From Nitrososphaerota archaeon (lineage in GTDB: Archaea > Thermoproteota > Nitrososphaeria_A > Caldarchaeales > Calditenuaceae): 47,334 nt of DNA. The stretch spans positions 1 through 47,334 of the forward strand of contig JAVQSZ010000008.1 in assembly GCA_033581555.1 (NCBI GenBank), written 5' to 3'. The notes beneath the pieces were generated by a model. That model saw only the letters and a program-made list of their open reading frames with translations, made no database searches and had not been told where the DNA came from. Shown in pieces: positions 1-47,334 of this stretch (position 1 is the stretch's first letter; each line of letters begins with the position of its first letter). Position numbers and translations under genes: made by a program.

Positions 1-801
1 CGCGTGCCTTATCCTCACGTACTGCTCCTCCACGCCCGCGATGTAGAAGAGCTTGTCGAGGCCCAGGTCCCTCAGCGCGATCCCGAGCCTCTGGACCCTC
101 GCGACGTCGGAGTGCCTAGAGGGCGCGCCCCTGACCCTGTAGACGGAGACCCTCTCCGCGAGCTCGGCCCTCCACCCTCCCCCCTCGTTCGGGACCGAGA
201 GCCTCACGTAGTCCGCGTGCGGGTCGATGACGATCACAGTCCCACCTTGCTCTAGGAGCTCCTCCATCATCACCCCCGCGAGGTAGCTCTTCCCGGCCCC
301 GGTCTGAGCGATTATCGCCATGTGCCTCCTCAGGCCCTCCACCGAGAGCCCCACTTCCACGCTCTCCCGGGTCGCTAGCGTCCCGACTCTCAGCTTCTTC
401 CCGCGCCCCGAGTAGAGCTTGCTGAGGAGCTCGTCCGGCGCGACGTAGACCCTAGTCCCGGGGGCGATAGCGTGCCTCGGCCTCGTGCGGACGCTCTGTT
501 CCGGGCTCCTCAGGTCTCCGACGTGCGCCATCACCCTCGCCTCCCGCCAGTGCTTGCAGGTCTCGGCCATCCTCTCGACGAGCCTCGAGATCACCTCGAA
601 GTCCCTCTCCCTCGTCAGCAGGGAGCTGAAGGACGCGACGCCCCTCACCTGGGCCACGACCCATCCGTCCTCGACCCGGGCCACGACGTACTCCCACCTG
701 GGTATCGACGCGGAGGCGTTCGGGTGGACCGCGAAGACGAAGCCCGTCGGGCTGCTCTCCTCGACGACTATCCCCACCTCTCGGAGGGCGTCGGGGTCCA
801 T
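1..801 (-). CDS. herA: HerA-family DNA helicase/translocase, N-terminal part (runs off the left edge; absent from the ORF track)
   Basis: Manual translation from ATG at 801: MDPDALREVGIVVEESSPTGFVFAV...WEYVVA (HAS-barrel-like), then RHMAIIAQTGAGKSY (Walker A) and VIVIDPHADY, typical HerA motifs. Open to position 1 and directly downstream of nurA. Confidence 0.9.
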   Translation of the reverse strand, partial: MDPDALREVGIVVEESSPTGFVFAVHPNASASIPRWEYVVARVEDGWVVAQVRGVASFSSLLTRERDFEVISRLVERMAETCKHWREARVMAHVGDLRSPEQSVRTRPRHAIAPGTRVYVAPDELLSKLYSGRGKKLRVGTLATRESVEVGLSVEGLRRHMAIIAQTGAGKSYLAGVMMEELLEQGGTVIVIDPHADYVRLSVPNEGGGWRAELAERVSVYRVRGAPSRHSDVARVQRLGIALRDLGLDKLFYIAGVEEQYVRIRHA

Positions 802-846
802 GGCTTCCTGCCCCGCCGTCCCCTCGCCCGGTAAAAAGCGCTCGAT

Positions 847-2166
847 TCAGAGGAGGTCGGGTATCGGCCTCCTCGAGAGCTCTAGCACCCCGACCTCCCT
901 CTCGACGAGCTCGACGATCGCCCTCGCGTCCTCCCTCGTGATCCTGGCCCTCCTGTCGGCCTCGAAGAGGAGGGCGTTGTGGATCTCTCTGCTGACGTAC
1001 ATGGACCCGAGCTGGGAGAGCAGATCCTCCAGCCTCTTCATCACTTCCGGGTCCCTCATCGGCTCGAGCGCCGAGACTTCGAAGAACCTCTCCCCTGCTC
1101 CGAGCGAGGCCGCGGTCACGTCAACCCGGATCGGGTAGTCCCTCTCCCCGAACTTCGCGTAAGTCATCACGACCGCGCTCAACGACTTCAGCCCTTCCGC
1201 GACCTCCTGGACCCTGTCCCTCATCTCGACGGGCAGCCTGAGCCTCACCTCCGCGTAGCTGTAGGGGTCTTCATAGGCTTTCTCTATTATCTCTTTGAAC
1301 TTAGAAGAAGGTCCTAAAAGAATGGGAACCGTGTAGCCCTTGCCTTCCGCGACTCCCCGGAGGAGGTGGAGGTCCGTCAAGTTGGTCACCCACTCCTCGA
1401 CCAACGCCCTCAACCGCTCCACCACCCTCCCGTACTTCAACTCCAGGCTTTTGGCCGTACTGACCGCGCGCTGGGGCTTCTCAATCGCGATGGAGAGGAG
1501 CCCCTCAGCCCTCCCCAGGTCCTCGGCCTCGAGCAACCCAGACCTCCTGAGCCTCTCTACCTCCTCGGAGAAGAGCTCCGCGACGCACCAGTCCCTCAGG
1601 AGCGAAGTCGAGGTCGTCTTGCTCAGGGATGCCAGCCCGACCGACCTCCTCTCGCACTCGCCGATCAATCCGGTCAGCTCCGAGTAGAACTCCAAGAGCG
1701 CCTCGCCGTAGCCACTGGGGGCCCTCGCGGGCGTGATCGGCAGCGTAGAGCAGAGGCCGTAGAGGGAGCCGTCGAGGAGGAGAAGCCCACCCTTCGGGAG
1801 CCTCTCCAGCGCCCTCCTCGCTACCCTGAGCTCGAGGACCTTCATGAGGAGCCCCGCGTAGTCGGCCCTGGGCGGATAGGCCACCTCGCACCTCACCTCC
1901 CTCTCCTCTAGGCCCCTCCCGACCGCGAACGCCGTCGCGACGATCAGCGCGCCTCCGTCCCCGAGCCTGAGCCTCATCAGCCCTCCGTCGACTGCGACCG
2001 CCTCGACCCCGGAGCTCCGGCCCTCGAGCCCCGCAGGAACCCAGAGCCTCCTGGCCCTCTCCGCGATCTCCTCCGAGAGCGGCCCCCGTCTGCCCCTAAG
2101 GTCCCTCTCCAGGGAGTCCGAGTTCTCCCTCAGCCACTCCGCCAGCAGGTCAGCGACGAAGGCCAT
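847..2166 (-). CDS. nurA: NurA-family 5'-3' nuclease
   Basis: Motifs AVAVDGG, LLLDGSL, SLSKT and C-terminal HNALLFEADRRARIT; adjacent to herA. Start taken at ATG 2166 (MAFVADLL); the ORF track extends to 2202. Confidence 0.88.
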   Translation of the reverse strand: MAFVADLLAEWLRENSDSLERDLRGRRGPLSEEIAERARRLWVPAGLEGRSSGVEAVAVDGGLMRLRLGDGGALIVATAFAVGRGLEEREVRCEVAYPPRADYAGLLMKVLELRVARRALERLPKGGLLLLDGSLYGLCSTLPITPARAPSGYGEALLEFYSELTGLIGECERRSVGLASLSKTTSTSLLRDWCVAELFSEEVERLRRSGLLEAEDLGRAEGLLSIAIEKPQRAVSTAKSLELKYGRVVERLRALVEEWVTNLTDLHLLRGVAEGKGYTVPILLGPSSKFKEIIEKAYEDPYSYAEVRLRLPVEMRDRVQEVAEGLKSLSAVVMTYAKFGERDYPIRVDVTAASLGAGERFFEVSALEPMRDPEVMKRLEDLLSQLGSMYVSREIHNALLFEADRRARITREDARAIVELVEREVGVLELSRRPIPDLL

Positions 2167-2454
2167 CTCGAGGCCATCATGCTGGGCGCAGAGATAAGGC
2201 ATCGTCCGGCGGCCCCTCGCGTCGACGCCGAGCCTCAGAGCGCGGTCCGAGAATTCCAGGACTCTGGAGACGACTATTCGCAGAGGGGTGCCCTCCTGAC
2301 GCGATCCTGGTTGGGGCTCACCGGGAGCAGACGCCTAAGGACCGAGGACCTACGCCCCGCGACCGATGCTCGGAGTTCCCTCAGATCTTCTGAGCCGGTT
2401 CCGAGCTCCTCGACTTGAATCGCTGGGTTACAACCTCATCGCATTGATCTCAAC

Positions 2455-2490
2455 GAATGTACATATATTGCTTATACTAGAGGGCGTCTT
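2455..2490 (+). promoter_or_regulatory. Probable promoter (AT-rich/TATA-like) of the ABC operon
   Basis: ATGTACATATATTGCTTATAC, an AT-rich patch within ~45 nt upstream of ATG 2499 in a GC-rich background; includes the palindrome ATGTACAT. Confidence 0.45.
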
Positions 2491-2498
2491 GACCGAGG

Positions 2499-4049
2499 AT
2501 GGCGGAGAACAACTATGGGACAATTTTAGAGATTAGGGGACTGGTAAAGAGGTACCCCAACGGCGTTCTGGCTCTCGATCACGTGGACGTCGAGATGAGG
2601 AAGGGAGAGATCCACGCGATCCTCGGTGAGAACGGGGCGGGCAAGACGACGCTCATGAACATACTGTTCGGTTTGCTGCAGCCCGACGAAGGTGAGATCT
2701 ACCTCGACGGCAAGAAGGTCGTCTTCAGGTCGCCCCTCGACGCGATAAACATGGGCATCGGCATGGTCCACCAGAATAGGAAGCTGATACCCGCGCACAC
2801 CGTGTTGGAGAACATCATACTCGGGCACCCGAGGACGGGACGGCTTCTGGACAGAAAGAGGAGCAGGGCAGAGGTGGAGGAGCTGTGCAGGAGGTTCGGG
2901 TTCGACCTCGACCTCGACGCGCGGGTCTGGCAGCTCTCGGCCGGGGAGAAGCAGCTCGTTGAGATCGTCCGTGCCCTCTACAGGGGGGCCAAGATATTGA
3001 TCCTCGACGAGCCGACCTCCGTGCTCACGCCACCTGAGATCGAGAGTTTCTTAGAATCCCTGAAGGCCCTCTCGAGGGAGAAGATCACCTTGGTCCCCTT
3101 CGTGACCCACAAGCTCCCCGAAGTCTTCTCGATATGCGACAAGGTCACCATCTTAAGGAGGGGCAAGGTGGTCAAGACGCTCGACGTCAAGGAGACCACT
3201 GCCAACCAGCTCGCTGAGTACATGGTCGGCAAGGAGGTCTCCCTCTCTATAGAGAGGCAGGACTCCATGTTAGGGCAGGTGGTCCTGAGGGTCGAGAATC
3301 TCTCCGCGATGAACGACAAGGGGCTAATGGCCTTCAGCGGCGTCACCTTCTCACTGCGCGAGGGCGAGATTTTCGGCATAGCGGGCGTCAGCGGGAACGG
3401 ACAGCACGAGCTGGCGGAGACCATCTTCGGCCTGAGGAGGCCCCTCTCCGGCAGGATCCTCTACAACGGTCGCGACATCACTAAGTCCTCGGTTCTCGAG
3501 CGGCTACGGATGGGGATCGCCTACATTCCGCCAGAGCGGCTGGGGGTCGCTGCGATCGGCGAACTGAGCCTCGTCGACAACGTGCTGCTCGCGTACTATT
3601 TCGAGGGCGCGGCGTCGAGGAACGGGTTCGTCAACTACAAGCTCGTAAAGGGTCTGACGGAACGGATCATCTCCGAGTACGGCATCGTCGCCCTCGGGCC
3701 CGCGGCTAAGGCATCGCACTTGTCGGGCGGAAACCTGCAGAGGCTCATCCTCGGCCGCGTCCTCTCCAGGAACCCGAAGATCGTCATCGCAAATCTCCCG
3801 ACGCAGGGGCTCGACGTGGCAGCCGCCCAGTACGTGAGGAGGAAGCTGATGGAGTGCAAGCAGCGCAGAGCCAGCGTGATCCTGATCTCGGAGGACCTCG
3901 ACGAGATATTGCAACTCAGTGACAGAGTAGCTCCCATCTACGAGGGGCGTTTCGTTGACGTCCTCGAGAACGCGGCCCTCCGTAAGGAGGAGGTCGGTGC
4001 GATGATAGCTGGCGCCTACGCCGGGAGGGGGACGGGCCTTGCTCGGTGA
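2499..4049 (+). CDS. ABC transporter ATP-binding protein with tandem ABC domains (CUT2, nucleoside/sugar type)
   Basis: Walker A GENGAGKTT, LSAGEKQ, LILDEPT; degenerate second domain GVSGNGQ / LSGGNLQR / ISEDLDE. Confidence 0.95.
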   Translation: MAENNYGTILEIRGLVKRYPNGVLALDHVDVEMRKGEIHAILGENGAGKTTLMNILFGLLQPDEGEIYLDGKKVVFRSPLDAINMGIGMVHQNRKLIPAHTVLENIILGHPRTGRLLDRKRSRAEVEELCRRFGFDLDLDARVWQLSAGEKQLVEIVRALYRGAKILILDEPTSVLTPPEIESFLESLKALSREKITLVPFVTHKLPEVFSICDKVTILRRGKVVKTLDVKETTANQLAEYMVGKEVSLSIERQDSMLGQVVLRVENLSAMNDKGLMAFSGVTFSLREGEIFGIAGVSGNGQHELAETIFGLRRPLSGRILYNGRDITKSSVLERLRMGIAYIPPERLGVAAIGELSLVDNVLLAYYFEGAASRNGFVNYKLVKGLTERIISEYGIVALGPAAKASHLSGGNLQRLILGRVLSRNPKIVIANLPTQGLDVAAAQYVRRKLMECKQRRASVILISEDLDEILQLSDRVAPIYEGRFVDVLENAALRKEEVGAMIAGAYAGRGTGLAR

Positions 4050-5121
4050 GGCCCACTTCAGGATCAAGCTGGAGAGGCTCCCAACCGTATCAGGTTGGAG
4101 GGCCGTCAGGGTATCGTTTTACTCGATAGCGTTGTCGTTCCTTCTGTTCAGCAGCGTGTTGATGTATGAAGGTTCCGATCCGCTCGTGGCTTATCAGAAC
4201 ATGTTCTCGTTCGCCTTCGATCCCAAGTTGGGACTTCCGCTGACCATTCATAGGTCCATGCTGATCCTCTTGTGTACCCTCGCGTTCATCGTCCCGTTGA
4301 GGGCGGGGCTCTGGAACGTCGGGATGGAGGGGCAGTTCTATCTCGGGACCATCGGAGCCTTCTTCTTTGCTTACACCTTCTCGACCTATCCCTCGGAGAT
4401 TCTGATACCCCTCATGATCTTGGGGGCGACGGGCGGAGGGGCGCTTTACGGGGCCATCGCGGGGTTCTTACGCGGTCGGTACAACGTCAACGAGGTGGTG
4501 GTGTTACTCATGCTCAACAACATAGCGTTCTGGATCGTGTACATGCTGGTGGTCGGCGGTCCGTGGGCGGGGATCGCTGAGTCGTCGAGCAGGCCGTTGC
4601 CCAAGTCTGCCCAGGCCCCGTTCATCTCCATAACGCCCTTCACGAGTTACCTCATCGTTGCCCTCGCGGTGCTCGTCTTCCTCCTCCTCACCAGGACGAC
4701 CTTCGGCTTCAAGCTCCGGGTCCTAGGACACAGCCCCGTGGCCGCGAAGATCGCCGGCATAGAGGAGTTCAAGATCTCTGTCCTCGTGATGAGCGCAGGG
4801 GGTGCTCTAGCTGGTCTAGCTGGCTACCACATGTGGGCGGGTGATCCGGCGTATTATATGATCCCGCGACCGGAGGCATACAAGGCGATAGGCGACCTGA
4901 CCTACTGGGGCATAATAATCGGGCTGGTCTGTCTGCTCAACCCCATTCCCGCAATACCGGCTTCCCTTTTCATGGGCTCTGTCATAGTCGGCTCGACCGT
5001 GCTGGTGAGGAGGCTACGGCTGCCCTTCGGGCTGGACTTCCTGCTGCTTGGGATCATCTCGATAACCTTCGCCGCCTTCCAGCTGTTCTACAACTATAGG
5101 ATCCGGGTGGTCAGGAGATGA
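4039..5121 (+). CDS. ABC transporter permease (BPD_transp_2, nucleoside-type)
   Basis: Multi-TM protein with GLWNVGMEGQFYLG and TTFGFKLRVLGHSPVAAKIAGI; overlaps the ATPase stop. Confidence 0.93.
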   Translation: MLGEAHFRIKLERLPTVSGWRAVRVSFYSIALSFLLFSSVLMYEGSDPLVAYQNMFSFAFDPKLGLPLTIHRSMLILLCTLAFIVPLRAGLWNVGMEGQFYLGTIGAFFFAYTFSTYPSEILIPLMILGATGGGALYGAIAGFLRGRYNVNEVVVLLMLNNIAFWIVYMLVVGGPWAGIAESSSRPLPKSAQAPFISITPFTSYLIVALAVLVFLLLTRTTFGFKLRVLGHSPVAAKIAGIEEFKISVLVMSAGGALAGLAGYHMWAGDPAYYMIPRPEAYKAIGDLTYWGIIIGLVCLLNPIPAIPASLFMGSVIVGSTVLVRRLRLPFGLDFLLLGIISITFAAFQLFYNYRIRVVRR

Positions 5122-6011
5122 TCGAGTTACCTCCTTCGCTCTGGCCCTTCACCACCAGGTTCTTAGAGGTCTCCTCGATCCTGCTCCTCGCGGCCGCCGG
5201 CGAGCTCCTCGCTCAGCGATCGGGCGTGATGAACGTAGGCATCGAGGGCCTCATGCTGTTCGGCGCCGCGACGTCGTTCATGACCGCCCAGCTCTTCGGT
5301 CCGCTCGCAGGGTTCATCGCGGGCTCGCTCGTGGGCGCCCTCCTAGGGCTCTTTCACGCCGTGATGTCGGTCTCGCTGAGGGTCAACCAGATCATCAGCG
5401 GAATGGGGGTCTGGCTGTTCGCGATGGGGTTCGTGACTTACTGGGCTGACAGGTATACCGGTCCTCTCCGGGCGTCGGTCCCGCGCATAGCCGGATTGAC
5501 CCCTGCCCTATTCATCGCGATCGCCGTGATTTTCACGATCTGGTTCGTGTTGAACAAGACGCACTTCGGCCTGAAAATACGGTCCGTGGGGGAGAACCCG
5601 GCAGCCGCCGAGGTCTCCGGTGTGAACGTCAGTAGGGTGAGGTATTTCTGCACGGTAGTCGGCGGCATGCTGGGCGGCCTTGCAGGATCGGTCCTGCTCC
5701 TCTCTTACCTCGGAGCCTGGAGTCATCTACCTACGAAAGGGCTCGGGTGGTTGGCGTTCGGGCTGGTCATGTTCTCGCTCTGGAGGCCTGGAATCCTGCT
5801 GGCTGGGGCGCTCGCCTTCGGCTTTGTCTGGCAGTTCGCGATCTCGCCAGAGTCCGTCTTCCCCGGATTCCCTGCTCCCCTGCCGGTCAACAGGATGCTC
5901 CCGTTCCTAATGACAGTCGTTATACTCACGATAATCTCGACTGAGCGTTTCAGGAGGAAATGGGCTCTGCTGAAACCAGAGGCGCTCGGACAGCCTTACA
6001 TAAAAGAGTGA
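5118..6011 (+). CDS. ABC transporter permease (second subunit)
   Basis: GELLAQRSGVMNVGIEGLML and GLKIRSVGENPAAAEVSGVNV; ATGA overlap with the upstream permease. Confidence 0.93.
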   Translation: MIELPPSLWPFTTRFLEVSSILLLAAAGELLAQRSGVMNVGIEGLMLFGAATSFMTAQLFGPLAGFIAGSLVGALLGLFHAVMSVSLRVNQIISGMGVWLFAMGFVTYWADRYTGPLRASVPRIAGLTPALFIAIAVIFTIWFVLNKTHFGLKIRSVGENPAAAEVSGVNVSRVRYFCTVVGGMLGGLAGSVLLLSYLGAWSHLPTKGLGWLAFGLVMFSLWRPGILLAGALAFGFVWQFAISPESVFPGFPAPLPVNRMLPFLMTVVILTIISTERFRRKWALLKPEALGQPYIKE

Positions 6012-6037
6012 CGAGTTCGAACGTATAAGACCGCGCT

Positions 6038-7384
6038 TTACTTCAGCAACACTATTCCGTCGAGCATGAAGTTGAACCTGCCTAGGAGCCACTCGTCGGT
6101 CGGCATCTCCTTCGCGGGCTTCACCACGGTCCCCTTCGGAGGCACCTTCAGGTTGAGCTCCGGTATCTCGATGCCCTCGCCGCTGCTGACCAGCTCGTGC
6201 TCGTAGAACGGGTCCCAGGCTCCGCTCATCATCTGAGCCCTCCTGAGCTCGATGAGCTTCAGGACCCTCTCGGGGATGAGAGGTCTGGCCCGCGGGCTGA
6301 TCGCCTCGAGTCCCACCTTCATGTTGTTCTGCAGGTCGATCGCCAGCAACCTGGTCTGGCCCGGCATGATAGGGTTGTTCTCCGGGAGCGAGATGTGCGT
6401 GTTCATGCCGAGGAAGTAGATCCTGTCGGGGTTGGTAGTGCCCGCGAGGTACTCCTTCAGGATCCGGTCGAAGAGGACCTCCCACCTGGTGTCGAAGGAC
6501 ACGGCCACGGTGTCGGTGGTGGACCACTTGTAAAGCCCCACTATGTCCATGTCCTTCCCTACGAACCAGATCTTTTTCTCCTCCGCGACCCTGAGGGGCT
6601 CGACCGAGTCCGTGTAGTGGGTCAGGACGTCTACTCCGGCGTCCACCAGCGAGAGCGATACCTCCTTCTCCTTGGGCGGATCGAACCACTCGCCGACGTA
6701 CTTGATGTACAGCGTCGCGTTGGGGTTCGCGTCCTTTATCCCCAGGTAGAACGCGGCCATCCTCCTGAAGTTCTGCACGGCCGCCGGCCCCACCGCTATC
6801 CCGATCCTGTTCCTGCGCGTTATGGCGCCCGCGATCAGGCCCTCGAGGTACATCGCCTGGTACTGTCTGATGAAAACCCTCATGAAGTTCCTTCTCGAGG
6901 AGACGTCGCTCCCGACGATGCCGAGGAAGTAGACGTTGGGGTTTTCGTCGGCTATCCTGTGGAACGCGGGGACTGCTGCGGGTTCCCAGCTCCCGAAGAT
7001 CACGTTGGCCTTGCTGACGGTGATCAGGTCCCTAGCCGCCGATATCGGGTCCTTGCCCTTCAGGATAACGCCCTCGTCGTATACGTAGTCGAACCAGGGG
7101 TAGAGCTTCTTCAACCTCTCCGCGGCCATCACCTGGCGCCCGTCCCACGTCGAGCCCTCGACGTATCCCCCCAGGACCATCCCAAGGACGACCTTCCTGC
7201 CCGCCGGGGCCTCGCGGGCCACTGTCGTCGTGAAGGTCCTCGTCTCGGTCACCGTCCTTGCAGGAGCCGCAGAGCCTCCAGCGAAGTACCCCGCGACAGC
7301 TCCCACAACTCCCGCTCCAACAGCGGTCGCCGCGACCTTTCCAGCCGTAGTTATGGCCTCCCTTCTGGTTACCTTTCTATTCAC
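6038..7384 (-). CDS. BMP-family ABC substrate-binding protein with twin-arginine signal
   Basis: N-terminal VTRREAI plus hydrophobic helix, Thr-rich linker TVTETRTFTTTV, BMP-like motifs YLEGLIAG, AFYLGIKDANP and YVGEWFDPPKEKE. Confidence 0.88.
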   Translation of the reverse strand: MNRKVTRREAITTAGKVAATAVGAGVVGAVAGYFAGGSAAPARTVTETRTFTTTVAREAPAGRKVVLGMVLGGYVEGSTWDGRQVMAAERLKKLYPWFDYVYDEGVILKGKDPISAARDLITVSKANVIFGSWEPAAVPAFHRIADENPNVYFLGIVGSDVSSRRNFMRVFIRQYQAMYLEGLIAGAITRRNRIGIAVGPAAVQNFRRMAAFYLGIKDANPNATLYIKYVGEWFDPPKEKEVSLSLVDAGVDVLTHYTDSVEPLRVAEEKKIWFVGKDMDIVGLYKWSTTDTVAVSFDTRWEVLFDRILKEYLAGTTNPDRIYFLGMNTHISLPENNPIMPGQTRLLAIDLQNNMKVGLEAISPRARPLIPERVLKLIELRRAQMMSGAWDPFYEHELVSSGEGIEIPELNLKVPPKGTVVKPAKEMPTDEWLLGRFNFMLDGIVLLK

Positions 7385-7427
7385 GTGGGCTGCTTTGCGA
7401 CGGTTTTATTTAACCTTTTTACACTAA

Positions 7428-9752
7428 CTAATATCTTCGTCGATTAATAAATTCATAGAGCTTGTGGGGTTGCAGCGGGCTCTCGAGGGGGACGACGGCG
7501 TTGTCGAAGGCGTCCTGCACGGCTGAAGCGATGACCGCAGCTACCGGAATCGCCCCGGCCTCTCCAACGCCCTTCACGCCCAGCGGGTTGAGGGGGGACG
7601 GCGTCTCGATGTGTTTTATGGTTACCTCGGTCGGAGTCTCCAAAGCGGACGGAACGAGGTAATCGGCGAAGCTCGCGGTCAGAGGCTGACCGTTCTCGTC
7701 GTGCACGATCTCCTCGAGCAAGGAGAACCCCAGCCCGTTCGATAGACCTCCGAGGATCTGGCCTTCTACTATCACCGGATTTATGACTTTTCCACAGTCG
7801 TGGACGACTACCATCCTCAATATCTTAACGGCGCCCGTCTCTGGGTCTACCTCCACCTCCGCTGCGGCCCCTCCAGAGGAGAACACCGAGTGGACCGGGC
7901 TGAAGTACTTGGTGGCCTCGAGCCCCGGCTCCCGCTTTATCAGGCCTCTCAGGGGGCGAGAGCGCTCAGCGAGCTCACCAAGGCTAACGGACTTGTCAGG
8001 CACCCCCTTGACGTACACTCGTCCGCCCTCGAACTCCAAATCGTCGGGGCTGGTCTCGAAGATCTGCGCAGCCAGCTCTGCAGCCTTCCTCCTGACCTCC
8101 AGCGCCGCCAGGTAGACCGCGTTCCCGGCCACGGTGGCCGACCTGCTGGCGAACGTCCCAATCCCCCATGACATTTGGGCCGTGTCCCCGACGCTCACGT
8201 CCACGTCGTGCACGTCCACTCCCAGGACCTCTGAGACGATCTGAGCAAAGGTCGTGAACTGACCTTGACCCTGGGTCCCGACGCCAGTCGTGACGCTCAC
8301 CTTGCCCGACGGCGTCACCGTCACCCTTGCCATCTCGTAAGGACCTACCCCACTCCCCTCGACGTAAAGGGCTAGTCCGAGACCGACGAACCTGCCCTCC
8401 CTCCTGTACCTCTCCTTCCGCTCTGGCCATCTCCCGTAGTCTATCGTGTCGAGGAGCGTCTCGAGGAGGAGCGGGTAGTCGCCGCTGTCATACTTAACCG
8501 GCCCGCCGTCCTGATAGATTATGCCCGTGTCGTACGGGAACTCGTCGGGTTGAATGAGGTTCCGCCTCCTTACTTCAGCCCTGTCGAGTCCAAGCCTGTG
8601 TGCAGCTATGTCCATTATCCTCTCCATCACGTAAACGGCCTCCGGCCTTCCGGCACCTCTGACCGGACTTACGACGGTCTTGTTCGTGTAGACCGACGCG
8701 AACTCTACGTCGAACGCCGGAATTTTGTAAGGCCCTGGCATAGTCCCAGTCGTGATGATGGGCACCATTATCCCGTAAGGCGTGTACGCTCCCGTATCGA
8801 CTAGGAAACTGTCGCTCAGTCCCAGTATCTTCCCGTCCCTGCTAAAGGCCGCCTTCACGTAGTGAACCTGTATCCTCTGCTGGTTGGCCGCCATCATGTT
8901 CTCCCTTCTATCCTCTATCCACTTGACGGGACGGCCCAGCCTGATCGCTGCGAAGGGAACGAGGATCTCCTCGGGATAGAACAGCATTATCTTCGGACCG
9001 AACCCGCCGCCCACGTCTGGGGCTATCACCCTCACCCGATTCTCGGGGATTCCGAACAGCTTTGCAAGCCCGTTCCGGATCGGTATGGGAGCCTGAGTGG
9101 AGTCCCAGACCGTCAACGTGTCCGACCTCTCATCGTGGTAAGCCACCACGCCCCTGGTCTCTATGGACGCCCCCGCGCCCCTGTTGAAGACGATCCGCTG
9201 CTCTATCACGAGGTCTGCGCGCCTGAAGGCCTCGGAGACGTCTCCGACCCTCACCCTGTGACGGGCCGCTATGTTGTTGGGAACGTCGTCGTGAACCAGC
9301 GGAGACCCGGGCTGAATCGCCCTCTCAACGTCGACGACGGGTTCCAGCGGATCGTACTCCACGGATATCAGCTCCAGCGCGTCCCTCGCGATGTACCTGT
9401 CCTCGGCGACGACCATCGCGACCGGTTCCCCCACGTAACGCACCTTGTGCTTCGCCAGCGCGTAATGAGTCCTCATGTAAGGGATAGGATATTGGGGCAA
9501 TGGAGTGATCGAGGGGGGAAGAGGCCCGTTCAGGGCCCCCAAGTCCTCGGCCGTATAGACGGCCACCACCCCGTTCAGCCTCTCGGCCCCCGACTTGTCG
9601 ATCGATATTATCCTCGCGTGAGCGTGGGGACTCCTCAGGATCGCGGCGTAAAGCATCCGAGGGAGGACCACGTCATCAACGAACAGGCCCTTCCCCATTA
9701 GGAGCCTCCTGTCCTCCAATCTGGGCACGGAGGCTCCTATTACATTCCTCAT
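7428..9752 (-). CDS. Xanthine dehydrogenase/CoxL(form II)-like molybdopterin-binding large subunit
   Basis: RSPHAHARI, DVGGGFGPK, active-site loop PVRGAGRPEA, GTFASRS, DCGKVINP, GVKGVGEAG; lacks the AYRCSFR motif of form I CO dehydrogenase. Confidence 0.93.
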   Translation of the reverse strand: MRNVIGASVPRLEDRRLLMGKGLFVDDVVLPRMLYAAILRSPHAHARIISIDKSGAERLNGVVAVYTAEDLGALNGPLPPSITPLPQYPIPYMRTHYALAKHKVRYVGEPVAMVVAEDRYIARDALELISVEYDPLEPVVDVERAIQPGSPLVHDDVPNNIAARHRVRVGDVSEAFRRADLVIEQRIVFNRGAGASIETRGVVAYHDERSDTLTVWDSTQAPIPIRNGLAKLFGIPENRVRVIAPDVGGGFGPKIMLFYPEEILVPFAAIRLGRPVKWIEDRRENMMAANQQRIQVHYVKAAFSRDGKILGLSDSFLVDTGAYTPYGIMVPIITTGTMPGPYKIPAFDVEFASVYTNKTVVSPVRGAGRPEAVYVMERIMDIAAHRLGLDRAEVRRRNLIQPDEFPYDTGIIYQDGGPVKYDSGDYPLLLETLLDTIDYGRWPERKERYRREGRFVGLGLALYVEGSGVGPYEMARVTVTPSGKVSVTTGVGTQGQGQFTTFAQIVSEVLGVDVHDVDVSVGDTAQMSWGIGTFASRSATVAGNAVYLAALEVRRKAAELAAQIFETSPDDLEFEGGRVYVKGVPDKSVSLGELAERSRPLRGLIKREPGLEATKYFSPVHSVFSSGGAAAEVEVDPETGAVKILRMVVVHDCGKVINPVIVEGQILGGLSNGLGFSLLEEIVHDENGQPLTASFADYLVPSALETPTEVTIKHIETPSPLNPLGVKGVGEAGAIPVAAVIASAVQDAFDNAVVPLESPLQPHKLYEFINRRRY

Positions 9753-9769
9753 ACGACGCCAGCTGCTGA

Positions 9770-9803
9770 TCCTTTTATTTATGTTTATTTTCTGATATAA
9801 TAG
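9770..9803. promoter_or_regulatory. AT-rich divergent promoter region (Mo subunit / DUF2877)
   Basis: CTTTTATTTATGTTTATTTTCTGATATAATAG lies between two divergent genes. Confidence 0.55.
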
Positions 9804-9804
9804 C

Positions 9805-10803
9805 TTGCGATCGCACTTCGCCTCCGAAGCGGCCTCATACCTCTCTCCGCGAGAACCGCGCGCTCCACGGACTCCTTCTCAGGTGGGCCCCCGAGCTATG
9901 GAACCGAGCTCGGGCGAACCTTTTTCCAGCGAGGGAGTGCGTTACGAGGCGATGACGTTCCGCGCGCTGACTCACGAGGAGGGATACAGGCTCCTGTCGG
10001 AGGGCGGTGGAACGGTTGAGGCTTTGGGAGACAGGGCATCGTATGTGATGACGCCTGTTGAAGAGGTCGTAATACTGACGGACCGGCCGCTGACGTGCTA
10101 TTCGGTCTCCTTCTTCGACGGCTGGAGGGACTTGAGGGGGATCATCGAGGAGGGTGATCGCGTCTCGGTCGAGCGATCGGCGCTGACGGTCGAAGGAAAG
10201 CTCCGGTTGCCGCTGAGGGTGCTGGGAGCTTGTCAGAGGGTATCGGGCTGCTCCGGACTGAGTCCTGAGTCCCTGAGCGCAGCGTATCGTATCTTCCGAG
10301 TGCTCGCCTCCGTCGATGAGCCAGACCCCGTCATCGAGCGGGGTGTGGAGATCCTCTCAAGCAGCACGAGCCTGATCGCGCTCCGCGAGTCTCTGAAGGA
10401 GGTTGTGGGCATGGGTAGAGGGTATACGCCGGTTGGCGACGACTTCGTCTCAGGAGTTATCATCGCCCTCAGGCTTCTTAACCGTGAACTCGACTTCTAT
10501 CCGCTGGTCGAGTACGCAAAATCTCACTCAAGGTGGCCCAGCTGGCGGATGATGGAGCACTCTCTGCACGGGTGCACGTTCTTTCCAGTAGCGCGCTTGT
10601 GTGCCTCCTTCACAAGCGGGTCGGACCCTATGCCTCACCTAACGAGAGGGTTGAGAGTTGGCAGCTCAACAGGAGTCGCCATACTGACAGGACTTCTAGA
10701 GACCCTTCACCTGTATTATAAGAGTTTATCAAGTATGTGTTTGAGTTCGTCTTCTATCTCTACAGGAGGCGTCCACTCGACGTCGACCACTTCGACTCCC
10801 TGA
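9805..10803 (+). CDS. DUF2877 protein (YlbF/AllH-like)
   Basis: VGMGRGYTPVGDDFVSG matches the DUF2877 GxGxGLTPSGDD signature, followed by GSSTG...GL. The true start is probably later (ATG 9898, GTG 9937 or ATG 9952). Confidence 0.8.
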   Translation: MRSHFASEAASYLSPREPRAPRTPSQVGPRAMEPSSGEPFSSEGVRYEAMTFRALTHEEGYRLLSEGGGTVEALGDRASYVMTPVEEVVILTDRPLTCYSVSFFDGWRDLRGIIEEGDRVSVERSALTVEGKLRLPLRVLGACQRVSGCSGLSPESLSAAYRIFRVLASVDEPDPVIERGVEILSSSTSLIALRESLKEVVGMGRGYTPVGDDFVSGVIIALRLLNRELDFYPLVEYAKSHSRWPSWRMMEHSLHGCTFFPVARLCASFTSGSDPMPHLTRGLRVGSSTGVAILTGLLETLHLYYKSLSSMCLSSSSISTGGVHSTSTTSTP

Positions 10804-10871
10804 TCCCTGAGGCTATCGGAGAAAATCGATATACCGAGGCATAATACTTTTTTGACCTCATTCAGAGTCAT
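10716..10871 (-). CDS. 51-aa stand-alone FdrA C-terminal domain protein (not in the ORF track)
   Basis: Manual translation MTLNEVKKVLCLGISIFSDSLRDQGVEVVDVEWTPPVEIEDELKHILDKLL*; ATG overlaps the fdrA stop (ATGA). Resembles the FdrA C-terminus (roughly VINIGL.SF...L..QG..VV...W.PP). Confidence 0.85.
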   Translation of the reverse strand: MTLNEVKKVLCLGISIFSDSLRDQGVEVVDVEWTPPVEIEDELKHILDKLL

Positions 10872-12415
10872 GACACCTCACCCAATATGAAACTCTCGAA
10901 TAGATGATCTAACACCGACGCATCCTCCTTCGCGCAAGCGGCGGTGAATGCCGCAGCCATCGCGTTGGAGCTAGCGAGTATGAGAGGGTACTTCGCGAGC
11001 ATCGACGTCTGAGCCCACTGAGGATCCTCGCTGGTGCCGACGATCCTGATCGCAACCCTCTTACTCGCGTTGGCCTCCAACGCAGGCCCTATCTCCCCTA
11101 AGGTCCTAGAGGTTACGTCTTTCGGAGCTCCGTACCCGATGATTAAGTCAAGCGCGATCGATCCGGTCTCAGGCGACATCAGCTCCTGAGCTATCCGCCT
11201 GTTCCTCAGCGAGGGATCTATTATGGGATGAACCCTGCCAACGGTGAACTCCTCCGACCCGTAATCGACCACAGTTGCCCCCTTCGAGCGCAACGGGTCG
11301 TCGAGCTTTCTGGTCCAAGGCAGTCCTAGATTCGAGTGTACCTCGATTCCCGCCTCGTTCCACAGGAAGGCCGTCTCAGTCGCGAGCGTCCCGCCGCAAA
11401 AGAACCCACGAGGATATCTACCTCCGTCGACCTTCAGTTTGAGCGAGTCCACTTCCTTCTCAAGGGCTGAGAGGGCTCTGATGTAGATTTGAGGCGAAAT
11501 AAGAGAACAGGCTTTCAGCGCTGCTGCGTGTAAGGTTGAGAGCTGTGGATGATCGCTGATCTTCTCTTTATGTCCGAGCAGACATAGCAATAAGGGCTTG
11601 TTGATCCTTATATCTTCTAGAATTCGTCTCACAAGTTCCGCGTCTGACTGCTTAGCTAACAGCGCGACGACCTTCGTGTTCTTGTCCCTGTCCAGGAGCA
11701 TCAACGATTCACGCGTCATCAATCCGCCTACGTCTCTGGTCATGTCGCGTCCTCCCACACCGATCGCGTGGGAGATGCCCACGCCTAAGTCGTGCAGTAT
11801 GACCGACAGCTCCTGAATGCCCGAACCGGACGATGCGACGACTCCCACTGGCCCCCTGATGACCCTGTTTGCGAACCCGAAACCCACGCCCTCGATTATT
11901 GACGTCCCGGCTTCCGGCCCCATCACGAGGAGGTTCCTCGCGGCGGCCTCGCGCTTCATGGCCACCTCTACTTCTATCGGGACGTGGTCGCTGAAGACGA
12001 AGAGGTTGACTCCCTTCTCGAGGAGCTTGAACGCGACGTCCTTCACGTGATGTCCGGGGATCGATATCGACGCCATCCTTATGTCCGGGTTCTCGCGCAG
12101 GGCGTCTTCTACGCTCAGGTATCTGGCGGTTCGGGGCTTCACCTGGAACAGGACCTCTCTGGCGCTCTTCAGAACGTCCTCTGTTAGCCCGACTCCCTTG
12201 AGCGCAATCAGTATGTCGTTTGGCCCTGCACGGTCGCCCTCCGGCGTTAAGATCCCCTGCGACCTCAGGAGGTCCTTGTTGGCTTTGGTGGCCATGACGA
12301 CAGCGACCTCGATCACCCCTGGCAGCCTCTTGATCGCCTCTGAGGCCTCCATCAGCTGCACCGAATCCCGGTAGAGGCCCCGCACCACCAAGTTGATTAC
12401 ATCGACTGAACCCAC
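10868..12415 (-). CDS. fdrA: FdrA-family (AllF-like) protein with succinyl-CoA-synthetase-like fold, lacking its last domain
   Basis: YRDSVQLM, MATKANK, FVFSDHV, LVMGPEAGT, GISHAIGVGGRD, FCGGTLA, EFTVGRVHPIIDP, LDLIIGYG. Start placed at GTG 12415; the ORF track gives 12439. Confidence 0.9.
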   Translation of the reverse strand: MGSVDVINLVVRGLYRDSVQLMEASEAIKRLPGVIEVAVVMATKANKDLLRSQGILTPEGDRAGPNDILIALKGVGLTEDVLKSAREVLFQVKPRTARYLSVEDALRENPDIRMASISIPGHHVKDVAFKLLEKGVNLFVFSDHVPIEVEVAMKREAAARNLLVMGPEAGTSIIEGVGFGFANRVIRGPVGVVASSGSGIQELSVILHDLGVGISHAIGVGGRDMTRDVGGLMTRESLMLLDRDKNTKVVALLAKQSDAELVRRILEDIRINKPLLLCLLGHKEKISDHPQLSTLHAAALKACSLISPQIYIRALSALEKEVDSLKLKVDGGRYPRGFFCGGTLATETAFLWNEAGIEVHSNLGLPWTRKLDDPLRSKGATVVDYGSEEFTVGRVHPIIDPSLRNRRIAQELMSPETGSIALDLIIGYGAPKDVTSRTLGEIGPALEANASKRVAIRIVGTSEDPQWAQTSMLAKYPLILASSNAMAAAFTAACAKEDASVLDHLFESFILGEVS

Positions 12416-12435
12416 GTCAGTCGCGCTCTGGAGGT

Positions 12436-12451
12436 GCAATATTTATATTAG
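12436..12451. promoter_or_regulatory. Compact bidirectional TATA-like element between fdrA and the cyclase gene
   Basis: CAATATTTATATTAG lies about 25-35 nt from both proposed divergent starts (12415 and 12478). Confidence 0.55.
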
Positions 12452-12477
12452 TGTCCCGAGGCGTGATGATCGCGACC

Positions 12478-13275
12478 ATGTCTGCCGTCGTAGATTTATC
12501 AAAGGTGAAAATATATGACTTGTCCCAGCCGACCAGCGCCAGAGCTCCGCCGTTCATGTATTACCCTCCGTTCAAATGGACGTGGATCAAGAGGCTTGGC
12601 GAGCATGGCGTCAACGCGATGTACATCGAGGGGCCGCTTCACACGGGCACACACTTCGACGGCCAGCTGCACTTCATGACCGGAGGGAAGGACATAGCCA
12701 GCATCGACGTCAGCTACTTCATCGGTGAGGGGGTCATAATCGACATCAGCAAGCACGTCGGCGACTACGACATCTATACTAGCGACGTGATCGAAGAAGC
12801 GGCGAGGGAGGCGGGCCTTCAGATAAAGCCCGACGACATACTCCTCATCTACACGGGTTACAGCCGCTACGCATGGTGCGGCCCGGAGCCCGACGAGGTG
12901 CGGTACATGTGCAAGCACCCGGGTCCGGACATCAGGTTCGCGAGGTGGTGCATAGAGAAGAGGATCAGGTGGCTCGGCGTCGACGCGATGTCACAGGACC
13001 ATCCGCTGAACACCGTTGTCAGGAGGGCGAGGCCCGACCTGGTGGCTGAGGCTGAGAGGAAGTGGGGCAAGAAGATCGACGAGGTGTTGCCCTGGCCCGA
13101 GAACTACCAGGTGATGCACGTCATGCTCTTCCCGAGGATGATTCTTCACGTCGAGAACCTGGGCGGGGAGATCGAGAAGGTCGCCAACAGGAGGTGCCTG
13201 ATCATAGCGCTGCCGTTCAAGTTCGAGGGGGGAGAGAGCGCGTACTGCCGAGTGGTGGCCCTCACCGCTGAATGA
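12478..13275 (+). CDS. Cyclase-family (kynurenine formamidase/isatin hydrolase-like) metal-dependent amidohydrolase
   Basis: HTGTHFD metal motif, LLIYTG, HPG, GVDAMSQDHP, HVENL, ALPFKFEGGESAYCRVVA. Confidence 0.92.
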   Translation: MSAVVDLSKVKIYDLSQPTSARAPPFMYYPPFKWTWIKRLGEHGVNAMYIEGPLHTGTHFDGQLHFMTGGKDIASIDVSYFIGEGVIIDISKHVGDYDIYTSDVIEEAAREAGLQIKPDDILLIYTGYSRYAWCGPEPDEVRYMCKHPGPDIRFARWCIEKRIRWLGVDAMSQDHPLNTVVRRARPDLVAEAERKWGKKIDEVLPWPENYQVMHVMLFPRMILHVENLGGEIEKVANRRCLIIALPFKFEGGESAYCRVVALTAE

Positions 13276-13281
13276 GCGGGC

Positions 13282-14544
13282 ATGGAGGCGCTCAAAGAGG
13301 AGATCGAGAAGGCGAACAACAAGTGCCTCGACCTGATGATGGAGGCGAGGCCCCTTCTCGTGGACGTCGTAGAGGCGCGGAAGGTCATACCATTCCTCGC
13401 GAAGGAAAACTGCCTCACGCACGCGGGACCGCCGATCGACTGGGAGAGGGCCAGTGGTCCCCTGAGGGGTGCGATAATCGGGGCCGCGATCTACGAAGGA
13501 TGGGCCGAGAACGAGGAGGAGGCGACCAGGCTCGCGGAGAGGGGTGAGATAGTCCTCGAGCCCAACCACCACCACTCGGCGGTCGGTCCGATGGCTGGCG
13601 TCATATCCCCGTCGATGAAGGTCTTCGTGGTCAGGGATAGCGACCTGAGGACTTACAGTAACCTCAACGAGGGACTTGGGAAGGTCCTGAGATACGGCGC
13701 CTACTCCCCCGACGTGTTAGAACGCCTCCGGTTCCTGAACGAGGTCGTCGGCTCGGTTCTCTCGGAAGCGGTGAAGGAGCACGTCCGCGATAAGGGGGGT
13801 ATAGACTTGAAGAACATAATGGCTCAGGCGGTCCACATGGGCGACGAGTGTCACAACCGGAACGTCGCGTCAACGTCTCTGTTCTACAGAGAGATTTCGC
13901 CCTATGTTATCGACGTGACTGATAGAGAGACGGCCAAAACGGTGCTCAGGACGATAGACTCCAACATCTTGTTCTTCCTGAACATGGCGATGGCGGCCTG
14001 TAAGCTGATGGCTGATAGGGCCCACGGCGTCAGGCACAGCACGATCGTGACCGCGATTGCGAGGAACGGCACGGACATCGGCATCAGGGTGAGTGGGCTC
14101 GGGGACCGGTGGTTCACGGCTCCGGCGACTGTACCGAAGGGGCTGTACTTCCCCGGATTCGGGGAGTCTGACGCTAACCCCGACATAGGCGACAGCACGA
14201 TAACCGAGACCGTCGGACTCGGTGCGGCTGCTCTCGCAGCTAGCCCGGCGATCGTGAAGTTCATCGGCGGGGACGCGAAGACAGCGATCGAGATCACCGA
14301 CAGGATGGCGAAGATCTGTCACGGCAGGCACCGTTACTTCACGATCCCCTACCTCGAGTTCGAGGGTACCCCCACTGGCATAGACATCAGGAGGGTGCTG
14401 CGACTCGGTCTTCCGCCCGTTGCCGACACGGGCATAGCGCACAGGGAGGCAGGGGTGGGGCAGATAGGCGCAGGGATCGTCGAGCTGCCGATCGAGCCCT
14501 TCAAACAGGCCTTGAGGAAGTACGCCGAGGTCTACGGGGTTTGA
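13282..14544 (+). CDS. DUF1116 protein (YlbE/AllG-like)
   Basis: HAGPPI, AVGPMAGVISPSM, LNEGLGKVLRYGA, MGDECHNRN, ARNGTDIGIRVSG, PDIGDSTITETVG, GIAHREAGVGQIGAG. Confidence 0.93.
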   Translation: MEALKEEIEKANNKCLDLMMEARPLLVDVVEARKVIPFLAKENCLTHAGPPIDWERASGPLRGAIIGAAIYEGWAENEEEATRLAERGEIVLEPNHHHSAVGPMAGVISPSMKVFVVRDSDLRTYSNLNEGLGKVLRYGAYSPDVLERLRFLNEVVGSVLSEAVKEHVRDKGGIDLKNIMAQAVHMGDECHNRNVASTSLFYREISPYVIDVTDRETAKTVLRTIDSNILFFLNMAMAACKLMADRAHGVRHSTIVTAIARNGTDIGIRVSGLGDRWFTAPATVPKGLYFPGFGESDANPDIGDSTITETVGLGAAALAASPAIVKFIGGDAKTAIEITDRMAKICHGRHRYFTIPYLEFEGTPTGIDIRRVLRLGLPPVADTGIAHREAGVGQIGAGIVELPIEPFKQALRKYAEVYGV

Positions 14545-14631
14545 ACGCAGCAACTCCGTGCGGCGACCCGCGACCGCCCTTCGGACTCTTCGCCAATCGC
14601 TCGGCGCCTCGCGACGTGATAGATCGCTCGA

Positions 14632-14719
14632 TGGACCGGGCGGGATTCGAACCCGCGACCTCCCGCAATTTGGAATGCCGTCTCGCCAAGCGGGCGATCT
14701 ACCACTGATCTACCGGCCC
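14632..14719 (-). tRNA. tRNA-Ala(GGC) with 16-nt canonical 37/38 intron (14668-14683)
   Basis: Minus strand reads GGGCCGG TA GATC AGTGGTA GATC G CCCGC TT GGC G [AGACGGCATTCCAAAT] T GCGGG AGGTC GCGGG TTCGAAT CCCGC CCGGTCC A. G3:U70 alanine determinant; TTGG/CCAA BHB helix; CCA not encoded. Confidence 0.95.
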
Positions 14720-14793
14720 GCCATCATTTAACATCAGAGCAGAATTTTAGCCTCGCTCTCCGATAGCCTATAAACTCGGTCTATTGGGTGGGC

Positions 14794-15603
14794 TCAGACC
14801 CGAGAGAGAAGCCTGAGGAGTTCTCCTGCTCGCCTCTCACATTCCGAGAGGTCCTCGTTGAGGGCCCACACCCAGTAGAGCTGGAAGACGCCCAAGGTGA
14901 TCAGCGTCAGGAGGGCGTAGAGCAACGTGCTCCTCTTCCCGATCCTTCTCCTCTTGACTGAGTCGCTGACGGGCACTAACCTCGAGACCGACTCGAAGCT
15001 GAAGCTCACTGACCGGTCGAGGACGCCGAGGAGCCCGTTCAGCGAGTGAAGGGCGTAGAGCAGCAAGACCACGTGGAGGAGGGCGATGACCAAACCGACC
15101 GTTCCCAGCGCCATGATCAGCGAGAGCTCCTCGACGGCCGCGAGGGGGTCCGCCGCGACCTCCAGAGCGAGCGAGGAGACGACCGTCGATAGCGGTGCAG
15201 ACGCGACGAGGAGCGCCCCAGCGACGACCAGAAGGGGCCACGGGTTCTGGAGGACGGAAGGGTTAGCCAGCTCGTCCGAGACCCTTTCGAGGCTTCCGGC
15301 GACCAGCGCCCGAGTCGCATCTCCCGACGACTTGAGCTCGACCGACTTCCCGCGCAGCGCGTCGACCAACTGAGCCGCCGTGGACCTCGCCTCGGACCTC
15401 ATTACGCCGAGGAAGTAGACCGTCATCAGGCCCCAGAGGAGACCGATAGAGGTCGAGGCGACCGACAACCCGAATACGGTGGGAGGGGGGTCCTCACCTG
15501 TGAGGCCGGCCGAGAGCTGAACCAGAACCCATGGAACTGAGATCGTGCCCCCCACGAACCAGACCAGCACCCAGACGACCATCAACGGCCTTGGGACCGC
15601 CAT
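14794..15603 (-). CDS. Membrane protein with C-terminal DUF4234-like domain
   Basis: Several hydrophobic helices; LLTLITLGVFQLYWVWALNEDL resembles the DUF4234 motif; overlaps the sppA 3' end. Confidence 0.65.
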   Translation of the reverse strand: MAVPRPLMVVWVLVWFVGGTISVPWVLVQLSAGLTGEDPPPTVFGLSVASTSIGLLWGLMTVYFLGVMRSEARSTAAQLVDALRGKSVELKSSGDATRALVAGSLERVSDELANPSVLQNPWPLLVVAGALLVASAPLSTVVSSLALEVAADPLAAVEELSLIMALGTVGLVIALLHVVLLLYALHSLNGLLGVLDRSVSFSFESVSRLVPVSDSVKRRRIGKRSTLLYALLTLITLGVFQLYWVWALNEDLSECERRAGELLRLLSRV

Positions 15604-16577
15604 ATCCGTATCTCCTCCGAGAACAGGAAGTGCGCCACGTGTGAGGGCTCGATGTACAGGACCTTCATGCCACCCGGAGAGAGCGGCTCCCCTCCAGCCG
15701 GGATCGGTATCGGGAGACGAAACGCGGTACCGGTGGCCACCCTCAGCTCCCTCACCGGGGCGTCCCTGGGAAGCCCCGCGAGTTCCCTCGCCCTCGAGAC
15801 GGCGTCCTCGTAGGTCCCGACCTCGTCGATGAGCCCGGCGTTCAGGGCCTCCAGTCCCAAGAAGACCTTCGCGCTGAAGACGTCCCGCTCGTAGGCCGGG
15901 TTGAGTTTGTCTCTGGTCTTCCTCACCACTTCCGCGAACTGCCTGAAGGCCGCGTCCACGAGCTCCCGCAGGAACCTGACATCGGTCTCGGTGATCTCCC
16001 GGAGGCTGTTCCCGACGTCTTTGTACTCGCCGCTCTTGACGGTGACGACGTCTATCCCCAAGGTGTCCAGAAGCCCCTTGAAGCTCACCAGCGTTCCGAC
16101 CGCTCCGACCGAGCCGACCATAGATGCGGGGTTGACGACGATGTGGTCCGCGGCCAACGAGATGTAGTAACCGCCCGAGGCCGCGAGCCCGCCGACGTAA
16201 ACGACGACCGGTGTTCTGGTCTCGCGCCTGAAGTTCAGTATCCTGACGTAGATCTCATGGGTGGCGGCCACATCTCCTCCGGGGCTCTCCACCGTGAAGA
16301 CCAGCGCCCTGCAACCCTCTGACCTGGCCCTCTCGAGGACCTTCCTGACGAGCTCCGGTGTGATGGAGTCGGACCCCGTGAGCAGCGACGGCTCCGCCAC
16401 GGTCACTATCGGGCCCTTCAGCGCGTAGGTGCAGACCGATTGGGGCTGGAAGAGGGCGACGGACGTCCTCGGGAACTGCGTGAGGCCGAAGATCAGGCCG
16501 AAGAGGGCGCTCACCAGCAATATAATCGCGAGCGGCAGAAGATGCCTCCTCAGACCCGAACCGAGCTTCATCGTCAT
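15582..16577 (-). CDS. sppA: Signal peptide peptidase SppA (S49)
   Basis: N-terminal TM helix, VESPGG, AASGGYYIS, VGSVG, KSGEYKD, GLIDEVG. Confidence 0.93.
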   Translation of the reverse strand: MTMKLGSGLRRHLLPLAIILLVSALFGLIFGLTQFPRTSVALFQPQSVCTYALKGPIVTVAEPSLLTGSDSITPELVRKVLERARSEGCRALVFTVESPGGDVAATHEIYVRILNFRRETRTPVVVYVGGLAASGGYYISLAADHIVVNPASMVGSVGAVGTLVSFKGLLDTLGIDVVTVKSGEYKDVGNSLREITETDVRFLRELVDAAFRQFAEVVRKTRDKLNPAYERDVFSAKVFLGLEALNAGLIDEVGTYEDAVSRARELAGLPRDAPVRELRVATGTAFRLPIPIPAGGEPLSPGGMKVLYIEPSHVAHFLFSEEIRIWRSQGR

Positions 16578-16682
16578 CCGGATCCTCCCGGATCTATTAA
16601 CAGTTGAGCCGTTCTCTGGGCCACGAGCCGACGTCTCAGCCCCCGAGCGATTTACTTATCCGGCCGGAATCCAGCGACGGTC

Positions 16683-17393
16683 GTGAAGGGGTGGTCCTTT
16701 CCCGTCGTGGTCCTGAACTTCAAGGCGTACAGGGAGGCGGTGGGAAGCGGTGCGGAGAGGCTCGGGTACGTCGCGGAGACCGTCTCGAGGGAGCTCGGGG
16801 TCACCATCGCGGTCGCGGTCCAGCCGACCGACGTCTACAGGCTCTCCGGCAGGCTCGAGATACCCGTCCTGGGGCAGCACGTCGATCCCCACGAGGAGGG
16901 GAGCTGGACGGGGCACGTGACCGCGTTCGCGCTGAGGGAGGCGGGAGCAGCGGGGAGCCTCCTGAACCACTCCGAGAGGAGGATAGGGCTCTCCGAGGTC
17001 GCGGCCGCGGTCGAGCTCCTGAGGAAGGAGGGGCTGAAGTCGATCGTCTGCGCCGACACGCCGCTGACCAGCAGGGCCGCGGGCGCTCTGAGGCCGGACA
17101 TGGTCGCGGTCGAGCCTCCGGAGCTGATAGGGACAGGGATATCGGTCTCGAGGACCAGGCCGGAGGTCGTCACCGACGCGGTGAGGATGCTGGCCTCTGT
17201 CGAGCCGAAGGTCCCGCTCCTCTGCGGCGCGGGCATCTCTACCCCTGAGGACGTCTACAGGGCGATCGAGTTGGGAACGGTGGGCGTGCTGGTCTCGTCG
17301 GCGTTCGTGAAGTCCAAGGACCCCCAGCAGACCCTCACGGGCTTCTGCGAGGCGGCGCTGAAGGCATTCGAGCGGAGGGTCAATAGACTTTGA
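16683..17393 (+). CDS. tpiA: Triosephosphate isomerase (archaeal type)
   Basis: VLNFKAY, QHVD, LLNHSER, AVEPPELIG, CGAGIS. Confidence 0.97.
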   Translation: MKGWSFPVVVLNFKAYREAVGSGAERLGYVAETVSRELGVTIAVAVQPTDVYRLSGRLEIPVLGQHVDPHEEGSWTGHVTAFALREAGAAGSLLNHSERRIGLSEVAAAVELLRKEGLKSIVCADTPLTSRAAGALRPDMVAVEPPELIGTGISVSRTRPEVVTDAVRMLASVEPKVPLLCGAGISTPEDVYRAIELGTVGVLVSSAFVKSKDPQQTLTGFCEAALKAFERRVNRL

Positions 17394-18024
17394 TCGCGAC
17401 CAGCTGAACAGGGACGTAGGAGTCGCTCGGGACCACCGCTGCTACCCTCTCCTCCACCTCGACCTCCACCTCCTGAATCGCGCCCGGGACGAGCGACTGC
17501 CCGAAGTATCCGAAGTCCTCCCTGTAGGGAGCGAGCCTGACGGGAGAACCGTCGGAGAGGTACGCGAGGACGACCGGAGAGGAGGCGAAGGCGCGTGCCG
17601 CTTCGGGGACCGCGACGAGGGCCTCGATCTTCGTCCCGTTCTCGCCCACGGTCAGTCTCACCTCCTCGAGCCTGACCCTCTTGATCTCGAAGGTCATCTC
17701 GACGGTCAGGTCCCTCTCGACGCGGACCTCCAGCACCACGACCGCGAACCTCGAGTCCGGAAGCTTCACGTATGAGCTGTAACGCCCGGGGGCCGCGCTG
17801 AACCTGAACGTCCCGTCTCCGCCGGTCATCCCCTTCTCTAGCCCCAGGGCCACGAGCGCGCCCTCAACGGGCCTCGGTCGGCCGTCCTCCGACATCAGGA
17901 CCCTGAAGGTCACCTCACGGGCCAGCGAGAGGCCAAAGCCCTCGCTGACGCTCCCCGACGAGCTGAAGGCGGTCAGGAGGAGGATCAGCGCCGCGCCGAT
18001 CGCGGCCACCCCGGCCCACCTCAT
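17380..18024 (-). CDS. Exported/membrane-anchored hypothetical protein with a carboxypeptidase-regulatory-like beta-sandwich
   Basis: N-terminal hydrophobic signal; DGRPRPVEGALV...TGGDGTFRF...PGRY pattern. Confidence 0.6.
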   Translation of the reverse strand: MRWAGVAAIGAALILLLTAFSSSGSVSEGFGLSLAREVTFRVLMSEDGRPRPVEGALVALGLEKGMTGGDGTFRFSAAPGRYSSYVKLPDSRFAVVVLEVRVERDLTVEMTFEIKRVRLEEVRLTVGENGTKIEALVAVPEAARAFASSPVVLAYLSDGSPVRLAPYREDFGYFGQSLVPGAIQEVEVEVEERVAAVVPSDSYVPVQLVAIKVY

Positions 18025-18131
18025 ACCCCAGTCGGACTCGGGGCTCAGCCATTAACGTGACTCAACGGTCACCCCCGGACGGTCTAGCCTCCATGGAAAC
18101 TCAAATCTCTGGGCGGTGGGGTGGGTCCGTG

Positions 18132-18842
18132 ATGACCAAGGCCGTCATCCTAGCGGGAGGGTTCGGGAAGAGGTTGAGGCCGCTGACGGACACGCTCCCC
18201 AAGCCTCTGCTAAGGGTCGCGGAGAGGCCGATCATCGAGTGGCAGATCAGGTGGCTGGCCTCCTATGGCATCAAGGGCGTCGTCGTGTGTGCTGGCTACC
18301 TGAAGGAGAAGATGGTGGAGGAGCTGGGAAGCGGCTCGAGGCTCGGGGTGAGGCTGGGTTTCGTCTTCGAGGACGAGCCACTGGGGACCGCGGGAGCCCT
18401 CAAGAACGCCGAGCACTTCCTCGCCGGAGAGAGGTCCTTCCTGGTCTTGAACGGCGACGTCCTGACCGACCTCGACCCGACCTACGTCCTCTCGGCAGCC
18501 GAGCGCTATCTCGCCTCGATGGCGGTCGTGCAGCTGCCCTCCCCGTACGGGATCGTCGACCTCGACGAATCCACCGGGCAGGTGAGAGGCTTCAGGGAGA
18601 AGCCGATGCTCGGAGAGTACTGGATCAACGCGGGCGTCTACGCGATCAGGGGGGAGCTGCTGGCGGAGCTTCCGGAGAGCGGCGACCTCGAGAGGGAGGT
18701 CTTCCCGAGGCTGGCGGCGAGGGGGCAGCTGGTCGCAGTCAGGTACGAGCACTGCTACTGGAAGTCCATCGACTCCCACAAGGACCTCGAGGAGGCCTCG
18801 GTTCACTTCAGGGAGCTCGAAAGGTCCAAGGCCATCACGTAG
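18132..18842 (+). CDS. Sugar-phosphate nucleotidyltransferase (NTP_transferase family)
   Basis: AVILAGGFGKRLRPLT...PKPL, EPLGTAGAL, LNGDV, FREKP, INAGVY; no C-terminal LbH domain. Confidence 0.92.
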   Translation: MTKAVILAGGFGKRLRPLTDTLPKPLLRVAERPIIEWQIRWLASYGIKGVVVCAGYLKEKMVEELGSGSRLGVRLGFVFEDEPLGTAGALKNAEHFLAGERSFLVLNGDVLTDLDPTYVLSAAERYLASMAVVQLPSPYGIVDLDESTGQVRGFREKPMLGEYWINAGVYAIRGELLAELPESGDLEREVFPRLAARGQLVAVRYEHCYWKSIDSHKDLEEASVHFRELERSKAIT

Positions 18843-19315
18843 GCGTCCTCGCCGTCGAGGTAGTAGTGCTTGATCGTGTCGACTACGGAGAAGCCCAGGG
18901 ACTCGTACATCCTGATCGCCGGGTAGTTGGTGACCCGGACCTCCAGGAAGACCTCGTCGCAGCGGTAGACGTCCCTCATTGCCCTGATCGCCTCCAGCAT
19001 CAGAGCCCTCCCTATCCCCCTCCTCCTGTGCTCGGGGAGGACCGCTATCGAGATCACGTGCCCCAGCCTCCTGAACCGTAGCCCTCCGAACTTCGAGAAA
19101 CCCCTCTCCACCCTGCACATGATGTACCCGACGACCTTGCCCTCGAACTCCGCGACGACGAAGCTCTCGGGATAGGACTTCGCGACGCTGAGGAAGAACG
19201 AGTAGGTGTAGTTCTCGGGCAGGGTCAGCCTGTTGACGTTCATCACCTCCAGCAGGTCCTCCTCCCTTGCCGGCCTCAGGACGTACTGCGCGTCCTCGCG
19301 CCTCAGCACCTCCAC
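18803..19315 (-). CDS. rimI: Ard1/RimI-family N-terminal acetyltransferase
   Basis: LPENY, GYIMCRVE, GHVISIAV...RRRGIG, LEVRVTN, YYLDGEDA. Confidence 0.93.
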   Translation of the reverse strand: MEVLRREDAQYVLRPAREEDLLEVMNVNRLTLPENYTYSFFLSVAKSYPESFVVAEFEGKVVGYIMCRVERGFSKFGGLRFRRLGHVISIAVLPEHRRRGIGRALMLEAIRAMRDVYRCDEVFLEVRVTNYPAIRMYESLGFSVVDTIKHYYLDGEDAYVMALDLSSSLK

Positions 19316-19426
19316 GAACGCCTACCTCTCAAGCACGTCCCTCCCCGACCACTTAAGACTTTCCCGGAGCAATAACTTGATAAGACGGCCGTCCATGCAA
19401 TTCCTCTAGGTTCTGCGGTGGTGATC

Positions 19427-19765
19427 TTGTCGTCCCCGGAGGGAGTCTCTCGTCCCAAGAGGTCCACCAAGCAGCCCAAGCCCCGGCCCGCGGCGAAGCA
19501 GGAGCCCGCGAAGGCACCGGAGGCCGAGCGGGTGGTCGTGGTGGAGCTGATGGGTTGGAGGATCGAGCACGAGCTCCTCGACAGCGCCGAGGCCGAGCAG
19601 GTCCTCAATCGCTACAAGGCCACCCGCAACCAGCTCCCGAAGATCCTGGTCACGGACCCGGTCGTGAGGAGGATGGGCGCGAAGCCCGGCGATATCATAA
19701 AAATCACGAGGACCTCGCCTACCGCAGGGTTGACCGTCTACTATAGGGTGGTGGAGGAGGCTTGA
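19427..19765 (+). CDS. rpoH: RNA polymerase subunit H (Rpo5)
   Basis: HELL...LPKILVTDPVVRRMGAKPGDIIKITRTSPTAG...YYRVV; first gene of the rpo operon; start uncertain (19418-19549). Confidence 0.95.
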   Translation: MSSPEGVSRPKRSTKQPKPRPAAKQEPAKAPEAERVVVVELMGWRIEHELLDSAEAEQVLNRYKATRNQLPKILVTDPVVRRMGAKPGDIIKITRTSPTAGLTVYYRVVEEA

Positions 19766-22700
19766 AGGTCAGACCATCTCCTGAGTCCCTCACCCACGAA
19801 GAGCTCTGGGCCGTCGCGAAGGCCATCGTCGAGGAGGAGGGCCTGATCGCCCACCACTTCAGGTCCTACGAGTACTTCGTCAGGGAGGGGCTCGAGAGGC
19901 TCCTCAAGAGCATGAGCCCCCAGGAGATCAAGACGAAGCAGGGCGTCGCGTACCTCTACTTCAGGGATCCCGAGATAGGCCCGCCGACGATAAGGGAAGT
20001 CGACGGGTCAGAGAGGCACTACGTAACGCCCAACGAGTGCAGGCTCAGGAACCTCAGCTACACTGCTCCGATCTACGTCAGGATCACGCTCAAGCTCGAC
20101 GACCAGGAGATCGTCAAGAGCGAGAGGGTCCAGATCGGAGTCCTGCCGATCATGGTGAAGTCCTCTGTCTGTCCCCTCAGCAGGATGACCGACGAGGAGC
20201 TCGTCGCGATCGGAGAGGACCCCGCCGACCCCGGGGGTTACTTCATCATCAACGGGTCCGAGAGGGTCATAGTAGCTATTGAGGACCTCGCTCCCAACAA
20301 GGTCCTGATCACGTCGAAGGAGCAGGACGGAGGCGTCCAGTACTCGGCCGCTGTGATCTCGATCTCCTACGGGAGGCAGAGTAAGGTCGAGGTCACCTAC
20401 AAGCCCGGCGGGCCGGTGAGGGTCTTCTTCGCGAAGATCCACAAGGGCATACCGCTGATCGTCATGCTGAGGGCCCTCGGGATGGAGAACGACAAGCAGA
20501 TCGCGGAGTTCGTCTCGCCGCTCCCGGAGGTCCAGGAGATGCTGATCGAGAGCTTCAGGGAGGCGGAGGGGATCGAAGACAAGAAGGAGGCCCTGAGGTT
20601 CCTGGGGAACAGGGTCGCCTTCGGGTACGCGGAGGAGTACAGGATCGAGAGGGCGGAGCAGATGCTCGACAACAACTTCCTCATCCACCTCGGCACGAGT
20701 AAGGACGCCAGGTTCAAGAAGGCGGTGATGCTCTGCGACATAGTCGGAAAGCTCCTCGAGACGGCCGCGGGCATCAGGAAGCCTGACGACAAGGACCATT
20801 ACGCCAACAAGAGGCTCAAGCTCGAGTCGCAGCTACTGACGGAGCTCTACAGGTCCGCCCTCAACAAGCTCATCAGGGACATCAGGTACCAGCTCGAGAG
20901 AATACTCATCACCAGACAGCCCGTCTCCCTCTCCACGTTCATAAGGCCCGGGATAGTGAACGACGTGGTCCTGACGGCCTTCTCGACGGGCAACTGGCCA
21001 GGTGGGAGGGTAGGAGTGACGCAGATACTCAACAGGACCAACTACCTCGCGACCGTCAGCCACCTGAGGAGGGTCCAGAGCCCGCTGAGCAGGAGCCAGC
21101 CCCACTTCGAGGCCAGGGACCTCCACGGGACCCACTGGGGGAGGATATGTCCGGCCGAGACGCCCGAGGGAGCGAACGCGGGTCTGGTCAAGAACCTGGC
21201 CTTGGGCGCCGAGGTCACGGTCCCGCTCCTGAAGGACGACGAGGAGGCCCTCAGGGAGAAGCTCTGGAAGCTCGGGCTGGTCAGCTGGACGTCGATCATC
21301 GAGAAGAAGACCGCGGCGAGGAGGAAGGAGCTCAGGACCAAGGTTTACATCAACGACGAGCTGATCGGGTACCACCCTGACGGGAAGAAGCTCGTGAGGG
21401 AGCTGAAGAGGATGAGGAGGGGCGGCGAGGTAAACCAGTCCGTCAACGTCCTCCTCAGGGAGTACGAGCACCTCTCAGAGGTCTACATCTACTCCGACGA
21501 GGGAAGGGTCAGGAGGCCCCTGGTGGTCATCGAGGACAGCGAGGTCAAGCTCAAGCGGCACATGGCCGAGTCCGTCGCCCAGGGGACGCTGAAGGCGAGG
21601 GACCTCGCAGCGATGGGAGTGATCGAATACCTAGACGCCAGCGAGGAGGACAACGCCTACGTCGCCCTGAGTCCAGAGGACGTCACCAAGTCCCATGACT
21701 ACCTCGAGATAAGCCCGCTGATGATGATGGGCGTCGTTGCCGGGATCATCCCCTTCAGCAACCACAACCAGTCGCCGAGGAACGTCTACGAGGCCTCGAT
21801 GGCGAAGCAGGCCCTCGGCCTCCCCGCGATCTCGTACCCGGTCAGGACCGACAGCAGGCTCCACGTGATGATCTACCCGCAGAAGGCCCTCGTCAAGACG
21901 AAGGCGATGGACCTCCTCAGGCTCGACAGGAGACCGATAGGTCAGAACTTCGTCGTCGCGGTGCTGACGGGATACGGCTACAACATCGAGGACGCGGTAG
22001 TGCTGAACAGGTCCGCGATCGAGAGGGGGCTCGCGGTCACGATGAGCTACAGGACCTATGAGGTCGAGGCCAGGCAGTACCTCGGCGGCGAGAAGGACAG
22101 GGTCGCGATACCGGACCCGAACGTCAGGGGCTACAGGGGCGAGCAGTACTACAGGGTCCTCGACAGGGACGGCCTCGCGGTCCCCGAGTCCGAGGTCACC
22201 GACGGTATGGTCCTCGTCGGGGTCGTCAGCCCACCCAGGTTCATGGAGGAGTACGTCAGGACCCCGGCCAGGGAAATGGTCTGGAGGGACGCCTCAGAGG
22301 CGGTGAGGCCCTCCGAGGTCGGGATCGTTGACGAGATATTCGCCTCGAGGAACGTCGAGGGCAACGCGCTCATCAAGCCCCGGGTCAGGGCCCTCTGCTT
22401 CCCCGAGATCGGCGACAAGTTCGCTTCCAGGCACGGCCAGAAGGGGGTGATCGGAATGGTCTTCCAGCAGGCCGACCTGCCCTACACCGAGAGCGGGATC
22501 GTCCCGGACCTCATCATCAACCCGCACGCGTTCCCGTCCAGGATGACAGTCGGCCAGCTGATCGAGAGCCTCGCGGGTAAGCTAGCGGCCCTCAAGGGCG
22601 AACCTGTCGACGGGTCTCCGTTCGTCGGGAAGGGCCTCGAGGAGATCAAGAGGGAGCTGGAGGAGCTGGGGTTCAAGAGCACCGGGACCGAGGTGATGTA

Positions 22701-23148
22701 CGACGGCCTTACCGGTAGGAGGTACGAGGTCGAGGTCTTCATCGGCGTCACGTTCTACCAGAGGCTCCACCACCTCGTCAGGGACAAGATCCACGCGAGG
22801 TCCAGGGGCCAGGTCCAGATGCTCACCCGCCAACCCACGGAGGGCAGGGCTAGGGGAGGAGGTCTGAAGTTCGGGGAGATGGAGAGGGACTGCCTCCTCG
22901 CTTACGGCGCGAGCTACCTGCTCCTCGACAGGCTCCTCGAGCAGTCCGACAAGTACACCGTCTACTTCTGCGAGAAGTGCGGACTCGCGGCCTACTACGA
23001 CCTGAAGCAAGAGAGGCTCGTCTGCCCGATCCACGGGAAGAACCCGCCCGCGAAGCCGGTCACGCTCTCCTACGCCTTCTACCTGCTGCTGAACGAGCTG
23101 CTCTCGATGGGCATCTACCCGAAGGTCATCTTGGAGGAGGTGGCCTGA
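19762..23148 (+). CDS. rpoB: RNA polymerase subunit B (Rpo2), unsplit
   Basis: GGYFIINGSERV, CPAETPEG, GDKFASRHGQKG, RQPTEGRARGGGLKFGEMERD and a C-terminal Zn motif. Confidence 0.98.
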   Translation: MKVRPSPESLTHEELWAVAKAIVEEEGLIAHHFRSYEYFVREGLERLLKSMSPQEIKTKQGVAYLYFRDPEIGPPTIREVDGSERHYVTPNECRLRNLSYTAPIYVRITLKLDDQEIVKSERVQIGVLPIMVKSSVCPLSRMTDEELVAIGEDPADPGGYFIINGSERVIVAIEDLAPNKVLITSKEQDGGVQYSAAVISISYGRQSKVEVTYKPGGPVRVFFAKIHKGIPLIVMLRALGMENDKQIAEFVSPLPEVQEMLIESFREAEGIEDKKEALRFLGNRVAFGYAEEYRIERAEQMLDNNFLIHLGTSKDARFKKAVMLCDIVGKLLETAAGIRKPDDKDHYANKRLKLESQLLTELYRSALNKLIRDIRYQLERILITRQPVSLSTFIRPGIVNDVVLTAFSTGNWPGGRVGVTQILNRTNYLATVSHLRRVQSPLSRSQPHFEARDLHGTHWGRICPAETPEGANAGLVKNLALGAEVTVPLLKDDEEALREKLWKLGLVSWTSIIEKKTAARRKELRTKVYINDELIGYHPDGKKLVRELKRMRRGGEVNQSVNVLLREYEHLSEVYIYSDEGRVRRPLVVIEDSEVKLKRHMAESVAQGTLKARDLAAMGVIEYLDASEEDNAYVALSPEDVTKSHDYLEISPLMMMGVVAGIIPFSNHNQSPRNVYEASMAKQALGLPAISYPVRTDSRLHVMIYPQKALVKTKAMDLLRLDRRPIGQNFVVAVLTGYGYNIEDAVVLNRSAIERGLAVTMSYRTYEVEARQYLGGEKDRVAIPDPNVRGYRGEQYYRVLDRDGLAVPESEVTDGMVLVGVVSPPRFMEEYVRTPAREMVWRDASEAVRPSEVGIVDEIFASRNVEGNALIKPRVRALCFPEIGDKFASRHGQKGVIGMVFQQADLPYTESGIVPDLIINPHAFPSRMTVGQLIESLAGKLAALKGEPVDGSPFVGKGLEEIKRELEELGFKSTGTEVMYDGLTGRRYEVEVFIGVTFYQRLHHLVRDKIHARSRGQVQMLTRQPTEGRARGGGLKFGEMERDCLLAYGASYLLLDRLLEQSDKYTVYFCEKCGLAAYYDLKQERLVCPIHGKNPPAKPVTLSYAFYLLLNELLSMGIYPKVILEEVA

Positions 23149-23150
23149 AG

Positions 23151-26100
23151 ATGGTGAAGGGCTCGATAGCCGCGATCAAGTTCGGGCTCCTCTCGCCCGA
23201 GATGATCCGGAGCATGGCCGTCGCGGAGATCTCCAACCCCGAGACCTACGACGAGGACGGTGCCCCGATCGCGACCGGTGTGATGGATCCGAGGCTTGGG
23301 ACCCTCGAGCCCGGACAGAGGTGCAAGACCTGTGGGAACACCTACCTCAACTGCCCGGGGCACTTCGGGTACATCGAGCTGGCAGTCCCGGTGATACACA
23401 TAGGCTACGTCAAGGTCATCCACGAGCTCCTCAGGTCTACGTGCAGGTCCTGCGGGAGGCTCCTGCTCCCCGAGGAGCAGATCGCCAAGTACAAGGCCGA
23501 GGTCGAGAAGCTCAAGTCCGAGAACAGACAGTACAGGCACGTCTTCTACAGGGTCAAGCAGATAGCGATGTCGACCAACGTCTGCCCTCACTGCAGCGAG
23601 AAGCAGGTCAAGGTCGAGCTGGAGAAGCCTATGACGTTCTACGAGGCGACCGCGCAGGGGATGGTCAGGCTGACCGCGAACGTCGTCAGGCAGAGGCTCG
23701 AGAAGATACCTGATGGGGACCTGGAGCTCCTCGACCTGGACCCGAAGAGCGCCCGCCCCGAGTGGATGGTCCTGACGGTCCTTCCCGTACCGCCGGTCTA
23801 CGTGAGGCCCTCGATCACCCTCGAGACCGGTTACAGGTCCGAGGACGACCTCACCCACAAGCTCGTCGACATCCTGAGGGTCAACCAGAGGCTCAGGGAC
23901 GCAATAGCCTCGGGCGCTCCTTCCCCGGTGATAATCGAGCTGGCGGACCTCCTCCAGTACCACGTCACGACCTACATCAACAACGAGGTCCCGAACCTGG
24001 CCCCGGCGCAGCACAGGTCCGGGAGGGTCCTCAAGACGTTGGCCCAGAGGCTCAAGGGGAAGGAGGGGAGGTTCAGGCTCAACCTCTCCGGGAAGAGGGT
24101 CGACTTCTCCGCGAGGACCGTCATCTCGCCTGACCCGAACATCGACATCGACGAGGTCGGAGTCCCGATAGAGGTCGCGATGCAACTTACGGTCCCCGAG
24201 TCGGTGACGCCCTGGAACAGGGAGAAGCTCAAGCAGCTGGTCAGGAACGGCCCCTACGAGTACCCGGGGGCGAGGTACGTCATAAGGCCCGACAAGAGGA
24301 TCATCAGGCTGAAGTTCGTCCAGGACCTGAACGAGCTCGCAGAGCAGCTGGACGTCGGGTGGGTCGTCGAGAGGCACCTGATGGACGGGGACATAGTGCT
24401 CTTCAACAGGCAGCCCAGCCTCCATAGGATCTCGATCATGGCCCACAGGGTCAAAGTTCTCCCCTTCAAGACCTTCAGGCTCAACCTGATGGTCTGCACG
24501 CCCTACAACGCCGACTTCGACGGAGACGAGATGAACCTCCACGTTCCTCAGAGCGAGGAGGCCCAGGCCGAGGCCAGGCTGTTGCTGCAGGTCCAGAGGA
24601 ACGTGATCTCGCCGAGGTACGGCGCCCCGATCATCGGCGCCATCAGGGACTTCCTCACCTCCTCCTACCTGCTCACCGCTAAGGCGGAGCTCGACAAGCA
24701 GTTCGTGGGCCACCTGCTCGCGGCCGCAGGCTACTCCGGGCCCCTGCCCCCGCCGAAGGGGTCGGGAGGGGGGTGGAAGGGGGCCCAAATCTTCAGCCTC
24801 CTGCTCCCGAAGGGCCTCAGCTACGAGGGCCAGGCCGCCTTCAGCCCGGACGACAAGGTGGTCGTAAGGAACGGCGAGCTGGTCGAGGGTTACGCCGACA
24901 AGGCGCTGATCGGCGTTGAGCGGCCCAACAGCCTCCTCCACCGGGTCGCGAGGGACCACGGGCCCGAAGAGGTCGCGAGGTTCCTCAACTCCCTGATCAG
25001 GCTCGCCAACACCTACATCAACCTCAGGGGCTTCACGCTGGGTATCGAGGACCTCACGGTCCCGCCGAGGCTCTACGAGGAGAAGGCCAAGTTGATCGAG
25101 CAGATGGAGCGGGAGTACCAGAACCTCTGGAGGAGCTACGTCGAGGGCACGATCGAGGTGGGTCCCGGTCAGACGCCGGAGAGGGCCTTCGAGGGCCAGC
25201 TCCTCGAGCTGCTCTCCAGGGTCAGGGACAAGATAGGCTCGACGATAAGGAAGCACTTCCCTCCGACGAATCCGATCGTCGTGATGGCCAGGGTAGGCGC
25301 GAGGGGTAGCAGCCTCAACATCGACCAGATGACCGCGATAGTCGGGCAGCAGGCCGTCAGGAGGGAGAGGCCGAGCAGGGGCTTCACCGACAGGGTCCTG
25401 CCCCACTTCAAGCCCGGAGACCTCTCGCCCCCGGCCAGGGGCTTCGTCTACGACGCGTTCATCACAGGCCTCGACCCGATCGAGTTCTTCTTCCACATGA
25501 TGGGCGGAAGGGACGGGCTCGTCGACACCGCGGTCAGGACCCAGCAGAGCGGTTACATGCAGAGGAGGCTGATCAACGCGCTCGAGTCGCTCTACGTCGA
25601 GTTCGACGGCTCGGTGAGGACCTCCGACACCAAGCGGATCGTCCAGTTCCTCTACGGCGAGGACGGCGTCGACCCGGCGAAGAGCGACCACGGCATGCCC
25701 TTCACCCCGAGCGTGATCGTCTCGAAGGTCCTCGGAGAGGCCAAGCCCTCCGGACAGCCGGCGACCGAGGAGGAGGTCGAGAGGGTCGCCTCCGGTTACA
25801 GGGACCTGATCCCACCGAAGTGGCTCGACGAGCTCGTCAGGACGGTGAAGGCGAAGAGGGTGCCCTCCGACGTTCTCGAGCAGGTCTTCAGGTCGGCTTA
25901 CCAGGCCTACCTCCAGAGCCTCGTCGAGGTCGGCGACCCGGTCGGGATAGTCGCGGCCCAGTCGATAGGCGAGCCCGGGACCCAGCTGACGCTGAGGACC
26001 TTCCACTTCGCGGGCGTCAGGGAGCAGAGCATCCTCCTGGGACTCCCGAGGCTGATCGAGATCGTCGACGCGAGGAGGGAGCCCTCGACCCCGATAATGA

Positions 26101-26942
26101 GGATCCACCTGAAGCCGCCCTACGACTCCGACCCGAAGCTCGCGAAGCAGGTCGCGAGGAACATCCAGTCCACCTACCTAAAGGACATCGTCACGTCCTT
26201 CAGCGTCGACCTGAGGAGGGGTCAGCTGGTGATGAAGCTGGACCCGGAGGCGATGAGGGAGCTCGGGGTCACCAAGAAGCACCTCGAGTCAGCGCTCAAG
26301 CAGTACTCCCCGCAGGTCCTCGAGAGGGAGCTCAGGGTCACGGTACCGAAGGCGCAGCTGACCGACGTGACCTCGTTCAGGGAGAGCGTCCTCTCGGTGA
26401 AGGTGAAGGGCTTGAGGAGGATCACGAAGGCCATCGTGAAGCGGGAGGGCGACGAGTACTACATCGAGACCGAGGGCTCCAACCTGAAGGAGGTGCTGAG
26501 CGTCCCTGAGGTCGACCCGAAGAGGGTCAAGACCAACGACATCCACGAGGTCGCGGAGGTCTTGGGCATCGAGGCCGCGAGGGCCCTCATCATCGACGAG
26601 ATCGTCAACGTCCTGAAGGAGCAGGGGCTCGACGTGGACGTGAGGCACATCATGCTAGTCGCGGACATGATGACCGTCGACGGTTCGGTCAAGCAGATCG
26701 GGAGGCACGGCGTCGTGAGGCTGAAGAGCAGCGTCCTCGCGAGGGCCGCGTTCGAGATCAGCGTCCAGACCCTCCTCGAGGCGGCGATGAGGGGCGAGAC
26801 CGACTACCTCAGGAGCAACGTCGAGAGGATATTGATGGGGAAGGAGGTCCCTGTGGGCACCGGGATGGTCCAGCTCTTGATGAAGTACGTCCCTCCGAAG
26901 GAGCCCCAGACCTCCGCAGATCAGCAGAGCGACGGGTCCTGA
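23151..26942 (+). CDS. rpoA: RNA polymerase largest subunit (Rpo1), A' and A'' in one polypeptide
   Basis: CPGHFG, catalytic YNADFDGDEMN, continuing in frame into the A'' motifs AQSIGEPGTQLTLRTFHFAG and RHIMLVAD. Start at ATG 23151 after GGAGGTG. Confidence 0.98.
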   Translation: MVKGSIAAIKFGLLSPEMIRSMAVAEISNPETYDEDGAPIATGVMDPRLGTLEPGQRCKTCGNTYLNCPGHFGYIELAVPVIHIGYVKVIHELLRSTCRSCGRLLLPEEQIAKYKAEVEKLKSENRQYRHVFYRVKQIAMSTNVCPHCSEKQVKVELEKPMTFYEATAQGMVRLTANVVRQRLEKIPDGDLELLDLDPKSARPEWMVLTVLPVPPVYVRPSITLETGYRSEDDLTHKLVDILRVNQRLRDAIASGAPSPVIIELADLLQYHVTTYINNEVPNLAPAQHRSGRVLKTLAQRLKGKEGRFRLNLSGKRVDFSARTVISPDPNIDIDEVGVPIEVAMQLTVPESVTPWNREKLKQLVRNGPYEYPGARYVIRPDKRIIRLKFVQDLNELAEQLDVGWVVERHLMDGDIVLFNRQPSLHRISIMAHRVKVLPFKTFRLNLMVCTPYNADFDGDEMNLHVPQSEEAQAEARLLLQVQRNVISPRYGAPIIGAIRDFLTSSYLLTAKAELDKQFVGHLLAAAGYSGPLPPPKGSGGGWKGAQIFSLLLPKGLSYEGQAAFSPDDKVVVRNGELVEGYADKALIGVERPNSLLHRVARDHGPEEVARFLNSLIRLANTYINLRGFTLGIEDLTVPPRLYEEKAKLIEQMEREYQNLWRSYVEGTIEVGPGQTPERAFEGQLLELLSRVRDKIGSTIRKHFPPTNPIVVMARVGARGSSLNIDQMTAIVGQQAVRRERPSRGFTDRVLPHFKPGDLSPPARGFVYDAFITGLDPIEFFFHMMGGRDGLVDTAVRTQQSGYMQRRLINALESLYVEFDGSVRTSDTKRIVQFLYGEDGVDPAKSDHGMPFTPSVIVSKVLGEAKPSGQPATEEEVERVASGYRDLIPPKWLDELVRTVKAKRVPSDVLEQVFRSAYQAYLQSLVEVGDPVGIVAAQSIGEPGTQLTLRTFHFAGVREQSILLGLPRLIEIVDARREPSTPIMRIHLKPPYDSDPKLAKQVARNIQSTYLKDIVTSFSVDLRRGQLVMKLDPEAMRELGVTKKHLESALKQYSPQVLERELRVTVPKAQLTDVTSFRESVLSVKVKGLRRITKAIVKREGDEYYIETEGSNLKEVLSVPEVDPKRVKTNDIHEVAEVLGIEAARALIIDEIVNVLKEQGLDVDVRHIMLVADMMTVDGSVKQIGRHGVVRLKSSVLARAAFEISVQTLLEAAMRGETDYLRSNVERILMGKEVPVGTGMVQLLMKYVPPKEPQTSADQQSDGS

Positions 26943-26948
26943 ACGCGT

Positions 26949-29594
26949 CTACCCTCGTTCTGTCCCCTCGGGTTCCCTCTTCTCTTTCTCCCTTACTCTC
27001 GGGACGCCGGAGGCCAGATAGGACGCGACCCAGGCCCCCGCGGCGACCAACGACCATCCGTAGAGCCCCATCGGGACCCTCAGGACCTCCTCCTCTGAGC
27101 CGGTGAGCTCCGTCAGCGGTCCGGGTCCCTCGGCCCTCAGCGCCCTCGGAGACGTCCCGACGACCTCGAGCTCGACCCTTCCGTCCCAGCCGGCGGTTCC
27201 CCTCCGCTCGACGACCCCTAGCGCGTTGAGGAGCTCCACGCCGACTCCGGGTGCAGGCAGCCCGAAGACGTCCACAGCCCTCACCGAGACCGACCTCCTC
27301 AGGGGCCTCACCTCGTAGACCCCCTCGGACGCACCGAGGACCTCGAGCCCTCCTGACTGGAGGACCGCTCCCATCCACGCGACCGCCTCGACGGACCAGC
27401 CTACCGGCGGGAGGAGCACTGGGACGTTCAGTGGCACCGCCACCGAGGGCCCTCCGAGACCGATCAGGACCGACCCTCCTTCGAGGCCCCTGGCCGTGAA
27501 GGACACCGGCCTCAGCTCGACGTAAACCGCCTCGAGCTCGACCGCCGACTCCACGACGATCGACCTCTGTGGGGTGAGAATGCCGTCGGACCAACCCGCG
27601 AACGCCCAAACCGAGCCCCCGGATTCGAGGAGCGTGGGAGCCGAGGCCGTCAGGACCGACCCCTTCCTCTCCCAGCCCTCGAGCGAGGCGAGTCCTCCGA
27701 GCTTGATCCTGACGAGGGCCTCCTCGACCCAGTTCGCGACCAACGCGACCGGCCCCTCCACCTCAACATCCACCTCCCTCGAGTCGGAGGCGATGTGCCC
27801 GGTCCACCCGAGGAACCTGTAGCGGACGCCGGACGGGAGGACGACCTGCTCTGGGACCGAGAGCCTCGTCCTAGAGCCCTCGTCGAGCCAGGAGCTCCGC
27901 GCGTATTCTGGGACGTCGGACATCACGGTCAGCGTGTACTGCCTCGCGTAGTTCGCGGTAACGGAGGTCGGCCCCTTCACGACCAGCTGGGTCCTCAGGG
28001 AGTTCGGCGAGAGTACCTCTCCGGTCCAGCCCCTGAAGCTGAGCCTCGTGCCGTTCCCGAACTCGACGAACTCCTCGGCGACCACCTCGACCCTGTCGCC
28101 TTCCCTCCACCAGAGCTCCCTGACCTCTCCGGTCCATCCGTTCACCACCCTCACGAGGTGCTGCCTCTCCAGACTGGCGACCGCGTCGACCGGGCCCCTC
28201 ACGACCAGCTCCGTCGTCGTCCAGTTGCCCGAGGAGTCCCTGAACCCGGTGCCCGTGATCCTGGTGCCGTTCCCGAACTCGAGGACCGAGAAGCCCGCGA
28301 GCTCCTCCAGCCTCAGGGCCCGTCCCTCCTCGACCCATCCCTCCCATCTGCCCAGCGGCGAGAGGTCGACCCTGACGTGGTAGAACCTGACGTACGCCGC
28401 CCTCAGGCCGACAGGACGCTGAACCGTCAGCTCTAGCCTCGGGCCCTCTGAGGACACGTCTCCCTCCCACCTGACGAACCTCAGCCGCGTCCTGTTCCCG
28501 AAGTCGATCAGCTCAGTTGCCTCCACAACGACCCTCGAGTCCCTGTCGTGCCACTCCTCGACCGCATAGGTGGGCGTCTCGACCCTGACGAGGAACTGCG
28601 TGACGTACTTCGCGACCAAGGTCACGTGGTCCCTCGGCCTGAAGGCCAGGGTCGCGCTCCTGGAGATCTCCAAGCCGTCCGAGTACCACCCTGCGAACCT
28701 GTAGCGCGTCTTCGGGTCGTTGGACTGCATGAACTCGCTCGACGTCAGGGTGACCTGCTCTCCCGGCTCGACGAGAACCTCCTGCCTGAACGTCGGAGGG
28801 CCGTCGTCTATCTGCGTCATCACCTTCACCCTGATCCTGATGGGCAGCCCGTCGGGCCCGAGGAGGTACCTGTAGGGGATCGTCGGGGGGAGCGTGACCG
28901 AGCTCGGGACGCTGAAGCTCCCCGATCGTAGCCAGGAGTAAGCGACCGCGAGGGCGTAGAGGTTCAGCGTCGAGGGCTTCGAGTCGCGGACGACGTACTG
29001 GTACATTAGGTCCTCGGGGCTGTCGGTGTGGTCGAGTCCTAGGGCGTGCCCGAGCTCATGGGCCGTCACGACCTTGATCAGGTTCGCGTCGGTCCCGACG
29101 CACCTCAGGGAGACCTCTACCCTCGAGTAGGTTATCTCCCTCTCCCGGCCGTACAGGTAGGCCCTCCCGCAGACCCTAGGACCTAGGTCCTGAACGAAGT
29201 GGACGGTGATGTCGCCAGTGGTGCCGTTGACGCCGCTCAAATAGGTCACCAGTCGCAGCGAGTTCAGGTGCTCGTGGCCGTGGAGGGCCGTGAAGACCTT
29301 GATCGACCTGGACCACCACCTGACCGCCTCGACCGCGAGCTCGGCGTAGATGGGGCTCTCGTGAGGGTAGATCAGGACCGAGATCTCGCTCTTCCTCCAG
29401 GCCCCTATCAGCCCGATCGAGGGCGGAGGCGTGACGTCGGGACTACCGAGGTACTCGTCCCAGATGAGGGCGTACCTGTAGACCTCCCATCCTGCGTCGG
29501 GGGCTGCGGCGGACGGTGGTGCGATCGAGAGAAGGATCAGCGCTAAAGCTACGGCTCCCCTCCACACGCCCGCGCACCGGCTCCCGTCCCTCAC
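26949..29594 (-). CDS. Secreted, membrane-anchored metzincin (matrixin-like) zinc protease with repeated beta-rich stalk domains
   Basis: Signal peptide, HELGHALGLDH, Met-turn DLMY, 5-6 repeats containing (Y/L)RFxGW, and a C-terminal TM helix with charged tail. Confidence 0.85.
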   Translation of the reverse strand: MRDGSRCAGVWRGAVALALILLSIAPPSAAAPDAGWEVYRYALIWDEYLGSPDVTPPPSIGLIGAWRKSEISVLIYPHESPIYAELAVEAVRWWSRSIKVFTALHGHEHLNSLRLVTYLSGVNGTTGDITVHFVQDLGPRVCGRAYLYGREREITYSRVEVSLRCVGTDANLIKVVTAHELGHALGLDHTDSPEDLMYQYVVRDSKPSTLNLYALAVAYSWLRSGSFSVPSSVTLPPTIPYRYLLGPDGLPIRIRVKVMTQIDDGPPTFRQEVLVEPGEQVTLTSSEFMQSNDPKTRYRFAGWYSDGLEISRSATLAFRPRDHVTLVAKYVTQFLVRVETPTYAVEEWHDRDSRVVVEATELIDFGNRTRLRFVRWEGDVSSEGPRLELTVQRPVGLRAAYVRFYHVRVDLSPLGRWEGWVEEGRALRLEELAGFSVLEFGNGTRITGTGFRDSSGNWTTTELVVRGPVDAVASLERQHLVRVVNGWTGEVRELWWREGDRVEVVAEEFVEFGNGTRLSFRGWTGEVLSPNSLRTQLVVKGPTSVTANYARQYTLTVMSDVPEYARSSWLDEGSRTRLSVPEQVVLPSGVRYRFLGWTGHIASDSREVDVEVEGPVALVANWVEEALVRIKLGGLASLEGWERKGSVLTASAPTLLESGGSVWAFAGWSDGILTPQRSIVVESAVELEAVYVELRPVSFTARGLEGGSVLIGLGGPSVAVPLNVPVLLPPVGWSVEAVAWMGAVLQSGGLEVLGASEGVYEVRPLRRSVSVRAVDVFGLPAPGVGVELLNALGVVERRGTAGWDGRVELEVVGTSPRALRAEGPGPLTELTGSEEEVLRVPMGLYGWSLVAAGAWVASYLASGVPRVREKEKREPEGTERG

Positions 29595-29738
29595 GACTCA
29601 GGGGTTATGAACCTTTTCGGATCGTGTCCCTCTGGTTCGCGCCTCTGATAGCACGTCTGCCGGAGCGCTCTGCCTCGAAGGCCGCGCTCCCTCCGGGACT
29701 CCGCAAAGCGCATTTACCATCGCCGCGCAGTGGGTGTG

Positions 29739-30188
29739 ATGTCCAGGCTCCTCTCCGCGTGGGCCCTGTTCCTCCGGCTCTCGGTAGCCGGCTTCTGGCT
29801 CTTCTTCGCGAGCCAGCGCTGGTTCGACAGGAGCTGGGTGCGGGAGCTGTTCGCGACCGCGGCCCTGGGGAACTACGTCCCGCTCTACGGCGACCTGTTG
29901 AGGGCCCTAGTCCCCTCGTGGGAGGCAGTGACCTTGGCGGTAACCGTAGCTGAGACGGCTATAGGGATCGCGCTCCTTCTGGGGTTCTACGCCAGGGCAG
30001 CGGCCGTCGCGGGAGCGGCAATAGCGCTGAACCTCTGGCTCACCTTCTCCCTCTGTGACTGCTGGTGGAACGAGCGGGACGCGCCGATGGTCTTCTGGTT
30101 CTACTTCTCCGCGTTCCTCCTGAACGTTGCCGTCGCTCGGGAGAGACACGCCCCGATGGCGATGAGGAGGGGAGGACTCGGCGGATAA
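29739..30188 (+). CDS. DoxX/DoxD-like membrane protein
   Basis: LFLRLSVAGFWLF and AETAIGIALLLGFYARAAAVAG match the DoxX-type pattern; four TM segments. Confidence 0.7.
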   Translation: MSRLLSAWALFLRLSVAGFWLFFASQRWFDRSWVRELFATAALGNYVPLYGDLLRALVPSWEAVTLAVTVAETAIGIALLLGFYARAAAVAGAAIALNLWLTFSLCDCWWNERDAPMVFWFYFSAFLLNVAVARERHAPMAMRRGGLGG

Positions 30189-30326
30189 CCCTCTGGGCGA
30201 GCGACGACCTCGGGCCTCGGCTCGTACCTCCCTCTCCGCACGGCTCGATCCGGCGCGATTACGACTCGATAAGTGATCGGGAAACGTTCAACCGGCGGCT
30301 CTGGGCTGGATTCCCGGTGAAGGGGC

Positions 30327-31193
30327 GTGAAGGCCTACAACCCGTTCGTCGGGTGGGTCGAGTTCCGTGACAGGCCGGAGAGGATCGTCAGCCTGAACCC
30401 CTCCATCACCGAGACGCTCTTCGAGCTGGGCGCTGGCGAGAGGGTCGTCGGCGTCTCGTCCTGGTGCCACAGGCCAAAGGAGGCGCTGAGCCGGCCGAAG
30501 GTCGGGAGCTACACGATGGTCCTCGAGGACAAGCTCCGCCAGCTCGACCCGGACTTGATCTTCACCACCACAGGAGCCCAAAGGGAGGCCCTCCTGAGGC
30601 TCCTCGGGCTCGGCTATCCGACTTACCCGATACCCTACCCGAGGGACCTCTACGCGATACTCTCGATGTTCGCGGAGGTCGGGGGCCTGATCGGCGAGAA
30701 CGAGAAGGCCCTGGAGCTCTGCAGGTCCAGCATCGAGCGGGTCAGCGCGCTCGCGGCCATGAGGGAGAGGGGCGAGGGCGCTAGGCCGCCGAGGGTCTAC
30801 GTCGAGATCGACTTGGGAGGCCCGACCGTCCCAGCCTACTTCAACCACATAACCCATGCCTTCTACATCGCGGGGATCGAGAACGTCCTGCTCAACAGGT
30901 CGGTCGACTACCTCTACGGGATGAAGGTCGGAGACTACGACGTCTTCGACGTCGCTTCGGAGCTGAGGAGGCTAGACCCGGACGTGATCGTCTTCGAGTC
31001 GAAGAGCTTCCACCCTAACCCGAGAGAGGGCCTCGAGGTGATGGAGGGGAGGGGCCTGGGAGACCTTAGGGCCGTTGGGGAGGGGAAGGTCATCACGCTC
31101 CCCGCCGACACCCTGGCGCACTACGGGCCCTCGTTCCTGAGGGAGGTCGGGGGCGTCTGCGAGAGGATCTGGACCCTCCACCTTCGGAGCTGA
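30327..31193 (+). CDS. BtuF-like helical-backbone (cobalamin/iron-chelate) binding protein
   Basis: PERIVSLNPSITETLFELGAGERVVGVS.WC, LDPDLI, LRAVGEGKV, HYGP. Confidence 0.85.
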   Translation: MKAYNPFVGWVEFRDRPERIVSLNPSITETLFELGAGERVVGVSSWCHRPKEALSRPKVGSYTMVLEDKLRQLDPDLIFTTTGAQREALLRLLGLGYPTYPIPYPRDLYAILSMFAEVGGLIGENEKALELCRSSIERVSALAAMRERGEGARPPRVYVEIDLGGPTVPAYFNHITHAFYIAGIENVLLNRSVDYLYGMKVGDYDVFDVASELRRLDPDVIVFESKSFHPNPREGLEVMEGRGLGDLRAVGEGKVITLPADTLAHYGPSFLREVGGVCERIWTLHLRS

Positions 31194-31229
31194 GTTACAG
31201 AGTTCCGAGCGAGTCCTCGGAGCGTTCGC

Positions 31230-31580
31230 CATCCCGCGTAATTCACCGCTTCACCGAAGGCCGGTCGAAGGTTAGACCCATCGTCGTAGGAGCTGTGAAC
31301 CGTGAAGTCTGGAGACGCGTTCTCCTCAGCCGCTCCTTCCCGGCGCCCCGTGGACTCTCGACTCCCCTTCACTTCCAGTGGAGCCCGTGGAGCCCGCACT
31401 TCCTCCAGGGGAAAAAGAGGGGTCTCCCGATGTCCCTCTACCCTGTGAACGACCTGTGAAGACTCCCCTCCCCATCGCTTCTCGTGGATGACGTGGTGTT
31501 AAGGGGATCTTCACGGGGATTCGTGGAATATACTGTTATATTGTGTATGTGATGTATTCGCTACATCTTATAATCCGACG
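31230..31580. other. Probable replication origin (oriC) with ORB boxes and an AT-rich unwinding/promoter tract
   Basis: Intergenic ~410 bp upstream of cdc6. ORB-like boxes CTCCACTGGAAGTGAAGGGG (minus, 31364-31383), CTCCAGGGGAAAAAGAGGGG (plus, 31403-31422) and TCCACGAGAAGCGATGGGG (minus, 31470-31488); AT-rich tract 31527-31574. Confidence 0.85.
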
Positions 31581-31602
31581 GTCCCGGACTTCTCCACCGG
31601 TC

Positions 31603-32859
31603 ATGGAGAGGTTTCAGTTGAAGGTGAGGGGTCGGGAGGACCCCCTGGAGGACCTGATAAGGAGGACGCTCGACGGGAAATCACCGTTCAAGAACAGGGA
31701 TGTTCTGAGGTCCGACTACATCCCCGAGAACCTGCCCCACAGGTGGGAGCACGTCAGGAGGCTGGGTGAGATCCTCTCGCCGAGCCTGAGGATGGTCAGG
31801 CCGAGCAACGTCTTCGTCTACGGGAAGACGGGCACGGGGAAGACGGCGGTCGCGAAGCACGTCCTGAAGAGGTTCTCGCAGGAGGCGGAGAGGCAGGGCC
31901 TCGACCTTAGGTTCGTCTACGTGAACTGCAGGCTCTCCGGGACCGAGTACAGGGTGATCTCAGAGCTCTGCGGTGCCTTGGGCGTCAAGGTTCCCTTCAC
32001 CGGCCTCTCGAAGGCCGAGGTCCTCTCCAGGTTCAGGAACGCCCTCTACAGGTCCAGCTCCCTGGTCATAGCCTGCCTCGACGAGATCGACCACCTGGTC
32101 AAGACCAGCGGCGATGAGTTCCTCTACGCCCTCACCAGGATCAACGAGGGCTCCGAGGGCGGGCAGCTCTCCCTTATCGGGATCTCGAACGACCTCACGT
32201 TCAAGGAGATGCTCGACCCGAGGGTCCTCTCCTCCCTCAGCGAGGAGGAGATCGTCTTCCACCCCTACACCGCGGTCGAGCTGGTAGACATCCTCAGCGA
32301 GAGGGCCTCGATGGCGCTCCACGAGGGCGCGATCTCCGAGGGCGTGATCCAACTCTGTGCGGCCCTCGCGGCGGCCGAGCACGGGGACGCGAGGAGGGCG
32401 ATCGACCTCCTGAGGGTCGCGGCTGAGCTCGCGGAGAGGGAGGGCTCGGCGGTCGTCGAGGAGAGGCACGTCAGGGAGGCCTACGGCGTGATCGAGCAGG
32501 GCAGGGTCTACGAGGCCCTCTCCACCCTTCCTCTCCACGGCAGGGCGATCCTTCTGGCGGTCTACCAGTGCGTCAGGGCAGGAGTCCAGAGGATAACCAC
32601 GGGATTGGTTTACGCGCAGTACAGGAAGATCTGCGAGCACCTGGGGATCGAGCCCCTCACCGACAGGAGGGTCAGCTCGATACTCTCGGAGCTCGGGATG
32701 CTGGGCGTGATAACCAGCGACGTCGTGAGCTACGGCAGATACGGCAGGACCAGGAGGATCTCGCTGAACATCCCCGTCCACGAGCTCGAAGAGGTCCTCC
32801 TGCACGACGATGCCCTCGCTGGGGCCCTCGACGTTCCCCTGAACCAGAAGGAGGGCTGA
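31603..32859 (+). CDS. cdc6: Orc1/Cdc6 replication initiator
   Basis: YIPENLPHR, GKTGTGKT, YVNC, LDEID, GDARRAIDLL and C-terminal wHTH with GRYGRTR. Confidence 0.97.
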   Translation: MERFQLKVRGREDPLEDLIRRTLDGKSPFKNRDVLRSDYIPENLPHRWEHVRRLGEILSPSLRMVRPSNVFVYGKTGTGKTAVAKHVLKRFSQEAERQGLDLRFVYVNCRLSGTEYRVISELCGALGVKVPFTGLSKAEVLSRFRNALYRSSSLVIACLDEIDHLVKTSGDEFLYALTRINEGSEGGQLSLIGISNDLTFKEMLDPRVLSSLSEEEIVFHPYTAVELVDILSERASMALHEGAISEGVIQLCAALAAAEHGDARRAIDLLRVAAELAEREGSAVVEERHVREAYGVIEQGRVYEALSTLPLHGRAILLAVYQCVRAGVQRITTGLVYAQYRKICEHLGIEPLTDRRVSSILSELGMLGVITSDVVSYGRYGRTRRISLNIPVHELEEVLLHDDALAGALDVPLNQKEG

Positions 32860-32871
32860 AGGGCTCGAAGG

Positions 32872-34335
32872 ATGGCCGCGTTAGGGAGGCGGAGGCTCTC
32901 GCCGGAGAGGGTCGTCAGGTCCTTCTCCAGGTCCGGGTACGGCCTCACCGCCGAGGCCCTCGCGAAGGTCGTGGAGCTCTTCGCGACCGAGTCAGAGCTC
33001 GAGGAGCTCCTCTCAAGGGTCAGATCCAGGCTTCCTAAGGGCACGGTCCTCGACGAGCGGGCGATCTCGGAGCTCGTCCCCCCCTTTGGGCCCGGAGCGC
33101 CGAGGAGCGTAGAACCGAAGGAGGTCAGGCCCGAGGCGGGGCTGAGGGTCCTCTCGCCGACCTACGAGGACCTCAGGATCGAGGGGACCTACGAGGAGTT
33201 CCAGGCCCACAGGGCCTCGAGGTACTCCGGGATCAGGTCGCTCCTCGAGGCGAGGGGCCTCGCGCTGAGGTCGGTCAGGGAGGTCCTCGAGTCGGGGCAG
33301 GAGGGCTACGCCGCGTGCGCGGTGAACGACGTGAGGCTCTCCGACGGGAGGTTCGTCCTGAGGCTCGAGGACCCGAGCGGCGTCTGGACCGCGGTCGCGT
33401 CCGCTAAGGACAGAAGGCTCTCGGAGAAGCTCGAGCTCCTCGCGAGGGACATGGTCGTCGCAGTGAGGGCGATGGGGAGGGGAGGGAGGCTCGTCGTGAG
33501 GGACGTCGTCTTCCCGGAGGTCTCGACGTCGAGGAACGCGTTCAGGGGCCCGGACGTCAGGGTCTGCGTGATCTCGGACGTCCACGTCGGCAGCTCGAAG
33601 TTCGAGAGGGAGGCGTTCGAGGAGTTCCTCGACTGGCTCTCGGACGAGTGGGAGGCCCTCAACGTCAAGTACCTCGTCGTCAACGGAGACTTGGTCGACG
33701 GAGTCTTCGTCTACCCGGGCCAGAGGGAGGAGCTGGAGCTGAAGTCGCTGAGGGAGCAGTTCGCGGAGGCTGGCAGGCTCCTCTCGAGGGTCCCGAAAGA
33801 GGTCAAGGTCGTCTACCTCCCGGGGAACCACGAACCCGTCAGGAGGGCCCTACCCCAGCCGCCGGTCCCGAGGGAGTTCAGGCCGGTCCTGGACCCTGAG
33901 GGGAGGTTCGAGTACGCGGGGAACCCTGCGCTGATGGAGCTCGGGGGCGCGAGGCTCCTCTTCTCCCACGGCCAGACGATGGACGACGTCATCCAGCTCA
34001 GCTCTAGGTTCTCCTACAGCAACCTCAGGGAGGAGGTCGGAGAGGTGATGGAGGTCTTCCTGAGGTGCAGGCACCTGGCCCCCACGGTCGAGGTGACGCC
34101 GGTCCTCCCGCTCCCCCGCGACCCCCTCGTCATCGAGGAGGTCCCCGATGTCCTAGCGATGGGGCACGTCCACGTCGCGGCCGTGAAGACCTACAGGGGC
34201 GTGAGGATGATGAACTCGGGGACCTGGCAGGGCCAGACGAGGCTCCAGAGGAGCGTCGGCCTCGAGCCGACCGTGGGGACCGTGGCCCTGATCGACGCGA
34301 GGGACCTCTCTGCGAGGGTCCTGAAGTTCGGGTGA
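32872..34335 (+). CDS. polB: DNA polymerase D small (proofreading) subunit DP1
   Basis: OB region LEDPSG; phosphoesterase motifs ISDVHVGS, NGDLVDGVFVYPGQ, PGNHE, SHG, RHLAP, GHVH, NSGTWQ. Confidence 0.95.
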   Translation: MAALGRRRLSPERVVRSFSRSGYGLTAEALAKVVELFATESELEELLSRVRSRLPKGTVLDERAISELVPPFGPGAPRSVEPKEVRPEAGLRVLSPTYEDLRIEGTYEEFQAHRASRYSGIRSLLEARGLALRSVREVLESGQEGYAACAVNDVRLSDGRFVLRLEDPSGVWTAVASAKDRRLSEKLELLARDMVVAVRAMGRGGRLVVRDVVFPEVSTSRNAFRGPDVRVCVISDVHVGSSKFEREAFEEFLDWLSDEWEALNVKYLVVNGDLVDGVFVYPGQREELELKSLREQFAEAGRLLSRVPKEVKVVYLPGNHEPVRRALPQPPVPREFRPVLDPEGRFEYAGNPALMELGGARLLFSHGQTMDDVIQLSSRFSYSNLREEVGEVMEVFLRCRHLAPTVEVTPVLPLPRDPLVIEEVPDVLAMGHVHVAAVKTYRGVRMMNSGTWQGQTRLQRSVGLEPTVGTVALIDARDLSARVLKFG

Positions 34336-34337
34336 GC

Positions 34338-37300
34338 TCATAGGAAGCTCCTCAGGCTAGTCTGCCTCCCTCTCTCCGAGGGACTCGACCCGGACCCGAA
34401 CAGCTGCGAGAGGGCGCCTAGCGACTCGAGCGTCGCCTCCCTTATCGTTTGGTCCCGGACGTAACGCTCCATCAGCCTCAACACCAGGTCCACGTTCTTC
34501 TCGACCATTCCCCTGTAGACCGTGAGGGTCAGGGGCTCTCCGCAGAAGAGGCACGCTCCCCTGAGCGGAGGCCTCGCGTACTTCGTGTTGCACTTCCTGC
34601 AGATGAACCTCTGCATGAAGAAGGCCCTGAGGTTCCCGATGACGTCCGGGAGGACGTGGACCTCCATCACCCTCTCCGCGACCAGCGACGGGTCCACGGC
34701 CGCTACCCTCTCCGCTACCCTCATCTGGGACTCGATCTTGTCGACGAGCCTCTCGAGCCTCTTGTAGGAGGTCGAGGTGACCGGATGGGAGAGGAGGAAC
34801 GACGGGACCGAGAAGCCGTTGCCCTGGAAGCACTCCACCGTCCCGACCCTCTGACCGACCAACGGTATCAGCCCGGTGAGGTCCGAGGCCCTCGCGGAGG
34901 AGAGCGCGGCCTCGTAGAACTCGAGCGGGTACCTGGTCGCGACGTCGACGTTGTGGGACTGCTCGTCGACCTCGGCCGGGTCAACGACCACCGTGACCAG
35001 CAAGGGCGCATCCATCGAGCCCCCGACCCTGTCGGGGAGGTAGAGCCTGCTGAAGTTGACGAGGAAGTCCATGAGGAGCGAGACGCTGTCCTCGTCGCCG
35101 TCGCAGTCCCTCCTCTTCGCAGCGTGAACGAACGGGTGGGCGTAGACGACCTCAGAGTCGGTGAACCCGATCACCCTGCAGACTACAGCTCCGTAGGTGT
35201 GAGGGGAGATGGTCGCGACCAGGGCCCCTAAGCAGTCCTCGGGATTCGACCAGCCGTAGAAGGGCTCGAGGCCGTTCGCCTGGAGGTACCTGTCAACGAA
35301 CTTCGAGACCTTGAGGAGGTGCTCGGCCATCTTCCTCGGGACGACGATGTCCTGCGGGAGGAGCTCGCAGACCTGTTCCTCCGAGACGAGCGAGTCGCCC
35401 CTGAAGTCCCTGTCGTAGCCGAGCTCCCTGAGGACGTCGGCCGGGACCGAGACGTCCTTGGGCCTGAAGTGGGTGAGGGGGGCGTTCGTCGCGTCGAACC
35501 TTATCGTCCCGTCCTTGTAGACGTGGAGCCCTAGCGAGGCCCTCAAGACGCCCTTGAGGACGTCCTCTGGGACCGCGAACCTGCTGACCAGCTCCCTCAC
35601 GCCCTTCACCTCCTCCACCAGCTCCCCCGCGGCCCTCATCGCGGCCTCGAGCTCCGACCTCAGGTCGACCTGGTGGGTCACGCTGGTGACGAGCGGAGAC
35701 CCGCACCTCGGGCACCTCGCGGCCTCGGGCTCGACGTGCTCGTCGCCGCACCCGGGGCACCTCGAGAAGACGACGGTAGGCGAGCCGCAGGACTCGCACC
35801 TCGGCCTCCACGTGACCCTGCCGCAGGACTGGCAGGACCTCGAGTTGAGCCTCAGGGAGACCGTGCCCCGCCTCGACGCCTCGACCAGGGACCTCCTGGG
35901 GCCCCCGGAGAGCCCCACCGGGAAGAGGAAGTGGGCCGGGGGCTTCATCCTCCTCTGGGCAGCCTTCTCCGGCCTACCCATCCTCACGCCGACCACGGAA
36001 CCCATCCTCGGCCTGTAGGGGATGCCCGAGAGGGCCGAGAGGGCCTGACGGACGTCCATCCCGGAGACGTCGACGGGCTTGAAGGGCCTGAAGAGGAAGA
36101 CGAGCGCCTTCAGCCACTGGACCTCCAGGAAGATCCTCCCGTCCCTGACCCTGTGCGGGACGAGCATCGACTCGAGGGCGGCCTTCGCGGAGGCGTCTAA
36201 GGGGAGGGACCTGTAACGCCTGACGTTGGAGGAGATCCACCTCCTGACGGCCTCGATCTGCTCGCCGGTGGCGTTGTCCCAGAAGGGCATGTACCTCGGG
36301 TGAATAGGGACGCCGAGCCTCGCGGAGACCCTGCAGGCGACCTCGACCGGAGGCACGTTCCTGAAGGGGTCCGCGTCCGCGAACCTCACCCACTCGGCGT
36401 CCTCGCCCAGTTCGGCACGGCGCTCGGCGACGGCCCTCTTCACCTCCTCGACCCACCACTCCTCGCAGTACCCAGGAGGCCTGAGCCTGACGTTGCTCTC
36501 GATGCAGTCGCCGAAGCTCACCAGCAAGTCCCCGACGAAGAGCACCTTCTCCCCGAACCTGAGCGCCTCCTCCAGCCTCTCCTGCGAGTCGACCCTCACG
36601 ACCGAGCCGTCCGAGAGCCTCACGACCGGGGGCTCGATCGCGTCGACCGGCATCGCGACCCCCGCCTTCCCCGGGAAGTCTACCCTGAGCTGCGTGCCCG
36701 GGACTACGAAGTCGTCGAGAACCCTCATCGAGTACGGGTGGACCCCCAGGGCGGACATCGAGGTGTTAGGGGCCCTTCCGTACCTGACCCTGAAGCCGCC
36801 GAACCTGCCGGAGAGCGAGAGGACCGGCCTCCCGACGATGACCTCGTCGACCGCGGAGGCGTTGGACTTAGCGCCCTTCGCAGCCTCGGAGACCTCCTCG
36901 AGCCAGTCCCAGCCTTCGAGCCCGACGGCCTTCACGAGCTTCAGGACCTTCTTCGCCCTCCCGACTATCCCGTCGTGGACGACCCTGAGCGCCCCTCCGC
37001 GGAGGTACGGCGTCTCGACCCTGTAGACCTCCCTGAAGGACGGGACAGGTATCGGGTCGGTGGGGACGCCGGTGATCTCGATGGGCAGCCTCCTCAGCAC
37101 GAACTCGAGGACCTCGTCGGGGACGTTGAACTGAAACCTCCCGACCTTCCTCCTGTAGGTCCTGACCTCCTCGAGGAACCTCATCACCTCCTCATCGGTC
37201 GGCCTGTAGGGCGCGAGGCCCATCAGTCTCCTGACGTGGTCCGCGAGGACGACCGATCCAGCGACCTCGGTGCCTCCCGCAGACCTGATCGGGTTCGCGT

Positions 37301-37724
37301 AGTAGACCGAGAGGTGCCTGGTCCCGTCGGGGTTGGACTTCACCCTCACCGTAGAGATCCCTTCGGTCGGTGCCGCGGTGGTCCCAGGAGGCGTCATCAC
37401 CGCCATGCAGACCCTGAAGACCCTCGTGAGCGTCGGCTCGTCGGGTTCGCCGTGCTCCTCGAGGAGCCTCTCCGCCAGCTTGAAGGGCAGGAGCTCCTTC
37501 CCGGCCTCGGACCTCAACGTCCTCACGATCTCCGCAACTCCCTTCAGCCCCGTCAGCAGCTCGACCCTCTCGGCCATGTCGTCGGCGACCATCACCTCGA
37601 CCGAAGCCGTCGGCGAGCAGGTCCTCCTCCTGACCTCCGTCGCGGCCGCGTGCTGCCTCCAGAACTCCGACCTGATCGACTCGTAGTACCTCTTCAGCCG
37701 CTCCGGGAGCGATTCCAGCTCCAC
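34338..37724 (-). CDS. polC: DNA polymerase D large (catalytic) subunit DP2
   Basis: PIRSAGGT, FRVRYGR, RMGRPEKA, Zn-binding Cys clusters, KDGTIRFD and catalytic AAKRRDCDGDED. Confidence 0.97.
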   Translation of the reverse strand: MELESLPERLKRYYESIRSEFWRQHAAATEVRRRTCSPTASVEVMVADDMAERVELLTGLKGVAEIVRTLRSEAGKELLPFKLAERLLEEHGEPDEPTLTRVFRVCMAVMTPPGTTAAPTEGISTVRVKSNPDGTRHLSVYYANPIRSAGGTEVAGSVVLADHVRRLMGLAPYRPTDEEVMRFLEEVRTYRRKVGRFQFNVPDEVLEFVLRRLPIEITGVPTDPIPVPSFREVYRVETPYLRGGALRVVHDGIVGRAKKVLKLVKAVGLEGWDWLEEVSEAAKGAKSNASAVDEVIVGRPVLSLSGRFGGFRVRYGRAPNTSMSALGVHPYSMRVLDDFVVPGTQLRVDFPGKAGVAMPVDAIEPPVVRLSDGSVVRVDSQERLEEALRFGEKVLFVGDLLVSFGDCIESNVRLRPPGYCEEWWVEEVKRAVAERRAELGEDAEWVRFADADPFRNVPPVEVACRVSARLGVPIHPRYMPFWDNATGEQIEAVRRWISSNVRRYRSLPLDASAKAALESMLVPHRVRDGRIFLEVQWLKALVFLFRPFKPVDVSGMDVRQALSALSGIPYRPRMGSVVGVRMGRPEKAAQRRMKPPAHFLFPVGLSGGPRRSLVEASRRGTVSLRLNSRSCQSCGRVTWRPRCESCGSPTVVFSRCPGCGDEHVEPEAARCPRCGSPLVTSVTHQVDLRSELEAAMRAAGELVEEVKGVRELVSRFAVPEDVLKGVLRASLGLHVYKDGTIRFDATNAPLTHFRPKDVSVPADVLRELGYDRDFRGDSLVSEEQVCELLPQDIVVPRKMAEHLLKVSKFVDRYLQANGLEPFYGWSNPEDCLGALVATISPHTYGAVVCRVIGFTDSEVVYAHPFVHAAKRRDCDGDEDSVSLLMDFLVNFSRLYLPDRVGGSMDAPLLVTVVVDPAEVDEQSHNVDVATRYPLEFYEAALSSARASDLTGLIPLVGQRVGTVECFQGNGFSVPSFLLSHPVTSTSYKRLERLVDKIESQMRVAERVAAVDPSLVAERVMEVHVLPDVIGNLRAFFMQRFICRKCNTKYARPPLRGACLFCGEPLTLTVYRGMVEKNVDLVLRLMERYVRDQTIREATLESLGALSQLFGSGSSPSERGRQTSLRSFL

Positions 37725-37803
37725 TTCCTCCCCTCACGCGCCCAGGCCCGAGATTAACGCGACGCGGGTCTAAGGGGGCAGCGATCCTCCGGGATCTCCG
37801 GGG

Positions 37804-38718
37804 TCAGACCGTCCTGACCGAGAGGTCCGAGAAGCACTGCTGGCAGACGAGGTGTCCCTCGCTGACCTTCCTGGCGATCGAGAGGGGCGCGGAGCAGACT
37901 GGGCACCTGAGGCCGTAGGCGACCTTCCTGAACTGCCTGCCACAATAGGGACACGAGACTGCGTTCAAGGGGCTCTCGGCCCCGCACCCGGAACAAATCA
38001 TCGACCCACTCGCGCTGAGGACCTCCACCTTCACCCTCCCTCCGGCGGGGGGAGAGACCGGGGGCCTGACCGGCCTCTGCGGCGCTGCGGGGGCCTGAGT
38101 TGTCGAGGGACTCGCCGGCGTCGCGACGCCCTCCGTCGGCCTGAAGGGAGCGCGGGTCCAGAGACGGCGCTCCGTGAACAGCGCCCCACCCCTCAACGCG
38201 GTCCCGAGCCTCAGGAAGGAGAGGCCGGCGGAGACCCCGGAGACCATCATCGCGACCCCGGCCGCGATCAGGAGGGCGACCGTCGCGTCGGAGGGCGCCT
38301 GAAGGGCCTGTAACCTCAGGAGGGCCGAGAAAGCGACGTAGTCGAGGTAGATGACGCTGTAGAGGCTCGCGAGGGCGAGGTAGAACGTCCTGACGCGGTA
38401 GGAGGACCCGAGCCTGACGTACCAATAGGCGTCCGTGACGGAATAGACCGTCCAAGGTATCGCGGCCAGCGGTAGCGACCCTCTTTCCTCTCCGGGAAGC
38501 CCGACGACCACCAGGACGTAGGTGAGGCCGCCGAGCGCTGCCAGCACGGGGAACATGAAGCCTCCCATCCCGATGGACCTGCCGAGCCTCCTCCACCCGA
38601 CCGACCTGAGCCCGATCGAGACCGGATAGGAGACGAGCGCCACTGGATAGAGATAGAAGAGGACGAAGGGCAGAGCGTTGAGGGCGCAGAGGAAGTACCC
38701 CGCGGCGATCAGCCTCAA
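37804..38718 (-). CDS. Membrane protein with C-terminal double zinc ribbon
   Basis: About six TM helices, a Pro-rich linker, then CSGC...CPYC...CPVC...CQQC. Confidence 0.75.
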   Translation of the reverse strand: MRLIAAGYFLCALNALPFVLFYLYPVALVSYPVSIGLRSVGWRRLGRSIGMGGFMFPVLAALGGLTYVLVVVGLPGEERGSLPLAAIPWTVYSVTDAYWYVRLGSSYRVRTFYLALASLYSVIYLDYVAFSALLRLQALQAPSDATVALLIAAGVAMMVSGVSAGLSFLRLGTALRGGALFTERRLWTRAPFRPTEGVATPASPSTTQAPAAPQRPVRPPVSPPAGGRVKVEVLSASGSMICSGCGAESPLNAVSCPYCGRQFRKVAYGLRCPVCSAPLSIARKVSEGHLVCQQCFSDLSVRTV

Positions 38719-38811
38719 GCCCGTCCGACGAAGTCCGCTACCCTAGTATATCTTTTCCGCGACGACGTAACGACGGGAATACCGGGGGATGGGCCCCCGC
38801 GGTCCGGCAGC

Positions 38812-39612
38812 TCAGCTCGAGGCCCGGCCCCGGGATCCTTGAACCTGAGCCCTGAGCGAGGCGCCCTCCCTGACGCCCTCGATCACCCGGCCGAGCGCGC
38901 CCACGTCCCTCTCCGCGAGCGTCCCGGTCACGACGACGTCAGCCCCGGCCTTCACCGCCTCGCTTGCCTGCTCTCTGCTCCTGATGCCTCCGCCGACGAT
39001 CACCGGGAGGTCGACGGCCCTCTTCACGGTCCCTATCACCCCGGACGGGAGGGGCTCTGCGACGCCGGAACCGGCCTCGAGGTAGACGAACCTCATCCCG
39101 AGGTACTGGGCGGCCAACGCGTACGCCGCTGCGATGTTCGGCTTATGGATCGGTATCGGGTAGACCCTCCCGACGACCGCGACCGAGGACTCGGACCCGA
39201 AGACGATGTACCCCATCGGTATCGCCTCGAGGCCGTACTCCTTCACCAAGAACGCGCCGTGGACCTGAGCCCCGAGGATGAACCACCACTCGAGGGAGTT
39301 GAGGAGGCTCATGAAGAAGATCGCGTCGGCATACCTGCTGACCGCGTTTACGTTGTTGGGGAAGATGATGACCGGCTTCTCCGTCGAGGACTTGATCGCC
39401 CTTATCGCCTCGTCGTAGGCCTCCCTCGAGTAGATCGTCGAGCCCCCGACCATGAAGGCGTCGGTGCCCTGCGAGTCCGCCGCCTCTACCAGCATCCGGA
39501 GGTCCTCGGGCCTGACGTTCTCCGGGTCCAGGAGCGTGAGGTGGGCCGCGCCCCGCTCCTCGATGACCTGATGGAGATAGCCCTCGACCTTCCCGATCCT
39601 CGGGAGCCTCAA
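38812..39612 (-). CDS. Geranylgeranylglyceryl phosphate synthase (PcrB family)
   Basis: TLLDPE, VGGST, ADAIFFMSLLNS, YLEAGSG, VGGGIR, VVTGT. Confidence 0.94.
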   Translation of the reverse strand: MRLPRIGKVEGYLHQVIEERGAAHLTLLDPENVRPEDLRMLVEAADSQGTDAFMVGGSTIYSREAYDEAIRAIKSSTEKPVIIFPNNVNAVSRYADAIFFMSLLNSLEWWFILGAQVHGAFLVKEYGLEAIPMGYIVFGSESSVAVVGRVYPIPIHKPNIAAAYALAAQYLGMRFVYLEAGSGVAEPLPSGVIGTVKRAVDLPVIVGGGIRSREQASEAVKAGADVVVTGTLAERDVGALGRVIEGVREGASLRAQVQGSRGRASS

Positions 39613-39736
39613 CGCCCTTCAGCGCCTCCGTGCCGCTCATAAGCATTCCCAGACAGACCCGCGATCGCGGTCCCGCCGAGCCGTCGCGCAGGTGCGCCGT
39701 GCTGGCTTTATTACGGATCCGGGAGACCGGTCACCG

Positions 39737-41059
39737 GTGCTGGACTTCGAGGCGCTGCTTGGGAGGATAAGGGCGAGGTTCGGTGAGGAAGCGGCGAGGA
39801 GGGTGCTCGAGCGGGTCGAGGCGGAGGTCTCGAGGGACCCGAAGCTCACGAGGCTCGGGGCGTTGCTCTTGGTCGCGGGCGAGATGGGCTACCTGGCCGG
39901 GGATGGGGAGATCAGGGACTCGGCGAGGCTCGCGGACCTCGTCGGAGGGCTGAGGGGAATGACCGTGACCTGTAGGGTCTTGGGGCTCAAGGGCCCGGTC
40001 CAGGTATCAGGGAGGAAGGTCTCTTACGCGAGGGTCGGCGACGGCTCAGCCAAACTCGACCTCATCGCTTGGGGGGAGGCGTCGGAGGCGTTCTCGAGGG
40101 CCCAAGTGGCGTTCGGGGACTCGGTCAGGCTCACCAACGTCAGGGTCGTCGAGAGGGCCGGAGGGCTGCCGGAGCTGCACGTCGACGAGCGGTCGGTCGT
40201 CGCGAAGGTCGAGGCTCCCTGGATCCCGCCCGCCGAGTCGATGTTCGAGAGGTCCCTCGCCGCGGCGAGCGGAGGGGCCCTTGACGTCGAGGCGACGGTC
40301 TTGGGCGTGGGAGCTCAGAGGGCCATCGAGGGGCCGGAGGGCACGTCGGGGCTGAGGGTTGCGCTACTGCTGGTCGGGGGCTTCCCGGCGCTGCTGTCGG
40401 CGAGGGAGGAGCACCTGGCCGGAGAGCGACTCGAGCCCTGGACCGTCTACAGGTTCGCGTCGCTGAGGCTGAAGGAGGGGAGGCTCGTAACGACTTCGAG
40501 GACCTGCGCGTCAAGGTCGGGCCCCGTGAGCCCTAAGGACGCGCTGGGCGCGGTTAGGGTCCTCGGCCATTCGGGGAGGGGCTACGCTCCCGCGACTAAC
40601 GGCAGGTTCTGGTTAAGGCTCGAGGGCAACGTCCCCCCTGAAGGCGAGGCCGTCGTCGTCAAGTCCGGCCGCTTCGAGGAGAGGGAGAGGGCCTGGTTCC
40701 TGGTAGTGGGCGAGTACGAACCGGTCGGGGCTGAGGTCGTGTCCCAGCCCGACGTTCCGCTCGGCTCGCTGGCGGAGGGGATGAGGGAGGTCTCGGTAAA
40801 AGGGAGGCTGGTCGGGAAGTCGGTCGTCTCCGAGCTCGGGACCGCGGCCGGGAGGGTGAAGGCGATGGCCTTCTGGCTGACCGAAGGGGGCAAGTCGGTC
40901 GTCTGCAGGGCCTGGAGGGAGGCCTGCGACGCGGTGAGTGGTGTCCCGGAGGGGTCCGGGGTGAGGCTGAGGTTCGTGAGGGTCTCGAGGAGCAGGTGGG
41001 GGGAGTTGGAGGTCCACGTCGACCCGGAGTCCGAGGTCGAGGAGATCAGGGAGGCCTGA
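39737..41059 (+). CDS. rpa: Replication protein A-like multi-OB-fold ssDNA-binding protein
   Basis: N-terminal GALLLVAGEMG helical motif; OB repeats GDGSAKLDLIAWG...ELHVDERS and VSVKGRL...CRAW...ELEVHV. Confidence 0.75.
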   Translation: MLDFEALLGRIRARFGEEAARRVLERVEAEVSRDPKLTRLGALLLVAGEMGYLAGDGEIRDSARLADLVGGLRGMTVTCRVLGLKGPVQVSGRKVSYARVGDGSAKLDLIAWGEASEAFSRAQVAFGDSVRLTNVRVVERAGGLPELHVDERSVVAKVEAPWIPPAESMFERSLAAASGGALDVEATVLGVGAQRAIEGPEGTSGLRVALLLVGGFPALLSAREEHLAGERLEPWTVYRFASLRLKEGRLVTTSRTCASRSGPVSPKDALGAVRVLGHSGRGYAPATNGRFWLRLEGNVPPEGEAVVVKSGRFEERERAWFLVVGEYEPVGAEVVSQPDVPLGSLAEGMREVSVKGRLVGKSVVSELGTAAGRVKAMAFWLTEGGKSVVCRAWREACDAVSGVPEGSGVRLRFVRVSRSRWGELEVHVDPESEVEEIREA

Positions 41060-41924
41060 TATCGACGTCCCCAAAGCTGTCGAAGTAACCCTCGTCGGCG
41101 CCCTCCGCACCTCGGGGCCCTTCGGAGGGTTCGCTGGGCTGGAGGGGACTCTGGGTCTGCGGCGCACCCTGGAGCGCGGCCTCTATCGTCCTGAACGGAG
41201 GCCCGATCACGACGCCCCGCTTATGCATGATCTCGAAGGTGTAGACCGACATGTCCGCGGGCGACCAACGCATCTTCCTCACCATCAGGGTCCTGACGAG
41301 CCTCCCGCCGACGTTCCTCAGCCCGACGACGATCACGCCCGAGGAGAGGAACTCCTCGTACCCGAACCTGCTGAGCCTGTTCGAGCCCGAGGGTATGTCG
41401 CAGGTGAGGACGGTCGTGGCGCCGATCTTCTCCTCGAGGAAGAGGATGATCTCCCTGATGTACTCCCTGACCGCGAACTCCTCCATCGCGCCGAAGGCCA
41501 TCGCCGATATCGGGTCCAGCACGATCCTCGAGACCCTGCCGCCGTTCGTCATCCGGATGATCGTGTCGATGTAGGCCTTGCTGCTCTTACCGTACTTCCT
41601 GAGGTCCTCGGAGAAGATCCTGATCTCGAAGGGATAAAGGAGTCCGTTCCTGTAGTAGGACCAGAGGTCCCACCCGAGCGTCATCGCCCCGTCCATCACG
41701 CCCTGTACCCGCTCGTCGAGGGAGACGTACGCGACGTGCTCTCCATTCCTGAGGCCCTCGAGGAGGAACTGGAGGCTGAGGATCGTCTTCCCGACGCCTG
41801 TCTCGCCTGTTATGAGGTACGTCTTGCCCCTGATCAGCCCGCCGCCCAAGATCCTGTCGAGCTTCGGGATGCCCGTCGAGACCCTCTCCAGGACCAATCC
41901 CGTCGCAATTCCACCTCCGAGCAT
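41046..41924 (-). CDS. KaiC-like/RecA-superfamily single-domain ATPase
   Basis: STGIPKLDRILGGG, GETGVGKT, YVSLDE, RIVLDPIS, VRKMR; acidic low-complexity tail. Confidence 0.9.
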   Translation of the reverse strand: MLGGGIATGLVLERVSTGIPKLDRILGGGLIRGKTYLITGETGVGKTILSLQFLLEGLRNGEHVAYVSLDERVQGVMDGAMTLGWDLWSYYRNGLLYPFEIRIFSEDLRKYGKSSKAYIDTIIRMTNGGRVSRIVLDPISAMAFGAMEEFAVREYIREIILFLEEKIGATTVLTCDIPSGSNRLSRFGYEEFLSSGVIVVGLRNVGGRLVRTLMVRKMRWSPADMSVYTFEIMHKRGVVIGPPFRTIEAALQGAPQTQSPLQPSEPSEGPRGAEGADEGYFDSFGDVDIRPP

Positions 41925-41933
41925 AAAAGAGTA

Positions 41934-42545
41934 TCAGAGGTCCCGGGTCGCCTGCGAGTCCGACTCCGAGGAGCCGCTTCCGGTCCCCGCGTCGCCGTCC
42001 TGCCTATCCCGGGAGCCGCGCCCGCCCTCGGGCTTGAGGAACCCGACCAGCAGGTACGCCGCGTTGACCAGCACCAGGACGATCAGGACGATCGGGCCCA
42101 GCGGGTAGAAGAGCTCGCCCCTCATTATCAGCGAGAGGTACCCTATCCCGGTCCAGTAGGGTATCTTGATCCCGGTCCAGCGGCCCACCAGCATCTCCCT
42201 GGTCACCGGCATCGGGTCAGGGGAGAGGTTCGCGTCGCCCTTCGTGACGATCCCGATCCCCTCCCTCGCGATCGCCCTGTGGACGATCAGCCTGCCGTCG
42301 AAGGGCCTGCGGTAGACGATGACGTCACCATCGACCGGCGAGGTCCTCACCTCCTCGAACCTCACGCCCTCGATCAGGAGGACGTCGCCCTCGTGAAGGA
42401 CGGGCCTCATGCTTCCTGACGCGACCACGACCAGCGGGTACTGGCTGTTGAGGGCCAGTCCGACGGCCGCGAACGCGGCGAAGGCGAGCGCTATCACCCC
42501 CGCGAGCAAAAGGATAGACTTGAGGAGCTCCATGACCCTGCTCAT
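41934..42545 (-). CDS. sec11: Signal peptidase I (Sec11 type)
   Basis: VVASGSMRP, GDVIVY, IVHR, TKGDAN. Confidence 0.93.
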   Translation of the reverse strand: MSRVMELLKSILLLAGVIALAFAAFAAVGLALNSQYPLVVVASGSMRPVLHEGDVLLIEGVRFEEVRTSPVDGDVIVYRRPFDGRLIVHRAIAREGIGIVTKGDANLSPDPMPVTREMLVGRWTGIKIPYWTGIGYLSLIMRGELFYPLGPIVLIVLVLVNAAYLLVGFLKPEGGRGSRDRQDGDAGTGSGSSESDSQATRDL

Positions 42546-45427
42546 ATGTTCCGCCTCACCGCTCTCTTAGTCCCGGAGCCCCTGCTAGTCGCGACTCGAG
42601 GGGCGACGCTCTGGCGGGCCTCTGCCCGCTCCGTTTCGCCGCGCGCCCTCCCGACCCTGAAGGCCCTGAAGAGGCCGAACGCCGCGACCGCGCCGAGGAG
42701 CGGCGAGACTACGTACGGCACGCTCCCCTCGAGCGTCCTCGGCTGGACGACCGTGAAGACCCTCTCACGCGGCCCGCCCTTCACCTCTAAGCCCGCCTCC
42801 TGCTGGCCGAGGGTCGTGTTGAACCTGATCCTGTACCTGCCCTCGGGGAGCACCACGACGCCCTCGCCCTCTGTCTGGCCGCTCAGGACCGGCCTCCCCC
42901 TCCGGCCCGCGGCCTCAGCTGCGACGTGGTAGAACGAGTAGTTGACCCTGCCCACCTCTCTGCCCTCGAGGCTCAGGAGCCTGAATCGGACCTCGTAGAC
43001 CGGGAGGTCGATCGTCCTCCTCGAGGTGGAGCTGTGGTCGATCGTCTCCGAGTGGACCGGTAAGCCGAGGTACTCCACGTGGAGGTCGTACCGCGTCGCG
43101 GGGAGCAGCACGGAGATCGAGCCTTCCTCACCGGAGGAGTCAGAGAAGAGCTCGGCGTTGTTCTCCTTCGCGACGACCCTGACCGACGCACCCTTCAGGG
43201 GCAGCCTCTCGCCGTCGACGGATCCGTAGGTTAGCTTGAGGTGGAGCGTGAAGACCCGAGCCCTGACTTGAATGACTTCGCCGTCCTCGTCGACCCTGAA
43301 GTCGGTCCCGGTGAACACCCTGATGCCCTTGTAGGAGACCGAGACCTCGACCCTTCCGCCCGGGACCAAGTCCACCTCGGCCATGCCGTTACCGCGGAGC
43401 GCCCCCTCAGCCCTGAACTCCGCGATCGAGACGAGGTAGCTCCCCTCGCCGAGCGGCCTGCCCTCACCGTCCTGGACCCGCAGGACGACCCTGAAGACCT
43501 TGGTGCCGGAGATCTCGATCTCCGGGTTCTCGAGCTGGAACGCGAAGGACCTCTCGGCCTCGGAGAGCACCTCGACCCCCCTGTAGACCACCCTCACCGA
43601 GACGCTCGCGTGCGGCACGTCGAGGAAGGTGGCCCTGCCCTCGGCGTCCGTGACCCTACCCTCCCTGTAGTCCCCCACCGAGACGGTGACCTGCGCGCCA
43701 TCGAGCGGGTTCCGGCCCTTGTTGTCCAGCACCCTCACCCTCAGGTCCACGACCCTCGCGGATATCCTGAGGCTCCCCGACCGAAGCGCCGCCGAGTCGA
43801 CCTTGCCCTCCGCGACCGTCACGCCCTTGTAGAGGAACCTGTAATCGTAGTTCAGGTCGACCAGCTTCCCGAACGCCGTGCCCTCCTTGGTCACCTCGAC
43901 CCTCCCGACCTCGCTGCCCCCGAGGAGGAGGACCAGCGTCCCACCGATCGCCCTCCTGGCGGTGGAGTTGGCCGAAACCCTCAGCTCGTAAGTGATGGGG
44001 GAGAGGGAGACCTGGCCTCCGTGTTGCGGCCTTATCGTCCCCTCGCCGATGACGCGTCCCTGGTAGAGGAGCTGGTACCTGTAGGTCACGAGCGGATGGT
44101 TTTCTACGAGCGCGTAGGCCCTCTCGAGCGTCCACTCCCTCGAGAAGGTCCCTCCCTCGACCGAAAGCTTGAGCACTACCGAGTCCCTGAGGAGCTGCGG
44201 CAGCCTGCCGAATAGTCCCTCGAGGTTCAGCGAGACCCCGAAGTTTCCGACGTTGATCCTTAACCTCAGGTCGGTCCTTATGCTGTCGGACTTGAGCGTG
44301 CCCCTGTAGACCTCTTGGCCCTCGAAAAGTATCCTGAGCTCGTAGTCCCTGTCGGCCCTGACGTACCCGAAGTCGAACCTGCCGTCGCTGGAGGTGACGG
44401 ACCTGTACTCCGTCGCGCCGACAAGCAGCCGGGCCGTGAGACTGATGCCGGAGACCTGCCTATCCTGCAGCGTGTTGGCGATCAGGGAGAGCTTCGCGAT
44501 CGGGAGCGTCAGGTCCCCCAGGTTCGTATCGTCGCCGACGTAGCGGTCGTCCATCCGGAGAACCTCCTCGTTCCCCAAAACGAACCGGAGCGAGTAGGTC
44601 TCCTCGGGGATCAGCCTGAACAGCACGCCGCCGTCGCTCGCGGAGGTCGTGGTCCTGAGGGGTGCGTTTGCCCCCCTAACGTAGAGCTCAACCCTCACCC
44701 CCGCCACAGGCGAACCGTCCTTGTCCCTCACCGCCATCTGGACCCTGTAGAGGGGCAGGTTGACCGTCAGGACCTCGTTCCCGACCAGAAGCGTGTGCGA
44801 GACCACTTGGGGATAGCGCCTCGTCCCCAGTCCGGGTCCTGACACCTCGTAGCGGACGCTCACCGAGTAGACGGTGTTTGCCGGGAGGTTCTGGACCACG
44901 AGCTGTCCGTCGCTGCCGGTAGCGGCGTCGGTGGCGAGCGTCTGCGGGCTGGTATCGGCCGAGGTGACGTTTACCCTCGCGCCCTCAATCGGGTCGCCGG
45001 ACCTACTCTTGACGACCACCCTGAGGTGGAGAACGGGGAGCCTGACGTCGAACGCCCCGCGCCTGCACCCGTTTTCGTCGCACTTCAGGCTCGTCGAGTT
45101 GAGCTCCTTCCCCCTGAAGAAGACCTTGAGGGTGTAGTTGTTGTAGAGGGGAGAGGTGCCGTTCTTGAGCCGGAGCGTCGCCTTCCCGTCGGAGCCCGTG
45201 ATCACCGACCCCCTCACGGTCGCGTTGTTGGGGACCTTGGTGCCGTTGGAGAAGTAGGCGGTGACGTTGGCGTTCGGCAAGGGCTCCCCGTAGTGGTTCC
45301 TGACGGTGACCGTGACGTCGTTGGTGGTGGGGCCCGCATAGGCCTCCTCCAAGTGAAGCGAGAGGACGAGAGCCAGCGCGAGCAGGGCTGTCAGCAGGAG
45401 GGCTGGCGCCCCCGACGATGGCCTCAT
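42542..45427 (-). CDS. Large cell-surface protein with repeated carboxypeptidase-regulatory-like (beta-sandwich) domains
   Basis: Signal peptide ending AYA; about 9-10 repeats of V.D..G.P..GA.V...T..DG...F...Y...V.Y.G; N-X-S/T sequons near the N-terminus; C-terminal TM helix and basic tail. Confidence 0.8.
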   Translation of the reverse strand: MRPSSGAPALLLTALLALALVLSLHLEEAYAGPTTNDVTVTVRNHYGEPLPNANVTAYFSNGTKVPNNATVRGSVITGSDGKATLRLKNGTSPLYNNYTLKVFFRGKELNSTSLKCDENGCRRGAFDVRLPVLHLRVVVKSRSGDPIEGARVNVTSADTSPQTLATDAATGSDGQLVVQNLPANTVYSVSVRYEVSGPGLGTRRYPQVVSHTLLVGNEVLTVNLPLYRVQMAVRDKDGSPVAGVRVELYVRGANAPLRTTTSASDGGVLFRLIPEETYSLRFVLGNEEVLRMDDRYVGDDTNLGDLTLPIAKLSLIANTLQDRQVSGISLTARLLVGATEYRSVTSSDGRFDFGYVRADRDYELRILFEGQEVYRGTLKSDSIRTDLRLRINVGNFGVSLNLEGLFGRLPQLLRDSVVLKLSVEGGTFSREWTLERAYALVENHPLVTYRYQLLYQGRVIGEGTIRPQHGGQVSLSPITYELRVSANSTARRAIGGTLVLLLGGSEVGRVEVTKEGTAFGKLVDLNYDYRFLYKGVTVAEGKVDSAALRSGSLRISARVVDLRVRVLDNKGRNPLDGAQVTVSVGDYREGRVTDAEGRATFLDVPHASVSVRVVYRGVEVLSEAERSFAFQLENPEIEISGTKVFRVVLRVQDGEGRPLGEGSYLVSIAEFRAEGALRGNGMAEVDLVPGGRVEVSVSYKGIRVFTGTDFRVDEDGEVIQVRARVFTLHLKLTYGSVDGERLPLKGASVRVVAKENNAELFSDSSGEEGSISVLLPATRYDLHVEYLGLPVHSETIDHSSTSRRTIDLPVYEVRFRLLSLEGREVGRVNYSFYHVAAEAAGRRGRPVLSGQTEGEGVVVLPEGRYRIRFNTTLGQQEAGLEVKGGPRERVFTVVQPRTLEGSVPYVVSPLLGAVAAFGLFRAFRVGRARGETERAEARQSVAPRVATSRGSGTKRAVRRNI

Positions 45428-45464
45428 GACTGCCTAGGGCCCGCTCGACCAGATTTAAATGGGT

Positions 45465-45770
45465 TTAGCCGTTCGGCTGCGTACGTCGTCTCCCGCCGGC
45501 TATCGCGGGGAGCAGGAGGATCCTGTCGTTCTCCCCGACCTCGGTCTCGAGGCCCCTCAGCTCATTGACGTTCCGGTCGTTCAGGAAGACGTTGACGTAC
45601 CTCCTGAGGTTGCCGGACTCGTCGAGGAGCTGCTGCCGGAGCCTCGGGTACCTCTCCACGAGGGCCATGATCGCGCCCCCGACGGTCTCGGCCTCGACCA
45701 TGACCCTGTCCGAGTTCCCGGCGAAGCCCCTCAGCGGAGCAGGTATGTAGACCTCGACCCTCCTCTTCAA
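45465..45770 (-). CDS. MoaD/ThiS/SAMP ubiquitin-like protein with a C-terminal extension after GG
   Basis: VYIPAPLRGFAG...VNVFLND...DRILLLPAIAGG followed by RRRTQPNG*. Start placed at TTG 45770 after GGGAG. Confidence 0.88.
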   Translation of the reverse strand: MKRRVEVYIPAPLRGFAGNSDRVMVEAETVGGAIMALVERYPRLRQQLLDESGNLRRYVNVFLNDRNVNELRGLETEVGENDRILLLPAIAGGRRRTQPNG

Positions 45771-45939
45771 CTCCCAATCACCGCCCGGAAGCCCGGTCAT
45801 TAACGTGATCCGGACCGCCGCGCGCCGCAACCACGCTCTCACAGCTCGCCCGGTATTACCGAGGACCGGTGGACCAGGCCTCGCGAGGTAACCTTACTAG
45901 ATCCCGGTTGACAAAACTGTCTGACGCGGAGGCGTCGGG

Positions 45940-46500
45940 ATGCTGACGGGTTCCGACGAAAGTCCGTCGGGCGAAGGGGCTCAGGGACTTCACGGGAGGC
46001 CGAGGATAGACCCGCTCCTCGCGTACCTGTTCAGGAACAGCGCGCTGACCGAGAGGCAGATGGAGGTGCTCCTGATCGAGCTCGACCCGGTGACTAAGGG
46101 GATGAAGGTCTCCGAGAAGGCGAGACTGCTCGGCGTCACGAAGGGGACCTACGCGAAGGTGCTCCAGCAAGCGCTCAGGAACCTCTCCCAGAGCGTCTTC
46201 ACGGTCCTCCTGATGGGCTACCTGGGCCTCCAGGGAAGGGAGGACGGTCCGGGCTGGATAGTCGAGGTCGGCGAGCACCTGAGGGCAGGGAGGTTCGACG
46301 AGGCGCTCGAGGTCCTCTCCGAGGTCGAGAGGGTCCTAAGGAGGTCGCTGAGGGAGTCCTGCTCCGCGCCTCCTGAAGGAGTCGAGGGCCGCCGCGAGCG
46401 CGAAGAGCGCCGCGAGGGCGATCATACCCGCGTGGGAGAGCCTGAAGGGGAGGTCCCAGCCCGGGTTCAGGACCGCGTCGGACATCCTGTAGGCGACTAG
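45940..46500 (+). CDS. Hypothetical protein with probable HTH
   Basis: LTERQMEVL...VSEKARLLGVTKGTYAKVLQQA looks like a sigma-region-4/Tfx-type HTH; codon usage is host-like up to ~46350. Confidence 0.7.
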   Translation: MLTGSDESPSGEGAQGLHGRPRIDPLLAYLFRNSALTERQMEVLLIELDPVTKGMKVSEKARLLGVTKGTYAKVLQQALRNLSQSVFTVLLMGYLGLQGREDGPGWIVEVGEHLRAGRFDEALEVLSEVERVLRRSLRESCSAPPEGVEGRREREERREGDHTRVGEPEGEVPARVQDRVGHPVGD

Positions 46501-46710
46501 TCCAGCGAGCGAGAGGGAGAACATCGCGCCAGCGACTGAGATTCTAGTCAGTAGAACAATCGCCGCGACGAACCCCGATAGAAAGAGGAAGTTCGAGGCC
46601 GCGAGCCATAGCTGTCCGTCGATGGCCGTTCTAACCCCTTGAACCGCGTAGGGAAGGACGTTCGCAACCCATAGAATCACGGTTAGTTTTGAGATTCGGC
46701 CGCTCAGCAA
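46336..46710 (-). CDS. Small multi-pass membrane protein
   Basis: About four hydrophobic segments; TTG 46710 is preceded by SD-like GAGGTG and a TTTAT box ~40 nt upstream. The ORF-track extension to 46947 is probably spurious. Confidence 0.55.
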   Translation of the reverse strand: MLSGRISKLTVILWVANVLPYAVQGVRTAIDGQLWLAASNFLFLSGFVAAIVLLTRISVAGAMFSLSLAGLVAYRMSDAVLNPGWDLPFRLSHAGMIALAALFALAAALDSFRRRGAGLPQRPP

Positions 46711-46882
46711 CGGGCACCTCACGTCCAGTGTCTCGGTGCTTGACGTGATAAACGTGATCCGGAGACAAGGCCAAACCGATGGCGTGATGGTCGGACGCAA
46801 TCCTCCGGAGATCCTCGGGTATGACGTTCTGTTCGACTGGAACCTCGACGTATTTCTAACCGGAGGACGCGGTGGCCGCAGG

Positions 46883-47266
46883 ATGCCGAGGAGGAGGCTG
46901 AGGCTCGAGATGGTCGACGAGGACGGAGACCGGATCACCCTGATCATCGAGGGGAACCTGACGAGGGAGAAGGTCCTTCAGGTCGCGGACCTGATCGAGC
47001 TGTACGGAGGACATCAGGAAAGGACCGTGCCCCTCGAGAACAAGCTCGTGAGGCTGGCGAGGGCGGTGGAGAGGAGGCTGGCCTCGGGCCCGTTCACCTC
47101 CAGGGACGCGGTCGAGGCCTACAGGGAGGAGTACGGCGAGGAGATCTCGCTCAGCACCGCCTCCACCTACTTGGCCCGCCTTACCGAGAGGGGCTTCCTC
47201 GAGAGGGAGCCGAGCCCCGGAGGCGCGGTGAGGTACAGGCTCGCGAGGCAGCAGGTCGAGGACTGA
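46883..47266 (+). CDS. Hypothetical protein with a small N-terminal beta domain and a C-terminal winged HTH
   Basis: MPRRRLRLEMVDEDGDRITLIIEG...; FTSRDAVEAY...ISLSTASTYLARLTERGFLER...YRL is a wHTH pattern. Confidence 0.8.
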   Translation: MPRRRLRLEMVDEDGDRITLIIEGNLTREKVLQVADLIELYGGHQERTVPLENKLVRLARAVERRLASGPFTSRDAVEAYREEYGEEISLSTASTYLARLTERGFLEREPSPGGAVRYRLARQQVED

Positions 47267-47334
47267 TCGACCCTGAACTGAGGCTCACAGCGAAGCCTCA
47301 CCCGAACGACGGAGGTCTCGGATTCAGAGCCATT

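Follow-up and report, generated by a model that had tools for sequence, protein, structure and literature searches.

What does an add-on gene block of ~12 kb, in which an ABC importer and a molybdenum (Mo) hydroxylase subunit stand beside relatives of the Escherichia coli oxamate carbamoyltransferase subunits, do for the hot-spring archaeon that carries it? The block belongs to a Nitrososphaerota archaeon (Calditenuaceae, Caldarchaeales; GCA_033581555.1) and lies on contig JAVQSZ010000008.1, positions 1-47,334 of which were analyzed; this whole stretch of 47,334 nucleotides is referred to as the window. The general scheme that we predict for it, namely import, ring oxidation, ring opening, and carbamoyl phosphate formation, is in our judgment likely. 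We give an even chance to the full reading, substrate included, of the block as an accessory and self-contained island that breaks down an imported N-heterocyclic base, and a pyrimidine/barbiturate as that substrate is a tentative assignment, favored slightly less than evenly.

The Block Is a Single Accessory Island with Conserved Gene Linkage

All ten contiguous genes of the preliminary description were recovered at its positions by open reading frame (ORF), Pfam, and NCBIfam analysis, but they do not form one co-directional operon: they are arranged in five transcription units distributed over the two strands, and two AT-rich stretches are putative divergent promoters. The first of these putative promoter regions (9753-9898), between the Mo subunit and AllH genes, contains TTTTATTTATGTTTATTTT and GATATAATA at ~9772-9802, and the second (12416-12477), between the FdrA and cyclase genes, contains the TATA-like element AATATTTATATTA (12437-12449). 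The set is enclosed in an accessory island of 12.4 kb (2170-14631), bordered by NurA on one side and on the right-hand side by a tRNA-Ala(GGC) gene (14632-14719, minus strand; ARAGORN). In the same-genus genome G024, which holds no match to 2170-14631, the tRNA gene lies beside NurA: window positions 539-2169 are matched at 95.5% identity, followed by 137 bases and then by a match to 14632-14756, and beyond the tRNA border the genome continues with a match to window positions 16682-33249 (76-78%). The GC content of the island is 0.597, vs. 0.636 for the genome and 0.663 and 0.651 for the flanks. Both the gene order and the FdrA/mini-ORF junction, there without indels, are reproduced in contigs of three other studies (X4 record 13 covers 8624-11669 and X5 record 19 covers 8839-14544).

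Co-occurrence of the block's genes, for which HMM searches and neighborhood comparison had been proposed, is found across archaea and bacteria as well as within Caldarchaeales. The cyclase gene stands beside AllG/FdrA in 30 of 80 AllG-seeded loci, taken from the best 80 of 583 relatives, and AllG lies within 10 kb in 18 of 29 cyclase-seeded loci, both sets including archaea and bacteria; among 76 Caldarchaeales genomes, AllG is present in 25, the cyclase in 26, and both in 24. For comparison of neighbors, 103 unique loci (53 cyclase-bearing, 50 cyclase-free) were used, and all counts given for them are descriptive only, since they derive from the 80 best of 583 relatives, many loci run into the end of a contig, and related ones are not independent of each other. 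Because the block is absent as a whole from a same-genus genome and its genes are found together elsewhere, it goes beyond chance adjacency, and positions 2170-14631 are one unit.

Predicted Import and Ring Hydroxylation

The importer comprises a CUT2-like ATPase with two fused ABC domains (2499-4049, plus strand; PF00005, 176.9 bits in two stretches), two permeases (4039-5121 and 5118-6011, plus strand; PF02653, 111 and 118 bits), and a BMP/PnrA-family substrate-binding protein (6038-7384, minus strand; PF02608, 85.9 bits) whose N terminus reads as an RR motif and membrane anchor. A plus-strand ORF overlapping the BMP gene (6197-7447) received no family assignment. The top NCBIfam match of the ATPase is NF047930 (446 bits, below the cut-off of 670), vs. 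~314-348 bits with the xylose, arabinose, and ribose ATPase models. The closest solved chain to the binding protein is that of the atrazine periplasmic binding protein AtzT (6pi5, E 6.1e-20), which carried bound guanine on purification and also binds hydroxyatrazine, according to the available sections of PMC6834077. A preference for simple sugars had been named as evidence against base import; with a closest solved relative that takes free bases, not sugars, the archaeal protein would rather be expected to bind bases as well.

Co-directional with the BMP gene is that of a CoxL/Qor-like Mo hydroxylase large subunit (7428-9752, minus strand; PF01315, PF02738, PF20256), beside which the block holds no gene for an FeS or FAD subunit; an orphan CoxM-CoxS pair is located elsewhere in the genome (contig C7, 45776-47174). 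The subunit's loop reads VRGAGR, and the CSFR motif that marks true CO dehydrogenases is absent. Its closest structures are CoxL (8uem), 6-hydroxypseudooxynicotine dehydrogenase (7dqx), and quinoline 2-oxidoreductase (1t3q). Should the subunit nonetheless be a CO or aldehyde dehydrogenase, its adjacency to otherwise unrelated genes would be incidental, as might be argued from its top NCBIfam model (NF040766, aerobic CO dehydrogenase large subunit, 907.7 bits) and from published reconstructions that, in the portion of PMC10547907 available, read CoxL genes of the order as CO dehydrogenases. We consider this very improbable: in addition to the divergent loop, the score falls below the model's cut-off of 950, the comparison with G024 has the gene gained or lost together with the other nine, and among loci from the best 80 of 583 relatives an Mo large subunit accompanies 24 of 53 cyclase-bearing ones vs. 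4 of 50 others.

A Predicted Four-Part Carbamoyltransferase

The AllH/DUF2877 subunit (9805-10803, plus strand; PF11392, 59 bits over residues 201-300) probably starts at ATG 9899 or 9952 as read from the sequence, is weakly similar by BLAST to YahE (7.7e-4) and AllH (0.005) of E. coli, and overlaps with its 3' tail an opposite-strand mini-ORF of 51 codons. The FdrA/AllF-like subunit, related to succinyl-CoA synthetase alpha (10868-12439, minus strand; likely start GTG 12415), matches NF004760 at 322 bits (E 5e-96), below the cut-off of 433, over profile positions 5-499 of 555. AllG/DUF1116 (13282-14544, plus strand; PF06545, 301 bits), present in a single copy in the genome, shares 45.6% identity with E. 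coli AllG and 42.9% with YahG and has a solved relative in 3clq (E 1.2e-102). It groups in a 24-row archaeal clade, separate from the one (support 99) that unites E. coli AllG with cyclase-free, carbamate-kinase-bearing loci.

FdrA had been described as split in two parts. There are indeed two ORFs, but the second (10716-10871, minus strand), which overlaps the FdrA gene through the sequence ATGA, is a free-standing, conserved module of 51 residues and not a piece of a broken gene. A profile of the module and its matches in 51 loci finds E. coli YahG residues 11-53 (1e-16) and AllF residues 513-554 (2.6e-15), and 25 of these loci have the module as a free protein, 23 at the N terminus of AllG, and 3 at the C terminus of FdrA. 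A predicted complex of AllG with the module scored 0.82, against 0.02 for the best of three controls; at least 93% of contacts agree between runs, with a partner pLDDT of 61-65. The mark passed by this score was also attained by 58 of 80 solved complexes but by just 2 of 110 mismatched pairs, counts that are only rough for the AllG-module model since the analysis used its own alignments. As many proteins naturally carry the module fused to DUF1116, the pass may reflect this likeness.

All three families are shared with E. coli allFGHK, which encodes the oxamate carbamoyltransferase AllF-AllG-AllH and the carbamate kinase AllK (available text of PMC11326118 and PMC9843812), and the module that forms the AllF C terminus there is a separate gene here. 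We predict the same chemistry, carbamoyl phosphate formation by N-acylurea phosphorolysis, with ureidomalonate instead of oxalurate as the likely substrate. The block differs in having a cyclase, an Mo hydroxylase, and a BMP importer, and no allB/allC/allD context was found. A second, uncharacterized E. coli set, yahE-yahF-yahG-yahI-yahJ, combines DUF2877, FdrA-like, DUF1116, and carbamate-kinase-like genes with an amidohydrolase: the block's FdrA is nearer to YahF (36% identity) than to AllF (31%), the YahG N terminus corresponds to the 51-residue module, and YahJ is 24% identical to a cytosine-deaminase-like amidohydrolase of related loci, whereas a cyclase, Mo enzyme, and transporter are missing from the stretch examined.

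The FdrA domains, CoA-binding PF02629 and CoA-ligase PF00549, the latter with a His404 that is invariant in five of five aligned sequences, would also suit an ADP-forming acyl-CoA synthetase that would activate or cleave the ring-opened product's CoA ester. There is little chance of this, in our view, as the only characterized family member is, in the accessible text of PMC11326118, a carbamoyltransferase, carbamate kinase follows AllG in 37 of 50 cyclase-free loci (best 80 of 583 relatives), and within Caldarchaeales it occurs in 23 of 25 AllG-positive genomes vs. 16 of 51 others.

A Distinct Cyclase as the Predicted Ring Opener

The remaining gene encodes a cyclase-family metal hydrolase and predicted ring opener (12451-13275, plus strand, likely true start ATG 12478; PF04199, 123 bits). 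Its HTGTHFDGQLH motif aligns with HTGTHIDAPFH of kynurenine formamidase, and the metal-binding motif is likewise common to isatin hydrolase and dihydrophloroglucinol cyclohydrolase. Known PF04199 hydrolases open cyclic amides and, in the case of a Mn enzyme, a six-membered 1,3-dione ring (available portions of PMC6117287 and PMC10470551). The block's protein differs from these in being distant from solved members (E ~1e-8 over part of its length, isatin hydrolase among the closest) and scores 44 bits with the arylformamidase model (cut-off 223); it is a separate PF04199 subfamily, tied to AllG.

Among loci of the best 80 of 583 relatives, a ring opener of the cyanuric-acid/barbiturase family (NF052395, 554 bits, above the cut-off of 360) is found in 9 of 50 cyclase-free but 0 of 53 cyclase-bearing ones, which suggests that the cyclase fills the slot of the cyanurate/barbiturase-type enzyme, a possible swap. 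Such neighbors, together with isochorismatase-type genes (16 of 50 vs. 0 of 53), indicate that the FdrA/AllG module serves more than one ring. The block might accordingly follow the same scheme with a different ring, be it an s-triazine, a hydantoin or creatinine derivative, the pyrimidine part of a purine, or a heterocycle of thermal springs, with biuret, allophanate, or some other acylurea as the substrate of its FdrA complex; the resemblance of an amidase on contig C5 to AtzE and the hydroxyatrazine bound by AtzT (PMC6834077, as available) would fit. Uracil/xanthine-type permeases, PucR, and a cytosine-deaminase-like gene are, in contrast, companions of the cyclase-bearing form, and triazine-type partners are found neither there nor in the host's own genome, so that we regard another ring as improbable.

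Genomic Neighbors and the Likely Substrate

A carbamate kinase, for which a genome-wide search had been suggested, is encoded outside the block on contig C7 (412.7 bits, above the cut-off of 358), directly behind a complete CoxM-CoxS-XdhA-like operon; a catabolic carbamate kinase is thus common to the host and to E. coli allFGHK. Of the 53 cyclase-bearing loci (80 best of 583 relatives), only 5 have the enzyme adjoining the cyclase cluster; in the Caldarchaeales genomes G041 and G043 it abuts the cyclase. Contig C5 carries a pair formed by a family-III CoA-transferase and an AtzE-like amidase (382 bits, cut-off 461), homologs of which lie beside the cyclase in loci L105, L106, and L121; L107, a short locus, has the CoA-transferase only. 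The same contig carries a carboxyltransferase, which could alternatively be part of a central-metabolism carboxylase. All four enzymes lie outside the island and are placed in the pathway by synteny in other organisms. The host genome is 90.6% complete, making its absences provisional: it yielded no AllC, AllD-family protein, OAD-beta, NCS2 permease, c16 homolog, barbiturase/AtzD-family protein, cyanuric-acid hydrolase, or isochorismatase-type partner, the best match to oxalyl-CoA decarboxylase reached 149 bits vs. a cut-off of 739, and the single match to allantoinase, also sought at earlier suggestion, is a biosynthetic dihydroorotase beside pyrE/pyrF and not a true allantoinase.

In loci from the best 80 of 583 relatives, the cyclase-bearing form is accompanied by an amidase of the AS or CN-hydrolase type (16 of 53 vs. 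2 of 50 cyclase-free loci), a family-III CoA-transferase (9 of 53 vs. 0 of 50), an MmdA-like carboxyltransferase (14 of 53 vs. 2 of 50), and an NCS2 or BMP transporter (20 of 53 vs. 9 of 50); biotin carrier, OAD-beta, thiolase, PucR, XdhC, and a cytosine-deaminase-like amidohydrolase are further families at the loci. These neighbors bear on whether the block is a true oxalurate/oxamate system, in which the Mo enzyme and cyclase would make oxalurate from hydantoin, 5-hydroxyhydantoin, parabanate, or another purine oxidation product, the cyclase hydrolyzing a cyclic alpha-keto-amide as isatin hydrolase does, and FdrA/AllG/AllH would convert oxalurate and phosphate to oxamate and carbamoyl phosphate. 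The presence of all three AllFGH families, the identity to E. coli AllG, and the kinship to isatin hydrolase speak for it, and the associated CoA-transferases, at 38-45% identity closest to the acetyl-CoA:oxalate CoA-transferase YfdE of E. coli (NF008511, 384 bits, below the cut-off of 522), fit oxalyl as well as malonyl. Against it stand the separate AllG clades, the lack of AllC, AllD, and a true allantoinase in the host, the absence of oxalyl-CoA decarboxylase from the host genome and from all 103 loci (best 80 of 583 relatives), and the neighboring carboxyltransferase, biotin carrier, and OAD-beta, for which we know of no role with oxalyl-CoA. Since the neighbors in relatives favor a malonyl product over an oxalyl one, oxalurate is not the most likely substrate, and we judge such a system unlikely, if somewhat less so than a different ring.

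Discussion

The preliminary description had proposed import, ring hydroxylation, ring opening, and carbamoyl transfer of some heterocycle, and every suggested test that could be run lends support to this putative route. In the pathway that we favor, a free base, with uracil as our best guess, would be taken up by the BMP/ABC system and hydroxylated by the Mo large subunit with borrowed FeS and FAD subunits, for example those of the C7 CoxM-CoxS pair; the cyclase would then open the ring amide to an N-acylurea, which the four-part enzyme of FdrA, the 51-residue module, AllG, and AllH would split with phosphate into an amide acid and carbamoyl phosphate, as E. coli AllFGH does with oxalurate, and the C7 carbamate kinase would convert carbamoyl phosphate and ADP to ATP, NH3, and CO2. 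Uracil (thymine) would thereby pass through barbiturate (5-methylbarbiturate) and ureidomalonate to malonamate, and the C5 amidase/CoA-transferase pair and carboxyltransferase may lead on to malonate, malonyl-CoA, and acetyl-CoA.

The oxidative pyrimidine pathway employs uracil/thymine dehydrogenase, barbiturase, and ureidomalonase, and its ureide is hydrolyzed to malonate and urea. The first two steps predicted for the block, uracil to barbiturate to ureidomalonate, are the same, but a cyclase-family enzyme would replace the barbiturase/AtzD-family protein, and the ureide would be split by phosphate, yielding ATP and malonamate. That pathway is given as known in the available text of bioRxiv 10.1101/2025.05.19.654654. 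The same energetic logic, a ureide split with phosphate and a carbamate kinase forming ATP, is described for purine breakdown by YgeW and YqeA in gut anaerobes, where YgeW is an ordinary ATCase/OTCase-type transferase, unlike the FdrA complex; FdrA, DUF1116, and cyclase each have no occurrence in the accessible portion of that study (bioRxiv 10.1101/2025.04.24.650524).

The proposed route from uracil or thymine to carbamoyl phosphate has no description in the literature that we searched. If the proposed pathway is correct, the urea-like piece of the ring would be kept as energy-rich carbamoyl phosphate and turned into ATP.

Results

Between positions 2499 and 14544 of the window, which forms the first 47 kb of contig JAVQSZ010000008.1 in a genome of 1.43 Mb (72 contigs, 90.6% complete), we find all ten genes that the preliminary description had placed there; what it left unmentioned is that they are split over both strands in five units. 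These are an ATPase-permease-permease unit (2499-6011, + strand), a molybdenum (Mo) hydroxylase large subunit followed by a BMP binding protein (9752-6038, - strand), the DUF2877 protein AllH (+ strand), the AllF-like protein FdrA followed by a 51-codon ORF (12439-10716, - strand), and a cyclase-family hydrolase followed by the DUF1116 protein AllG (12451-14544, + strand). The divergent gene pairs are parted by two AT-rich stretches, 9772-9802 and AATATTTATATTA at 12437-12449, which resemble TATA regions of archaea; in that case, the true starts are probably GTG 12415 for FdrA, ATG 12478 for the cyclase, and ATG 9899 or 9952 for AllH. Scans with bacterial models, unsuited to an archaeon, returned 3 promoter-like sites, where 3.0 were expected, and 4 terminator-like ones, where 7.1 were expected, and the search for a common regulatory motif across three upstream regions and the 3' flank yielded only 7-9-mers. 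The nearest public relatives of the window's genes come from Caldarchaeales metagenome-assembled genomes, and hot-spring metagenomes contain near-identical DNA. No RNA data set is listed among the sources of such DNA; run X8, tentatively taken to be RNA, contributed just three pieces of 162-172 bases. The gene order is repeated in contigs of three further studies, where the junction between FdrA and the mini-ORF is free of indels, so the split between the two is no assembly error.

Comparison with a congeneric genome, G024 (77% complete), delimits the block directly. There, the NurA gene matches window 539-2169 and is followed, 137 bases on, by a match to window 14632-14756 and then by window 16682-33249, with no counterpart of positions 2170-14631; neither AllG nor the cyclase was found in this 77%-complete assembly. 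In another congener, G027, NurA, cyclase and AllG are spaced as in the window. The block is thus one unit, present or absent as a whole between genomes of the same genus, and the borders of the indel agree almost exactly with the extent originally proposed (2499-14544). Its G+C content is 59.7%, against 63.6% for the genome, and a tRNA-Ala(GGC) gene (14632-14719, - strand) lies immediately at its right border; no integrase was seen in the island, and a search for an att-like copy of tRNA sequence on the left side of the island gave a 10-base match only. The two flanks differ in their likeness to G024, with the NurA side 95.5% identical and the right side merely 76-78%, which reflects either a mosaic neighborhood or a mixture in one of the two bins. 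To the left of the island (window 1-2202, - strand) lie the two genes that commonly serve end resection in archaea, one for the NurA nuclease and one, truncated where the contig begins, for a HerA-type helicase.

Both the AllG and AllH subunits of the E. coli AllFGH system are present in the island. AllG scores 301.4 bits against PF06545 (cut-off 27) and shows 45.6% identity to E. coli AllG across 417 residues; AllH scores 59 bits against PF11392 (cut-off 25, profile positions 2-108 of 109), with a BLAST E value of only 0.005 to its E. coli namesake. FdrA matches NF004760 with 322 bits (E 5e-96), under the cut-off of 433, over profile positions 5-499 of 555; the end that it lacks is encoded apart, in the 51-residue ORF. 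This ORF resembles the C-terminal module of E. coli AllF: a profile built from it and 51 locus hits matches AllF 513-554, its final 42 residues (2.6e-15), as well as residues 11-53 of E. coli YahG (1e-16), of which the ORF by itself finds residues 12-53 (BLAST, E 1.7e-9). Among the 51 loci with a detected module, it stands as a free ORF of 48-85 residues in 25, mostly archaeal, as the N-terminus of the DUF1116 protein in 23, and as the C-terminus of FdrA in 3. Judging by this distribution, the ORF is a small mobile subunit and no broken gene, and the free form, by the same 25 loci, appears to be the norm in archaea. The second piece in the earlier view of an FdrA in two parts is better described as a small subunit of its own. 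A complex model of AllG with the 51-residue peptide scores 0.82, against 0.02 for the best of three controls, a mark that 58 of 80 solved complexes attained, as did 2 of 110 mismatched pairs (counts that are only rough because custom alignments were used); its runs share at least 93% of contacts, with a partner pLDDT of 61-65. As natural fusions of the two exist, this pass may reflect only likeness to them. A succinyl-CoA-synthetase-type GHAGA histidine in FdrA was considered and rejected, the histidines of its "SHAIG" and "LHAAA" motifs not being kept in E. coli AllF or YahF; the sole invariant histidine in five of five aligned sequences is His404 (GRxHP).

A quick tree of 83 AllG proteins, built by maximum likelihood, groups E. 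coli AllG with 19 rows from loci devoid of the cyclase (18 with carbamate kinase; support 99) and puts the window's AllG in a 24-row archaeal clade (support 94), 18 rows of which have a cyclase nearby. The resulting position of the window's AllG outside the E. coli clade is suggestive only, since E. coli AllG sits on a long branch (0.86) and is loosely placed. According to PMC11326118, the only characterized member of the FdrA/DUF1116/DUF2877 enzymes uses phosphate to cleave oxalurate, giving oxamate and carbamoyl phosphate.

The cyclase, a putative ring opener, scores 123 bits against PF04199 (cut-off 23.1), and its His/Asp metal motif, HTGTHFDGQLH, aligns with HTGTHIDAPFH of kynurenine formamidase; it shares this motif with both that enzyme and isatin hydrolase, the relation being distant (E ~1e-8). 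According to PMC10470551, a six-membered 1,3-dione ring is opened by a manganese enzyme of the PF04199 family. The lone Mo subunit (7428-9752, - strand) is nearest to CoxL, 6-hydroxypseudooxynicotine dehydrogenase and quinoline 2-oxidoreductase, and scores under the cut-offs of both TIGR02416 (577 vs. 991 bits) and NF040766 (907.7 vs. 950). True aerobic, form I CoxL CO dehydrogenases are marked by a CSFR loop with a copper-binding cysteine, which is absent here: the active-site loop, at residue 366, reads VRGAGR. We know of no sequence-defined reference uracil/thymine dehydrogenase, nor did the literature on the oxidative pyrimidine pathway provide one among the matches listed. A second Mo enzyme, present in Caldarchaeum loci, has no clear orthologue in the window's genome, showing 30-36% identity to all five large subunits there.

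All components of a BMP/PnrA-type, CUT2-type ABC importer are present in the island, namely a binding protein (PF02608), two permeases (PF02653) and an ATPase carrying two ABC domains. Every specific NCBIfam transporter model scores under its cut-off for these proteins; the closest solved relative of the binding protein is AtzT, which was purified with guanine bound (PMC6834077).

That the genes of the block co-occur in other genomes, as the proposal of a single system implied, is borne out: a cyclase relative lies in 30 of 80 AllG-seeded loci (the best 80 of 583 confirmed AllG relatives), and AllG lies within 10 kb in 18 of 29 cyclase-seeded ones. Dropping six duplicate contigs left 103 unique loci (AllG seeds again the best 80 of 583), 53 with the PF04199 cyclase (31 archaeal, 22 bacterial) and 50 without, whose neighbor families we named by ORF clustering and scans of representatives. 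The following counts are descriptive, as contig ends cut loci, kin are non-independent, and seeds were picked by likeness to the window. Enriched around the cyclase are Mo large subunits (24/53 cyclase-bearing vs. 4/50 cyclase-free loci), CoxM (13/53 vs. 0/50) and CoxS (21/53 vs. 5/50), amidases of the amidase-signature or CN-hydrolase type (16/53 vs. 2/50), family-III CoA-transferases (9/53 vs. 0/50), MmdA-like carboxyltransferases (14/53 vs. 2/50), and NCS2 or BMP transporters (20/53 vs. 9/50). Carbamate kinase shows the opposite distribution (5/53 vs. 37/50), as do cyanuric-acid/barbiturase-family ring openers (0/53 vs. 9/50), isochorismatases (0/53 vs. 16/50) and a 574-residue protein that matches nothing in Pfam or NCBIfam (0/53 vs. 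19/50). Biotin carrier, OAD-beta, thiolase, PucR, XdhC and MobA-like genes also accompany the cyclase form, and a cytosine-deaminase-like amidohydrolase occurs around it as well. A conserved protein of ~246 residues with no Pfam match (16/53 vs. 1/50; e.g., locus L004, 5808-6548, - strand, and 15 other cyclase-bearing loci) belongs to the fuller clusters; by tblastn, the window's genome lacks it.

In bacterial cyclase-free loci (L034 2335-3438, L036 3515-4204, L035 12812-14536 and others), FdrA, AllG and carbamate kinase stand beside a cyanuric acid hydrolase that passes its NCBIfam cut-off, a hydrolase of the isochorismatase type and the 574-residue protein, the last often in two copies per locus; together, all of these may constitute a phosphorolytic route for cyanurate/biuret-type rings. 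That an enzyme of the barbiturase/cyanurate-hydrolase family takes the cyclase's place supports the cyclase as the opener of a similar ring.

The neighbors of the cyclase form thus include uracil/xanthine-type permeases, a cytosine-deaminase-like enzyme, a Mo hydroxylase and an amidase, together with a dicarboxylate CoA-transferase and parts of a biotin-type acyl-CoA decarboxylase, a set that fits a chain from uracil to acetyl-CoA via barbiturate, ureidomalonate and malonamate. Foremost among the alternatives is a genuine oxalurate system supplied by a five-membered ureide, which the YfdE-like CoA-transferases would suit equally well; we consider it unlikely, as oxalyl-CoA decarboxylase was found in none of the 103 loci and a biotin-type carboxyltransferase has no role with oxalyl-CoA. 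In the window's own genome, the best match to oxalyl-CoA decarboxylase reaches 149 bits against a cut-off of 739.

The co-occurrence extends over the order. Across 76 Caldarchaeales genomes, AllG is found in 25 and a cyclase relative (E 1e-20 or better) in 26, with both in 24. The one genome with AllG and no cyclase, G011 (99% complete), carries AllG in two adjacent pieces (C3:50164-50644) and may retain a decaying remnant of the system; of the two with a cyclase and no AllG, one holds a 32%-identical paralogue. Carbamate kinase occurs in 39 of the 76, comprising 23 of the 25 genomes with AllG and 16 of the 51 without it; the two AllG-positive genomes in which it is missing are 59% and 78% complete. 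In genomes G041 and G043, the kinase gene abuts the cyclase.

In the window, unlike in AllFGH, there is no operon with carbamate kinase. The kinase had been reported as absent from the block, and a search of the remaining genome located it on contig C7 (90.3-91.3 kb; 412.7 bits vs. a cut-off of 358), directly behind co-directional genes for CoxM, CoxS and an XdhA/PucD-like Mo subunit (479 bits, under the cut-off of 784; C7:86602-91301, or 6602-11301 of locus L091). This arrangement suggests either another route that yields ureides or the half that the island's own route lacks. The genome encodes five Mo large subunits against three FeS and three FAD subunits, and a CoxM-CoxS pair at C7:45776-47174, with no adjoining large subunit, could serve the island's lone one. 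On contig C5 (30659-39434; 4659-13434 of locus L094), a family-III CoA-transferase is directly followed by an AtzE-like amidase-signature enzyme; the pair adjoins a LIV-type ABC importer, with an MmdA-like carboxyltransferase 5 kb away. Homologues of the pair (42-49% identity) lie beside the cyclase in other archaea (loci L105, L106 and L121), and the short locus L107 has the CoA-transferase homologue alone.

Neither AllC nor an AllD-family (Ldh_2) protein was found anywhere in this 90.6%-complete genome, extending their noted absence from the block, and the allB/allC/allD context that leads from allantoin to oxalurate in AllFGH systems was likewise not found. The search for allantoinase gave a sole match over the cut-off (TIGR03178, 387 vs. 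358), which we rejected as a dihydroorotase because dihydroorotase models score higher (415 bits) and its neighbors are pyrF and pyrE. Three cyclic-amidohydrolase-type matches lie inside 6 kb on contig C2 (69-78 kb; loci L129-L131), one of which, perhaps a hydantoinase or dihydropyrimidinase, reaches 297.6 bits with the allantoinase model and so falls under that model's cut-off. OAD-beta and an NCS2 permease were not found in this genome; PF09663 had no match there, nor did the control of that search; and tblastn with an AtzD-type locus protein gave no hit at E 1e-3. The system thereby differs from the oxidative pyrimidine pathway, whose AtzD/TrzD-family barbiturase was found neither in this genome nor in the 53 cyclase-bearing loci.

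Discussion

The results support and sharpen the preliminary reading of the island as a route of import, ring hydroxylation, ring opening and carbamoyl transfer, and we regard this general scheme, in which all chemistry is predicted, as likely. In its specific form, a CoxL-like Mo enzyme would convert uracil or thymine to barbiturate, and a cyclase-family "barbiturase" would open barbiturate to ureidomalonate. Ureidomalonate, which barbiturate yields on ring opening, is the homologue, longer by one carbon, of the N-acylurea oxalurate; a four-subunit N-acylurea phosphorylase (FdrA, the 51-residue subunit, AllG and AllH) would cleave ureidomalonate with phosphate to malonamate and carbamoyl phosphate, and malonamate would proceed via malonate and malonyl-CoA to acetyl-CoA. 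So conceived, the system is an oxidative pyrimidine pathway crossed with AllFGH-type phosphorolysis. A pyrimidine as the substrate is a tentative assignment, falling a little short of an even chance, and we propose with slightly more reserve still that the island encodes the archaeal version of an oxidative pyrimidine pathway that yields ATP and has so far gone undescribed, and that it moves between hot-spring archaea as a 12-kb, tRNA-adjacent unit.

Among the matches listed, the literature on allFGH, oxidative pyrimidine breakdown and PF04199 cyclases does not describe such a route: publications that treat at least two of DUF1116, DUF2877 and FdrA concern neither archaea nor a cyclase link, and the titles and abstracts on the oxidative pyrimidine pathway, ureidomalonate and barbiturase contain no such enzyme set. 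One publication (PMC12625717) places allFGHK beside triuret genes in nitrifiers.

Pyrimidine breakdown is otherwise known in reductive, Rut and classical oxidative forms. If true, the route proposed here would be the fourth, and none of the other three conserves energy by substrate-level phosphorylation as this one would. Functions would also follow for a large cyclase subfamily, for a small conserved fourth subunit, and for the FdrA/DUF1116/DUF2877 enzymes outside enterobacteria. Published Caldarchaeales reconstructions (PMC10547907) take CoxL genes as CO dehydrogenases, and the practice of counting every CoxL-like gene of the order in this way would be corrected. All parts are ordinary soluble proteins, open to direct assay, and the presence or absence of the island among close relatives constitutes a natural experiment in hot springs.
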